From Psammoneis japonica (taxonomy: Eukaryota), in contig QPGO01000378.1 of the NCBI GenBank assembly GCA_008632985.1, positions 1 through 36,374 of the forward strand: a DNA stretch of 36,374 nucleotides, in the 5' to 3' direction. Below, piece after piece: positions 1 to 36,374 of the stretch. The number at the start of each line of letters is the position of its first letter. Position 1 is the stretch's first letter. The position numbers and the translations under genes were made by a program. The notes under the pieces are model-generated. The model did no database searches, was not told the DNA's origin, and saw only the letters and a list, made by a program, of their open reading frames with translations.

Positions 1-365
1 AAGAGCAAAGAGAACGTTCTTGTTACTTGTTTAATGTGATGGTTTAACAATGAGGTGACAATGCGATGATGTTGTCGAAGGTCGAAGAAAATTTCAGCGA
101 GTGAGGATGCGGTGCTTCTCATTCGCCTCATTCATTGATGTACGTAGAATGTGTAGCGCGTCCTACGTGAATCACGTGTCGCATGTAGAATGTGTACGAG
201 GCATCATCGTGCCCTTCGTTTTGAAACGCGAAAACTCCCTCCATCGTCTCTACGAGTATTTCACGTAGGAAGATACGGGGTGTGCTGACGTCTGCAAAGT
301 TCAGCAAAGTTCATCATCCTCTGTCTCCTCGAATTTCCAAAATTTCAGAAAATCCTCAACCCACC

Positions 366-967
366 ATGAAGCTCTCCTATCTATCCGTCATTGCCGCTCT
401 TGCTGCTCCTTCTGTCGTGGAAGGCTACTTTTCAAGCTCCCCCTCAGTTTCTTTTCGAGTCCCTTGATTCCCTACGGTCCGAGTTCCATGATGAGGAGGC
501 ACCGCGCCCTTGCAAACCAGTTCCGCAATCTCCCGCGTTCTCCTCATTTCGAGATTGACGAAACCGACGAAGCATTTCATTTGGCCGTTGATGTCCCCGG
601 AGTTGAGCCAGAGGATATTAACTTGAGCGTTGAAAATGACGTGCTGACTTTATCAGGGGAACGCAGAGTGACGGATAGGGGCAGCTCGTTTGCTTCCGAA
701 TTCTACCAATCCTTCCGACTTGGTCCGGTCATTGAAGCAGACGACATTACAGCGGAACTCAAGAATGGTGTCCTATATGTTACTGCTCCAAAGAATCTGC
801 AGAAAATCGAGGAAAATGTGAGGAAGATTCCAGTGAAGATGGCGACCGAAACACCGTACAGGTACCGACTCAACCGACAACATGATGCAATTGATGTGGA
901 GACTTCTTATGAACAGCCACAAGCTCATGTCGATCCCTACGAACGCGTTGATGAAGAATACTATTAG
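366..967 (+). CDS. HSP20: Small heat-shock protein (HSP20/alpha-crystallin domain) with N-terminal signal peptide; one apparent -1 frameshift at ~461-463
   Basis: ATG at 366 gives MKLSYLSVIAALAAPSVVEG-YF, a hydrophobic signal peptide. Restoring one C in gtccc joins it to ORF 464-967, which has the alpha-crystallin motifs DVPGV..EDI.L.VENDVLTLSGER and I.AELKNGVLYVTAPK. Confidence 0.9.
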
Positions 968-1355
968 ATGAAGGCCATGATCAATGCTGAAAAACTACAA
1001 TACATAATTACACAAAATAGAAATGAACATTGTTTAGAAATTCCCATTCGAGAAAGTCGCTCGTAGAACACGAAGAGTTTGCGCTAGACGGCTCGTTCCT
1101 GTGCCACTACAGTGTCACTTGACATGTCTAACCGACACAGGTGTAATGAATTGTCTAAGCCGTAACAAAGCGGGTTTTTGGCCGCCATTGTTCGACCTGA
1201 GGCGTTCGTTTTTGTAGATGTGGACAAGATGTGGATGATGATGATTCTTCAACTTTGTGTGATGTCATCAGATATCGCGCTGCGCGCATCATGCGCGCGC
1301 AGCATCAACGGATTTCATCCTGAAAATTCCTGAAGCAGGGCGGGAGGACGTGACG

Positions 1356-2495
1356 ATGGTGCCTTTTACTCAATTATCCCTTCTCTTTACTGTAACCCTT
1401 TTGGTTCTACCGGCAGTGAACGGCTTTCTAGCTGTTTGCAACATTTCGATCCGACCAAAAAGCTCAAATTATTGCAGATTGCGCCCAACTCTCAATGTCA
1501 ACGACGATGCCTCATCTTTTGACATGTCTGAACTGTCTCGGCGCATCGAAACTCTACAAAATGCCGACAAGGCCTTGGAGCAAGGTCGAGAATCATACTT
1601 GGAGCTTCCTGTTGTATCGTTTGATGCTCTTTTGCCGAATCAAAGATTGTCAGGAATGACAACGGACGAGAACTTTTGTCGGATGCTTCGTGATCTGGGA
1701 TTGGGGGGGTTGTTTTGCATGACGAGTGAGAATTTTTCGAAACGCATGTTGAGACGGAACGGTGTCATTTGTCGAATTGAAGTTGTAGATGCCAAGTCAA
1801 ATTCTTCTGCAAATGCTAGATTGCCGACGGCCGTAAACTTTCAAGTGGTGGGTCTCGATCGCTGCCGACTGGTGGGGCCTTCGAAAGGGATGAAAGCTCG
1901 GGTCGGGCGATGGCGACGCTCATATGATCCAGATGGGGAAGAAAGTGTACTTGGCTTTGGCTATGAACGATTTGTGGATGCAGAAGAAGTTGCAACTTCC
2001 TTTTCTGGCAGCTGCTGCGAAGATGCTGACAACACCAACGAAAGCGAATTAGAAATCATGCAATGGTCCACGCACCAACTCGACTGCGCATTGGAGGATA
2101 GCGACAGGGAGAACAACACTGTCATTGAGTATGCGGATTCCATAATTCCATTGCTTGAAAAGTGGCAAGAACTAGCGCAGAAGAAAGAAACTTATGACAA
2201 CATTGACGTGGTTGCTTCGACACGAGTTATGAAAGGCCAACCAGGGTTGCGAGTTGATCCTGCAGCACTCATTCGCACTGTCCTCAAGGATCTTGGGCAG
2301 CGTCCTTCGAGCAATGATCCTACCAAGCTCGCCCTTTGGGGTGCAGCACTCATAAATCCACTTCCTCCTCTGGGAGTCTCCCCAGAAATACGCGGAAGGG
2401 TTCTTGAAGCGCCAAACGCAATGAGCCGACTGAAGATACTAGAATGGGGAGTCAAACGATCCATTGAAAATCTAGAAGGGACTGCCCCCTTGTAG
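1356..2495 (+). CDS. Probable plastid-targeted protein with a Lon-protease N-terminal (substrate-binding)-like domain
   Basis: Intact ORF. MVPFTQLSLLFTVTLLVLPAVNG-FL fits a signal peptide plus +1 Phe (ASAFAP-type). LPVVSFDALLPNQRL..FCRML and ALINPLPPLGVSPEIRGRVLEA...RL resemble Lon-N family segments. Family call is from recall, not a search. Confidence 0.65.
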   Translation: MVPFTQLSLLFTVTLLVLPAVNGFLAVCNISIRPKSSNYCRLRPTLNVNDDASSFDMSELSRRIETLQNADKALEQGRESYLELPVVSFDALLPNQRLSGMTTDENFCRMLRDLGLGGLFCMTSENFSKRMLRRNGVICRIEVVDAKSNSSANARLPTAVNFQVVGLDRCRLVGPSKGMKARVGRWRRSYDPDGEESVLGFGYERFVDAEEVATSFSGSCCEDADNTNESELEIMQWSTHQLDCALEDSDRENNTVIEYADSIIPLLEKWQELAQKKETYDNIDVVASTRVMKGQPGLRVDPAALIRTVLKDLGQRPSSNDPTKLALWGAALINPLPPLGVSPEIRGRVLEAPNAMSRLKILEWGVKRSIENLEGTAPL

Positions 2496-3047
2496 AACCC
2501 ACATTTTGAATAGCATCGCCTCGCTAGAGTTTGTGTCCTTTTCACCTGGACTGGACTACATGCTTGCACAGTCTATCAGGTACTGTTCAAGTGAAAAGTT
2601 GGAGCTACTTGTGCTTCTTTACCGGTGAAAGAAACTGAATTCGAAACAGAGACGGAAACAAAAGTGGGATCCAAATTTGGATAGAGTTTCTTCTCTCTTC
2701 CAGCTGTCTCTTCGAAATTCGATGGCTCGTATTGTGTCAGTACATTTCTACGGCGGCGTGACACAAAAGTGTATCCACGACCATCGTGTAGGAAGGTACT
2801 AAGTTTTAACGTTGAAATCCAATCGTGGAGAACCCCGAAAACCATCGCGTCGAAGCGGGAATCGATCCAGATGTTCTCACAAAAAAGCAATCAAACAATC
2901 GAAACAACTCGAAATCGTAAGTTGGCAAAGACTTCGGGTTTCTTGAACACCCCGCTGCATTCACGGCCTGAGCCGTTTCTCACCTATTCTTTTGCTCAAT
3001 CCCTTTTCAGAAACAGCTTTCATCGAATTTTTCTTCCAACGAGCGAA

Positions 3048-3584
3048 ATGAAACTTTTCCTACCTACCCTCTTGCTCCTTCCTACTCTTGACGCCGAAGC
3101 TTTCGGTCTGGGACGCAGTCTCTTTACACACCCCTTGACTGTTTACCAGCCGGGTACGCTTTTCCGTGATGTTTCCTTGGACAGGCATTTACCCAACACG
3201 TCGCCGCGGTATGAAATTACCGATACCAAGGACGAGTTTCAACTCCGCGTGGACGTTCCCGGTGTCAAATCTTCCGAGATCCAAGTGAATGTCGAGAACG
3301 ACATGCTCTCTTTGAGAGGCGAACGTAAGGAAGAGAAGGAAAACTACAAGTTCTCCTCGAGCTTTTTCCAGAGTTTCAGTCTTGATCCATCCGTGGAGCA
3401 AGAAAAAATCACGGCCAAACTTGTAGACGGAGTTCTCACCGTGACGGCACCCAAGGACCCCAAGAAGGTTGACGAAATGATTCAGCGCATCCCCGTCACG
3501 GAGGAAGTGGAGGAAATTCCCGTCAATGTTGCCAAGCCCAAGGAGGACGTCAAGGATGAATCCAAAGAAACTGTCAAGGCTTAA
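3048..3584 (+). CDS. HSP20: Small heat-shock protein (HSP20), probably plastid-targeted
   Basis: ATG 3048 gives MKLFLPTLLLLPTLDAEA-FG (signal + Phe). Motifs VDVPGVKSSEIQVNVENDMLSLRGER and ITAKLVDGVLTVTAPK; clear paralog of 366-967. Confidence 0.92.
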   Translation: MKLFLPTLLLLPTLDAEAFGLGRSLFTHPLTVYQPGTLFRDVSLDRHLPNTSPRYEITDTKDEFQLRVDVPGVKSSEIQVNVENDMLSLRGERKEEKENYKFSSSFFQSFSLDPSVEQEKITAKLVDGVLTVTAPKDPKKVDEMIQRIPVTEEVEEIPVNVAKPKEDVKDESKETVKA

Positions 3585-4054
3585 TAGCCGTTCCCGAGAT
3601 TTTGCTGACATTTTCGGCTTTAGATTTGCCCGGGTATTCTGATAGCAGAACAATGAGCCAATACACGCATCCATGATGTTTCAGTGGCAGTGCCCGGTGA
3701 CAATTATACATGAATACGAATTGCATAGAGATATTTTCAACGAAGACAACGAAAACAACACGGACGATAAGGATGCATTTAGATTCCAATAAACTAAAAA
3801 CGACGCTTGAAAGCCTACCTAGATAGTGCGTTCTTACTACTCTATAGATAAATTCTGGTTTCGAGTTACAAGAGACGATACCGCTAGTAATAGAGTCGAT
3901 ATCGAATTGAGAAACTAGAGCAAGTTGGATTTGATTGGTCGAAAAGGAACAAGCAGTACCGGTAGAATGAAATTGGAAGACAATTGATCGAAATACGTAA
4001 GGTATGGTGGTCTAGAGTTGTAAGAAAGGGGAGAGAGACACGAAAGAGAGAGAC

Positions 4055-4350
4055 AAGCGAGAAAAACCAAAACGGCCAAACTCTGGACGGAGTAAGTCAC
4101 CGTGGCGACTCCCAAGGATCCCAAGAAGGCCGAAGAAATGATTCAGCGCACACCAATAGACAGCAGTAGAGTATAGTCCTGTCAATCCCAAACGTCAAGA
4201 AGGAATCTGAAAAAGGCTTTCCCGTATGACCAAAGTGACTATTGCGCTGTTGGTAGAGCGATCGGGCACCGCAGTAGATCCAACTTACAATTTTTATAGA
4301 GCATTCATTTTCCACTAAACTAAAAACGACGCCTAAAAGCTTATAGCTAG
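4055..4350 (+). pseudogene. Decayed, internally deleted duplicate of the 3' end and downstream flank of the second HSP20
   Basis: Collinear matches: acggccaaac 4072-4081 vs 3411-3420; cccaagga(t/c)cccaagaagg 4111-4129 vs 3450-3468; gaaatgattcagcgca 4135-4150 vs 3474-3489; taaactaaaaacgacgc 4316-4332 vs 3790-3806. Confidence 0.8.
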
Positions 4351-4386
4351 ACAGACCATCTCTGCTAGAAATCTACGCTATTTCAC

Positions 4387-6862
4387 TTACATGGAATCCA
4401 TCATGTAGTGAAGCTGCTCAATAAACCTCTGGACATCGGCCCCGTCCACCTCCACGACATTGCTATCAAAGCTGTCAAACTTAAAGGTCCCTTTCATCGT
4501 CTTGGCTGCCAACTCAAACTTGTCTCCAAAACAGTTTCGCACAAAGTTTCCCTTGCGCTCGGGATACTCGTATCCCACCACCATGTAGGTGGACGTGCTT
4601 GGCTTTTCGGCCATGAGAACCAATGGACGAGATTTTGCGCCCACCCACTTGCCGTTTTCGCGGTGCATGTCCATGAGATAGTGCGCCAGTTTGGTCAGAG
4701 CCAGTGGCTTGGCAAAAATGTGGTGATTTCCGTCCTTGTCCTTGTGGCTGGGAGAAGTTGCAATGGACTGACCTCGTGTACCGTGACTCCCGTCGTTGGT
4801 GCAGGTAATGTAGGCATACCGAAAGTGGCGAAGACGAGTCACGGCATTGCGCTCGACAAGGTTGACGGCCGTGGCCATGATGCTACGCTGCAGCGACATG
4901 GCAAGCCGGATCCCAGCTCCAATACCCGTGTTTCCCGAAATATTGCCACCATTGACTAGACTCGACATGGCGCTCCCCTCGAGGCTGTTTAAAATGACTT
5001 GAGAGGAGCCATTCGAATTCAAAGCATCATAGGCAATGTTGAACGCCTTATGGCTGCACGATCTTCTTCCGATTCAGCTTCCGTCTCTGCTTGTGCGTTT
5101 GCATCGTCGTCCTCATCGTCGCCGCTTTGAGTGGGGGTTACCACGCGACCCTTGGCTGTGGTTGCGGGCGTGTCACATTCCAATAGAGCCGTGACAGCAT
5201 AGGACATGTCACTTGCGGTCAAGAGGGACTGGTAGCCAGTAACGCGTTTGAAACTCGTAAAGTCAAAATCGACTAGCCCGTACTCCTGAAAGATTGAGAA
5301 TAGGAATCGCAAAAGGTGAGAACGGAAATTCAGCATCATGATCCGTGGCAAAAATGAGAAATTATGTAGACTACACGTACCTCGGCATGAGCTTCAAACT
5401 TCTCCCGAAGTCGCCTCCGCAAGGATGGATTCATAAAGGCAAATGGCTGACGACACTCCTCCAACGGGTATCCCATTTTGCCAGCAACTCATTGAGCCGT
5501 TGCTTGCCACGGTTGTTCCAAAGCTGAAGCTTGGTGGACACGTAGTTGGAATGAATCATACTATCCAAAAGCGATGTGTGCTGCATGAGAAAAAACCTAA
5601 AGTCCTTTTCCGAAAGAATACGCCCACTCTCACTGAGACTGATTTGCGTCAAATTGTTGTTGCGCGGGCCGTCTCCGTTGTTGTTGGACGTCAAGTGCTC
5701 GGCATAAATGGCGTCACGGACACGCGAATACGTGTCGTTGGGAAAGAGACGATCACAGTGACTCCTCAAGTCGAGCGCCAGTGTCGTGTACCCCGACACG
5801 TCAATACGAGAGTGCAAGTACGCGTCCGTGACGCCGACACATGCCAACCAGAGCAAGTCGCCGATATGGCCAAACGAAGCTGCATGGCCAACCTATACGC
5901 CACGAAGGCGGCAGGAGACCCGTAGTAACTTCCACCGGAATAGTAAAGTCGCACGCGATCACGGCGCTGTTGATGCAATTCACGAGGCGTTAGAGAAGGA
6001 ACTTCTGGAGCTGACGTGGGTTGCGTCTCTGCCGCTCTTCGGAAGTATCGGCCGGAGAAGAATCATCTTCTGCCTCATCTCCGCTCTCTTCATCACCATG
6101 ATCATCGTCTCCAGTCTTGCGACGTTTCTGAGTAGAAGGAGACGAACCATGATGACGTCTGGCTCTTCTGCGAGAGGGACCATCGCCTCCGTCTTCGGGT
6201 TCATCCGATTCATCTTCTCCATCATAATCTCTGTCAGCATCATCTAGACGGTCCGCTGCCGGTGGTGCGAGCGGTTCTTGTTCCTGAGGGTTCTCATCCT
6301 TATTGGCATCATCAAATTCCGCCTCTCCTTCGTCGTCATCTTGAAACTCAGCTTCTCCCTCATCGCCGCTATCATTGTCAGAGCTCTCGCCACTGCTGCT
6401 GCTACTCGTACTGTCGTTACCACTGAGATTGTCTCCATCCGACGGTATGTCATCTTGGGTACTATCCCAAAACAAAACAATGTTTTGTCCGGCATGGATA
6501 TTGGCTAAATGAAACGGACGTCGACAGTCCATAACGTACAGCTTGGTATCATCTGACAGCGTATCATCCTCAAAGAGTCGCGTAAGGTTTCGGTTCGATC
6601 CCAAATTCAACAACACGACAGCTCGCACGTCCGTGGCCTTGGCGAGGGTCTTGGAAAGAGCCGAAATGGCGGTACAAGGACGTAGCTGATACGGGACACT
6701 GTCGGATCGAAGCATATAGCATAAAATACGTGCCGCCGACATGGCGTCCACGTCGGCGTTGCACAAGATCCATACCGTGCCTGATGATGTTTCATCCGAG
6801 TGACGACAGTCCTTGAGGATCTGATCATATCCCAAGTGCCAATTGTCAATTTCTAGAATCAT
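4387..6862 (-). CDS. CDC45: DNA replication initiation factor CDC45; intron 5286-5380; four apparent -1 frameshifts (~6035, ~5873, ~5477, ~5049)
   Basis: Motifs ILCNADVDAMSAARIL, VMDCRRPFHLANI, long acidic insert, YYSGGSYYG, LWLACVGVTD, FRFFLMQHTSLLDSM, AKMGYPLEECRQPF, TASDMSYAVTALLE, HIFAKPLALTKLA, NCFG..FE.AA, FDSFDSNVVEV. Intron GTACGT..TTTCAG. Confidence 0.93.
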
Positions 6863-6989
6863 ACTGATGAGCAGAACGAGTCAATAACACCGTCGCTGCA
6901 CCGCGACGGCTTTTTGTTGTGTTGTGCTTTGCGACTGAGAGTAGTGGGAGTGATTTTGTGAATTTGTGAGGGCTGGCGAAAAATTTCGC

Positions 6990-7000
6990 TTCGCGCCAAA
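6990..7000 (-). promoter_or_regulatory. E2F-like site (TTTGGCGCGAA) ~130 bp upstream of CDC45
   Basis: Matches the TTTSSCGC consensus; CDC45 is an established E2F target in plants and animals. Confidence 0.55.
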
Positions 7001-7146
7001 AAAATTGGAAGTTGGATTGAGGTTTATTCATGATCGAATACAAAATTAAAGTTACGTCTGGACGTTGTACGGTTTCGTATCGTGGCGTCGCAATTACTGT
7101 AGAATTATCGCGAAAAGGTCATCATGCTTTTCGGCCTAATTTTTTT

Positions 7147-7154
7147 TTTCCCGC
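7147..7154 (+). promoter_or_regulatory. Second E2F-like site (TTTCCCGC) in the CDC45 / proteasome divergent intergenic region
   Basis: Exact match to the plant E2F consensus TTTCCCGC. Confidence 0.45.
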
Positions 7155-7254
7155 ATTTTCAATTTTCTGCGGCGACGACATGGCGCAATAAGAAGCTCCG
7201 TTTTCCAGCGTTGTTATTCGTTTAGAGAGCCAGTCGCCCTCTCTCTTATACATC

Positions 7255-8201
7255 ATGTCCATAATGTACAACACCTACAGAAAAACGGCACTGTTTGTTT
7301 TATTGCTGTTTGCCTCCTTTCCCTCTGCAGCACTTGCATCATCGGTCGCTGGGCAGAAACGTTGGTGGGCGTGGTGGGTCGCGACTTTGTCATGCTGGGA
7401 GCCGACTCGTCCATGAGTCAAAGCATTGCACTTCAATCCTCCAATCTCGATAAAATTGCCGTTTGGTGGATCCCATGGTGGAAGAAACAAATAATAATCG
7501 ACGACAACAAACAATTCTAGCTGCGGCAGCCGGGGATGCCGCAGACGCGGACCGATTGGTGGGACTGTTAAAGGCCTATGCCGCCATTGCGGAATACGAA
7601 GCGGGTATTGGATGTGATGTTGAAGTTATTCAGTTGGGGACGGAAAAGAATAGTCATGTTGCTGCTTCACCAGCTGGCCTGACCATTTCACAAGTGGCGC
7701 ACATGGCTCGTGGTCAAATTGCAACGGCGCTACGATCTCCAACACCCTACAAGGTTTGTTTGCTTGTGGCTGGCATGTCGACGACAAAAAGCGTCAAGGA
7801 TGATGAATGGAAAACAGAAAAGGAGGAAGCAGACCATCAGTTTCTCTCACAACAGTTGCAACTCCAAGTTCAAAAAGCGTTAGAGACAGAAACCGACGGA
7901 ATCAAACGATGGAGAAACAAGGACATCTAGTGCTTTGGAGCCTCGCTTGTATTGGTTGGACGAATATGGATCTGTGCAAAAGCTCAAGTACGGTGCACAT
8001 GGCTACGGATCAAACTTTTGTCTTTCTATATTAGATCGGAGATTCAAACCCAATCTTAGTCGACAGGAAGCGGAGGAATTGATTCGAGATTGCTTTGATC
8101 AGTTGCGGACTCGCTATGTCATTAATTCGCCACAACCGCCGTGTATCAAGTGTGTGGATGCAAGTGGATTCCAATTATTGACTAGTGATGGTGTAGCATG
8201 A
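7255..8201 (+). CDS. PSMB2: 20S proteasome beta type-2-like subunit with N-terminal signal peptide (putative periplastidal/symbiont-specific copy); apparent frameshifts at ~7352, ~7463, ~7890
   Basis: Reconstructed MSIMYNTYRKTALFVLLLFASFPSAALA-SSVAGAETLVGVVGRDFVMLGADSS...DKI, then AAGDAAD, LRSPTPYKVCLLVAG, PRLYWLDEYGS, AHGYGSNFCLSILDR, CFDQLRTRYVIN. These are the beta-2/PRE1 motifs. Confidence 0.85.
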
Positions 8202-8479
8202 CGGCGGTTTTAAAAAGTTAAATGCAGTCGAATTGAGAACGTCCTACAAGCTACACGGCTACCTTGAATGGCTGATAAATCTATTATTGGCGGGATGTGC
8301 CCGTCGGCTTAGAAAAGCTGTTTATGTCACGCGTTTCTTTCAACGGACTTTTTACTTTTGGAGAAGCTTCCGTACCAGTACCAGTGTCTCTACTTGCAGC
8401 GTTTCAACACATGCGTTGCGTTTCGTATTTTGCCCGACGGAGTACTACACAACGCGTGTCGACCGCTTTATCCGGCTTT

Positions 8480-8700
8480 ACGAAGTAGAAGTCGTGTCAT
8501 TCGTTGCCATGGAGGAGTTGTCAAGATCAAAGATAGTCGTTGTTCCAGAGTTGAACTGTCGCTTCAGGTGTCCCCCCCCCTCGCATTGTTTCCATCGTCC
8601 CGGGAGCGATGCCCATCACGCAATGAGTCAACTCCGACAAAAGACCGCTCAAAACCTCATAGTGTCTGGGTTCCACGGAAAAGAGGCGGTGCATCGAATG
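8480..8700 (-). pseudogene. Decayed, internally deleted duplicate of the 3' part of the neighbouring 8894-9980 gene
   Basis: Exact 23-mer 8583-8605 = 9030-9052 and 17-mer 8668-8684 = 9212-9228, collinear, with the spacing shortened from 182 to 85 bp. gttgccatgga (~8503) vs gtcgccgtgga (~8928). Confidence 0.75.
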
Positions 8701-8893
8701 CCTGAAACGTTATGAGAAGACTACTTTCCCGTCAAGACTAACAGTCACTCTTCGCTTAAGCCCATCTCAATAGGTTAGAAAGGATGCCGCATGTGATATA
8801 TCTTGTAACTAGCTAAAACTTAGTGATATACTACACATTCGACAAACCAAAATTTGTACTTCAAAAGCGGAACCAGCCAAAGCCACGGGTTCT

Positions 8894-9980
8894 TCATTCC
8901 TCAGAGTCGGCAGTTGAGTTCGCAGTCGTCGCCGTGGATGAGCTTCCAGCCGCCGTGGATGCACTGGCATTACCAGCCGCAATGACAGCACCATCGCTGG
9001 CCCCATCGCCTCTACTAGTGCTTCCACCAGCATTGTTTCCATCGTCCCGGGACCGGTCCGTTGTCAAATCCGAAGGAATCTTGGTGCTATCGCCAGCGTA
9101 ACCAATGCTGACGGGGATCAAAGAACGAAGACGGTCGTTGATAAGAGACATCATGTCTCCCCATTGGGCCTGAGGAAGTTGAATGAAGCGCTCCAAAACG
9201 GCATCATCGGCGGGTTCCACGGAAAAGAAACGGTACAGGTGACGAAGGGAATCAATGGTCACTTCTTCCCTATCACAGTGAAGGAGACAGCCTAGGAATG
9301 CATTGCGCTTTGAAGCGTCTTGACCAAAGCTTTCCACCAAGCCCTCGAGAAGCGCTTCGCTTTCTTCTCCTGGTAAAATCGCAACGGCAAAAAACAAAGA
9401 AACCACGGTTGAGCACGGAAGCAACGTGGACTGTGGCTGGCGCATTGTTTTTTGAGCACAGCAGCACTTACTCTCACTCTGGCGATTGTCCTGCATGATG
9501 ATGGATGAAATAACAAGCAAGTTATCAGTTGATAGAGGCAGTGACGGCTATCGACAACGATTCGTAGAGATTTTGAAAATGACAACAGATTTGAAAGCGC
9601 GGGTCAAACGGCTGATCGGTACAATCCATCGTTCATTCTACATACGTGACATCTGCGTAAGCTGTACTACACCTTGGTTTCGACTGCGGAAAGAACAATG
9701 AAAACGATAGAGCGTCTCCAATCATCATGCGACGTGCAATTTCAACACCCACACACGTCCTTCTACGTTGCAAGTGTGCTTGTTGTAACGAGCGCGTGTA
9801 AAGATCCTTGGCTGTATCGCCGCCGACACTTACTCCAACATTCGAGACTTTCACCGTGGAAGCGTCCGTTCGACACGAAAAGGAATCGTCATCGTTTTCA
9901 TGCCTCACTCTCCTCCATGACCTCTGGAATTGAAATCCACTTGCAACCGGGAGGCTACTCTGCTGAACAGCTGAACTCAT
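8894..9980 (-). CDS. Hypothetical protein; 3' part well supported (8894-~9370), 5' exon structure uncertain
   Basis: ORF 8894-9520 has a globular segment and an S/A/G-rich tail. Candidate intron gtaagt..ttttaccag at ~9371-9471. Upstream ATG ORF 9633-9980 is on the same strand. No family recognised. Confidence 0.5.
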
Positions 9981-10157
9981 ATTGGTAGTGGAGGATGGTC
10001 AACTCGTGACGGAATTATAAAGCATCAACACCCGCAAAACATCGTGTCGTTGTTGCTACCGTGTTGTTGCGTTGGTTTCAGGTCTTTCCGTGATCGCTGT
10101 TCTTCGCGCGAAAAATGTGCGCGATAATTGGTCGTCTGGGTCAGGGTCAGCCCCCCC

Positions 10158-10342
10158 TCTACGGTACCTCTCTACCATACTCTCTACTCTCTAGAGCTAG
10201 AGAGTAGGAACTAGAGTAGCTAGAGAGTAGAAGTAGCTACTCTCTACTCTAGCTAGAGCTAGGAGCTAGTAGCTACCCGGTAGGGCTACCGGTACACTCT
10301 CTAGTAGCTAGCTCTCTCTACTACAAGTACGAGTACAGTATG
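10158..10342. repeat. Low-complexity CTAG/CTAC/GTAG/AGAG-rich tract
   Basis: ctctactctctagagctagagagtaggaactagagtagctagagagtagaagtagctactctctactctagctagagctagg...; extremely TpA-rich with self-complementary words. Confidence 0.85.
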
Positions 10343-10583
10343 GTATTGGCAGAAGTATCCATGCTTCCATGTGCAAGGGAGACTGCCAATCGTTAAGGAT
10401 GACAAGAAAGAGAACGCAAGAGCAGCACTCCAATAGAGTTTGGGTGATTGTTGTTGTAAAGACGACAAGACCACATCAAACGTTTTTTGCGCGGGATAAT
10501 TGACGCCACCCGCCGATGTCGATGACTTCAGCAACGTATCGTTTTGCTCCTTTTGTCATGTAAAGTATTTCAATTGAGTCGAC

Positions 10584-10834
10584 GCACATGGTGTTGGATC
10601 AAACTTTTATCTTTCCACACTGGATCGGAGATTCAAGCCCAGATTGCTTTTATGAGTTGCAGACTCGCCATGTCATTTTATTCTCCACAAACCGCCATTC
10701 ATCAAATGTGTGTGGATGCAAGTTGATTCTGCTTGTTTACCAGTGATGATGCAGCATGATAACGGGTTCAAACGAGTTTAGAATCAGTCGCATTGAGAAT
10801 GTCCGACAAGCTGCAACGTTACCTCGAGAATGGC
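10584..10834 (+). pseudogene. Diverged partial duplicate of the proteasome beta gene 3' end and 3' flank (parent 7995-8272)
   Basis: Alignable over ~250 bp (ggatcaaacttt, gatcggagattcaa, gactcgc, tgtgtggatgcaagt, cagtcg.attgagaa) with a ~35 bp deletion and many TA->CA/TG substitutions. Confidence 0.9.
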
Positions 10835-11052
10835 AGCATTCTGCTCACGTACTGTAGTAGTCACCGCAATTACAGGATGGCGTGCGCTTATTGGACTGCT
10901 CTCTACCGGGAGTTTTGTCCGGTGAGACTGCCTATCATTGTGACCTCTTCAGATGGTGTGGCAATTTGGAAGTCGAAGCTCTACCGTACATAGCAGGAAA
11001 TATGGAATTCGAATATGCAGAGCTATTCCAGTTCTCAACAACTAAGTTTATT

Positions 11053-11717
11053 TCATTCTATTTGAGCTTGACTGTTGAATGCAAAGACAGCTTCTTCAAC
11101 ACCCTGACTAAATCGTTTGGATTCAATCCTTCCCGCTGCATGGATATCGTTGAACGGATTCAACATGTACTCCACGTAGAGACCGTGAATGGTTTCCAAA
11201 AGCTCCTTGATTTCAGAATCCTTTGCCATTTGCAATTGTGTCTGATCCGGCAAGACATCATCGTGAACTACCACCAGGAACTTTATTCTTGTGTTGTCAT
11301 GTATCCTGAAACAAAAATATTGCAAAAATAGCATGGATAAGTCTTTACAATACAAAAAGCTCAAACAGCAGTGCTCTCGCTCATGCGCGCAATGACCAAC
11401 ATACCATAGACTCTCATTTCGTCCACCGGACACAAGAGTCCCACCCACATGGCGTCTGTTCCGGTAACGCCCGTGGTTCTCCACCCCACTCCCGGCGGTG
11501 GACCTGCTAATTCATCGAATCGATCCAACGCGGAATGCAATACGAATTGTTGCTGTAGCGAACATGATGAGGAGTCGCTTGTTACTTCGCGGTTGCTGTT
11601 GCTTTCATGCTTATTGAAACCAAACAAATCTTCGTCCTCATTACTTGCTTGAGTGAACTCCTTGAGAAAGAGAGGCTTATTGTCCTTGCCGACAAGGGCG
11701 ATACTTTGAATCGACAT
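11053..11717 (-). CDS. TRAPPC2L: TRAPP complex subunit 2-like (sedlin family); intron 11306-11404; apparent -1 frameshift at ~11291
   Basis: MSIQSIALVGKDNKPLFLK...QFVLHSALD...MWVGLLCPVDEMRVYG|YMTTTRIKFLVV...IKELLETIHGLYVEYMLNPF...I.SKRF, the sedlin/TRAPPC2L signature. Intron GTATGT..TTTCAG. Confidence 0.9.
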
Positions 11718-11965
11718 CTGATGCGTCGTGAGTGCGAGCGAGAACCACCGCCATGGTGACTCCTCACTCCTCACTGCGTAGCACGAGCTCGATGAGAAAC
11801 TCGAGCTCCACAAAGAACTCGTGATTTTTGAAATATATTCATGAATATATACATAATACGGTTCGCAATGATTTTGGCGGGCAGCAATCACGCGCACAAC
11901 ACCCACACGCGCTGTTGCATCAACAACACAAGCAGTCTGTGTGGAGCTTCCATCAAAATTACATC

Positions 11966-13871
11966 ATGTCATTATCCAATCATCAGCATGATGATGATGA
12001 TTCGGTTCTCATGCCGCCGCCGCCTCCGAAACGACCGAGATCGAATTGTATTGTCGACGATAACGACGTTCGGCCGACCGCAATTACTCCACCCAATCGA
12101 AGCAGCAGCAATGACGATGATTCTTCCAGGAGGTTGATCCATCACGATAACAACGTTTTGTTTGATGATGGTTGTGCGGCATCGGGTTCGTTTGAGTTTC
12201 AGCACGACGACGACGACTTTTGTGATACTAACGACTCCTCGCATGAAGCAATGACGGAAAATGCTTTTGTCGGTGGTACGGAAAGCGTGTGTTGCTACAA
12301 TAACTTTGAAACCCGTCACGAGTTGCAACCAAACGAACGAGAGGAGGAACAAGAGTCTCGTTGTTGTTGTTGTTTTACGCCGACTAACGAAACTCCGTGG
12401 AACCCGTCATTACGACTCGCTTTCGAGATGTTGTCGGTCATGGAGCCGCAAAGCTACGAATCGATGAATTGCTCTTGCCGCTGGCGTTGCCACAGTCCGT
12501 GACGGAAACGGTTCTGACAGGTATATGACTTTTTGATTTTCGTTTTGGAATGCGTATTTTTGTTTGCTGCTGTGGTTTTTCTCATTTTGTTCTTTCCACG
12601 CCGCGTTGTTCTCTATTTCCGTTTTTATAGGAGTACGCGCGTTGCCAGCTTCTATTTTATTGTACGGTCCACCGGGATGTGGTAAAACACAGCTTGCTCG
12701 GGCTATTGCAGGTGAAGCGCAAGCCGCCTTTGTACAAGTGGGTCCGAGTGACGTTCTTTCCAAGTTTGTTGGAGAGTCGGAAGCATCGATTCGGCTCTTG
12801 TTCAAAACCGGTACGCGTATTGTCTCTTTTTGACTTTTTCTATATTTTTGAAGCTAGCATACTCACACTTGTCGTCTCGCTATTGATCTCTCGAGTAGCG
12901 TACGAACGCGCTCGCAACGTGGAGAGCCAATGCGCCATTTTGTTTTTTGACGAGATTGATGCTCTTGGGCAGTCGAGAGGTACCAGTAGTGAACCCACGG
13001 AAGCTCAATCAAGCTCCGATTCAAGTCCTTGTTCCCGTCAAGTACTAGCAGAGATGCTTATTCAGTTTACCAACCTCTCCAATGGCATGCTGGAAGAATT
13101 TGCTCTAGAAGAACTTCGTTCCAAAAATGCTGTTGCTCGCGGTGAATCAAACCATGACTCTGATGACTCGTGGACGGATCAAACCCCCGAGTGCTCGTCG
13201 CTACAGCAGCCTTCAACAAGACCGGTTCGACTCATTGTGGTTGCCGCAACGAACCGCCCGGACGATTGTGACGCTGCCTTGCTCCGTCGGTTTGGCATTC
13301 GAGTCTATGTGGGACTGCCATCGAAACGGGATCGTAAAAAGATTGTCGTGCGACTCCTCAAAGACATTGATCATGACATTTCGGCACCGCAGCTGGAACA
13401 GATTGCCGCTGAAACGCAAGATTGGTCGGGATCGGACTTGGAAGCTCTCACGCGGGAAGCTGCAAGTACGTATAATTTCATTTTGAATGATACACGTCGT
13501 TCTCTTTACTGCGGTTTTACTCACGCGTTTCTTGTCTATTTGTAGTGACCCCGGTACGAGAATGCCTTCGCTCTGCAGCACTGCTCAAAGCCAAGGTTCA
13601 CAAAAAAGAGGAACAACAGCGAGGTGGAGACGAATCGGCCCAAGAGCAGCAACCCGCGGCGGATGCACACGAACAAGCTAGCTCGCTGTTATTGCGGGGT
13701 TTTGAGAATTTGCGTCCCGTGAATTTACAAGATTTTGAACGGGCGGCCGAGTTTTTGCTTGGGACCCAAGATGCCCAGTCGCAGAGTAGCGGTGGTACGT
13801 TGGGATGCAAGAGATACAGCCAAGTTCACTACGATAGCTCTAGCAGCTCGGATGACGAAGGAGATGATTAG
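11966..13871 (+). CDS. AAA+ ATPase of the meiotic clade (spastin/katanin/fidgetin/Vps4-like); introns 12521-12630, 12811-12898, 13466-13545; apparent -1 frameshift at ~12390
   Basis: [21 protein letters not shown], Walker [13 protein letters not shown], pore loop LSKFVGESE, Walker B ILFFDEID, sensor VVAATNRP, Arg finger ALLRRF, WSGSDL..L.REAAM. All three introns are GT-AG and phase-compatible. Confidence 0.9.
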
Positions 13872-15600
13872 CGAGTATTGGGGCGCAAGTTCGCTACGAT
13901 GGTTCAAGCGGCGCTCAGATGACGACTGAAATGACTATGAGTAGCTAATGTAGCTCCTATGGTTTCGCCATTTGAATACAGGGGACGACCTGAACAAGTT
14001 TCAAATCCCGGTTCTATGAAGGCGGGTCGTTTTTGACCTGCAGCACGTGAACCAGGTGGCCTGGCGTCTAATGCCTGTCTAACAAAATATCGTACATATA
14101 GAAAGTGGAACCGTTTTTTTATAGCCCCCCCTACTGTAACTATTGTTTGAGAGCATTCTGACAGGTTATGTCGCTCTCCAAATCAAAATGGACACACAAC
14201 AGGTGGTCTTTCATTCAGCATGTGACCCATCAGATATGGAGTGCCTCGAGCCAAATTTGAAACAACTTGGTCCTCACCATGCGTCAACCGACATGCATGG
14301 GGAACGCCTTTGGAGTGTCAGGTCCAAAAAACCTCCACCTGGTGATGCATTTTGGGTTTTCCCAGCAAATGATCCACACTCAAATTTGAAATTCCAGATG
14401 CTTGGATTGATGGACTGGCTCAGTGCAAGTTCTACAAAAGATTCTTTGGACCGGGTGGGTCTAAAGACATCCCCAGGAAGTTGTGGCATGACCCATGACA
14501 GAGGAAGCCCATCCCTTGCTTTGCTTCATGTCTCTTCCTTCCTTTCAGCAGCATTCAAGCAAACAGGCTGCCAGTGCAGCAGCCACTGAGGACCAGAATG
14601 AAGTCAACCTGCCCACGTGGCTGCAAATGACTCAAATGGGGTGATGAGGAGTGAGTCACCTCCTTCCAAAAGACAAGATGCAGAAAAAAATGAGGCATCA
14701 TCACCTGCCACAGAGGAACCACAAGGGACATCTGGAAGCACTCCAGAGAAAAGCAGAAGAACAAGAGGCAGAAGAAAATGTGGAAGCTCCAAAAGATTGC
14801 ACCAAAAAAGTCATAACTCAAGAGACCACATTTCACAAGGAGGAGTTTGCATGCCCTTCTTGTGACACTGAAGGAGGAACACATTTTCTCCTTCAAGGAG
14901 GGTTGACCACAGGTCATGCACACACATGAAAGTTTGGTTGTGCAGCTGAATGTTCCTCATTGATGCCAGAAAAAATTGTGAAAAACTCAGCTGGGTGTCG
15001 TTTCACAAATCCTTTTGCCACATCTGATTGGCAAAGCTGCCAGCAGCTGAACAGCTCTGGCTGCCAATGCAAAATTCTGTTGGCTGTGAGGACAACAAAG
15101 AAGCTGGTGTGATTGGCAAAAGAAGATCATGCAGCATCCTTCTTGTGCAGAGCAGCTCTCTGTGTTCCAAGAAGACAGTTTGTTGCAGGGAGACCTGGTG
15201 CATTGGCACAGTGCTTTTAAACTGGTGCATGTGCTGCCTTGGAAGCCATTGTTTTGGTCTTCGTCTTGGTGGAATCTCTCACCATTTAGAGATGGCTCCA
15301 CCAACATGTCCAAGGCCCCAAGAAGCAAAGCCGTGAGGTTCACGTTGCACTTGGCAAAGCACAAGAGGAAGCTGGTGTGTGTTCTTCTTAGCAGATGAGA
15401 CAGAGATGATGAAGGCAAACGGCCGTGCTCTTTTTTCAACAAAGATGCATCAGATTGCATTGACTGTTGCTGGTTCCATGACACAAATCCCAGGAAAGTT
15501 TTTGCACTTCACACTCCACAAATGTGGCAACACATTTTGGTCATGGTTGCACATGCATCAGATGAAAGCTGACCTTTGTTGCAAGAACAAGCAATGCAAA

Positions 15601-15914
15601 TGAGGTGCGAGTGTGAATCTGATTGCCCAGAAAATGAGTGCAAACTTCATGAAAATTGAACATTCTGCACAACCAAAAAATTGGCATTGCAAAAGATTGG
15701 GAAAATGGAAAGCAGTGCATGCAGCAGACTTGAGAGTTGCACCGCCATCATGACTGCAATTGCCATTCCAAACACTCACAGCTTTTGACCACCATGAGGC
15801 TCTGACTGGACACGGCTGATGTGATGAGCTGTGCACAGTGAGGTGCGAGTGCAAGTCTGATTGCCCAGAAAATGTGCAAACATGATAAACATTGAACATT
15901 CTGCACAACTAAAA
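15601..15914 (+). repeat. ~75 bp imperfect direct repeat (15601-15678 and 15839-15914)
   Basis: tgaggtgcgagtg..tctgattgcccagaaaatg..gtgcaaac..attgaacattctgcacaac occurs twice. Confidence 0.85.
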
Positions 15915-16009
15915 GATCGCTCTAGTTGGCTCTGAAACAGATTTCATTTTAAGACAACCCCAGTCTGTGGAAAGAATGACTCGCCAGGTCCATCGTCTTG
16001 CTGACCACC

Positions 16010-16700
16010 TCACTTTTCTTTGTTGGTTGTCAATTTCTGAGCAAGATCTTCAACTGCGGGAGTCACCCAGTCTTCTTGATTCTTGACATCATGAACTCTC
16101 TGCATGTCGAGTGCAACAGCCTTGATTTGACTGTTGACATGACACACGCCCACATTCCGCCAAGCTGCATCACCACGACGAAAGCCATCACCTGCGAAGT
16201 CCTTCACCAATGTCTGCCTTGCCGCATCCAAAGTTGACAGAGTCCTTTCCGGAGACTGAAACCAGGGCATCAACAAGGCTGTTTGGCCCTTGTCTTGTAC
16301 AACCCGAATGGTTTTGGGTGCTGGTGGAAGATGTGAGTGCACAGCTTTCCACATTTCCTCTTCATGCTTTGCCTTCAGATCAGACTCTTGGAAAAAAAAC
16401 TTCAAAACTCCAACAGCTCCCTTTGTGCCACCCAACACAAGGAAAACTCCACCATCAGCACCACGCCCAAGATCTTCCCACAGAAAAAAATTCTTGACAG
16501 TGCCTGAAATGCACAAATCAAAGTTCAAACTGCTTTGTGGTGGAGCCTTTTTCCAAGCAGAGCTCTTTTCATTGGCCAAGCACAGCACCATCATTGCACC
16601 TTCTTGCTTGGCAAGCATCATCTTTTTCACAACAGATGCAAACACAACTGCACCTGCCACGCCAGTTTGAAGTTGCTCAAGGCCTGGGTCTCACAGCAGT
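16010..16700 (-). pseudogene. Degenerate protein-kinase-like gene (Crinkler-type / DUF5898-like family, tentative)
   Basis: Gly-loop DLGRGADGGVFLV, VGVLKFF, HEEEMW, ALLMPWF, catalytic-loop-like GDAAWRNVG, VALDM. Homologous to 31608-32231. Family name is from recall only. Confidence 0.6.
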
Positions 16701-18082
16701 GTGTCGTGCATCATGGCTTGGGGGCACTGGAGCATGCTTCGGGCAACTTGGCACAATCACTCCATCCAAAAATGCTTTGTCAGGTCCCCTTCTCTGAATT
16801 CAAGCACAAGTCCTGTCATTCCCAGAAGCCCTTTCTCTTCTCTTTTGATTGCTTGTGGGTGCTGCATTGGGCACACTTCTTTTTTCAATGCAAGGTGGCT
16901 TGTTGCACTCCACCAGTTTCCCAAGGTGTGCTTGAGCAGGGTGAGCTCTTTTTCCACTTTCTCAGTGCTCTCAATGCATTTGATGGTGGAGTTGCAGAAG
17001 ATGCTCACATTGTTGTTGTTGTTTTTGGAAAGAACAGTTTTCATTGTGTGAAATCTGCAACTTGCTCTGCAATGCCATGTTGACAACACATGTGTGCAGG
17101 TGCTTCGTGCGCATGGATTGGGACAAGACTAAAAGAAAGGTTGCAACATCATGCCACTGTTTCTAAAAGTGAGATCTAAACCTGAGGAACTGCTCGGTGC
17201 CCAATCGCCAATGACAAAGCATGCCAAACTAACTTGAATTGATCACAGGGTAAATTCTTCAGTCTCCTCAAGTCGATGAATTGGACAATGTCAGAAATCT
17301 CTTTTTGCATTTGCCAACAGAACATCTGGTCAGAAATGCAAAATTCTTGACTGTGATGATGAAGCTGGTGTTGTCATGTTGGTTTTTTGAGCAGCAGATG
17401 TTCTCAGCACACCTGCAGCTGCAGCCGCCCCAGAGATCGTGCATCACTTTGACATGGAACAGCTCTCTGTGCTCCAAAATGACACAGTTTGTTTTTGAGG
17501 AAACCTGGCATCCTGGCAGCTGTGCACCATTCAAACCATCACAGAAGCCGCGGCCTCCTTTGCCAGGAGCCCGCACAACTGATGACACAGAAAATCAACA
17601 GGAGTGCAGGTGCTGCTTGCCTGTTGTTGCTTTGGCAGACATGGATGAGATGCACTGTGTCTGTTGGAGAACAAACTGTTTGATGATGAAGTGTGGGAAT
17701 TGTCTGGTGAGGCATTTTCTCTGTGTTTCTGGCGGCGCCAAAAGAGCTTCTGGAGCATGCCAGATTGGTGGCCCAAATGTGCTCTTGTGTGACACCAAAT
17801 TCATGGATGTTTGAAATGCAGGTTGGCTGGTCATGACATGCGGACATGCAAGTGCAAAGGTTGTGCAATGATGGCCTGAACAAAGAACATGGGAAAAGAT
17901 GTTGTGCATTTTGTTAAAAACTCTGCAGGTTTCACATGAACAAACATTTCATCAGACACATCTTTTCACTGAATTGCCGGATTTCACTTGAACTTGTGTG
18001 TGGAAGTCATTGTCTGATTTTGGTGACATCACAGAGGGCTTTTTGTCTCATTGCTCCTGAACTGATGTTCACAGGAAAGAAG

Positions 18083-18265
18083 ACTTGTGCAGACTTGTTG
18101 TGCTGGGTTGCACGAACTTGCACGAACTTGCATGGACTTTTTCACACTCAGGTGATTTGGTCACAAAAGCATGCACAAACTTGCATGAAAAACATGTGCC
18201 AACCTGCGCGAACTTGCTTGAGCTTGTGTGGGCTTGCGCAGATCACTTGCACAAACTTTTGCATG
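18083..18265 (+). repeat. Degenerate 10-bp tandem repeat (ttgcacgaac-like)
   Basis: ttgcacgaac ttgcacgaac ttgcatggac ... atgcacaaac ttgcatgaaa ... ctgcgcgaac ttgcttgagc ttgtgtgggc ttgcgcagat. Confidence 0.7.
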
Positions 18266-20303
18266 ACATTGCCCACCATGGCTGCTGTCATCATCACATT
18301 CGGTGACTGGCCACATTGAAGAAGGACATTTGATCAACAAATGAAATCCAGCAACTGATGAAGTGCAAAAACTTAGACATTTTCATTGTTTGAAGGAGAC
18401 GATGTCACTCGTTGTCACCCGGCAAGTGACAACAAGAACAACAAACAACAGTTGCCAGTTGACATGTGTGCTTTCATCATCTTGGTGTCAACTCCACATG
18501 CAATCATGAAAAATTGAGTGACAGCATTTGTTGCATTCTTGTTTTGAGCAAGAAAGCATTTGCCAAAATGATGCACATGTTTGAAAGTTCGTGCTCCTAA
18601 TTTCACACACACAAGCAGCCAAAAGCCAAGAGTGTGGCTTCAGCATTGCCACTTCTGATAGAGCTGGTCACAATGTGTTGTTTCTGACATTGACAAGGAA
18701 GCTGGTTTCTTTGTGGCCCATGTTCAATTGAAGCCTGTGCAGGCCCTGGGGATCTCCTCAAAGAAGTTTCTTTTTCAGACAGCGCAGAGACACATGACCA
18801 CCAAAGGTGGGGGGCACTTGCTGTTTTTGCAGTCATGAACAAAAACGTCTGCTTGCACATGTTTTTTGCTTTGTTGATGGTGAAGATGGGCATGATTGGG
18901 GAGCCTCACTCTGTGCCTTGGTCACCCCATTTCCAGAGCTTGGCGTTTGACGCAACATGGCAGAATCTTTTGAAAAATCATGCACCTTCGAGGGACGGGC
19001 AGGCTCTCTGTTTTTTGGAGCAAGTCGGGAGCAGGAATGGCCCATCTCACTTGGAAGCACACATTTTGCTCTCCAGGGGAGGGGGGGCTTGCTGCAATCA
19101 TGCTTGTCATCAGGTGAAAGATGCCAAGACAGACCCATGCTTCTGCTGAAGTGGAAGAAAGCCCCTCTTCTTCAATGTCAGAAATCACAAAAAAAGACTG
19201 AGCTGGGCTCTGTTTCACAACTTCTCTTGCATCTGATTGACAAAGCCACCAACAGCTTGCCTGGTCACAAGCAAAACATTCTTGACTCTGTGTGGGAGTT
19301 GGCAGCATTGCCAGGTTTGTCTGTGGTTTTGGGCATGTTCTCAGCAATGTTCTTGTGGCTGGCTGCAACCCTGGAGCCAATTCAGTGCCTTGCCATGGAG
19401 CAGCTCCATGTGTTCCAAGAGTGCAGCTTGTTTTCACAGAAACATGACATCCCATGCATCATTGCTTCAAGTCAGCATGGTTTGCCACTGGCCGCCATCA
19501 CACCAAAATGGTGAGGAAACCAGGGGACGAGGCACCAGCAGCTCACGCAAAGAAACATCCAACAGCGTTGGACCAGGCACTTCATGACAGAGTGAGTGTC
19601 AACGGGAATGTGGGCACCACCACTTGCCCACAGTTGCTTTGACTGGTGTGAATGAGACATGCTGTGTCTGATGAAACATGCAGGTGGGATGTTGTTTTCT
19701 GTCTGCCCTCTCACAAAGAAGTCAGAAGCGCAACCACCAAGTGCAGGAGCTTTGGCACCGCCATTCCCAATGGAGTTGGGCAACATGCTGTTTCCAATTT
19801 GAAAAGGAAATTGGTTTCTTTGTCACCTGTGTGATCAAAGCCTGTGCACATCTCTGCCCCCAAAGTGTTCTCAAGGTTTTGCATCGCCACACATGCCAGC
19901 ACCACATGACCATGAGAGAGGAGGAGGACAGCGTGCCCCCAGAGACACCAAAGGTGGAATCCACTCACTGTTTGTGATCATCCACATTGTTTCTGTTCCC
20001 AAACATTCTTCACTTTCTCAATGCCGAAGATGGGCATGACTGGGGAGTTGGACTGCACGCCCTTGTTCTCGAAGTACGACAGTGCAGCTTGGCAGCTTGG
20101 CACTTGAAAAACCACGCACCTCCGCCCGATGATGTTTCGGCGATTGAGTCGTCGGGAACGGCCCATCACCTGGACAATGTTGTGACATACTGTAGTAGCC
20201 GTTCAGAGAGAAGCCACGTAGAAATAGTACTGCAACGAAAGTAGAGCGTCCGTCCGTTGCGTCGTTCACGCAAAGATCCCCAAGATCGCGAAAAACCACG
20301 CAC

Positions 20304-21057
20304 GAGTGGCGTACTTTCCAAAAGTGCGGTGCGCAGTACTCGTCTACATACGGACAAATAGCACTAGACTCTACGCACCGAACACAACAAGATTTCACTC
20401 ATTACGACAACAGCAGGGAAGTCTATCATGTCGGGTATATCGACGTTATTGCGCTTCTTGCGTATAAAAAATACATCAATCCACTAATATTACGCATGCG
20501 AATTGGATGGGATACAGGATCTTGCAAATCTGGTGAAAAAATCGTCCCCCCGTGCTTCACCGTGTTAAAAACCCCGTGCTAATCCTCCATAAAATGAATG
20601 AAAATCCAACTTTTCGTCAAAATCTGTTGTCGCGTGCTCACTTCAGTGCTTCATCAATGCGATCGACCGAGAAAACACAAAATACACCCCAAAAAAAGTG
20701 AAAAACAACAGTCCCACCGCGGCCAAAACCTCTACGTGATTTCAGTACCAAGTTGTACGTGCCAAAAACCCTTCGTCACCAATGGCTCAACCAGCTCCCA
20801 AAACAACTCGATCATTGTCATTTGACATTGATATCTCATTTCTTATCATATCAGTTGTTGTCTCGGTGCATCATAACCTCCCAGTCCGCTGTCGTTGTTG
20901 TGTGCGTCCATTGCCGATGTCGCGGCGTCGTTGCCGTGATGTTTGTGTGTGAAGTGAATTCAAATAAACATCTCTACGAATTTTGTAGTACATTTTTACG
21001 TACGTATATTTTGTGTAGATTAGGTATGCGCACCGAATTTTTGAAAGTACGCCACTC
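20304..21057. repeat. Imperfect ~45 bp inverted repeat pair (20304-20348 and 21014-21057)
   Basis: The reverse complement of 20304-20348 (tgtagacgagtactgcgcaccgcacttttggaaagtacgccactc) aligns to tgtagattaggtatgcgcaccgaatttttgaaagtacgccactc. Confidence 0.75.
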
Positions 21058-21182
21058 CATGGCGAAGACACAACACAGATGATGTCAAGGAATGCATGCG
21101 TCGATAAGTTGCACCGCGTCATTGCTATTGTAAATTGCCAAACGTTAACTGCCTGTAGAGACGGCCTGTGGTAAGAAGTAAA

Positions 21183-24100
21183 ATGAGCGGGTTGAACGCG
21201 TCGCAAGCAGACTTTGCCAAGCTACGGCAACATGTCCTTCAGTTTCTCAAAGAGCTTCGACGAGGCGACTTGTACGTATATGGGTTTGAAGCAGACGACT
21301 TTGATCATCTACTTGATTCGGACGGGAATGCTCCGCCTCTACAAGAAAAGACACATGTGTTTAATCGACTCTTGTTGGCGGTGGCACGAGAGCTTTCCGC
21401 TGGAAGCACGAGAAAGCGAAAACTAATCCTTGAGCAACTTTATTCGAACCTTGACGACTGGGTGGAAGCAATTAAAAACTTTGACGACAAGGCAGTCAAG
21501 AGCGAAACAGATGACGAATATCGAGGTACGTCAACTGCAAGTAGACAAGAACTTAAAACGGCAGAGGAAATTGATGCTGACACAAAGCTGGAAAAGAAAA
21601 TCGAAAAAGAGTCGACGAAATCTCGAGAAGAAAGCCTTCCCGAGACGCAGGATGAGATTGTGGATGTTTCTAAGGAAAAATCTGATGAAGTGAAGGTGAA
21701 ATCTATACCCAGAAAGAAAAGCAAAAAGAGAAAGTCAGAAGAAAAATCTGGAGAAGAAAGCCTTCCTGAGAAGCACAAAGAGCCTTTGGGTGTGAACGCG
21801 GAAGACGATGACCTAGAAAAGGTGAGATCTAAACCCAAGAAGAAAACCAAGAAGAGAAAACCAACTTCAGCTAATAATATCGAGGAGGAGGTGAGAACCC
21901 AATCGAAAAAGAAGAGCAAGAAGAGAAAATCAGCTGAAACCTTTGGAACTGAAACCGAAGACAATATCGAGGAGGTGAGATCGAAACCGAAAAAGAAGAG
22001 CAATAAGAAGAGAAAGTCAGCTGAACCATCTGGAGCTGAAAGCATTCCTGAAAAGCATGAAACGTCCTTGGATATGCAACTGGAAGACAGTGACGAAGCG
22101 AACACGATATCTAAACCTAAAAAGAAAATCAAGAAGAAAAAATCAGCGGAGAAGACTGGAAGAGAAAGCCTAGGTGAGAACCGTGACGAGAAGCCTTTCG
22201 ATTTGAACGTGGAAGAAAGCGACGAAGAGGAGTCTGCAGCAATACCCAGAAAGAAAAATGGCAAACAAAGATCACGTTCGGTCGAGAAAAAAGGGAACAA
22301 TCACGACGGAACAGAACAGCAAGCTGAACCACCCGAGCAAGAGGACCTAGCAAATGTCAGTCCTTCTGTCATTGCCAAAAGAGAAATCATGAAAAAAGAA
22401 TTCGAACAAGAAAAGGAGAGGATCATGTCTGGAATACCGGATGATGTGCGTTCCCAGTTTGGCCAAGTCGGATTTGCCAAGTGGTCCGGAGACTATCTTC
22501 CAGTCCTGTTTCTGAGCCCATACCATGTACCCCCTGGGGAGGTGCGCGAAAATTGGATGGCAATGTACAAGAACGTGAGTTACATACCAGCGCAACAACT
22601 CCGTCTTTCTTTTCTGAAAACTCTAAATCCTTGTCCTATTTTTATGATTTTTGCTAAACCCCAGACCAGGAACCGTAGAAGCAGCATGACGAGACTTGTT
22701 TATTGGTACGGAGAGCAAAATATGGAGGTAGCATTCTCGTTTTTGATTAAGAAGCATTGCATATCGTACGAGGAGGGGGTTCAAAAGGGCAAGCACAAGC
22801 TCAAGCGGGCTATCCAGAAAAAGGTGGACGCCGGCAAAAAGTTATCGGAAAAGGAGCAAGGCATGGTGAGAGGGTTGAAAGAAATCAATGCTGACGCCAT
22901 GAAAGACCCCAAGGATAGAAAGCTACCCTTTCCAAATTTTTTCGAGGAACACGAGGTTTTCGGACTTGAAGAAGACGAGGAAGTGGATGAAGAGCTTATC
23001 AGTAGTGATGAGGAACCGTCGCCAGTGAAGAAGAACGGATCGAAAAAAGTAGACCAAGACCTTGTTAGCAGTGACGATGAAGCACCGCCAAGAAAGAAGC
23101 TGCATAAAACATTTAAGAAAATCGACGAAGAGCTGATAAGCAGTGATGATGCATCGTCACCAAAGAAGAAGCCAGAGAAAGGATCAAGGAAAATCGACGA
23201 AGAGCTTGTGAGCAGTGATGACGAGCCGTCACCAAAGAAAGGATCGAAGAGAATCGACGAAGAGCTTGTAAGCAGTGATGACGAACCGTCACCAAAGAAA
23301 GGATCGAAGAAAGAGAACGAAGACCTTGTTAGCAGTAATGACGAAATGTCACCAAAGAAAGGACCGAAGAAAAAGAACGAAGAACTTATCAGTAGTGATG
23401 ACGAACCGTTGCCAAAGAAAGGATCGAAGAAAGAGAACGAAGATCTTATCAGCAGTGATGATGAACCGTTGCCAGAAAAACAAATGGAGAGAAAGGACGA
23501 AGAGCTTATAATTAGTGATGACGAGCCGTTGCTGGAAAAAGGATCAAAGAAAGGACCGAAAGAGCGAGATCGCGGAGACAATTCGCACGTTTCGGAAGGA
23601 CAAGACTTGGCGGAAAACGAAGTCTCATCGGGCGAGGAATACGAATATGCCGTCTCGAGCGAGGATAATGACGCTGATCAAAACTACGAACCGGAAACAA
23701 CCGCGAAAGCGAATAAGAAGAAACACGCGATTTACCGTCCAAAACTTCAAAGACGAAGCCAAAAAAGGCAAAGATTAACCGCAAGAGAAGCAAGGCAGCT
23801 ACTAAAGCCCGAGGAACAAAGGCAGATAGAATCAAGGCTGAATGGAGAAAAGAACAGCGCAAGTTCGAGGAGTGCGAAGATAAATTCCTTCCGTTGGAAG
23901 AGCGTTGGACATCGTCTCTCAAGACTGGAGACACCAGCGATCTTGCTGCGGTGATCAACGAGCTCTCTCATTTTGTCGATTCGCTGTCTCCCACATTCAT
24001 TGAGACTTACCAACTCGCTCGACTTATGAAGAAAACAAAACCAATTTTGAAGAATATGGAGACAGAGTACGGAGTGTATAAGAATGTATGGAACACAATG

Positions 24101-24943
24101 AAGGAGTTGTATCAGGCAGGCAGTGACAAGAAACCTGAAGGTTTTGTCCCAATAAGGAAGAGACCTTCAGAAGCAAAGGATATCGAGAGCAAGCCAAAAT
24201 CGGCAAGTAAAAAGAAGGTTCAGCCACTTGGATCGGACGACAAGTCCGTACAGCAGGTTGGCGAAAAGGATAGGAGCACAGCAACAGAAGCGCGGATTCC
24301 GAAGGCAGCTGCAGCAATTGAATCACCAGGTTCCCCAGCAGTGTCTCGGGTGACGAGCCAGAACACCTTGGATTCGCCAGATAAGGCGAGCCGCCCACCG
24401 GCAAAACCAGAAAGAAAAGCGTTTTCTCTTAATCATTTGATGCGTCCGAAAGGTGACTCGGCTAGCAATGCATCGCGTGGTAGTGCATCTGCCCAGGTTA
24501 ATGGCAGCGCTGGCAAAAGTAGTGTATCTGCCGAGGTTAATGGCAGCGCCGGCAAAAACGGCGGAAAAAACAGAACGGCAGAGGGTCCACCGATATGGTT
24601 GAGGACAGCACCTGTACACGACGACTCCGGTTCGGCGCTCAAAGGAGATAGGGGATTTGCATTGGAATTCCTCCAGACAGCTGCGTGTAAGTTTCCAGAG
24701 GGAGCGGTCGATGTGGAATCAGCAGCAAAATCATTAGAAGATGCCGTTTTCAAATGGTCAAAGACTCGAGGTAAGGATGATTGGAAAGAGCCCTACTGGG
24801 AAAAGGTACATTCCCTCGTTGCTGCAATATGCGGAAAGAAGGAGACGGGGTCGCTAGTGAAAGAAATACTATCTGGGAGGTACCAGTCAGCAAGCGACGT
24901 AGTTTCAGCCTCCGACGACATACTAAAGCGCTCGTTTGGATGA
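21183..24943 (+). CDS. Large nuclear chromatin/transcription-type protein: K-rich repeats, PWWP-like domain, acidic 20-aa repeats, TFIIS-like C-terminal domains; intron 22575-22664; apparent -1 frameshift at ~23722
   Basis: ORF 21168-23954 joins 23894-24943 when one A is restored in aagaaacac. The 90-nt in-frame GTGAGT..CCAG intron has a gctaaac branch point. VGFAKWSGDYLPVLFLSPY...LVYWYG is PWWP-like; SAAKSLEDAVFKW...YWEKVHSLVAAI is TFIIS-central-like. Confidence 0.75.
22980..23550 (+). repeat. Coding tandem repeat, 60-nt unit (20 aa, DEELVSSDDEPSPKKGSKK), about 9 copies
   Basis: Exact 60-nt periodicity is visible at 23200-23540, with looser copies upstream. Confidence 0.92.
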
Positions 24944-26049
24944 TAGAAATGTCAGGGTGCCCCATTGATTTGAATGTATCTCTTCTATCTTTTGGGGTGT
25001 AGTGTCGTTTGTGTTTGTAGACATGGCGCCTATGATGACGAAAAGGAGGTGGCGCTGAAGAGAAGGATGAAGCTGCCGAAGAAAGCGTAGGCTCTGGATA
25101 GGATGGTGAGTGCACCATTGATTTCATCGAGTCCGTCTGCGAGCGACAATCGTCAGAAACAGTTATCTTTTTCAAACGATGTATTCATCACCCGCGGGGT
25201 TTCAGATGAAAAAGCCCCTGCAATACATGCCGACCCTTCTGTTCGCTTTACTCCGCGTCATCAAAACACACACTCGCACATAGATATATAATCTGACTAG
25301 ATACCAGTTTTCTTAAATTACTCATCAGTGATTTTCTTCGATCTTTCATGACAGTACAGGGGTGTTGTGAAAAGAAGATCACCCGCATCACACAGCACAC
25401 TCTTATTGCGGTCTTGTGGCACATCGTCCTCGAAGATCGAAATATCACCACTAGATTGCATTCCACTTCCGAAAACGTAGCTCTCCAACAAAAAGGATAC
25501 TTCATCCCATATTACTGTCGTTGTCACCATTAACTCACTTTATGAATGCTCGGTCGTCGTCACCTAAACCAGCTAGCTAGCGCGACCCTTGTTGTTCGAA
25601 GTCCTTTGCTCGTCGCGCTTCTTCTGCTCTGTTATGGGTAAGGCCAAGGCTTCATCGTATGTACTTGTAGCCATTACCAACTGAAGAGCAGTTTTTATTG
25701 CAATTTGATGATTGAAAGGAGGTCCGTCTACTCCTAGATGATTCATGGCGGTGGTCCCATTACGTGTTGTACTAATGGCAGATCTGGCTACTTCAACCTG
25801 AGCTCTGGATGCTTGAGTAGTCCGTGATGCCTGGACAGATTCAACCAAGTCTCCACGGCACGGATCGAACGAGACTCAGAGTTCAATCGACCCATCACTT
25901 CAAATTCTCACTTTTTATTTTTGCTGAAGTTTTCGTCGAGCATGCCAAAACCTAGAAACTAGCATGAGCGACAGACTGATGCAATGTGTCAAGGCGCATC
26001 TATTGATTCTGTCGCACGAGGTTTGCATCTTCAAACTGCAAAGCAGAAG

Positions 26050-27450
26050 CTAGTCCTGAGTTAAGGTGTGGCCGAAAATAATGCTTTCCATGACATGCCA
26101 GCTGCGATGTCGCATCAAAGCCACATGCCGACCTTCGCGTGCCATTTTCGTTCTTGTGTCTTCATCCACATGCCAAAGATAGTGCTCGACTTTTTGAATC
26201 AAATCATCGACACTGCTATACATAACAAGGTTGACGCCATCCTCCAATCCTTCTGGGACGGAGAGCATCCGGTCCGCGAAGACCAAGGCACCGCTGACCA
26301 AAGCCTCCATCAGACGATAATGCCCTTCCCAAAGGTCTTTCTGGGCCTCGACGACGATTTTGGCTTGGAGTAAACCTTTCGCGTAGTCGCACTGCGCTGT
26401 GTGCCGTCCTTTCAAATTGGCCAACCCTGCTAGTCCCGCCCACCCCGTTGCATTCGGTGTCCTTGCATTCCACTCATTGATAATACGGCAGCTCACGTTG
26501 TCACGCAGGTGAGAGTTTTTCATTTTCCCACCACGGTCGACTCCTCTGCCATGGCATGGCCAGAAGTGTGCCACATCCACAGGCCGATATAACATGTATG
26601 ACAGGTCAGCAGTGGAAGCCACTACCGACTCCGCTCCACGTCTTTCTGGCACAATGAACTCTGGATGCTCCTGAAGAACAATGTCCATCGCCTCAAGCAT
26701 GTCGCTTCGAACAGCATAATGAAGTTTTTGGATTGGCGTGGTCGACCACAAAGAATAGTTGTGTTGAAGAAGTTGGTAATTCATGCTTCCAATCTCGATG
26801 CGCTTTATGGATTCATTCCAGTGCCGTCCAGTCACTACACTTCGCTTAAAGTATCGTACCTCCTCGAACGAATCGTACAACTCTGGACAATGCTGATATT
26901 CGACAGATGGCATATCTGGACTGTCTCGCCAATCCAGGACATATATGGACCAAGGTAGCAGGACTGTTTGACTGCCTCTTGCAGTTGTTTTCTGATTTGA
27001 TATCACCCTAGTAGCTTTCTTTACCGCCACCAAAAGATCCTTACACCAGTACATAAACCGACCTTGACTAGCATCTGCTATCCATATCACCTTACTAAAC
27101 ATTTTTGCCTCTTCTATCCGACTCACACGATGAATGTACTTCGATCGCTCTACACCATCAATGGTAAAGTGTCTCATTTCGTGTAAAGATTCATTGGCCA
27201 ACACGTTGGGCCACAAAAAGACAGGAACCGGTGATGTGTAGGCGGTCGTTGTCGACATTGGTTGGAATGACAGAATCTTTTCGATCGACACAGGACTAAA
27301 GCGCCAAAATTGCATAGTCATCAGACACACAACCAGCATCGTCGTCACCAATATACGGAACAATCTTGAGAAGTAAGCAGACCGCAACTTTTCGTCCTCG
27401 GTAGTATGTGATGATCTTCGGGGACGGCGTGCATCGTTCCTTCTTGTCAT
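26050..27450 (-). CDS. Type II membrane glycosyltransferase-like protein (GT-B, Glyco_trans_1_2/CgeB-like C-terminus)
   Basis: Intact 466 aa ORF with an N-terminal TM helix (ILVTTMLVVCLMTM). C-terminal Y...LLQAKIVVEAQKDLWEGHYRLMEALVSGALVFAD...LEDGVNLVMY.S..DL...V.HYL...R..MAREG. Confidence 0.8.
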   Translation of the reverse strand: MTRRNDARRPRRSSHTTEDEKLRSAYFSRLFRILVTTMLVVCLMTMQFWRFSPVSIEKILSFQPMSTTTAYTSPVPVFLWPNVLANESLHEMRHFTIDGVERSKYIHRVSRIEEAKMFSKVIWIADASQGRFMYWCKDLLVAVKKATRVISNQKTTARGSQTVLLPWSIYVLDWRDSPDMPSVEYQHCPELYDSFEEVRYFKRSVVTGRHWNESIKRIEIGSMNYQLLQHNYSLWSTTPIQKLHYAVRSDMLEAMDIVLQEHPEFIVPERRGAESVVASTADLSYMLYRPVDVAHFWPCHGRGVDRGGKMKNSHLRDNVSCRIINEWNARTPNATGWAGLAGLANLKGRHTAQCDYAKGLLQAKIVVEAQKDLWEGHYRLMEALVSGALVFADRMLSVPEGLEDGVNLVMYSSVDDLIQKVEHYLWHVDEDTRTKMAREGRHVALMRHRSWHVMESIIFGHTLTQD

Positions 27451-28677
27451 GATGAGTCAAACGACGAACCGTACGAGTTCTCAGTTCCTAGTCACCATAG
27501 CTATTGTAGTCGGTTTCCTTCGCAAAGTAACAGACTCATGAAGGATATAGCTTCAAAACTGGTTGAATGTGCTCACCCAGTTCATCAGCATTGACCAACA
27601 CAGCAATGTCTGCCCATGCATGGTGGTGTGGAAATGCCGCCTCTTAGACTCCACTTGTGGGGGTTGTGGGTGCACAGGCTCGTGGTGCCATGCATGGTGT
27701 GGCTCTCGGTTGCCAGTCCCTGAACTGGAGAGTGCAATTTGAAGCTTTCTCCATTGCCACAAAACAATGCTGACTGCACAAGTGCCCTTTTGTGGATGAG
27801 TCTAAATCATTGCCACTAAAAGCCATGTCAAATGGTGGCTGCACAAAGTCACACATGTGATGGGAAATCTCAAACCCATCTTCCACCTGATCTCCTTCAT
27901 CACATGAGAGAAATCACTTTGTTTTAATTCAACAACACATTTGTTGCAACATGCCCTTTGATGAGTGGATTTGCCATCAAACAAAGTTGTGATCTCATGT
28001 GTTGTTTGTGGGTGCACTTGAAGGTGTTCCTTTGTCTTGATCCATTTTTGCTTCAAACAAGAGAAGATCATTGACCAGCACATGTGAGAGTTGAATCTCT
28101 CACTCAGCTTTCAGTGCATTTCAATTCTCCCTTGAAGCATTCTGGAGCCCATGGAAAAGGTGTCCTCACCTGTCCCACTGGCAGCAACAATGTGTTTTCA
28201 TGTTGCAGTTGTTTTGACATGGTGCACATTCTTGTTTGAGCTCCTCCACACAACATCCCAACTCCCTGCACCCCACAGCCCACACCAGCAGCCCCACATG
28301 CCTGCCCAAAACTCTGAAAATTGATGGTCGATGTTGTTGCAGCTGCTTGCAGCGGACACAAGAACCAAGCCCAACTTGGACTTTGTGGACCCGGTGGAAC
28401 TCAAAGAAGACACCAGCAGGTGAAGCATCCTGCTTGAAATGTTCCTTCTCACAATGGAGGTTGTCCATGCCCTTGTTGAAGCACAAATGTTGGGCAATCT
28501 TGACCTGGGAGGTTGCAAGATCATGCCAAAGGGCATTTTCAGTGGCAGCCAAGGAAAGTGCCCTCCATGGAGCTGGGGCACAACTCAGCGCAGCAGTGGA
28601 TGGGTTTGTGAACCCAAACATGACAACCAATCACAGCCTTCACAGTGGCAAAGGCAATGTGGGCTGTGCCTTGATCC

Positions 28678-30500
28678 ATGGACACAACAGAGGCAGCAGC
28701 ACCTCTGCAAGACATGCTGGTGGCTGCAGTGAGCAATGCAGGCCCAGATGAGTCAGCACATGACACCATGACAAGTTTGTCAACATGTGCCAATGTGGGG
28801 TTGGCATTTGGTGCTGCAAGGGGCACTGCTGCCAGAGTGGTCACATGCGGCACAGCCTTGGATGCAACAGGCACAGCCATGCCTGCAGAAGACATGCTTG
28901 CATGTCCACAGCAGTCAATGCAGGTTCCAACAAGGAACCATGTGCCACCATGACAAGATTGTCAGTGGCACGGACTGATGAAGGAGTTGCGCTCTTTGTC
29001 AAATGGGGCACAAGCACTTGGTCAGTCACATGCTGCACATTTTTGGATGCATGAGATGTGAGAACATCTCCACAATGCCTGCTTGGTGTTGCACATGGCA
29101 GCACAGGACTTGACGGGTTGGTGCACAAGTCCATGACAAGGTCAGATGTGGGCAGCAATGGGGAGGGAAGATTTGTTGAAGAGCCTCAAGGTCAGCAAAC
29201 AACACTCTAAGGACCTTGACAAGCTCAGCGAGGTGCTCAAGGAGAACCTTGATCACCTGCAAGTCCATGAGTGTGGTTGCATTGACACCAAGTTTTGTGT
29301 TTTTGATTCTCACATCATTTCTTCTCAAATCATGCATTGTGCACACACAGAAGTTGGCAGTTAGCCATGGTGGCACAAGTGGAGAAAGAGAAGCCATCGA
29401 GGGTGTCTCTGCCTTTTTGAACAGTGATGATGAGCACCGCCAAGAGCTTGCATGTGAGCCCAAAAGCACAACCATGATTTGTGCACATTCTTTGCCAACA
29501 AAAAGGACAATGCCAAGGCACCTTGCATTCATGGCATTGCCCCGTGAACAAGAAAAAGAAGCAAGCTGAGATTGTGCTTCAAGGGATGGCAAATGTGTCA
29601 CTCAAGAATGCCTGGTGAGATTGGTCCAGCAACTTCAAAGCAGCATGGAAGGGCAAGAGTCTGATGAGGAGTCTCTAAAACAGGAAAAGGTTGAGCAGTG
29701 GGGGCACTCTTGCAGAGTCCAATTCATTCTTCTTGTGTGACAGAGACAGGAGTCAAATCCTGACACTGATGCAGAAAAGAATGATGATGTCATCAACAGC
29801 GCCTTTTTGTGCCAGGGCTTGATCCAAGTCCTTCTTGGCTCTTGAAAGAGCAAGATGAGGCCCATTGACAAGATTGTTCAGGAAGACATCAAGCCGCTTG
29901 TGCAACTGGGTTTCTGGCAAGTCTTGCATGAGTTGAAAAAAATCAAAGTCATTGTCTGCTTTCTAACCAAGATTGCAGATTGTGCATCAGTGGTCACTCA
30001 TTGGGTGGTGTGATTGCAACACTGTTTGGATTCTGCATGGCTGCAGATCCAGACCTTGCCAAAGAAGGGCCCATCATGGTTTGCACATTTGCAGTGCCTC
30101 GTGTCAGTGATGCTGCCTTTCATGAAGGTGCCTTTTTGTCCTGGACTGAGATTTCAAGCATGCAAGTGCAGGGGAGTTGCACCTCTCATGCTTGACTTTT
30201 TTCTCTTTTGCAGTCCCTCAACTGCCCTGGCCAGCCGGACTTCACAAACATGATGGCATGGAGGTGCGACTTTGAAAGGATGGACCTCCCGTTGTGGATT
30301 GTCCAGTCAAATGCTCTTGGCAACAATCTGGCTCAGGGGTCATGAAAAGCATTGCCTCAATGCCACAAGCCTTGATGTGTCATTCCTGCAAAGAAATGCT
30401 GAAACGATTCAAGAAGTCCAAGGACGCTTTTCTCAAATCGACACTGGAGCACAAATGCCGTTCCATGAGCGGAATTTTAACGTGTCGAGAAGACGGACCC
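28678..30500 (+). pseudogene. Class-3 lipase (Lipase_3, alpha/beta hydrolase) pseudogene
   Basis: CISGHSLGGVIATLFGFC...VCTFAVPRVSDAAF (GHSLGG nucleophile elbow; the family has YTFxxPRVG). At ~29525-29595, CIHGIA.VNKKKKQAEIVLQGM matches the family's YGI.VN...KR..VVFRG(S/T). Multiple stops and frameshifts; ends approximate. Confidence 0.8.
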
Positions 30501-30533
30501 AAAAGAATGCACTGTTGACACTAAAAACATCAA

Positions 30534-31031
30534 CCCTTCAACCACCAGGGGAGCAAATCTCCACGGGTGGAGATTTGCTCTGCTTGAGGATTTGTGGTGT
30601 GTCATGCACTTTTACAACAACACAATGTGCACAGCACAAAAATGTCATGCCACGTAGAATCTGCGTAAAGTGTGCCACGTGCATTTGCTTGTTGGGAGCA
30701 AATCTCCACCGGTGGAGATTTGCTCAAAGGGTGTGGTGTTAAAGCTCTGTTTGAGACAGCAATTCATGATGACCTCCATTGTCATAGGTTGAGATTTAGT
30801 TCCTCTCTATCCACAGATGCAGCTTGCAAAAAACCCGGTGTTAAAAGTCGACATTGAACTTTCTAAATTAAAAAAAGGGTTCCCCCAGGTTCTTGGCGAA
30901 TGCACATTCCAAAACAAAATCGCGCGAACAAAATGTCACTCACATCTGAAATTACTTGTTTTGCTGTGTTTGTGATGCAAGGGAGCAAATCTCCACCCAT
31001 GGAGATTTGCTCAAGTCCGGTGGTTGAAGGG
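30534..31031. mobile_element. Non-autonomous piggyBac-like MITE (~500 bp) with TCAA flanks and three internal 30-bp palindromes
   Basis: TIRs CCCTTCAACCACC (30534-30546) and GGTGGTTGAAGGG (31019-31031). TCAA flanks both ends (30530-30533, 31032-31035). GAGCAAATCTCCAC-NN-RTGGAGATTTGCTC occurs at 30551-30580, 30696-30725 and 30983-31012. Confidence 0.8.
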
Positions 31032-31607
31032 TCAAGAGTGCTTGTGTGTTCACGATTGGCGCTCACAAGCTCTCGCGCCAGGCCAAATCAAATCGTGTGA
31101 AAAGTGGGAAATTGGGAGCTGGTGGCTGTCCTTTCAGTGATTTGCACAATCGTTGTGTGCTGGAGTGCACTGAGGAAACATTCCAATTGGGCTGCGCACG
31201 CTGCAGGCCAAATGAGTTCTTGTGCAAAGCCTGTGCGTGCTTGCAAGTGCAACTTGCGGCTTCCACACAGAAGTGAGGAGAGCCCCAAACACACTTTTTC
31301 TCAATTGAGACTTCCTGAATGGAGTCTGACTCCATTGAGTGCAGCACACAGAAGCTTTTACAACCTCGCTGTTTTGCCGTTCATGGGGATTGCAAAGACT
31401 GCAAAGCGAGTGAATTGCATTTACAAGAAAATGACAAATGTCCATGCTGGAAGGCACAGGGAAGCAACACGAAGTGAAACAATGCAATTCTACAATCTAA
31501 GAGAGCACCTCCACAGAGACAGTCTTCTAGCTGAAGAGCATGCTTCTCTCATCATGAACAATGCAGCCTTTGCTGGCGGCTCCACACTTGCACAGCATCG
31601 TCCTCAC

Positions 31608-33200
31608 CTACGACCCCTCCACAAAAGGCAACTTCTCAGAGTCACATGGGACTTCCTGGGCATTGAGAGGTTTGCTCTCTTGTTGGACTTCCCGTGGAGC
31701 ACGATCTTCTAATTTGCGGCAGCGCTCCTCCACAAACGAATCATTTTCCGCCTGCTCCAAGTTGCCAAGATCACAAAGGACGCAATTTTCCTTGTGGGTC
31801 CCGATGTGATGCCATCGGATGTCCTCCTCTTTGTGCTTCAATCGCTTTGCATGGAACACATCCTTTAGCACCTTCCTGATGTCGGGCAGCTGATCCCTGC
31901 AGCCACTGGCACTCGTTGCCATGGGTTCAAATGACGGCATTTTGACACAGCAAAAGCCAAAGACATTTGTGACTTCCACCTCATCTGCTAAAAATGGGTG
32001 GAAATCGCAAAGCAGCTTCGCCTCATGCAAAGTTGCACCTTCTGCCTTCTCCTTGAACTCGTTCCATCCCACAGTGTCACCTGTGGTGACGTCTGCATTG
32101 TTGACATGCACCTTCAATGCGACTTGCTTGCCACTCAAATCCAACGCATGGAAGATGTTAGAGGTTGTGCCATGTCCAACGATCCCGATGACATGGAATG
32201 CTGCATCATCATCTTTGTCCACCAGCTGCACTTTGGAGCTCGTTGAGAGAGCAGCATCTCTGGGTCAACTTTTCCGGCTCTCCATCTTGTCACCTGGTCT
32301 GACAAACAGATCCCCCCACAGGCATTTCTTCACTGCAGTTTTCGATGTGGCCGAGGAGCTTTTGTTCAGCACTCGCAGCACTTTTGGAAAGCAGCAGTTT
32401 CCATTGGACTTGAGCTTCAACATGCTCCGCATGGACTCTCTGCAACTCTTCTTAGCAATTCTCAGAGCAGTGCAGACAAGCTTTGCAAGCTCATGAGACT
32501 CGAGCTCCTTGGATTGCAACATCTCTCGGCCTCCAGTTCCCTTTGTGAATAAATTCCTGAAATCCGCCCCACTGGCGTTCGAACCCGGGGATGAGTCGCA
32601 GGAGACGGGTGGCACCATGGGCAGTTCCGCATTCTCCCAGGACAAGTTGGACTGCCGGGGCGGCGACGATTGCGGTTGATTGCGATCTTGCTTGATGATT
32701 GTGGCTGCGGGCTGGCAGGTGCTTCTTCTCCATCTCTTCCATCATTTGTTTCTTCATCGAACTTAAGTTCTTCCAGAGAGCATGGAATGGACTTCTCAAA
32801 TGCAGTGAGAAGGACGAGCCCATTTCCTTCTTGTCCAAACACATCATCAGAGTGCACGAAATGTTAAAAATGTGCAGATTTGCATGATGACAATTTGTCA
32901 AAATGTTGCAAAACATTGTTGTCATGTGATGAAAGGCCAACCTCTGGTTGCAAGTCAGCTGTGCCAATGTTGCAACAACTCACCAAGAATCATGCATGCC
33001 ATTTTTCACTGCACCCACATCACTGTGTCTGCCTCCACCTTGTTGCCACATGCCAATGCGTGATTGCATTTCCACACAATCCTTGGTTTGTTGATTTTCG
33101 CAAACATTGTTTTAAACGAGAAGAGCATTTCGTCGGTTGGGTCAATCCCTTGTTGCATCTGCAGTGCAATGACCGAGTGCCATGTAAACTGTGCACACAT
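31608..33200 (-). pseudogene. Degenerate protein-kinase-like gene (same family as 16010-16700)
   Basis: VIGIVGHGTTSNIFHAL...VALKVHV...HEAKLL...VKMPSFEP...EEDIRWHHIG..CVLCDLG, with upstream fragments in other frames (SHELAKLVCTAL, FPKVLRV). The 5' limit is approximate. Confidence 0.65.
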
Positions 33201-34441
33201 TTTCTTGCTGCAACTCTCTTAAACTGAGCCAACGATCATCATCGGACTCGTCTCCATCGGACTCGTTTCCTCTGTCATCCGTTTTGCCTTTTGTGCCTTC
33301 CTCCTGCTCATCGTCGTTGCTGTTGTTGTCCCTGCTGCTCTCCACCATTGGGCTGTTCATTGCCTTCACCTTGTCCGTGTCACCGGTCGGTGCTTTCTTT
33401 TTCTTCTTTTTTGCTTCTCCGGACTTCTTGCACTTGCTTTTCTTGATCTCCGCATGCCACTTTTCAAACTCCTTGCCCTCCTTGGAGTCTCTGTCTTTCG
33501 TCACCTCTTCACACAAATCGTTGAAAAGATTGATTCCGTCGTCTCCCCAAGACACTCGTTGTTTCTTTGGTTTCATGCACCGAGGGGCAGGCCTTGTTTC
33601 TTTGGGCTCCATTTCCTCACCCAATTCTTCCACCGCCTCCTCCTTGTTCCTGTGTGCCCACACCTGCCAACAATTCTCCATGGCCAACAGCACCAAAGCT
33701 TCGTCACCGACCGTAAACAACTGTGAGACCTTTGCATTCCCAGTTTTGACGGTGCTGCTCCGTGCCTGCTTTTGCTTGGTTTGAGGCAGGATGTGATCAC
33801 AGAACCACTTGTGTGCCTGCTTGTTCCTTCGTTTACCGCCGGTGACAGTGTCCAGGCTAAACGGATCCCATGTCGGCACAAACGGGATGTCATTCTCTTC
33901 ACTCTTGTCACAGCTTGACTTTTTCCTCTTTTTCCTCCTGTCTGCCGCCTTGAGTTTCTTTTCTTTTTCCTTTCCCTCTTCCTCAGTGACAACGCCTGCA
34001 TGGACAAAGCATCACCGTCATCTTCTTGTGAGACACGCGCAACTCTCGAATCACACACATTGGTCACTTGACTTGCGGGCCATTGCCTCCGCCCCAATGG
34101 CCGAACACACCGTGTTTCCGCGATTGTCAATTTGCCTTTTTACCGCCTTTTTTGCCCATTCCTCCCAAGTTCCTGACCAATTTGAAGTGTCCATGTTGCC
34201 ACCAGCAGATCTGTTTCTTGACAAAACATTGAGACGCTCCATTGCTTGCCAATTCTGATGGACTGAGAAAATTCACCTGTGGAAAGAGATCATTTCCAGC
34301 CACCTTCTCTGCTTCTGATTTCAATGCACCATGTGCTGCCTGCGCACCTGTTCTCTTCAACACTGCCTGAAGTCTCGGGCTCATTGGCTCAACAGTCTCA
34401 TTTTTCTTTCTCTTCTTTGCCGGTTGTGCTGGAGACGACAT
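33142..34441 (-). pseudogene. Degenerate repeat-associated ORF (TxxDEAxxLLxxEN family; possible DNA-transposon accessory gene)
   Basis: WFCDHILP...FTVGDEALVLLAMENCWQVW...WGDDGINLFNDLCEEVTKDR...FE. I recall this motif pattern from multicopy diatom ORFs. Upstream fragments include LFPQVNFL. The transposon link is inference. Confidence 0.5.
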
Positions 34442-35066
34442 CTTGATCTTTTCACGGCAACAGTGAGAGGAGTGGCACTGTTCGACAGTGCAACCGTCAT
34501 TTGGGTCGTGTTGAGACAGCCAGCCACTCTATTTTTCTCTGTGACATTGCACAAACCATTGTCAGCAACATTGAAATTTGAAAACACATTTGTGCACAAC
34601 AATGAACAGCCCAACTTGCTTTTTGACATGGCTGTCATTGCATTTCAACGGAGACAATGTCCTGCATTTTGATGGTGAATAAAAAGCACAACATTCATTG
34701 TGGATGCCAGATAAAAAATCAAAATGCAGGTGCGTGACACCCACAAGAATCATCCCAATCTGGAAGACAATGCAATGTTTGCCAATTTCCCGCCATTTTT
34801 TGTGTGTTGTTCTTTTTTTCCCTTCTCATCCACAAGACAAGGACACGAGCATGAGTCTTGATGAAGGCCCTGTCAATGTTGTCTGATTTGCAATGGACGG
34901 AAACCCTCTTCTCTGTCCCAGTTGTGGCCAAAGTTTTTTGCAAATGGCCTGCCATTGGAGATGCTCACCGACGTGTTGCGCAGTTGCCCAAGAGTTGCAA
35001 ACCCAAGATCCAATCCCAGATCAAAGCAACATTCCTGCCACAACAGAGGGGCCACCCAAAGAAAGC

Positions 35067-35807
35067 NNNNNNNNNNNNNNNNNNNNNNNNNNNNNNNNNN
35101 NNNNNNNNNNNNNNNNNNNNNNNNNNNNNNNNNNNNNNNNNNNNNNNNNNNNNNNNNNNNNNNNNNNNNNNNNNNNNNNNNNNNNNNNNNNNNNNNNNNN
35201 NNNNNNNNNNNNNNNNNNNNNNNNNNNNNNNNNNNNNNNNNNNNNNNNNNNNNNNNNNNNNNNNNNNNNNNNNNNNNNNNNNNNNNNNNNNNNNNNNNNN
35301 NNNNNNNNNNNNNNNNNNNNNNNNNNNNNNNNNNNNNNNNNNNNNNNNNNNNNNNNNNNNNNNNNNNNNNNNNNNNNNNNNNNNNNNNNNNNNNNNNNNN
35401 NNNNNNNNNNNNNNNNNNNNNNNNNNNNNNNNNNNNNNNNNNNNNNNNNNNNNNNNNNNNNNNNNNNNNNNNNNNNNNNNNNNNNNNNNNNNNNNNNNNN
35501 NNNNNNNNNNNNNNNNNNNNNNNNNNNNNNNNNNNNNNNNNNNNNNNNNNNNNNNNNNNNNNNNNNNNNNNNNNNNNNNNNNNNNNNNNNNNNNNNNNNN
35601 NNNNNNNNNNNNNNNNNNNNNNNNNNNNNNNNNNNNNNNNNNNNNNNNNNNNNNNNNNNNNNNNNNNNNNNNNNNNNNNNNNNNNNNNNNNNNNNNNNNN
35701 NNNNNNNNNNNNNNNNNNNNNNNNNNNNNNNNNNNNNNNNNNNNNNNNNNNNNNNNNNNNNNNNNNNNNNNNNNNNNNNNNNNNNNNNNNNNNNNNNNNN
35801 NNNNNNN
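35067..35807. other. Assembly gap (N run)
   Basis: 741 N bases. Confidence 1.
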
Positions 35808-36374
35808 AGTGGCAGGCGCAGTTACGAAGACGGACACTGACCCGGAGAAACAATTTCTAGTGCAATGTCATTTACCTCGACAAGACTGGCAGGACACAAG
35901 GGATGGGATCATGTTTGCGGAGAGCCAGTGATCATGACCTCTGCACATGTTGCCTTCAACAAATGGTCAGACAAGAGTGTCTGGAAACCAATTGTTGTCT
36001 CCCGGATTTGGAAAAGATGTCGTCATCTGCGGCAAAGAATCTCTCAACAATCAAGGCAGAGAAGGGACGCTCATTGACAAGAGACCACACACTTGCTTGC
36101 GTGTCATTTTGGAGCCACTTTTGGAAGTCATGAGAAAAGGAGGCATGAAAACATGCGTGCAACGAGGGGATGAGATGCGACACTCCACGCAATTCCACTG
36201 ATCGTTCTCGATCATAGGAGATGCAAAAAGCGGCAACTGTCTCGTCGGACGATGCGGAGTCACAACTGTCTCACGTTGCTGTCGTTTTTGCCTGGTGGCT
36301 TCAACAACTGGACGAACCCATGGATTGAATGCGAGTTTGTCCGAGGACTGGATCTCCACCAAGTGCAAACTAAG

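Follow-up and report, generated by a model that had tools for sequence, protein, structure and literature searches.

Contig QPGO01000378.1 of the diatom Psammoneis japonica (assembly GCA_008632985.1) contains two long blocks almost emptied of TpA dinucleotides and, outside these blocks, a short decayed duplicate of a proteasome gene that lies 2.3 kb from its functional parent. This arrangement raises the question of whether the process that depleted the blocks also acted on a piece of a host housekeeping gene, in which direction it changed the sequence, and how the parent and the adjoining DNA came to be spared. We examined this question in the whole stretch of 36,374 nucleotides analysed here (referred to as the window).

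The duplicate at 10584-10834 reproduces 7995-8272 on the same strand in degenerate form, with 81% identity, a 35-bp deletion, frameshifts, and an in-frame stop codon. A preliminary description of this DNA had proposed its origin from the proteasome-gene segment, and blastn, MAFFT, and global alignment agree on it. Two collinear blocks were recovered by blastn, one pairing 7995-8052 with 10584-10641 (82.8% over 58 bp, E = 1.6e-11) and the other pairing 8087-8272 with 10641-10834 (77.3% over 194 bp, E = 2.5e-34). The alignment was built in two ways (MAFFT and global pairwise) with concordant results and comprises 243 aligned bases with 46 mismatches (27 transitions and 19 transversions) and five small insertions in the copy relative to the parent. 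The parent segment (plus strand) covers the final 68 codons of a proteasome beta-4 gene of the PSMB2/Pre1 type together with its stop codon and 71 bp of its 3'UTR, and it has 16 TpA (observed/expected 0.73). The stop codon TGA (8199-8201, plus strand; ORF 7884-8201) divides the constrained coding part of the duplicated segment from its neutral UTR part. Identification of the parent as the proteasome beta-4 subunit gene (PSMB2/Pre1) is based on a match of its ORF (7884-8198) to Pfam PF00227 (E = 3e-12) and on its best solved-structure matches, namely beta type-2, beta4, and yeast beta type-4 chains (residues 113-190, E from 8e-17 to 1e-8). Since the stretch of the parent that is absent from the copy (8053-8087, plus strand, 35 bp) is not a multiple of three, the copy is frameshifted; it is a non-coding pseudogene fragment on the plus strand that is truncated at its 5' end, in which G95 is replaced by TGA and seven TpA are found (observed/expected 0.36). 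Its neighbours are an unannotated minus-strand ORF region on one side and the 3' end of a Sedlin-like gene on the other. The copy was reproduced with 0 differences over 10188-10993 in the contigs of a public run, as was the parent segment up to 8203; these contigs derive from the same sample and are probably the source of the assembly, so they do not represent an independent confirmation. In these contigs of one sample, word depth was similar for the copy and the parent (~58-60), and neither the copy nor the part of the parent that was duplicated contained variants. It may be that a closer paralogue elsewhere in the genome was the true source of the copy.

The formal alignment and rate test that the preliminary description had recommended put substitution at TpA above the background divergence of the copy. 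Thirteen of the 15 aligned parental TpA were changed, compared with 67/221 for other dinucleotides (Fisher p = 2.1e-5); when mismatch positions were permuted, the TpA excess had p = 2-3e-5 on both alignments, and p was still ~3e-4 after correction for 16 dinucleotides. At these 15 sites the copy reads CA in seven cases and TG in three (that is, seven T to C and three A to G transitions), carries transversions in three, and has kept TpA in two. All eight sequence examples quoted in the preliminary description were found in the alignment, and its estimate that about 9 of 15 parental TpA had become CA or TG was slightly surpassed by the actual count of 10/15. The reverse pattern (CA or TG in the parent and TA in the copy) occurred in a single case, and this asymmetry of 10 vs 1 has a binomial p of 0.012. 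For A/T to G/C transitions, sites in TpA context were affected in 10/30 cases and other A/T sites in 5/107 (odds ratio 10.2, p = 9e-5). The TpA-context excess was observed among silent sites (5/7 vs 2/33, p = 6e-4) as well as among replacement sites (3/13 vs 1/43, p = 0.035), but in the UTR, in which change is free in either lineage, it did not reach significance (2/10 vs 2/29). GC-biased gene conversion was rejected as an explanation, given that no excess of A/T to G/C changes exists at sites other than TpA (5/107). CpG changes, also mentioned in the preliminary description, were counted as well: four of the 12 parental CpG read TG or CA in the copy, compared with 6/81 transitions at other G/C sites (p = 0.023), and there was no case in the reverse direction (CpG in the copy and TG or CA in the parent). 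As a whole, the copy has observed/expected ratios of 0.36 for TA, 1.70 for CA, and 1.44 for TG. Two of its seven TpA are ancestral, and the other five are new and un-erased, implying that the process has not acted continuously at a high rate and providing a hint that exposure of the copy was episodic. A rough hand estimate of burst-wise against continuous action gave a fit of these five new TpA to both.

A pairwise comparison is blind to direction, as loss of TA in the copy looks the same as gain of TA from CA or TG in the parent, which is the direction of repeat-induced point mutation (RIP). Polarisation was based on an alignment of 120 diatom orthologues (diatoms being all of the named ones among those listed) and covers replacement changes only. 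Residue 49 is Ile in 97 and Thr in one of these orthologues, residue 78 is Tyr in 108 and Phe in 12, and the copy is derived at both of these conserved positions. I49T (ATA to ACA) and Y78H (TAT to CAT) are therefore TpA to CpA changes on the lineage of the copy. The parental residue at R75, N81, C87, G95, and Q73 is present in 111 to 119 of the 120 orthologues, and R75Q, N81Y, C87F, G95stop, and Q73E are thus placed on the same lineage; even the lone reverse case, C46Y, is derived in the copy (Tyr in 0/120 orthologues). The remaining changes include five silent ones (8027, 8033, 8144, 8177, and 8183), two in the UTR (8211 and 8253), and one in the tail of the protein, V104A, which lies in an unalignable region that has no counterpart in 104/120 orthologues. 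At the silent and UTR sites the orthologues are too distant to polarise the changes, even the nearest relatives found sharing only 73-77% protein identity. Therefore, the idea that the duplicate records the direction of mutation directly, and the proposal to polarise it with orthologues from related diatoms, held for the replacement changes I49T and Y78H and did not extend to the silent, UTR, and tail changes, which we assign to the copy by inference. Several observations bear on this assignment. TA sites at which only replacement changes are possible were hit in 2/3 cases, similar to the other twelve (8/12), which counts toward loss in the copy. Outside TpA and CpG, differences amount to 8/86 at replacement sites, 5/49 at silent sites, and 10/51 in the UTR; silent sites are no more divergent than replacement sites, and the UTR is twice as divergent, implying that the parent lineage added little at silent sites. 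In addition, it is the copy (TpA 0.36) and not the parent (0.73) that is compositionally odd, with genic 250-bp bins ranging from 0.17 to 1.25. We consider it likely that most of the ten changes were losses in the copy.

The effect is confined to the copy. Observed/expected TpA is 2.06 at 10084-10333, 0.57 at 10334-10583, 0.36 in the copy, and 0.92 at 10835-11055, and the intergenic flanks of both the copy and the parent (0.57, 0.92, 0.91, and 2.06) are not TA-poor. Erasure of the strength found in the copy would need an impossible ancestral TpA density in the flanks, which implies that the effect ends within tens of bases of the ends of the copy. Its downstream limit is marked by the flank at 10835-11055 (15 TpA), which extends up to the 3' end of the minus-strand Sedlin-like gene. 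The upstream limit is marked by a CTAG-rich, partly palindromic dispersed repeat at 10160-10345, 240 bp upstream of the copy, which is un-erased (31 TpA in the region 10084-10333). In the contigs, word depth over this repeat is raised ~5-fold and loose ends are numerous, which indicates that the repeat is multi-copy. Repetition alone is thus not sufficient for targeting, because a multi-copy, TA-rich repeat at such a short distance was left untouched. Spread from a neighbouring heterochromatic repeat was examined as a source of the effect and rejected, as both 10334-10583 and the repeat itself keep TpA.

The observation of the preliminary description that the copy was hit while the functional parent was spared is supported by neutral (silent and UTR) sites, at which the parent lost 0 and the copy 7 TpA (p = 0.016). 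The data restrict the two explanations it offered, duplicate-targeted mutation and selection sparing the parent, without deciding between them. In view of these neutral-site counts, it is unlikely that both copies mutated one site at a time and that selection then removed the changes from the parent. Burst-wise mutation followed by loss of the whole hit parental allele (through lethal replacements) would leave an identical pattern and may hide hits in the parent. For duplicate-targeted mutation, the duplicated copy was indeed hit, but the multi-copy repeat next to it was not.

The two large blocks show what appears to be the same signature in an advanced form. Block 1 (14240-20020) has sharp edges and observed/expected values of 0-0.22 for TpA and 0-0.57 for CpG in 250-bp bins and of 1.5-1.9 for CA/TG in 1-kb bins; block 2 (27650-36374) has a block-1-like signature that continues to the end of the window and is broken by Ns at 35067-35807. 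In the two blocks together, TpA ranges from 0 to 0.3 and CpG from 0 to 0.8 (250-bp bins), and CA/TG from 1.5 to 2.0 (1-kb bins), and the genes between them have TpA of 0.4-0.9 and CpG of about 1. Only 64 TpA are left in 12,950 bp of block sequence, scattered and strongly dependent on context. In raw counts (block/background), CTAA/TTAG (26/56) and TTAA (12/29) largely survive, and ATAT (0/60), ATAC (0/109), GTAC (1/76), CTAC (4/150), CTAG (2/56), ATAG (4/100), and ATAA (5/113) are almost gone. Such context dependence looks like the sequence preference of an enzyme. A hand count in the copy gave 8/11 TAs hit in contexts that are erased in the blocks and 2/4 in the spared TTAA/TTAG contexts, a difference in the expected direction that is not significant.

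No transposon or viral domains were detected by Pfam in the 91 stop-free ORFs of the blocks. Two remnants of other genes were recognised by Pfam, a DUF5898 remnant in block 1 (16013-16690, minus strand) and a class-3 lipase remnant in block 2 (29932-30192, plus strand; PF01764, E = 9.9e-11), and Tyr is absent from both. A word-based search for homologues of the lipase remnant found nothing, and an exhaustive HMMER scan found 99, of which 97 were compared. Tyr is the residue seen most often among these 97 homologues at four of the aligned positions (54/87, 40/96, 48/96, and 25/96), and at each of them the remnant has Cys, always encoded by TGC, implying that the block signature runs from TAC to TGC, in the same direction as in the copy. 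The signature of the blocks affects remnants of host-type genes as well. The copy carries both of its components, loss of TpA and loss of CpG, in an unsaturated form, and erasure is partial in the copy (10/15 TpA and 4/12 CpG) and near-total in the blocks; the process that acted on the copy is probably that of the blocks. According to a self-BLAST of the window, the proteasome copy is the only sizeable gene-fragment duplicate outside the blocks, besides a 96-bp HSP20 fragment. In the latter pair (the HSP20 3' end, 3397-3489 vs 4056-4150), the single parental TpA reads TG in the copy, and the pair is too small to count. A pair within block 1 (15601-15681 vs 15839-15917) was uninformative.

Our main reading of these data, to which we give a probability of roughly 0.7, is that a locally targeted mutator converting TpA to CpA or TpG acted on a silenced ectopic copy of the proteasome beta-4 3' end. 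The neighbouring gene would first have given rise to an ectopic copy, now old and dead, of its 3' end, and this copy would then have been exposed to the locally confined process that emptied the two large blocks of TpA. On either strand, this process would convert A:T to G:C at 5'-TA-3', yielding TG or CA, at a rate that in the copy would be roughly ten times that of other A/T transitions. The simplest chemistry might be deamination of an adenine that follows T (to hypoxanthine), which would be read as G at the next replication. Decay of CpG to TpG or CpA is the usual mark of cytosine methylation, and its presence alongside the TpA changes suggests that the copy may reside in silenced, CpG-methylated chromatin. 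The copy would therefore have been marked and the transcribed parent not, with the adjoining DNA unaffected. The weak points of the mutator reading are that it is built on only ten events in all and that only two of these are polarised beyond doubt.

The most serious alternative concerns direction, namely that TA was gained in the parent by GC-to-AT-biased mutation (C to T at CpA and G to A at TpG), with the copy keeping the older CA or TG and only I49T and Y78H being true losses. Eight of the ten changes are indeed silent (five), in the UTR (two), or in the unconserved tail (V104A), and the duplicated parental exon is TA-rich (11 TA in 68 codons, or 16.2 per 100, vs 9.5 in 11 other ORFs of the window; one-sided p = 0.055). 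This exon also makes use of the rare Leu codon TTA (2/8 Leu codons in the duplicated part vs 17/332 in a sample), and where a TA offers one silent and one replacement option for a transition, the silent one was taken in 5/6 cases. These signals are borderline and are such as gain of TA in the parent would give, and a GC-to-AT bias is known from the accessible text of a mutation-accumulation paper on the diatom P. tricornutum. However, eight gains would be needed in a lineage whose silent sites otherwise differ no more than its replacement sites, and intense loss of TpA in the copy would still be required by the replacement-only sites. Moreover, the window provides no other sign of TA gain, and the blocks show massive TA loss, polarised by the Tyr to Cys positions, and the TpA content of the parent falls within the range of genic bins. 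We therefore regard gain in the parent as unlikely. An untargeted version of TpA loss, in which TpA is hypermutable throughout the genome, an unconstrained fragment relaxes to a TA-poor equilibrium, and selection holds the parent, might be suggested by the moderately TpA-poor genic and intergenic DNA of the window (observed/expected mostly 0.4-0.9). Yet the intergenic flanks of the copy and the parent have not relaxed in this way, the parent has lost no TpA at its own neutral sites, and the roughly tenfold odds at TpA do not resemble a mild bias, making this explanation very unlikely.

It is also conceivable that the changes were made in RNA, if an antisense transcript paired with the 3' end of the mRNA and the resulting double-stranded RNA was A-to-I edited next to U on both strands, reverse-transcribed, and inserted in an already mutated state. 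The gene next to the proteasome gene is convergent and could be a source of antisense transcript; the copy represents a transcript 3' end that includes the UTR and is truncated at 5'; the effect is confined exactly to the copy, with the neutral sites of the parent untouched; the new, un-erased TpA would fit a single burst; and T to C and A to G changes both occur. However, ADAR is an animal enzyme, and neither poly(A), nor an A-run after 10834, nor a convincing target-site duplication was found at the copy, although decay over ~10% divergence could erase such marks. The only direct repeat that flanks the copy is 16 nt long (10379-10394 and 10924-10939, 14/16 matches) and was dismissed as evidence of an insertion unit, since a repeat of this quality is roughly what would be expected by chance in 1.3 kb. 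The CpG decay of the copy needs an in-place state at the DNA level anyway, and multi-kb, sharp-edged blocks with near-total erasure that includes host-type gene remnants are easier to produce in place. A preference of ADAR for U before the edited A, as cited in the accessible text of a preprint by Mettrop et al. (bioRxiv 10.64898/2026.01.13.699255), would agree with the TpA context, but the hypermutation described there for Bigelowiella natans arises in place in integrated DNA. Taken together, an origin of the changes by RNA editing appears quite unlikely. Finally, the substitutions might have clustered by chance in an alignment that is small and was singled out post hoc, as there are only 46 differences and the pair was chosen with the signature of the genome in mind. 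The p value of ~2e-5 (~3e-4 with correction for 16 dinucleotides), its robustness on two alignments, and the fact that self-BLAST of the window found no other sizeable gene-fragment duplicate outside the blocks besides the HSP20 fragment, whose sole TpA also reads TG, render chance extremely implausible.

If the mutator reading is true, several consequences follow. Because the ancestral sequence is held by protein function, the direction of change (loss of TA) could be read at conserved residues, which is not possible in the TpA-free blocks. The target would not have to be a virus or a transposon, a piece of a housekeeping gene being enough, which would argue against recognition by foreign composition. 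Targeting could operate on a scale no larger than 250 bp and with such sharpness that the DNA on both sides is normal again within some 20 to 50 bp. This length scale, the host origin of the target, and the direction of change would constrain models of how such a mutator is guided. The pair of copy and parent would also offer a convenient site at which to assay methylation, histone marks, small RNAs, and de novo mutations. In diatoms more widely, estimates of neutral rates, base-composition evolution, and pseudogene age would be biased if A:T to G:C mutation is driven in particular regions only. We consider the locus a useful special case: the target is part of a host gene, protein function anchors its ancestral sequence, the scale is 250 bp, and the parent, at a distance of 2.3 kb, is untouched. 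A bolder version, which we find possible but doubtful, is that diatoms have a genome-defence mutator that mirrors RIP chemically, deaminates adenine at 5'-TA-3' in DNA, and singles out ectopic host-gene fragments down to 250 bp with base-pair sharpness, sparing the transcribed parent and the TA-rich dispersed repeat nearby; it might be guided by a homology or RNA mark on non-expressed duplicates and coupled to cytosine methylation, and its trigger would be neither foreignness nor repetition.

Comparison with known systems helps to define what kind of process this may be. Like an ordinary gene-fragment pseudogene that arises as a local segmental or repair-mediated duplicate, the copy is 5'-truncated and non-coding, carries indels and a stop codon, and lies near its source; its spectrum, however, is not that of neutral decay, as TpA sites were changed at ~10 times the odds of other A/T sites. 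CpG decay of methylated DNA by deamination of 5-methylcytosine resembles what is seen at CpG, with 4/12 CpG lost in the copy and CpG of 0-0.8 in the blocks and near 1 in genes. It accounts for the CpG losses only; T to C or A to G changes at TpA are beyond its reach. RIP, which is found in Neurospora and other ascomycetes, converts C:G to T:A, mostly CpA to TpA, mutates both duplicates, and leaves the mutated DNA rich in TpA; it takes place before meiosis and depends on a DNA methyltransferase homologue of the RID type. It is alike in being a dinucleotide-specific transition hypermutation that kills duplicated DNA and in involving the same dinucleotides (TpA, CpA, and TpG). However, its direction is opposite, TpA being made by RIP and destroyed here, where the polarised changes run from TA to CA, and its chemistry concerns C:G and not A:T pairs. 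RIP also hits both copies, whereas only one was hit here, even at neutral sites (0 vs 7), and with regard to its trigger, duplication, the duplicated copy was hit here and a multi-copy repeat 240 bp away was untouched. RIP was thus rejected as the identity of the process on grounds of direction (the copy being TpA-poor and rich in CpA and TpG) and of symmetry.

With respect to diatoms themselves, a paper on their methyltransferases reports that DNMT4 enzymes, which are related to the RIP enzyme RID, are present in many diatoms with unknown function and that DNA methylation of diatom transposons has been documented; the accessible part of its text contains no mention of TpA or of dinucleotides. 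TpA is likewise never mentioned in the accessible part of the P. tricornutum mutation-accumulation paper. Our full-text literature searches found no description of a TpA-erasing process in diatoms, the closest system being that of the preprint on B. natans, a rhizarian alga. According to the accessible text of that preprint, mutation accumulation in B. natans revealed A to G and T to C hypermutation, restricted to TpA, of integrated giant-virus and virophage DNA (Mettrop et al., bioRxiv 10.64898/2026.01.13.699255). It is confined to particular regions and episodic, with only some lines mutating, and its authors propose deamination of adenine to hypoxanthine. There are several differences from the present case. 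Mutations were measured directly in B. natans, whereas here they were deduced from sequence comparison. The targets there are viral or foreign, whereas here they comprise a 250-bp fragment of a host housekeeping gene and blocks without a transposon or viral domain in their 91 ORFs. B. natans is a rhizarian and not a diatom, and diatoms are not mentioned in the accessible text of the preprint. Co-occurring CpG decay does not appear in the passages of the preprint at hand, whereas CpG has decayed in the copy, and no flanking-base preference is given in the main text as far as accessible, whereas CTAA/TTAG and TTAA were largely spared here. On the other hand, the two cases share A to G and T to C changes at TpA giving TpG and CpA, 10/13 changed TpA of the copy being altered by such transitions, together with regional confinement that leaves neighbouring DNA normal. 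The long-term footprint in B. natans, depletion of TpA with enrichment of CpA and TpG, is the one observed here, and the episodic action described there fits the un-erased new TpA of the proteasome copy.

Only 64 TpA dinucleotides remain in 12,950 bp of the two blocks in which TpA loss is saturated (14240-20020 and 27650-36374), and both blocks, whose borders are sharp, are poor in CpG as well. When all of these residual sites are counted, 26 lie in CTAA/TTAG and 12 in TTAA, whereas ATAT, ATAC/GTAT, GTAC, CTAC/GTAG, and CTAG are nearly missing in comparison with unmutated DNA elsewhere in the window. The tetranucleotide bias of the surviving TpA sites is a fingerprint of the mutator, the proposed locally targeted process that converts TpA to CpA or TpG. 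None of the 91 open reading frames (ORFs) in the blocks matched a Pfam domain of transposon or viral origin, and the Pfam search of these ORFs yielded only two gene remnants, one matching DUF5898 on the minus strand (16013-16690) and the other derived from a class-3 lipase on the plus strand (29932-30192). The lipase remnant contains no Tyr, and all four of its aligned positions at which Tyr is the most frequent residue in homologues are occupied by Cys (TGC), which is how TAC to TGC changes show at the protein level.

A CTAG-rich, partly palindromic low-complexity element with inverted repeats of 15-23 nt is located at 10160-10345, upstream of the degenerate copy of the 3' end of the proteasome beta-4 gene (10584-10834). 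Its TpA count is 31 in 250 bp, and it has been spared TpA erasure despite a distance of only 240 bp to the mutated copy. Considering that contigs from public sequencing of the same sample show approximately five times the word depth of the surroundings over this element, together with numerous loose ends, it represents a dispersed multi-copy repeat. Transversions in the copy relative to its parent (7995-8272), read on the plus strand, include seven G to T (mostly TG to TT) and one C to A; this excess, which is not significant alone, may be a signature of strand-asymmetric damage. The copy is also flanked by a 16-nt direct repeat (10379-10394 and 10924-10939, 14 of 16 positions matching), whose arms lie approximately 190 bp and 90 bp away from it and which is probably meaningless because such a repeat is near chance expectation in 1.3 kb.

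A second small gene-fragment duplicate comprises 96 bp of the HSP20 3' end (3397-3489 versus 4056-4150). The copy lies approximately 660 bp downstream of its source with 81% identity, and the lone TpA of the fragment is TG in the copy.

The public contigs differ from the window by indels of 1-3 bases at 7140, 7162, 7354, 7882, 9013-9017, 9570, and 11291, which are probably small assembly errors in the window and may account for the frameshifts that seem to split the proteasome gene into three ORF pieces (7140-7517, 7454-7927, and 7884-8198). Word depth is high and uneven at 8837-10005 (87-192 versus approximately 58), with numerous variant contigs; this region, which contains two minus-strand ORFs (8897-9547 and 9636-9998) without a Pfam match, probably represents either a gene family with multiple copies or a set of collapsed paralogues, and it retains TpA at an observed/expected ratio of 0.25-0.85 (250-bp bins). 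Another ORF without a Pfam match, of 931 codons on the plus strand (21159-23951), contains internal tandem repeats (21593-22145 and 22978-23560) and is strongly skewed, with A exceeding T (AT skew 0.28-0.43) and G exceeding C.

Follow-up and report, generated by a model that had tools for sequence, protein, structure and literature searches.

The closest precedent for the signature described here comes from Bigelowiella natans, where integrated DNA of NCLDV and virophages undergoes hypermutation at TpA (Mettrop et al., bioRxiv 10.64898/2026.01.13.699255, a 2026 preprint). According to the preprint, the same mutation spectrum was measured directly, together with a per-generation rate; the rate is ~1000-fold and only some lines are active. 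In the literature we searched, a TpA-specific mutator is so far in print only for these two viral inserts of one alga, without enzyme or targeting rule; there too, an adenine deaminase is proposed and the enzyme is not named. A second point of comparison is RIP of ascomycetes, which depends on the RID/DNMT4 family and on the sexual cycle. It is a C>T change, mostly CpA>TpA, that is triggered by duplication and leaves A+T-rich blocks (PMC2621366, PMC7296669). In diatoms, transposable element islands are described as CG-methylated, as carrying H3K9/H3K27 methylation and as isolated in an otherwise unmethylated genome (DNMT5; Hoguin et al., PMC9998398). In the literature searched, which is mostly open-access and covers bioRxiv by main text, we found no description of TpA erasure for diatoms.

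The DNA analysed here (the window) is a stretch of 36,374 nucleotides from the diatom Psammoneis japonica. As far as the preprint goes, the diatom and B. natans agree in that T/A>C/G transitions strike TpA on either strand, stay within regions and reach single-copy DNA, and in that windows poor in TpA and rich in CpA/TpG form clusters. The host, however, is a stramenopile and not a rhizarian; the targets are transposons and host-type gene copies, with no viral genes seen in the window, rather than viral inserts; TA erasure approaches saturation (0.05 of expectation in the island, against 0.45 in the NCLDV region of B. natans); and about half of the sampled genome is involved, compared with 124 clusters. 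In the diatom, TA erasure is paired with CpG decay, and the main text of the preprint mentions neither CpG nor diatoms. A 3' pyrimidine preference, off-target A>G changes and within-element gradients were measured in the diatom. RIP and the diatom process are alike in being dinucleotide-specific transition hypermutation that kills repeats and in leaving sharply bounded, compositionally odd blocks between genes. Unlike RIP, the diatom change is TpA>CpA, its blocks are G+C-neutral and its targeting is positional; neither the C:G>T:A change (CpA>TpA) nor the duplication trigger of RIP is seen in our data.

An island erased of TA and CG

The collapse of TA and CG that the initial annotation had claimed for 14145-20050 is real. 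Its 5906 bases contain 22 TA and 75 CG, with observed/expected ratios of 0.05 for TA, 0.23 for CG and 1.77 for CA/TG (0.58, 1.10 and 1.12 in the left flank). Relative to the flanks, the loss of TA and CG (80.6 per kb) is nearly balanced by the gain of CA and TG (82.8 per kb), and G+C is 0.47 compared to 0.48 in the left flank. Since the TpA and CpG processes cancel in G+C, such islands are invisible to G+C scans. The triplets TAA, TAG, TAT and TAC occur 19, 14, 5 and 6 times in the island, against 310 for TGA. The features of the region are as follows.

12631-13871, plus strand: 3' part of an AAA-ATPase gene, intact and of normal composition (Pfam AAA, AAA_lid_3; stop codon TAG at 13869-13871)
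14114-14193: sharp left edge, ~250-300 bases past the AAA stop codon (change points)
14114-20025: CG-poor domain of island 1 (change points and HMM segments)
14169-20187: TA-erased domain, island 1 (change points and HMM segments)
16024-16726, minus strand: eroded DUF5898 gene remnant, C-terminal part only (Pfam PF19250, E 3e-11)
16649-17055: eroded dispersed repeat pieces, family unassigned (matches on many contigs)
17110-17290: long terminal repeat piece of a Ty1/copia-type retrotransposon, no internal part adjoining (paired direct copies)
17748-18387: dispersed repeat of low copy number, including a 10-bp tandem run at 18096-18230 (repeat searches)
18849-20165, minus strand: degenerate remnants of reading frames with weak similarity to 14920-15184 and 17469-17672 (self tblastx)
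20026-20187: stepped right edge, TA gone and CG retained (1 TA, 11 CG)
20304-21058, plus strand: young non-autonomous DNA transposon (MITE), 755 bp, with terminal inverted repeats (genome copies)
21183-23954, plus strand: long lysine/glutamate-rich open frame of normal composition (ATG at 21183)
27550-36374: second island of the same kind, containing an assembly gap (TA 0.09, CG 0.39; change points, HMM)

Change-point analysis of dinucleotide frequencies, which the initial annotation had proposed, located both edges. On the left, TA and CG together change at 14173 (range 14142-14193), CG alone at 14113 and TA alone at 14168 (likelihood-ratio statistic 240), in agreement with the sharp edge claimed near 14140. 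On the right, CG changes at 20025 (19978-20115), TA at 20188 (20063-20188) and the two jointly at 20058. The interval 20026-20187, picked post hoc, holds 1 TA where 6.2 are expected at the flank rate (p=0.015) and 11 CG where 2.0 are expected at the island rate (p=1e-5). Composition thus recovers where a graded edge had been described (~20050-20200), but in a step, CG first and TA at 20188, and not along a smooth slope. Of the two intact genes of normal composition said to flank the island, the AAA-ATPase gene stands on the left, where a spliced contig over 11417-14104 has three GT..AG introns removed; the right side begins instead with the MITE, and the next long reading frame, which has no Pfam match and for which no homologue was found, starts at 21183.

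The MITE is followed by an AT target duplication, and its left end is clipped by a small deletion. It is present on this haplotype only, being absent from the allelic contig, and 1 of its 42 TA steps is changed. We rejected it as the cause of the right edge because that edge is identical on the haplotype without it. The contrast of a sharp left and a graded right edge is a local feature. In a survey of 34 edges from 36 islands (islands of at least 1.5 kb with CG observed/expected at most 0.45, a distance of 1.2 kb to the next island and free of N), the offset between TA and CG was positive at 17 and negative at 17 (p=0.48), with medians of +27 at 5' and -10 at 3' edges. A general outward offset of TA edges relative to CG edges is accordingly not supported, nor are graded 5' with sharp 3' edges as a rule. 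At each of the 34 surveyed edges, a long intact frame is found no more than 1 kb away, an observation made without a control and not counted as evidence.

The abruptness of the compositional edge would suit a foreign contig joined in error, or DNA inserted from a donor natively lacking TA and CG. The allelic contig (C358), however, aligns over both edges at 98.8% identity, and short-read contigs, possibly from the same sample as the window, cover 10221-16690 (depth 59.9) and 18416-20304 (depth 56.1) at depths matching the flanks, so that both edges are bridged. Furthermore, the resident DUF5898 gene has intact relatives of normal composition within and beyond this genome. Together with the polarised MITE copies considered below, we count these observations as refuting a foreign origin, to which we attach negligible weight. 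The two alleles differ at 22 of 71 TA steps in the island and 2 of 436 in the flanks, and at 60 of 248 CG steps in the island and 4 of 645 in the flanks; this concentration places the action of both processes after the divergence of the haplotypes. What looked like early erosion in the allelic copy of 8597-9800 was discarded, as this is a multi-copy gene in which 15 of 42 differences are common to paralogues and many are transversions. The short-read run that yields spliced contigs leaves most of the island uncovered, which we do not take as evidence of silence.

The DUF5898 remnant shares 63-67% identity with the best three intact homologues among the matches listed. One intact foreign homologue has 20 TA steps; the remnant keeps none of them, and at 14 it has TG or CA. 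Copies of the long terminal repeat occur as direct pairs 5.7-10 kb apart on six contigs, and between one pair an RVT_2 match (E 3e-7) falls slightly below the curated cut-off. For the remnants at 18849-20165, there is no Pfam match and no match among 1.84 billion representatives. In 14169-16020 and 18388-20187, 38 frames compared with Pfam gave one chance-level match only, and a search for relatives found none. The part of the island that could be assigned consists of the DUF5898 remnant, the copia-type long terminal repeat piece and the dispersed repeats; by Pfam, no viral family is present in these 38 frames or the DUF5898 frame.

Two processes of different speed in MITE copies

The polarised data are from a single MITE family, of which two copies (L035 and L037) have an insertion site and 5 identical hits in common. 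Among 17 eroded copies, A>G is found at 435 of 1355 TA sites (32%) but at only 63 of 5610 other adenines (~1%), and transversions at TA sites number 3. G>A is found at 90 of 1568 CpG sites (6%) and at 10 of 3774 other guanines. TA and CG loss, previously read as a single process, are thus two of very different speeds: a fast DNA-level A:T>G:C transition at TpA (TA to TG or CA) that leaks weakly to other adenines, and a slower decay of CpG to TpG/CpA in the same places. At TA, the rate is ~30 times that at other adenines and >100 times that of G>A outside CpG, both lower bounds because TA steps saturate. C>T in CA occurs at 21 of 2321 sites, so that TA is lost and not gained. Four copies (L034-L036 and L041) have lost 15-33 of their 42 TA steps and no CG; no copy in the close MITE subfamily shows the reverse order.

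Across 19 copies, the outcome at TA is TG in 231 cases and CA in 196, and every eroded copy has both kinds. ADAR-type RNA editing of transposon transcripts, copied back into DNA, would produce A>G with the 5' U preference reported to fit ADAR (bioRxiv 10.64898/2026.01.13.699255), yet it is refuted by the similar numbers of changes on both strands in every eroded copy, the targets moreover being a DNA transposon and gene remnants; we find it hardly credible. TA steps hit twice number 4 in the 19 copies compared to 64.6 expected; TpA mutation stops once either strand of the step is hit. A processive burst along a single strand is unsupported, as there are no one-strand runs of hits (207 of 390 adjacent pairs concordant against a null of 200.5, p=0.25). 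TpA transitions favour TAC and TAT, and off-target A>G also prefers a 3' pyrimidine (54/2822 versus 9/2788).

Among non-CpG changes, A>G exceeds G>A at non-TA sites too, as would follow if repair, or gene conversion between copies or alleles, were biased and always settled TA/CA and TA/TG mismatches in favour of G:C. Conversion nevertheless requires donors already carrying the change, and copies with 15-36 TA hits have just 1-3 other substitutions. In addition, copies with a common insertion site show opposite resolutions at 8 of 42 TA steps. We consider this explanation very improbable.

Targeting by position

Identical MITE sequence is untouched, half-hit or saturated depending on its position relative to an island. 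The eroded side of a copy tracks the eroded flank (Spearman rho 0.92, p=2e-5, n=12 copies), and in eight half-eroded copies the island-facing half has 126 of 172 TA steps hit compared to 34 of 163 in the other half (for CG, 13 of 195 and 4 of 188, p=0.045). Copies outside islands are untouched; eight MITE copies at 98-100% identity carry 0-1 hits. DNA landing in the domain therefore erodes from the island-facing side over a few hundred bases while the same sequence outside is spared; the target is set by position and not, as in fungal RIP, by repeat homology. Such islands make up 45% and 62% of two 200-kb samples of the genome, and 1-kb windows are bimodal across these 400 kb; this bears out the earlier view of a process confined to bounded domains and not a global bias.

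A RIP-like homology recognition that mutates repeated copies and leaks into neighbouring DNA has in its favour the repeats and retrotransposon pieces in the islands, the diatom DNMT4 described as related to fungal RID (PMC9998398) and the 27 C5-methyltransferase matches in the genome at E<=0.001. It does not explain the spared near-identical MITE copies or those hit on the half determined by the flank, and the change, T>C, is the reverse of RIP. A paralogue at >=80% identity was detected for just 695 of 6019 island bases (best 40 candidates scored per whole-genome search), and the two thirds of the island without a detected paralogue are equally TA-poor (3.3 versus 4.4 TA per kb in the rest). 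We judge homology recognition improbable. Leaving the enzyme aside, two-process mutation with positional targeting, acting on a silenced block of pseudogenes and transposons in a diatom chromosome, is in our view the probable explanation.

A candidate mechanism and its meaning

We suggest that the domain may be CG-methylated heterochromatin bounded by the adjoining active genes, a putative assignment that draws on the CpG decay and the diatom literature. The observed CpG decay is in keeping with deamination of methyl-C, but methylation accounts for CG loss only and offers no route from TA to TG or CA, the faster change here. For that change, a deaminase converting adenine into hypoxanthine in DNA, recruited by the putative heterochromatin, is the leading candidate, with chances that we rate about even. 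Deaminases of the TadA/ADAT2 type that work on DNA, among them engineered base editors and amphioxus ADAT2 (PMC10354150), are reported to give pure A>G, as here, and an engineered TadA variant to prefer YAC (PMC13109818), close to the TAC/TAT preference. Deaminase-type frames in the genome include a housekeeping-type ADAT2-like gene (L143), which nothing ties to the signature, one of TadA type whose N-terminus is hydrophobic (L140) and one joined to a 2OG-Fe(II) oxygenase (L142); the frames scanned show no expansion and no chromatin-reader domain that would indicate a specialised enzyme. We know of no natural TadA/ADAT2-class enzyme guided to chromatin domains.

The main competitor to the deaminase step, though not to the process, places the event on thymine or in DNA synthesis within the same domains: either a modified T such as 5-hydroxymethyl- or 5-formyluracil is taken for C, or repair gaps in methylated DNA are filled by an error-prone polymerase. 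TA>TG on one strand is TA>CA on the other, so the sequence fits a lesion on A or on its partner T, and CG and TA hits co-localise within copies, as if damage to methyl-C had called in repair by a mutagenic polymerase. The TA changes, on the other hand, are nearly all transitions, and TA loss is far more advanced than CG loss. AA is the coldest adenine context in our data (14 of 2245), unlike the spectrum of polymerase eta, for which TA and AA are both targets. A Tet/JBP match is absent from the genome in a search made without a positive control. On balance, a thymine lesion or polymerase appears unlikely, but it is the alternative that we take most seriously beside adenine deamination.

The effect of the process would be the permanent inactivation of transposons and stray gene copies. 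New here is a TpA mutator that is close to saturation and acts on about half of the diatom genome as sampled; the MITE series adds the direction of change, the loss of TA before CG, the preferred context (TAC/TAT), the spill-over to other adenines and a rule of targeting by position. A second eroded genome was not encountered: five metagenome loci with DUF5898 relatives (three of which look like one sequence) are all of normal composition, and a search of other organisms for relatives of an eroded frame in the second island found none. The loss of TAA, TAG, TAT and TAC creates long, false, tyrosine-free open frames, which can inflate diatom gene catalogues, and the islands can distort transposon dating. 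The pathway is testable by reporters and knock-outs, as this algal group has genetic tools, and a natural enzyme deaminating adenine in chromosomal DNA would, if true, be new biochemistry and useful for base editing. Tentatively, about half of this genome may have been rewritten by an adenine deaminase native to diatoms that acts on DNA at TAC and TAT and is guided by heterochromatin. Such a genome-defence mutator would be G+C-neutral, would find its targets through their place in chromatin and not through the pairing of repeats, and might belong to an old SAR pathway that Rhizaria share.

Composition, edges and content of island 1

The block at 14145-20050 (island 1) is depleted as the initial annotation proposed: it holds only 22 TA and 75 CG steps, giving observed/expected ratios of 0.05 for TA, 0.23 for CG and 1.77 for CA/TG, compared with left-flank values of 0.58, 1.10 and 1.12 at the same G+C. 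Against the flanks, TA+CG stands at -80.6 per kb and CA+TG at +82.8 per kb, so that losses and gains offset each other. Change-point analysis locates the left edge at 14142-14193, in agreement with the position of about 14140 first suggested. The right edge had been described as graded; its shape is a 160-base step with TA lost and CG retained, since CG recovers at about 20025-20058 and TA not until 20188. In genome samples TA edges show no systematic displacement from CG edges (17/34 edges each way, p=0.48), and the contrast of sharp left and graded right edges is therefore a local trait, not a general rule. A second such block, island 2, starts at 27550.

Features in and around island 1
Ends 13871 (spliced contig extends to 14104): AAA-ATPase gene, left of the island
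16024-16726, minus: DUF5898 remnant, inside the island
17110-17290: part of a copia-type LTR, inside the island; paired copies on six contigs, with RVT_2 between one pair
Inside the island: dispersed repeat pieces
Inside the island: degenerate reading frames with no family match and weak internal paralogy
20304-21058: MITE of 755 bp, right of the island, which we take to be ISL2EU-like; terminal inverted repeats, AT target duplication, absent from the allelic contig C358
From 21183: long reading frame right of the MITE, of normal composition

The two artefacts that could have produced such a block, a mis-join and a donor with this composition natively, were checked and both are ruled out. C358 aligns to 8597-20304 at 98.8% identity, crossing both edges, and short-read contigs, from a run that may be of the same sample as the assembly, cover 10221-16690 (depth 59.9) and 18416-20304 (depth 56.1), equal to flank depth. 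The foreign donor is excluded by the DUF5898 remnant, which has intact relatives of normal composition: the 14 DUF5898 matches in the genome include both eroded and intact copies. Of the 20 TA steps in an intact foreign homologue the remnant retains none, and 14 now read TG or CA; it keeps 19/39 of the AT steps and 21/39 of the GC steps, and both conserved tyrosines are replaced, by His or Cys. No erosion was seen in five metagenome loci with DUF5898 relatives, so the evidence presented here comes from a single genome.

The copia-type LTR pairs differ chiefly at TA-derived (TG/CA) steps. A paralogue was detected for at least 2046 of 6019 island bases, and at 80% identity or more for at least 695, both lower bounds from searches of the best 40 candidates each; sequence with and without a detected paralogue is comparably TA-poor (4.4 versus 3.3 TA per kb).

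Elsewhere in the window, an Hsp20-family gene cluster in gene-rich DNA (269-4150; Pfam for the first gene, the others as repeats) has normal composition, its duplicates showing no erosion, and the 60-base tandem coding repeats at 22978-23591, within the long reading frame beyond the MITE, have normal TA and CG, a further repeat spared outside the domain. The end of a proteasome-subunit gene (7884-8214) is duplicated 2.56 kb downstream at 10584-10772 (78-83% identity), and TA rises to a local spike at 10000-10500, where read contigs have short palindromic joints. The multi-copy gene region at 8597-9800 has 42 differences from C358, far more than other flanks; 15 of these are common to paralogues on contig C123, possibly through gene conversion or a paralogue mix. 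Island 2 (27550-36374) contains three copies of a palindromic element of 30-34 bases (30549-31014), a tyrosine-free 218-residue frame (31608-32264, minus), apparently another kinase-like remnant but with no Pfam match, and 982 bases (31872-32853; TA 0.09, CG 0.55) missing from C358, by insertion or deletion.

Mutation spectrum from the MITE copies

The MITE has 63 genome matches, of which the best 30 were analysed. Changes were polarised against the majority state among the 8 youngest copies, and the spectrum was taken from 17 eroded copies, omitting the partial near-unchanged copies L048 and L051 and the divergent subfamily L052, L054 and L055; every polarised rate derives from this one TE family. 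A>G change affects 435/1355 (0.32) of TA sites, compared with 25/1871 at CA, 24/1494 at GA and 14/2245 at AA, and only three transversions occur at TA. G>A change is found at 90/1568 (0.057) of CpG sites and 10/3774 other guanines. The rate at TAC/TAT is 0.37 and at TAA/TAG 0.20, which is why the TA steps surviving in islands are mostly CTAA, TTAG and TTAA; off-target A>G changes show the same bias (54/2822 before a pyrimidine, 9/2788 before a purine).

Over 19 copies there are 231 TG and 196 CA outcomes, every eroded copy is mutated on both strands, and there are no one-strand runs of TA changes (p=0.25). Only 4 double-mutated TA steps were observed where 64.6 are expected, so a single hit abolishes the target on both strands. 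Copies that have lost 15-33 of 42 TA steps have lost no CG, and CG loss accumulates in older copies only; TA loss thus precedes CG loss.

Positional targeting and genome scale

Five young MITE copies lying between two normal flanks and three just outside an island, the window copy included, carry 0-1 changes each. In the 12 full-length copies with at least 10 changes (one of an insertion pair and a tandem pair omitted), erosion is heavier on the side next to the eroded flank (Spearman 0.92, p=2e-5). Per 100 bases from the island-facing end, TA loss in 8 half-eroded copies runs 0.71, 0.69, 0.76, 0.76, 0.48, 0.22, 0.19 and 0.05; CG changes are 13/195 in the island-facing half and 4/188 in the other (p=0.045). 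The halves of a MITE are equal in age and repetition, and either may be eroded; homology is therefore not the trigger, and targeting is positional. RIP, which the process resembles in effect, is accordingly rejected: the base change runs the opposite way and duplication is not the trigger.

Between the window haplotypes, 22/71 TA steps differ in the island and 2/436 in the flanks, and for CG steps 60/248 and 4/645; both processes are therefore recent or ongoing. These TA differences and the sparing of MITE copies outside islands bear out the early proposal of a bounded, non-global process. Two MITE copies sharing an insertion site have 8 TA steps changed in opposite directions.

About half of the 30 analysed copies lie at an island edge, with one flank eroded and the other normal. 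None of the 8 youngest has both flanks eroded. Insertion preference or selection may account for this distribution.

The window is contig C378 of an assembly that comprises 91 Mb in 597 contigs. Its 24 silicon-transporter matches (best E 2e-208) and a flank protein of the window whose nearest clusters are mainly Bacillariophyta identify the host as a diatom. In two 200-kb samples, TA-erased islands of at least 1 kb account for 45% of one (11 islands) and 62% of the other (23 islands), with G+C of 0.49 inside and 0.47 outside. TA is below 0.2 in 189/397 1-kb windows, of which 15 still have CG of 0.8 or more, and CG is below 0.5 in only 2/181 windows with normal TA: TA loss is the constant mark of the islands and CG loss the variable one. 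By extrapolation such islands number thousands, and island 1 is not special as a location.

Mechanism and relation to known systems

A mutator converting TpA to TpG or CpA on DNA and a slower CpG decay act jointly within bounded domains, into which new DNA is drawn by position, leaving G+C flat. Diatom TE islands are described as CG-methylated heterochromatin (PMC9998398); by likeness, the domain would be such heterochromatin, and neighbouring active genes may hold it back.

Pure transitions, the preference for 5' T and a 3' pyrimidine, and leakage to other adenines favour adenine deamination, to which we assign about an even chance. An engineered TadA variant is reported to prefer YAC (PMC13109818), and amphioxus ADAT2 is reported to act on DNA as a deaminase (PMC10354150). 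Since the damaged base of an A:T pair cannot be told from sequence, damage to the thymine or error-prone synthesis by a polymerase is a viable, though less likely, alternative. No dedicated mutator enzyme was found in the genome: the deaminase family has nine matches, none expanded. Among them are frames that resemble ADAT2 and TadA, one each, and a deaminase fused with a 2OG-Fe(II) oxygenase. The last (L142:313-1785, minus), a single open frame with a zinc-dependent deaminase domain, probably serves nucleotide metabolism but is also a candidate mutator. A genome search for Tet/JBP, run with no positive control, gave no matches. Several C5 DNA-methyltransferase copies (L094-L096, L100 and L103, on contigs C301, C297 and C28) are TA-erased, some with CG of 0.7-0.8; they are perhaps TE-borne or recently silenced.

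The spectrum matches the TpA hypermutation measured in Bigelowiella natans (bioRxiv 10.64898/2026.01.13.699255), a preprint whose main text refers to neither diatoms nor CpG. The diatom case is set apart by its host lineage, by the type of target, by the degree of saturation and the share of the genome affected, and by its coupling to CpG decay. No report of TpA erasure in diatoms was found in the literature searched. The island is a real feature, of a kind of hypermutation first described in 2026, and the diatom form is a new variant. The value of island 1 lies in the adjoining MITE, which gives the direction, order and context of the changes and the positional rule by which they are targeted.

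Follow-up and report, generated by a model that had tools for sequence, protein, structure and literature searches.

Introduction

The closest described system is that of Bigelowiella natans, for which a 2026 preprint reports that integrated viral DNA acquires de novo A>G and T>C mutations at TpA only, with a rate of ~6e-7 per site and generation (Mettrop et al., bioRxiv 10.64898/2026.01.13.699255). The preprint also proposes an ADAT2-like enzyme for adenine deamination, cites DNA editing by ADAT2, and describes low-TpA genes as enriched for transposon domains (bioRxiv 10.64898/2026.01.13.699255). The original prediction for the DNA studied here knew of no description of such a pathway in diatoms; with the TpA-only A:T>G:C hypermutation of Bigelowiella natans, a pathway of this kind has now been described (bioRxiv 10.64898/2026.01.13.699255). 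That work is the only description of such a process that we found in the literature, in which none was found for diatoms.

RIP is triggered by duplication; its C:G to T:A changes fall on CpA and therefore add TpA. Deamination of 5-methylcytosine (5mC) is unable to remove TpA. The tRNA adenosine deaminases TadA and ADAT2, like the adenine base editors derived from TadA, convert A to I, which is read as A>G; in their natural substrate the target A is preceded by U and followed by C.

TpA loss in two blocks of the window

The window is a stretch of 36,374 nucleotides from Psammoneis japonica (GCA_008632985.1, QPGO01000378.1:1-36374), which was compared with X1 contigs, independent k-mer contigs assembled from the reads of a public run. 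Two blocks within it are TA-erased:

14145-20050, no strand: block B, TA-erased, with the same signature as block D by dinucleotide counts; X1 contigs span both edges
27553-36374, no strand: block D, TA-erased, the region originally flagged; composed of patches that differ in copy number (single-copy, low-copy and very high-copy), and reaching the window end (35067-35807 is N)

At the rate of the neighbouring genes, 234 TA would be expected in block B and 303 in block D, and the blocks hold 22 and 50, with observed/expected ratios (o/e) of 0.05 and 0.09. This confirms the near-loss of TpA predicted for both blocks, and the hand counts given with that prediction (0 TA and 4 CG in 28441-29040; 32 TA and 24 CG in 26641-27240) are exact. 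With the TA rate of normal DNA as reference, the Poisson P for the deficit is 2.8e-71 in block B and 1.5e-72 in block D; the minimum TA in 1000 base shuffles was 364 and 438, respectively, against actual counts of 22 and 45. Per 600 bp, the normal-DNA minimum is 10 TA and the block median 3. CG is depleted as well, with 75 against 353 expected in block B (o/e 0.23) and 198 against 512 in block D (o/e 0.42), while the gene-bearing parts of the window contain 553 TA (o/e 0.58) and 896 CG (o/e 1.10) in 1-14144, and 290 TA (o/e 0.55) and 418 CG (o/e 1.04) in 20051-27552. In 8/9 sub-segments, TA has been lost to a greater extent than CG. Within block D, CG stands at 0.11 of the normal rate in 27553-30000 and at 0.51 in 31036-35066.

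The missing TA and CG reappear as CA and TG. Block B contains 658 CA (o/e 1.77) and 647 TG (o/e 1.78), a sum of 1305 against 815 expected, and block D 844 CA (o/e 1.67) and 830 TG (o/e 1.65), a sum of 1674 against 1116 expected. A TA+CG deficit of 490 in block B is balanced by a CA+TG surplus of 490, and one of 566 in block D by a surplus of 558; summed over purine/pyrimidine flank classes, sources amount to 1020.9 and sinks to 1024.4. Both strands are affected alike, the skew (TG-CA)/(TG+CA) being -0.008 in each block and inside ±0.10 in 9/9 sub-segments. For the remaining 12 dinucleotides, the blocks are much like normal DNA: AA has o/e 1.22/1.24 in the blocks versus 1.17/1.14 in normal DNA, AT 0.81/0.87 versus 0.93/0.88, and AA and TT together range over 1.22-1.29 versus 1.14-1.20. 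AA, TT and AT are thus undepleted, and the process acts at TpA specifically.

Block edges, copy number and read support

TA is dense up to 14141 and 27548 and is back again at 20075/20188; the block edges are therefore sharp, within less than 30-100 bp. A chromatin domain that spreads explains such edges no better than element-bounded targeting or mutation before insertion. Next to the left edge of block D lies an apparently intact gene, whose start is ~100 bp from that edge and whose composition is unaffected (TA o/e 0.54-0.72):

26053-27456, minus strand: glycosyltransferase-like gene, apparently intact; 468-codon open frame, Pfam PF13524, E 1.1e-12

The original prediction was to be abandoned if raw reads failed to support the assembled bases; the contigs derived from reads reproduce these bases. 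Agreement with the window is ~99.6-99.9%, with 11 differences over 14001-16690 and 1 over 31020-32872. Three block edges (14145, 20050 and 27553) are spanned at equal depth, both edges of block B by X1 records 1 and 3 and the left edge of block D by X1 record 6 (23414-27626). Since independent contigs reproduce the bases and span the edges at equal depth, the signature is not an assembly artefact or a chimera.

Contig depth, which includes only copies of at least 80% identity so that older copies would escape, is ~59 in blocks and genes alike. By this measure, 14001-16001, 17336-20003 and 31343-32676 are single-copy yet TA-erased, and single-copy and multi-copy erased parts are contiguous. The following features depart from the baseline depth or lie within such a feature:

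32677-34000, no strand: very high-copy repeat, TA-erased, with about half of its CG left; summed contig depth 16.8-18.4 thousand versus ~59, corresponding to ~300 copies
33145-34011, minus strand: 289-codon ORF in the high-copy repeat, an open frame
30531-31035, no strand: TA-keeping multi-copy island in block D; 11 TA versus 22 expected, depth 1465-3969
20305-21058, no strand: multi-copy segment adjoining block B with ordinary TA and CG; depth 860-1450, 15-28 TA per 600 bp

Over 32677-35066, 12 TA remain where 91 are expected (0.13), and 72 CG where 140 are expected (0.51). For the 289-codon repeat ORF, neither a homologue nor a Pfam family was found. The TA-keeping island carries a 30-nt palindrome three times (30551-30580, 30696-30725 and 30983-31012), with 6 matches of the palindrome arms versus 0.08 expected. 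One X1 contig lacks 20305-21058, joining 20304 to 21059 with 14 other letters between; because of this absence, the segment is probably a young polymorphic insertion, and the un-erased island 30531-31035 is likewise read as a young insertion. The process had been proposed to be repeat-targeted. Multi-copy parts are indeed erased, but the three single-copy stretches are erased too and two multi-copy insertions, 20305-21058 and 30531-31035, are spared, so that the term is too narrow.

Parts of the blocks are high-copy repeats, and no viral or transposon Pfam domain was found in 201 block ORFs, comprising all those of at least 70 aa in both blocks and those of 35-69 aa in block D only; nor were relatives of the DUF5898 gene described below found in IMG/VR.

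Direction of change

The direction of change can be read most clearly in a gene remnant in block B:

16013-16690, minus strand: C-terminal fragment of a DUF5898 (kinase-like) gene, a pseudogene; Pfam PF19250, E 3.4e-11

It has 213 homologues (best 63% identity) and matches only the last ~210 residues of relatives of 430-650 aa. Compared with 13 homologues, it shows 25 mismatches in 120 conserved columns, 19 of them single-step, among which TpA>CpA/TpG accounts for 6 (7 with one ambiguous), four being Val GTA>Ala GCA, and CpG decay for 4. Both conserved Tyr columns are changed (2/2), Y118 to His (CAC) and Y183 to Cys (TGT). Its closest DNA relative, L001, is identical at 441/618 nt. None of the 20 TA of L001 is kept in the pseudogene, where 9 read TG and 5 CA (14/20); of its 26 CG, 4 are kept and 13 read CA or TG, consistent, like the CG o/e of both blocks, with CpG decay. 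Every other dinucleotide of L001 is kept at 38-78% (AA at 58%). TA is ordinary in 15/15 environmental DUF5898 loci (gene TA o/e 0.31-0.77), and the family is therefore not TA-poor by nature. Judged by these comparisons, the direction TpA to CpA/TpG is established for block B, mainly from one pseudogene. The core of the proposal, a process that turns TpA into CpA/TpG separately from CpG decay and in addition to it, is borne out for a region-confined process by the mass balance, the 2/2 Tyr changes to His or Cys, the 0/20 TA kept and the contigs.

Two further coding remnants lie in block D:

29932-30192, plus strand: class-3 lipase fragment with GHSLGG; Pfam PF01764, E 9.9e-11, three-frame translations
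31611-32264, minus strand: kinase-like ORF without any Tyr; APH/Kdo/Pkinase-like feature clusters (0.97), single-copy depth

Stops and frame changes disrupt both flanks of the lipase fragment. Where fungal (Thermomyces-type) lipase chains have the Tyr of DYRV, this fragment has the Cys of DCRL in the alignment. The kinase-like ORF, with contig depth 50-52 versus the baseline of ~59, aligns weakly to the DUF5898 profile (hhalign probability 61%, E 7.8e-5), and both invariant Tyr columns read His. The direction inside block D is thus weakly suggested by this profile alignment and one lipase position. As to the motifs that had been quoted as former Tyr positions, DFHPF does fall at an invariant Tyr of the DUF5898 profile in the same weak alignment (61%), but at the positions quoted from CISG, VCTF and VLCDLG the homologues compared have V, F or I; for KVHV, IHGI and the repeat-ORF examples, no homologues were found for comparison.

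Flanking-base dependence

Surviving TA are of the form YTAR in 38/61 cases (62%), versus 141/843 (17%) in normal DNA (odds ratio 8.2, P 4e-14), which indicates that flanking bases matter; RTAY makes up 2/61 of the survivors versus 245/843 in normal DNA. CTAG, a YTAR site, is unprotected (3 left versus 56 in normal DNA). A preference for T-A-pyrimidine is tentatively suggested: in a bulk regression with 16 bins, TAY>TGY comes out ahead (a = 1.33, 95% CI 0.44-2.53), and, together with YTAR survival, this resembles the TadA/ADAT2 substrate. Of the 10 informative sites versus L001, however, only 4 fit TAY and 6 fit RTA, and two inferred Tyr>His changes come after a pyrimidine.

Alternative explanations

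TpA is self-complementary, so that T>C on one strand is indistinguishable from A>G on the other, and with the same TpA targeting the lesion could lie on thymine. A TET/JBP-type dioxygenase or other T-modifying enzyme in silenced DNA would then produce a modified T, e.g. 5-hydroxymethyluracil, and T>C would follow from its mispairing with G or from faulty repair. All dinucleotide, L001, mass-balance and flank results fit this equally well, and the preferential occurrence of hydroxymethyluracil at TpA and TpC in dinoflagellate DNA counts for it; however, nothing in the data is specific for it, TpC is undepleted (o/e 0.98/1.04 in the blocks versus 1.14/1.24 in normal DNA), and we know of no such enzyme or modified base in the lineage, which leaves a thymine lesion unlikely. 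That TA and CG losses share the same blocks would suit error-prone patch repair, in which T:G mismatches from 5mC deamination draw in mismatch repair and polymerase-eta-like errors at WA, much as happens when antibody genes enter their second phase of somatic hypermutation; among the WA motifs at which polymerase eta introduces A>G errors, TA is the hottest. Yet WA includes AA, which should mutate too, and the o/e of AA/TT in the blocks equals or exceeds that of normal DNA, while 58% of AA and 0% of TA are kept relative to L001; WA-motif mutagenesis by polymerase eta was rejected on this ground. TA loss is also equally deep at 32677-35066, where half of CG persists, as where CG is gone, and 'CpG' has 0 occurrences in the Bigelowiella preprint. 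Patch repair thus seems very improbable.

We give equally little credence to editing before insertion, whereby mobile elements or viruses would have been edited as RNA, cDNA or extrachromosomal DNA by an ADAR-like or APOBEC-like enzyme and then inserted TA-free. It would account for the edges and for the TA-poor window copy of the ~300-copy repeat 32677-34000, and ADAR prefers a 5' U, but it predicts a one-strand excess of TG or CA against a skew of -0.008 per block, and the DUF5898 coding strand has both TG (9) and CA (5). Moreover, lipase and kinase-like gene fragments of host type, single-copy, lie inside the blocks, a scan of 156 block D ORFs of at least 35 aa gave no domain of a reverse transcriptase, integrase or transposase, and IMG/VR yielded no viral relative for the DUF5898 gene. 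ADAR-type hyperediting fixed by retrotransposition was rejected given the skew and the reverse transcriptase not found among the ORFs scanned. It may also be that no mutation process acted at all, the blocks being foreign or odd DNA that was always TA- and CG-poor, or the product of assembly or base-calling errors where bases are modified. The N gap and the use of contigs in place of raw reads leave some room for this, but conserved Tyr and Val codons are altered just as TA>CA/TG predicts, the relatives have ordinary TA in 15/15 cases, what is left of the lipase and DUF5898 genes is disrupted or incomplete, and the contigs agree and span the edges at equal depth. Persistent inosine would presumably give a TA/TG mixture and not a clean base. 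We therefore consider the absence of any mutation process extremely improbable.

Proposed mechanism and comparison with known systems

It is likely, in our view, that the blocks underwent in-situ, domain-directed TpA>TpG/CpA hypermutation on both strands, probably through deamination of adenine in DNA, and that CpG decay of the 5mC type was added to it. The two blocks would be chromosomal domains mutated probably in place, and CpG loss suggests that they were silenced and CpG-methylated. The A:T>G:C change at TpA would yield TpG where the top-strand A is struck and CpA where the bottom-strand A is struck, both strands being equally affected to near saturation, with RTAY almost fully erased and YTAR mostly left. 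In parallel and more slowly, 5-methylcytosine decay would turn CpG into TpG/CpA, so that both self-complementary pyrimidine-purine steps would be funnelled into CA/TG. Tyr codons would thereby become Cys or His, and genes or mobile elements inside the domain would be inactivated. The most likely chemistry is enzymatic: a TadA/ADAT2-like deaminase, drawn to the domain, would convert adenine in DNA to hypoxanthine, which is read as G.

As in Bigelowiella, A>G/T>C changes at TpA give TpG/CpA on either strand, they stay within certain regions while the adjoining DNA mutates normally, and their long-term trace is low TpA with high CpA+TpG. In contrast, Bigelowiella is a different organism, and mutation was measured there directly in mutation-accumulation lines and is inferred here from sequence. 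The main targets there are an NCLDV and a virophage insertion with moderate depletion (Rho TpA 0.45), whereas the targets here show no viral or transposon domain in the ORFs scanned, include host-type pseudogenes and are near-saturated (o/e 0.05-0.09). The present blocks also display a flank rule and coupling to the loss of CpG, while 'CpG', 'flanking' and 'trinucleotide' have 0 occurrences in the preprint. A second comparison is with RIP in Neurospora and other ascomycetes (on RIP, see PMC2621366 and PMC12543289). Like RIP, the process saturates defined stretches with context-specific transitions and inactivates genes there, with sharp edges beside intact genes. RIP itself was rejected, since the opposite outcome is observed: TpA is destroyed and nearly gone, and CpA/TpG is created (o/e 1.65-1.78). 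As for duplication, the trigger of RIP, erasure extends to parts that are single-copy by depth and spares two young elements that are multi-copy, with depth counting copies of at least 80% identity. 5mC deamination accounts for the CpG>TpG/CpA half of the signature.

Among the seven listed differences between the window and X1 contigs in block B, CpG/CpA alternation makes up five, and one is TpA>TpG (14815), although TA makes up ~1% of those bases; this is only a hint of ongoing change.

Two sharply bounded blocks depleted in TpA and CpG

Sliding counts over 600 bases along the window (36,374 bases, of which 35067-35807 are N) revealed two blocks, 14145-20050 (block B) and 27553-36374 (block D), in which TA is nearly gone, CG is down and CA and TG are almost doubled, the remaining twelve dinucleotides being almost alike in the blocks and in the gene-bearing, normal DNA. 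The original prediction had counted by hand 0 TA and 4 CG in 28441-29040 against 32 TA and 24 CG in 26641-27240, and both counts were exact.

Counts of four dinucleotides in the window, with observed/expected ratios (o/e) in brackets
Block B, 14145-20050: TA 22 (0.05), CG 75 (0.23), CA 658 (1.77), TG 647 (1.78)
Block D, 27553-36374: TA 50 (0.09), CG 198 (0.42), CA 844 (1.67), TG 830 (1.65)
Genes, 1-14144: TA 553 (0.58), CG 896 (1.10), CA 952 (1.08), TG 1021 (1.16)
Genes, 20051-27552: TA 290 (0.55), CG 418 (1.04), CA 536 (1.03), TG 473 (1.17)

At the normal-DNA rate 234 TA would be expected in block B and 303 in block D (Poisson P 2.8e-71 and 1.5e-72), and the minimum over 1000 base shuffles was 364 and 438, compared with 22 and 45 observed. 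The block edges are sharp, TA being dense until 14141 and 27548 and back at 20075/20188. The erasure of TA and CG is confirmed as a real and highly significant signature of both blocks.

Relative to normal-DNA rates, the TA+CG deficit and the CA+TG surplus were both 490 in block B and were 566 and 558, respectively, in block D, and the strand skew (TG-CA)/(TG+CA) was -0.008 in each block. Sums by flank class can be used for the same bookkeeping, because transitions leave the purine/pyrimidine class of the flanks unchanged, and they gave 1020.9 for sources and 1024.4 for sinks. The balance of deficit and surplus together with these sums indicates that essentially each lost TA or CG became CA or TG by one transition, equally on the two strands. 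CG relative to normal DNA varied from 0.11 (27553-30000) to 0.51 (31036-35066) and 0.73 (35808-36374), TA remained at 0.09-0.25, and TA loss exceeded CG loss in eight of nine sub-segments. That TA stays low while CG loss varies indicates a TA process separate from, and faster than, CpG decay; the two are coupled in space, not in rate.

Gene remnants and the direction of change

A Pfam scan covered 201 block ORFs, namely those of at least 70 aa in both blocks and those of 35-69 aa in block D. Only two families reached the curated score, and none of these ORFs gave a match to a reverse transcriptase, integrase or transposase.

16013-16690, minus strand: DUF5898 remnant, block B (Pfam E 3.4e-11)
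29932-30192, plus strand: Lipase_3 remnant, block D (Pfam E 9.9e-11)

Of the DUF5898 protein, which in relatives measures 430-650 aa, only the C-terminal ~210 residues are left, and the Lipase_3 remnant is interrupted by stops and frame changes. In block D, a Tyr-free ORF at 31611-32264 (minus strand) was kinase-like by language-model features (0.97) and a remote relative of DUF5898 by profile comparison (hhalign probability 61%, E 7.8e-5). Word-based homologue searches returned nothing for this ORF, the repeat ORF at 33145-34011 or the lipase fragment (longer targets), and solved lipase structures were distant from the Lipase_3 remnant (best E 9e-4).

The DUF5898 ORF had 213 homologues with a top identity of 63%, 13 of which (E<1e-30) were aligned. 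Both conserved Tyr columns are changed in the ORF, one to His (CAC) and the other to Cys (TGT). It differs at 25 of 120 well-conserved columns, 19 of these differences being reachable in one step; among the 19, six (seven including one ambiguous) are TpA>CpA/TpG, four of them Val GTA>Ala GCA, and four represent CpG decay. A metagenome scan yielded 15 loci coding for DUF5898 relatives, and gene TA was ordinary in all of them (o/e 0.31-0.77), with erasure in the flanks of none of the 15. In a codon alignment with the closest DNA relative (L001), 441 of 618 bases were identical. None of the 20 TA of L001 is kept in the window, which reads TG at nine and CA at five; of its 26 CG four are kept, with CA at seven and TG at six, compared with 38-78% retention for the other dinucleotides.

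The evidence from block D on the direction of change is thinner. In the kinase-like ORF, His is aligned at each of the two positions that are invariant Tyr in the DUF5898 profile (DFHPF and IGTH), and in the lipase the Cys of DCRL stands opposite Tyr in the DYRV stretch of a fungal lipase. Among the motifs that had been cited as Tyr turned to Cys or His, DFHPF thus held in this profile alignment, whereas CISG, VCTF and VLCDLG did not, the homologue residue there being V, F or I. In an ORF-level self-comparison of the window, no erased copy paired with an unerased one.

Independent contigs, copy number and pieces that escape

In the public run X1 (organism A), 72% of the sampled words of the window were present, and its Logan contigs were matched at a likeness of at least 80%. 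They agreed with the window over 14001-16690 with 11 differences and over 31020-32872 with one, and they span the block edges at 14145 (record 1, extending 3.8 kb further upstream), 20050 (record 3) and 27553 (record 6), with a contig depth of ~59 over blocks and genes alike. X1 may be the sample behind the assembly; even so, its contigs are a separate read-level reconstruction. Among the seven differences listed between record 1 and block B, five are CpG/CpA alternations and one, at 14815, is TA in the window and TG in X1, suggesting either recent or continuing action of both processes or a difference between haplotypes or strains. No RNA run was listed among those carrying the window. Another run, X2, of a kind not on record, covers the genes at 20004-25339 and barely touches the blocks, which is not taken to bear on expression. 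A 1096-base X2 contig (depth 201) matches the lipase region 29542-30477 in three pieces of ~85% identity with stretches skipped between, and may represent a paralogous, perhaps intact, lipase gene.

Contig depth and state of segments in the blocks
Single-copy, 14001-16001: depth 60-76, erased
Single-copy, 17336-20003: depth 58-77, erased
Single-copy, 31343-32676: depth 50-52, erased
Multi-copy, 16669-17335: depth 695, erased
Multi-copy, 30009-31342: depth 1465-3969, mixed, contains the island 30531-31035
Multi-copy, 32677-34000: depth 16.8-18.4 thousand (~300 copies), erased

A multi-copy segment of ~754 bases directly outside block B (20305-21058) has ordinary TA and CG, a summed contig depth of 860-1450 versus ~59, and no Pfam family in its ORFs. 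One X1 contig lacks it, joining 20304 to 21059 with 14 other letters instead, and the segment is therefore probably a young polymorphic insertion. Within block D, the island 30531-31035 retains 11 of 22 expected TA and carries a 30-nt palindrome in three copies (30551-30580, 30696-30725 and 30983-31012), with 14-base arms around a 2-base centre, the arms being perfect in two copies and having one mismatch in the third (six arm matches versus 0.08 expected), an arrangement resembling a miniature element bounded by hairpins. The process had been described as repeat-targeted, which fits the erased multi-copy parts but neither the erased parts of single-copy depth nor the two multi-copy pieces that were spared. 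Contig depth counts copies of at least 80% identity, so that older copies would be missed; at this level copy number alone does not appear to decide mutation, and age, size or domain state probably matters.

Flanking-base preference

With the island set aside, 61 surviving TA in the blocks were compared with 843 in normal DNA. YTAR made up 38 of the survivors versus 141 in normal DNA (odds ratio 8.2, P 4e-14), and RTAY two versus 245. The survivors are mainly CTAA/TTAG (26) and TTAA (9), and CTAG is unprotected (three left versus 56 in normal DNA). YTAR survival is compatible with either of two preferences, "A then pyrimidine" or "TA after purine", between which the tests disagree. The bulk classes favour the former, with a gain of 347 for YTGY+RCAR versus 173 for RTGR+YCAY, and over 16 bins this asymmetry follows TA loss (a = 1.33, 95% CI 0.44-2.53) rather than CG loss (b = -0.61, CI -1.54 to 0.30). 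On the other hand, the ten informative sites of the L001 comparison count 4 to 6 against it, and two inferred Tyr>His changes come after a pyrimidine.

Mechanism and precedent

The signature, its direction and the X1 contigs support the originally proposed class of mechanism, a second transition process that removes TpA. In the best reading, a domain-directed mutator, probably a DNA adenine deaminase, would work in place and convert TpA to TpG/CpA on both strands, with 5mC decay underlying the same blocks and TpA mutation added on top. A route through modified thymine would leave an identical signature and cannot be told apart from adenine deamination. With AA/TT left untouched, repair of the polymerase-eta type is an unlikely source. 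The same holds for editing of RNA or cDNA intermediates, since the CA/TG gain is symmetric between strands, the blocks contain single-copy host-type fragments and the 201 ORFs scanned there include no retroelement domains. The DUF5898 comparisons and the agreement of the X1 contigs contradict both foreign composition and an artefact.

To our knowledge, nature offers hardly any case in which nuclear DNA undergoes targeted A:T>G:C mutation. The pathway had been put forward as undescribed; however, a preprint by Mettrop et al. describes such a process in Bigelowiella natans, where two integrated viral regions acquired 231 mutations in mutation-accumulation lines, 230 of them being A>G or T>C and every one of these 230 falling on TpA, at ~6e-7 per site per generation, where TpA depletion is moderate (Rho TpA 0.45), and for which an ADAT2-like candidate is proposed (bioRxiv 10.64898/2026.01.13.699255). 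It was the one description returned by full-text literature searches of the text accessible to them, which gave none for diatoms or other stramenopiles, and a term search of its available text found no mention of CpG, flanking bases or diatoms. The signature in the window is of the same kind, and in the accessible literature is otherwise described in this 2026 preprint only; compared with B. natans, the imprint here is much more complete and adds the flank rule and the spatial coupling with CpG decay.

Finding a far fuller imprint in another, unrelated genome would show that the process is not one species' curiosity, that every TA can be removed from kilobase domains more quickly than methylated CpG decays, and that anything in a domain is affected, viruses not being the sole target. 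It is conceivable, although we consider it rather doubtful, that a domain-guided DNA adenine deaminase preferring T-A-pyrimidine provides a genome defence, RIP-like but chemically opposite and outpacing 5mC decay, that clears whole silenced domains where they stand, along with any pieces of host genes in them. With its signature shared by a chlorarachniophyte and an alga unrelated to it, such a defence would be old, widespread among eukaryotes and overlooked. What the signature hints at, a naturally occurring DNA adenine deaminase acting in a defined sequence context, would be relevant to base editing. TA o/e combined with the CA+TG excess could serve as a simple genome-wide marker of silenced or invaded DNA, and within such blocks annotators should take long TGA-only frames, and "ORFs" that lack Tyr but abound in Cys/His, to be mutational products.

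Genes and repeats of the normal DNA

The normal parts of the window contain ordinary eukaryotic genes.

269-964, plus strand: HSP20/alpha-crystallin gene
2685-3581, plus strand: HSP20/alpha-crystallin gene
CDC45
Proteasome subunit
Sedlin
AAA ATPase
Glycosyltransferase-like gene, starting ~100 bp away from block D

A distance of 1.7 kb separates the two HSP20/alpha-crystallin genes, which share 49.5% identity over 105 residues, and a further short repeat pair occupies 3397-3489 / 4056-4150. For the CDC45 exon, the closest named Atlas cluster is dominated by haptophytes (0.93), a weak lead on lineage. A 931-codon open frame at 21159-23951 (plus strand), without a Pfam family, is Lys/Glu/Ser-rich with ordinary TA content, has far more A than T (AT skew up to 0.43) and contains 126-base units (21588-22257) and 60-base (20-codon) tandem repeats (22978-23591). 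An old duplicate, 7995-8272 / 10584-10834 (77-83% identity), has a mixed substitution spectrum that is not TA-specific. One 10-base stretch of it reads CTATATTAGA versus CCACACTGGA, with three TA against CA, CA and TG in succession.

Follow-up and report, generated by a model that had tools for sequence, protein, structure and literature searches.

Structure of the element and its locus

The window, i.e. the whole stretch of 36,374 nucleotides analyzed here (Psammoneis japonica, contig QPGO01000378.1), harbours a 498-bp element with perfect 13-bp inverted ends, abutted on either side by the tetranucleotide TCAA. A preliminary description had taken this element for a piggyBac-like MITE flanked twice by TCAA, which is borne out by its perfect ends and by further copies of the same family. 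The following features are located at the locus:

28001..35000, no strand: TA-erased, CG-poor domain holding the element (from TA counts per 500 bp)
29169..31143, no strand: interrupted host sequence, a TA-erased paralogue of TA-intact DNA (G000 C195/C143)
30530..30533, + strand: left target-site duplication, reads TCAA; presumably TTAA originally (sequence and family flank table)
30534..31031, no strand: non-autonomous piggyBac-like MITE, 498 bp (family comparison)
30534..30546, + strand: left terminal inverted repeat CCCTTCAACCACC, family sequence unaltered, without TA
30551..30580, no strand: subterminal palindrome of 30 bp with a 13-bp stem, 4 bases inward of the left repeat
30696..30725, no strand: internal copy of the 30-bp palindrome
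30983..31012, no strand: subterminal 30-bp palindrome, 6 bases inward of the right repeat
31019..31031, - strand: right terminal inverted repeat GGTGGTTGAAGGG, perfect complement of the left repeat
31032..31035, + strand: right target-site duplication, reads TCAA; presumably TTAA originally

The palindrome at 30551..30580 is a possible transposase binding site. Four more 13-bp inverted pairs spaced 100–1000 bp apart occur elsewhere in the window, so that such a pair taken alone carries little weight. The matter is settled by the family: a search of the 91-Mb genome yields 134 exact 13-bp repeats (64 in forward and 70 in reverse orientation) versus 4 for a reversed control, the best 40 of 122 scored candidates align over ~400–570 bases with 81–100 % identity, dozens of copies match the whole 498 bp, and homology between copies ends at the terminal repeats. 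The MITE at 30534..31031 is real and represents one of dozens of dispersed copies.

Within the domain at 28001..35000, TA counts range from 0 to 5 per 500 bp outside the bin of the element (12 TA), compared to 9–42 in gene-rich parts of the window. A second region of this kind extends from 14501 to 20000; both display near-total TA loss, low CG content and sharp borders with gene-rich DNA. An open frame on the minus strand at 16010–16690 matches DUF5898, and the frames at 269–967 and 2685–3584 resemble small heat-shock proteins. A 60-bp coding tandem repeat resides in an acidic protein at 22978–23539. The 15-bp inverted pair at 20304–21057 (~750 bp apart, in TA-intact DNA) is possibly another small element.

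At its 40 ancestral TA sites the window copy reads CA at 15, TG at 14, TA at 10 and AA at one. The interrupted host sequence around it aligns in three pieces (29169–30127, 30184–30477 and 31068–31143) with its TA-intact paralogue, of whose 49 TA 21 read TG, 18 CA, 2 TA and 8 other in the window. Searches yielded three paralogues for the left flank of the element and none for the right one; around the point of insertion, the best of these paralogues has diverged too far for the tetranucleotide of an empty site to be read. Contigs from sequencing run X1, which may represent the same sample, span both junctions and contain no element-skipping joint; run X2 gave nothing. The same insertion with identical TCAA flanks is present on a second contig (L002; G000 C358:20076-23641), and 6 of the 13 differences from the window copy inside the element are TA versus CA/TG. 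Mutation therefore continued after the two loci had split. The alignment of both contigs ends near window position 31872, and run X1 contigs bear the C358 alleles in the flanks. Locus L002 thus probably represents either the other haplotype or a duplication of recent date.

Affiliation of the family

The family is short, dispersed and multicopy (63 two-ended copies were tabulated), 116 of the 152 ends recovered with ≤2 mismatches carry its terminal repeat without deviation, and the target-site duplication reads TTAA/TTAA in 5 of 7 TA-rich pairs, versus TCAA/TCAA in the window copy itself. Neither an Rfam match nor a match to piggyBac proteins was obtained within the copies. Terminal inverted repeats of piggyBac elements are short and start with CCC or CAC, i.e. 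with pyrimidines (PMC10140906). Kolobok elements, known from diatoms, likewise generate a TTAA-specific 4-bp duplication and have RR...YY ends (PMC9587614); the family, in contrast, ends with CC...GG. The TTAA duplication together with CCC...GGG ends fits a piggyBac-like family and not Kolobok.

The preliminary description had further suggested CCCTTTAA as the original terminal repeat. This form was found at only 1 of 152 ends, that of an erased copy, and genome-wide twice versus 4 times for the control, i.e. at chance level, and was rejected as the ancestral repeat within the family. CCCTTCAA is read at all 13 recovered ends of TA-rich copies, and the lone CCCTTTAA end most plausibly arose by subsequent mutation. 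The loci behind the 152 ends were for the most part collected via the exact repeat, which biases that count; the genome-wide count of CCCTTTAA is independent of this bias.

An autonomous partner with the same ends had also been envisaged. From 20 scored candidates 16 matches to the DDD transposase domain PF13843 were obtained, and neither the ends nor the interior of the element occur in the 14 enlarged PF13843 regions among the matches listed; a second protein search for piggyBac transposases added one further place, and these searches provide lower bounds. Another complete piggyBac family of the genome has different ends. A 3.18-kb pair of ends on C107 (L059:1501-4680 of G000) was rejected as autonomous partner, since it is a family copy into which an unrelated element of ~2.7 kb is nested; one end of the latter is TA-rich and its body erased. 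A different piggyBac-like MITE of 635 bp with CCCCGCTCCC termini and TTAA at both ends is located at L114:7910-8544 (G000 C205). Outside the genome, the single metagenome match is bacterial and due to chance, and all 36 matches of the element to viral contigs align over ≤24 bases.

Target-site duplications across the family

Flanks were tabulated for ends collected from 100 listed of the 134 exact repeat matches, supplemented by places that two more restrictive patterns and a pair of DNA searches yielded. The copy set is large and incomplete; 167 ends were reduced to 152 by dropping 15 repeats of one insertion, and 63 clean pairs (7 TA-rich, 56 TA-poor) remained after removal of 2 out of 65 as double pairings. 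The 13 ends beside TA-rich element sequence, read from outside inward, comprise 11 TTAA, one TTAG and one CCAA. Beside TA-poor sequence, 139 ends read TTGA (40), TTAA (37), TCAA (34), TTGG (11), CCAA (5) or others (12). TTAA is enriched at the TA-rich ends (11/13 vs. 37/139; Fisher p=6e-5), and none of these 13 ends reads TCAA or TTGA, meaning that the TCAA flanks in young copies which would have spoken against later mutation were not encountered. The seven TA-rich pairs consist of five TTAA/TTAA, one TTAA/CTAA (L022) and one CCAA/CCAA (L061), the latter being one instance of matched non-TTAA flanks, which the preliminary description had listed as counter-evidence. Identical flanks are found in just 11 of the 56 TA-poor pairs, at least one TTAA in 27 and TTAA at both ends in 5. 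The mixture of TTAA, TCAA and TTGA, differing between the two ends of one copy, corresponds to what the preliminary description had predicted for mutation after insertion.

Among the 15 pairs that are singly changed at both ends, mirror pairs of the type TCAA/TTGA number 9 and pairs with like ends 6. Mirror pairs imply mutation after insertion, since duplication cannot yield them; independent mutation yields them in about half of the cases. Two other piggyBac families of the genome also have TTAA and TTGA flanks. At the level of the family, post-insertion change of the TTAA duplications by TA to CA or TG is well supported by the sequence comparison. That both flanks of the window copy were converted from TTAA by TA to CA, as proposed earlier, thus holds for the family; for the window copy, for which an empty site was not obtained, we infer a TTAA origin of the two TCAA flanks. 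They were exposed to the process, because 29 of 40 TA sites of the copy itself had changed.

Alternatively, the window copy could have entered a pre-existing TCAA in previously erased DNA, TCAA/TCAA then being a true duplication. Its flanks are identical, erased DNA contains about seven times more TCAA than TTAA (~7.5 vs. 1.0 per kb), and the TTAA/CTAA and CCAA/CCAA pairs illustrate that the family sometimes uses non-TTAA sites. The element moreover retains 10/40 TA versus 2/49 in its flank and is probably younger than part of the flank erasure. Against such an insertion stand the absence of TCAA and TTGA from the 13 TA-rich ends, including the five that sit within erased DNA (4 TTAA, 1 TTAG), the excess of mirror over matched pairs (9 to 6), the exposure of both flanks indicated by the 29 changed sites, and the central TA retained in published non-TTAA targets (PMC3849761, PMC3064801). 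Insertion into TCAA is therefore very improbable, and insertion at TTAA followed by mutation is preferred.

TTGG or CCAA flanks amount to 17 of 152 ends. They occupy 16 of the 139 TA-poor ends versus 2 of 142 readings at three internal TTAA sites (a count from which one polymorphic site was omitted), and are not accounted for by single TA changes, because internal TTAA sites rarely yield them. It may be guessed that these ends result from insertion at CTAA/TTAG, a minor piggyBac target (PMC3849761, PMC3064801), followed by one TA change; against this origin, unchanged CTAA/TTAG ends as well as the products CTGA and TCAG are rarer than predicted. The copy with CCAA/CCAA flanks (L061:1001-2749, G000 C123) carries a 1.25-kb nested insert and is crossed by the border of an erased domain, its left half being TA-rich and its right half erased. 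For annotation of such genomes, mismatched TTAA/TCAA/TTGA flanks should be counted as decayed TTAA.

Loss of TpA from the copies

Mutation spectra were determined from 58 near-full copies, 8 with 28–50 TA and 50 with ≤12 TA per 500 bp. Three duplicates of the same insertions (L002, L063, L064), used as controls, and 17 of 498 columns at which the TA-rich copies disagree were left out. In the 50 TA-poor copies, the 1710 ancestral TA site-copies read TG (727), CA (699), TA (213), CG (18) or other (53), i.e. 1426 of 1497 changed site-copies are TG or CA. TA is regarded as ancestral, because it is the sole neighbour of both products and is carried by the TA-rich copies and the TTAA scars. The reverse change, CA to TA, accounts for fewer than 11 of 2634 sites in erased copies. 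The strand bearing TAC or TAT is preferred, with TAC mutated 236 times versus 36 for TAA, and TAT 160 times versus 67 for TAG. Rates of A>G in TA context are 0.655 (TAC) and 0.554 (TAT); outside TA they are 1–9 %, which may include subfamily changes.

Single copies contain both CA and TG without strand coordination (chi-square 60.9 on 51, p 0.16), and adjacent sites are alike in 565 of 1087 cases (589 expected). CA/TG states of 51 independent copies coincide no more often than expected by chance (1274 pairs, z sd 1.00), the maximum z of 3.2 being attained in 20 % of 200 permutations; the three single-insertion duplicates agree at 30/30, 30/30 and 27/27 sites. The copies were thus each mutated at their own site, and none of the erased ones in the set gave rise to another. 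RNA-stage editing was rejected in view of the changes in flanking DNA and in both strands of a DNA transposon.

The outer 300 bp contain ≤3 TA at 124 of 139 erased ends and ≥9 TA at 8 of 13 TA-rich ends, so that position governs exposure. Age contributes as well, since divergence outside these sites is likewise higher in TA-poor copies (8.0 % vs. 2.8 % in TA-rich copies, on which the reference was built). TA content is bimodal in the window, in 1118 bins of retrieved DNA and among the copies. One paralogue of host-like DNA (29169..31143) is erased alongside mobile DNA, and genes are spared.

Other piggyBac families display the same loss. Three 96 % identical copies (L115, L116 and L117; G000 C85, C71) are all TA-erased and have many CA versus TG conflicts, i.e. 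young copies erased independently; their left flanks read TTAA, TTAA and TTGA. A further family with CTCTTTGTT... ends (L118:2108-6644 of G000 C214, L113 and L112) has TTAA at both ends of L118 and TTGA at the left of L113 and L112. Its erasure takes the form of 0.5–1.2 kb patches placed differently in each copy, covering the initial 1.2 kb of L113 and a segment around 3.0–3.5 kb in L118. This patchy family represents the process caught midway and supplies its patch size. A TA-poor patch is common to two insertions of another piggyBac family, as might result from mobilization after partial erasure; older relatives do not establish earlier TA-richness of this patch.

Consequences for mobility

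In the preliminary description, altered TTAA flanks were thought to impair remobilization and TpA erasure to provide a concrete defensive benefit against piggyBac. Accordingly worded as an alternative, change of the TTAA scars and removal of TTAA targets would immobilize piggyBac elements, as a main benefit of the erasure. None of the 51 erased copies founded another insertion, and in the structure of T. ni piggyBac flank hairpin bases form some contacts with the protein (PMC7351741). Silencing or earlier loss of the transposase explains the absence of erased founders equally well. Excision of T. ni piggyBac requires no TTAA flank, integration of elements without TTAA flanks proceeds with comparable efficiency (PMC7351741), and precise excision from TTAG sites was observed in yeast (PMC3064801). 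Altered scars thus probably do not stop such elements from moving; the published data, which concern another element, carry the weight of a strong prior rather than of proof. The terminal repeats contain no TA and are unaltered; with the first TA of the element at base 48 and the last at base 445, its ends are out of reach of the process.

In 692 erased versus 272 intact 500-bp bins TTAA has a residual frequency of 0.45, the highest of all 16 NTAN words, which overall retain 0.10 (ATAT 0.003), and 27 of the 56 erased pairs have kept at least one TTAA (5 both). For TA-inserting elements the loss of targets is real, since a tenfold decrease of TA and a ~300-fold decrease of ATAT would remove their targets in erased DNA. 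This loss is confined to repeat domains, which alone might steer insertions to genes. Immobilization through scars and targets is on balance quite unlikely. Heavier damage appears in the transposases: the long frames of three erased piggyBac transposases (453–574 residues) contain no tyrosine, versus 18–24 in four others, and His or Cys stands at 33 of 40 aligned tyrosines of erased copies (from slightly overlapping alignments). Loss of tyrosine is the likelier cause of damage than change of the scars.

Proposed course of events and responsible chemistry

The most probable reading, to which we assign a probability of about 0.85, is that a piggyBac-type MITE inserted at TTAA and underwent TpA transitions thereafter, its scars being a record of this process. 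A transposase acting in trans would have moved the MITE into TTAA, which was duplicated, as seen in the family and presumed for the window copy. The latter resides in a chromosomal domain struck by TpA-directed transitions. In these, the TA step becomes TG or CA, i.e. A>G after T on either strand with TAC and TAT favoured, and a changed step is immune thereafter. Acting on chromosomal DNA after insertion and separately on each copy, the process altered the two TTAA scars of family members independently, TCAA at both scars being one ordinary outcome in the family, and left the TA-free terminal repeats untouched. The altered scars would be a record rather than a mechanism of defence: excision probably needs no intact scar, judging from T. 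ni piggyBac, TTAA targets are just halved, and the heavier damage, as seen in other piggyBac families of the genome, falls on transposase codons, chiefly by tyrosine to histidine or cysteine changes.

The leading candidate for the responsible chemistry, at about even odds, is deamination of DNA adenine, for which an enzyme of the TadA/ADAT type would be targeted to methylated chromatin of repeats. TadA favours TAC-like sites, a context preference for which no support was found in the literature searched. Nine PF00383 matches were detected in the genome, two or three of them TadA/ADAT2-like by motif and none tied to the process; TadA/ADAT-type genes are universal, so their presence carries no weight. 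At L150:313-1785 (minus strand; G000 C79), one frame combines DIOX_N and 2OG-Fe(II) oxygenase domains with a deaminase domain that bears HAE and PCxxC motifs, and probably serves nucleoside metabolism.

Two other chemistries were considered. Errors of a Y-family polymerase following repair of deaminated methyl-CpG would require no dedicated enzyme and agree with the coinciding losses of TA and CG between classes (9 %/9 % in 9 TA-rich copies, 80 %/47 % in 51 TA-poor copies) and with transitions on both strands without strand coordination. Error-prone polymerases of this family have a WA motif, so that changes should be more frequent following A than following C. A>G after A (AAC 0.064, AAT 0.054, AAA 0.023) is, however, not above that after C (CAC 0.088, CAT 0.058, CAA 0.012) and about ten times below the rates for TAC and TAT. 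Furthermore, TA loss is ahead of CG loss in the TA-poor copies (12.5 % vs. 47 % unchanged, the latter 388 of 832 CG site-copies), and the correlation between both losses is weak among the erased copies (rho 0.25, p 0.07). Polymerase errors are accordingly unlikely, if the more serious of the two competitors. Modification of thymine in place of adenine (T>C in RTA, e.g. via oxidized or otherwise modified T) draws on the fact that TpA is its own reverse complement, so that A>G and T>C are indistinguishable in sequence. We know of no T to C route operating at such a rate. Adenine deamination, on the other hand, is an established route and has been proposed for Bigelowiella natans, which renders modified thymine improbable.

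Comparison with known systems

With T. ni piggyBac (PMC7351741), Pokey and mPok (PMC3849761) and the elements of the bee (PMC10140906), as described in these sources, the family shares the TTAA duplication, CCC...GGG ends, a terminal repeat of 13 bp, unequally spaced subterminal repeats, the occasional use of CTAA/TTAG and, as for MITEs, the lack of coding capacity. It differs in that its subterminal repeats consist of a 30-bp palindrome present three times, and in that ends of the non-TTAA type (CTAA/CCAA class) make up about a quarter of pairs, compared to 2–12 % in the literature consulted.

TpA hypermutation has been described for integrated NCLDV and virophage DNA of B. natans, where the signature was measured in 15 mutation-accumulation lines on two single-copy viral inserts that still contain TpA (3.3 % and 9.2 %) and an adenine deaminase, with ADAT2 as candidate, was put forward as a proposal (Mettrop et al., 10.64898/2026.01.13.699255). 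Both systems have in common TpA>TpG and TpA>CpA transitions limited to foreign or mobile DNA. An on/off behaviour, which B. natans displays as a raised rate per generation in some lines only, may be shared as well; the enrichment of TpA-poor coding sequences of B. natans for DDE and reverse-transcriptase domains is counted as a further likeness. In contrast, the present process was deduced from copies, is near saturation, concerns a DNA-transposon family together with its target scars, and occurs in a diatom-like genome. It also has a preference for pyrimidine at +1 that spares TTAA. The main text of the preprint carries no mention of piggyBac, diatom, TTAA, target site, context or MITE. No report of the TpA signature in diatoms was found in the literature searched, which excluded most subscription journals.

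RIP of ascomycete fungi introduces C>T transitions into repeat DNA and thereby creates TpA. Like the process described here, it is dinucleotide-specific, acts on chromosomal repeats and can reach duplicated host-like sequence. The direction is opposite, as TpA is removed here by TA>CA/TG, and RIP itself was rejected on these grounds. Unlike in RIP, strand coordination within copies is absent, and repeated copies in TA-intact surroundings escape, so that position seems weightier than homology. It is possible, though we hold it only tentatively and at less than even odds, that an active A>G analogue of RIP operates, in which a host adenine deaminase would edit TA(C/T) in double-stranded DNA of silenced repeats and remove tyrosine codons from transposases, piggyBac-type elements persisting by virtue of TA-free ends and the least-edited TTAA. 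If true, the MITE family would provide a ready-made 40-site reporter for a search for the enzyme.

Chromosomal A-to-G mutation as defence has been reported once, from an unrelated alga. The ~60 copies of the present family supply before and after states at 40 sites and at two target scars each, and fix the direction, the in-place timing, the action on both strands, the independence between copies and the preference of TAC/TAT over TAG/TAA. On this basis candidate enzymes can be put to a direct test, and an editor of DNA adenine occurring in nature would be of importance to base editing. The family is an ordinary piggyBac-like MITE that records an unusual process with great clarity.

Follow-up and report, generated by a model that had tools for sequence, protein, structure and literature searches.

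The window analyzed here, the whole stretch of 36,374 nucleotides of contig QPGO01000378.1 of the diatom Psammoneis japonica, contains both host genes and mobile DNA. The host genes at 19900-27600, which served as an untouched control, showed observed/expected ratios (o/e) of 0.38-0.78 for TpA and 0.79-1.42 for CpG. Two other blocks were depleted of both dinucleotides, one lying between host genes at 14400-19900 (TpA o/e 0.00-0.11, CpG o/e 0.09-0.44) and the other being an older repeat block at 27620-30500, in which TpA and CpG were nearly gone and which includes the comparison site 28441-29040. The nearest other copy of this repeat block was 85% alike, with a transversion divergence of 0.042; the corresponding values for the arm of the transposon described below were 0.010-0.014 for three copies and 0.027 for a fourth, and the block at 28441-29040 is judged to be older than this arm. 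The genome assembly as a whole amounts to 91.4 Mb and contains many silicon-transporter genes (PF03842, best E 2e-208).

The right end of the window, from 32845 to 36374 on the forward strand, was identified by copy alignment as the left half of a copy of a 7.43-kb PlavakaB (CMCT/CACTA-related) DNA transposon. This copy contains an assembly gap of 741 N (35067-35807) and is cut off by the contig end; positions 32845-35066 and 35813-36374 correspond to positions 1-2221 and 2989-3559 of the full element copy L033. The 7.43-kb element was defined from 20 longer stretches chosen among the top 30 matches. Comparison of copy ends delimited a 15-bp left terminal inverted repeat (32845-32859, forward strand) with the terminus CATCA. 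Left ends started with CATCA in 19 of 20 cases, the 20th being an allelic copy whose end is deleted, right ends finished with TGATG in 15 of 16, and all 15 copies with both ends showed a target site duplication (TSD), of 2 bp in 14 and of 3 bp in one. The Plavaka transposase gene, whose start was inferred from L033, begins at 34886 on the forward strand and runs into the gap (34886-36374). In L033, the transposase matched PF18759 narrowly above the cut-off of 26.3 bits (27.4 bits, E 2.5e-6), and C(2)C and H(3-4)H motifs could be read from its sequence. Excerpts of a report on fungal PlavakaB elements (PMC12730594) list CATCA..TGATG termini, a 2-3 bp TSD, and a PF18759 transposase with C(2)C and H(3)H motifs. 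Termini, TSD, and transposase all agree with that description, and we classify the element as a PlavakaB DNA transposon, whose host here is a diatom and whose second gene belongs to no known family. At least 40 copies of the segment were present at 89-97% identity (40 of 165 candidates were scored), and summed depth in read run X1 was 4,000-14,000 over the segment versus 50-59 in the flanks, which gives no exact copy number. A search for related elements in JGI metagenomes returned 44 pattern matches, none of which was confirmed.

The second gene is Lys/Glu-rich, and its remnant lies on the reverse strand at 33142-34011, where a frame of 289 aa runs from stop to stop. A 245-aa open frame had been noted in the preliminary description; it does exist, starting from a GTG within the 289-aa stop-free frame (179 aa from the first ATG), but its being open is no evidence of function. 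The frame was unbroken over at least 270 aa in 12 of 30 copies and broken in the other 18. It gave no Pfam match, no homologue among 470 candidates of 158-506 aa, and only weak Atlas look-alikes (recognition 1414, under the useful level). Against dinucleotide shuffles, its length stood out to a modest degree (P 0.015 for 289 aa, P 0.044 for 245 aa), and TpA loss by itself moved the median for the longest frame from 123 up to 160 aa. The frame probably derives from a real ancestral exon and is now the remnant of a dead accessory gene.

Exact counts in 33241-33840 gave 2 TpA (o/e 0.07) and 26 CpG (o/e 0.71), just as a preliminary hand count had estimated, and the loss of both dinucleotides reported at 28441-29040 was also borne out (0 TpA, o/e 0.00; 4 CpG, o/e 0.09). 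The interval of interest as a whole, 33142-34260, contains 6 TpA and 46 CpG. CpG had further been described as being at gene-like levels in this interval, and this part of the description does not hold, because the frame peptide recoded with host codon usage yielded 48 CpG (95% range 38-58) versus the 34 seen, the median CpG o/e of sampled windows with a TpA o/e of at least 0.3 was 0.96 (5-25% range 0.65-0.83), and 26 of 72 founder CpG sites are now CA or TG in the copy alignment. CpG is thus partly decayed here.

Low TpA could in principle reflect base composition, codon usage, a TpA-poor founder, or an assembly artefact. Strand skew is indeed present in the segment (A 186, T 375), and every one of the 30 copies is TpA-poor (TpA o/e 0-0.24; CpG o/e 0.59-0.78). 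However, 5000 base shuffles of 33241-33840 contained on average 28.6 TpA, with a minimum of 15, versus 2 observed, and recoding of the frame peptide with the codon usage of seven host ORFs gave 27 TpA (minimum 12, n=2000) versus 5 seen. Inheritance from a poor founder was opposed by the projection of the interval onto 20 full-length copies, in which the founder of 33142-34260 had a TpA o/e of 0.61 and a CpG o/e of 1.11. At the 38 founder TpA sites, the window copy has kept 6, while 17 have become TG, 14 CA, and one falls in a gap; at the 72 founder CpG sites, 45 are kept, 14 are CA, 12 are TG, and one is otherwise changed. An assembly artefact was opposed by contig C358, an allele of the window (99% in the flanks), which had 85 of 85 TpA products in the arm in common with it. 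Contigs from run X1, which is probably the same sample and hence not independent and which leaves copy-specific sites within the arm unresolved, showed no difference from the TpA-free old block over 28612-29191 and one from the junction flank over 31020-32872. We regard explanations of this kind as exceedingly improbable. Strand skew and codon usage, considered from the outset as possible refutations, thus fail against the shuffles, the recoding, and the normal-TpA founder, and so does the possibility that intact family members are equally TpA-poor, since 12 young copia copies had a TpA o/e of 0.69-0.77.

The conversion of founder sites was then followed column by column. Across 21 copies, 100 column pairs contained TA, CA, and TG without CG, 284 contained CG, CA, and TG without TA, and 6 contained both; a further 162 showed CA and TG only. 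For those CA/TG-only columns that occupy the first two positions of a transposase codon, the residue in outside homologues was Tyr in 14 of 19 cases and never Arg, and the columns are thus interpreted as fully converted TpA sites; at CG-class columns, the homologues have Arg in 11 of 22 cases. These site classes miss founder TpA sites turned into a single product in every copy. Conserved Tyr codons of the transposase are now His or Cys codons, so that among the 972 aa of the L033 protein there are 3 Tyr as against 50 Cys and 37 His, while four outside homologue proteins show a normal Tyr content of 2.6-3.2%. Products were almost only transitions and were balanced between CA and TG, both for TpA (664 versus 676 in the 21 copies) and for the CG class (1011 versus 942 in 284 columns). 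Two copies had the same TpA product in common at only 56-64% of sites, which, together with the balance of the products, indicates that conversion took place after insertion, copy by copy. Newly made TpA was almost absent (TC>TA, 1 in 4138; TT>TA, 0 in 4899), and CA>TA was the rarest C>T class, at 1.0 per 1000 versus 3.5-4.9 for CT and CC. These counts are those expected if newly arising TpA steps are likewise removed, as we take them to be.

It had been proposed that TpA conversion is faster than 5mC deamination, and TpA loss was ahead of CpG loss in all four families analyzed. In the Plavaka family (20 copies), 0.134 of TpA and 0.624 of CpG sites were kept, a rate ratio of 4.3 (pooled -ln(kept) of 2.0 and 0.47, respectively). 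LTR-like family 2 (15 copies, those at 85% or more among 30 loci) kept 0.216 and 0.728 (ratio 4.8), and a related 5-copy family (family 4), from which one near-duplicate was left out, kept 0.219 and 0.882 (ratio 12). The per-site counts exclude nine older loci at 71-79% (TpA o/e 0.02-0.11, CpG o/e 0.09-0.54). Families 2 and 4 owe their LTR label to a 220-bp terminal repeat and to integrase-like motifs; a Pfam search with them gave no match. The remaining family, a young copia family represented by 12 of 150 RVT_2 matches selected for long frames and like scores, kept 0.964 of TpA and 0.978 of CpG sites. In this youngest family, the TpA lead was merely 1.6-fold on few events (18 and 8), an observation that counts against the interpretation we prefer. 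Background transitions in the Plavaka family amounted to about 0.005 per base, and TpA loss, as estimated from copies, ran at about 200 times and CpG loss at about 50 times this rate. Adenines in other contexts were not targeted (AA and GA steps, 4.9 and 4.5 per 1000), and CA>CG was barely raised (6.6 per 1000, a value confounded with CpG polarity).

TpA loss followed a flank rule of its own. RTAY sites were kept in 21 of 1272 cases (1.7%), mixed contexts in 394 of 2679 (15%), and YTAR sites in 233 of 897 (26%); this order, with RTAY fast and YTAR slow, was seen in all four families, and the rates in the 16 contexts agreed between two families (rho 0.85). When the change is read as A>G, a pyrimidine on the 3' side goes with a 2-3 times higher rate. 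CpG retention varied with the flank only between 0.65 and 0.82. In the erased windows of the genome sample described below, surviving TpA was mostly in TAA/TTA and CTAC/CTAG contexts.

Coupling between the two losses was assessed by permutation of states among copies. Kept or lost TpA and CpG were unlinked within 2-30 bp (z 1.3, -0.6; up to 2.0 at 101-300 bp), neighbouring converted TpA sites did not share a strand (50-54% same product, |z|<=1.7, as in permutations), and TpA and CpG products overall showed no strand coordination (all |z|<=1.8). These results bear on the idea that TpA loss is a by-product of CpG methylation, with T:G mismatch repair recruiting an error-prone, pol-eta-like polymerase that mutates nearby A:T pairs. 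A W-A motif is the signature of such a polymerase, and a by-product would share the targets of CpG loss and correlate with it over age, as is the case here. It would not explain, however, the absence of any local or strand link between TpA and CpG events, the unraised AA steps, the nearly exclusive transitions, or the fact that TpA events exceed CpG events per site; it is largely refuted and, in our view, very improbable.

Comparison of the two alleles allowed the timing to be examined. At arm sites that are still TpA in either allele, 9 differed and 7 were the same, while at those still CpG, 22 differed and 56 were the same (Fisher p 0.04). In host genes, by comparison, 10 TpA sites differed and 470 were the same; in the genes at 19900-27600, 245 were unchanged and 3 differed. 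The TpA differences in the arm indicate that conversion was still going on once the two alleles had separated. Sites that survive in the older blocks differed between alleles equally often for TpA (12 of 39) and CpG (38 of 113). This equality counts against the interpretation we prefer; it would be expected if slow sites remain.

A single RIP-like burst soon after insertion could also account for a rapid loss. TpA loss is steep early (0.04 at a CpG loss of 0.02; 1.5 at 0.13) and then flattens, and it is over-dispersed between copies (sum z2 189, 19 df). This flattening is nevertheless partly due to the slow YTAR sites, strand-coordinated runs are lacking, and 9 of 16 remaining TpA sites differ between the alleles, so that a one-off event appears improbable; repeated short bursts of conversion are possible.

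The choice of targets was analyzed both among copies and in a genome sample of 755 windows of 500 bp from 38 stretches at arbitrary round coordinates. TpA o/e was below 0.2 in 309 of the 755 sampled windows (about 40%). CpG o/e was below 0.4 in 225, of which 215 had a TpA o/e below 0.15 and only 3 had one of at least 0.3; TpA below 0.15 with CpG of at least 0.6 was found in 38, and the distribution was L-shaped. Among Plavaka copies, the TpA kept was unrelated to the TpA of the flanks (rho -0.11, n=28), which points to targeting that follows the element and not its neighbourhood. Spreading of a domain as the cause was ruled out for this family, since copies beside host-like DNA (flank TpA o/e 0.43-0.58) kept merely 5-12% of their TpA. 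No gradient of TpA loss was observed along the length of the Plavaka element.

Whether the two losses are entirely uncoupled, being targeted independently and running as two separate clocks, was examined with the same data. Within the Plavaka family, the relation between TpA and CpG retention was weak (rho 0.49, p 0.024, n=21; rho 0.22, p 0.27, n=28; residual r 0.10 without two outliers), one copy, on contig C234, kept about three times more TpA (z +11) with CpG near normal (z +1.8), and the rate ratio spans 1.6 to 12 between families. On the other hand, CpG-poor DNA that retains TpA is almost absent from the genome sample, both processes spare host genes, and TpA and CpG retention correlated over 52 copies (rho 0.84; 0.67 without the young family; 0.80 inside family 2), although these copies share ancestry and the rho values overstate significance. 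Complete uncoupling is thus unlikely. The earlier suggestion that TpA loss is independent of CpG loss is supported for the mutational event itself, which shows no local or strand coupling, its own flank rule, and a weak within-family relation, but not for the choice of target and the time course. Similarly, the two indices, proposed as separate clocks for repeat age, are usable as staged clocks only: TpA saturates by about 1% background divergence, and neither index can be taken as constant, since the rate ratio differs between families and between copies. As markers of age, both proceed in stages and saturate, and their ratio varies, so that they do not form independent clocks.

Taken together, these data are probably best explained by two point-mutation processes that differ in speed and share their target, the silenced mobile DNA of this diatom. 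Each copy, once inserted, loses its TpA steps through isolated transitions that yield TpG or CpA (A>G following T, on one strand or the other), and TpA conversion runs about four times faster than that of CpG to TpG or CpA. The TpA hits are scattered and independent, have their own flank rule, and were still occurring after the allele split. Because the two losses differ in speed, a young element passes through three stages, in which both dinucleotides are normal, then TpA is gone while 50-90% of CpG is kept, as at 33142-34260, and finally both are gone, as at 28441-29040. With good confidence, we attribute the CpG loss to ordinary 5mC deamination and the TpA loss to a separate enzymatic process, distributive and still continuing, that would be guided by the same or an overlapping silencing mark. 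CG methylation of transposable elements (TEs) by DNMT5 is described in diatoms in the available excerpts of Hoguin et al. (PMC9998398), and the CG>TG/CA columns seen here on both strands in repeats fit the 5mC decay to which it leads. PF00145 methyltransferase genes are present in the genome. 5mC deamination cannot remove TpA, and 5mC at the CpGs of the element is itself putative.

TA>TG and TA>CA are strand mirrors, so that sequence cannot tell whether the A or the T is attacked. There is in our estimation about an even chance that adenine, or methyl-adenine, is converted to inosine by an enzyme of the TadA/ADAT superfamily preferring T-A-Y. Replication would then turn the inosine at TpA into a permanent G, a route already proposed for Bigelowiella. 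Low-copy deaminase genes without expansion were found in searches of the genome (5 and 9 matches), comprising ordinary-looking TadA-like, dCMP-deaminase, and other CDA-fold genes and an ADAT2-like gene with HAE, PCxxC, and Asn. A gene of the latter type is expected in most eukaryotes. According to excerpts of PMC10354150, this Asn is a conserved residue of ADAT2 orthologues, and the amphioxus enzyme has a preference for GAA and not TA when it acts on adenine, which does not speak in favour of ADAT2. TadA-derived base editors also convert A to G in DNA after T, ABE8e and ABE8.20 favouring a preceding T (PMC8989541, in part) and the TadA-8e variant ABE8e-YA preferring YAY over YAR (PMC12528748, in part). 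This likeness is one of motif only, and these editors are engineered, guided by Cas9, and, in the parts of these reports considered, also edit CA, whereas CA>CG was barely raised in the diatom. ADAR-type RNA editing was rejected, as the element is a DNA transposon with both strands equally affected; a PF02137 search gave 4 matches at 2 loci.

The alternative chemistry, in which a modification such as oxidation makes the T of R-T-A pair wrongly with G and so gives T>C with the same kinetics, appears rather unlikely. Oxidised thymines are able to mispair with G, our data are just as compatible with T>C that prefers a purine on the 5' side, and the strict specificity for T before A, with almost no editing of CA, fits a T-directed enzyme. 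A search for TET/JBP enzymes gave no match, but the controls were likewise without a match.

The nearest known system is Bigelowiella natans, in which DNA integrated from NCLDVs and virophages is described as undergoing TpA>TpG/CpA hypermutation, with ADAT2 proposed as its agent, in a preprint seen in excerpts (Mettrop et al., bioRxiv 10.64898/2026.01.13.699255). As far as these excerpts go, A:T>G:C changes occur in both organisms only at TpA, on both strands, in foreign or mobile DNA, and far above background, and in the diatom we found TpA-restricted transitions on both strands with host genes spared. The excerpts also report TE-type domains enriched among TpA-poor sequences and a de novo rate of about 1000 times background in some mutation accumulation (MA) lines only (bioRxiv 10.64898/2026.01.13.699255), compared with the factor of about 200 inferred here from copies. 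Bigelowiella is a rhizarian studied through MA-line de novo rates, with mainly two viral inserts, of which the larger is single-copy, and a moderate depletion (Rho 0.45), whereas depletion in the diatom is near saturation over about 40% of the sampled windows and affects class I and class II transposons beside CpG decay, with a flank rule and a rate ratio that could be measured. The accessible text of the preprint mentions neither CpG nor diatoms. No report of TpA hypermutation in diatoms was found in a literature search that reached few subscription journals, and the only report found of the erasure pattern itself concerns this one unrelated alga, in a 2026 preprint known in part.

RIP is a repeat-directed, dinucleotide-specific transition mutagenesis that spares genes; it changes C to T, chiefly CpA>TpA, in strand-coordinated runs. 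It thus makes TpA from CpA, the opposite of what was observed in the diatom, where CA>TA is so rare and the elements lack such runs. RIP is also mentioned in the excerpts of Mettrop et al. (bioRxiv 10.64898/2026.01.13.699255).

TpA loss is thus faster than CpG decay and mechanistically separate from it, on the same targets. The present analysis adds the per-site rate ratios of four families, the finding that the two losses are coupled neither locally nor by strand, the flank preference, the targeting at the level of the element, and action that went on between alleles. Repeat-directed mutagenesis is textbook knowledge only for cytosine (RIP, 5mC decay, APOBEC); in this diatom, TpA is removed by a process directed at A:T pairs, at several times the speed with which CpG decays in the same elements. 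As TAA and TAG stops are removed, dead elements retain long open frames, so that annotation may mistake them for genes, and divergence-based dating of TEs is distorted because most inter-copy differences lie at TpA and CpG steps. Once the variable ratio is understood, the RTAY, YTAR, and CG classes may allow a staged, high-resolution ordering of very young insertions. The flank rule, the lack of processivity and of any link to nearby CpG, the element targeting, and the ongoing activity are predictions for finding the enzyme. Tentatively, and with somewhat less than even confidence, we propose that the silenced transposons of this diatom are under surveillance by a naturally occurring nuclear deaminase of DNA adenosine, which recognises each element independently of 5mC deamination and edits T-A-Y while any remain, and that a rhizarian alga has an activity of the same kind, which may be ancestral in SAR. 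If true, this nuclear adenosine deaminase would be both a genome-defence mutator and a ready-made, strictly TA-specific adenine editor.

The DNA adjoining the left half of the PlavakaB transposon, which begins at 32845, was TA-erased; between 31200 and 32844, the observed/expected ratio was 0.08-0.18 for TpA and 0.45-0.56 for CpG. A single contig spanned this stretch, and its read depth (run X1) was that of the flanks, indicating that it is low-copy at 97% likeness. It is either an old repeat or dead single-copy sequence next to the transposon. The allelic contig lacked approximately 31872-32853, a deletion that also takes away the start of the Plavaka terminal repeat (32845-32859).

Further left, at 30549-31014, a near-perfect palindrome of 30 bp occurred three times. 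Read depth there reached 1800-2500, compared to 50-59 close by (run X1), and both TA and CG were better retained than in the adjoining DNA. This palindrome-bearing segment is probably a high-copy MITE-like element.

An outlier Plavaka copy in the 91.4-Mb genome of the same diatom (L044/L010, C234:43700-54415) retained about three times as much TA as its sister copies, yet carried more transversions. It lacked a right end and continued into TA-rich DNA.

Elsewhere in this genome, a single minus-strand frame (L075:316-1791, on C79) joins a CDA-fold deaminase domain to DIOX_N/2OG-Fe(II) oxygenase and probably belongs to purine metabolism, though deaminase and oxygenase are combined. The product of a plus-strand, bacterial-type TadA-like gene (L072:1324-2055, on C38), with a hydrophobic N-terminal leader, is probably organelle-targeted. 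Several clustered, stop-containing PF00145 methyltransferase matches (C297, C301, C10:611000-617500, and C28:650500-651500) are possibly element-borne copies. C38 also carries three silicon-transporter units in a single 1511-aa open frame (226311-230342).

In the window, a minus-strand DUF5898 remnant (PF19250, E 3.4e-11; 16013-16690) lies within a TA-erased block (14400-19900). HSP20 genes lie in tandem at 269-4150, accompanied by a third copy that is partial, and a long Lys/Glu-rich gene (21159-24943) has internal 60-bp and 126-bp repeats and a weak TFIIS_M match.

Across 38 genomic stretches taken at arbitrary round coordinates, 309 of the 755 windows of 500 bp (41%) had a TpA ratio below 0.2, and these TA-poor windows abutted normal DNA at sharp borders. 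TA-free DNA has no TAA or TAG stops and contained numerous long, overlapping frames, which gene callers may wrongly call as genes.
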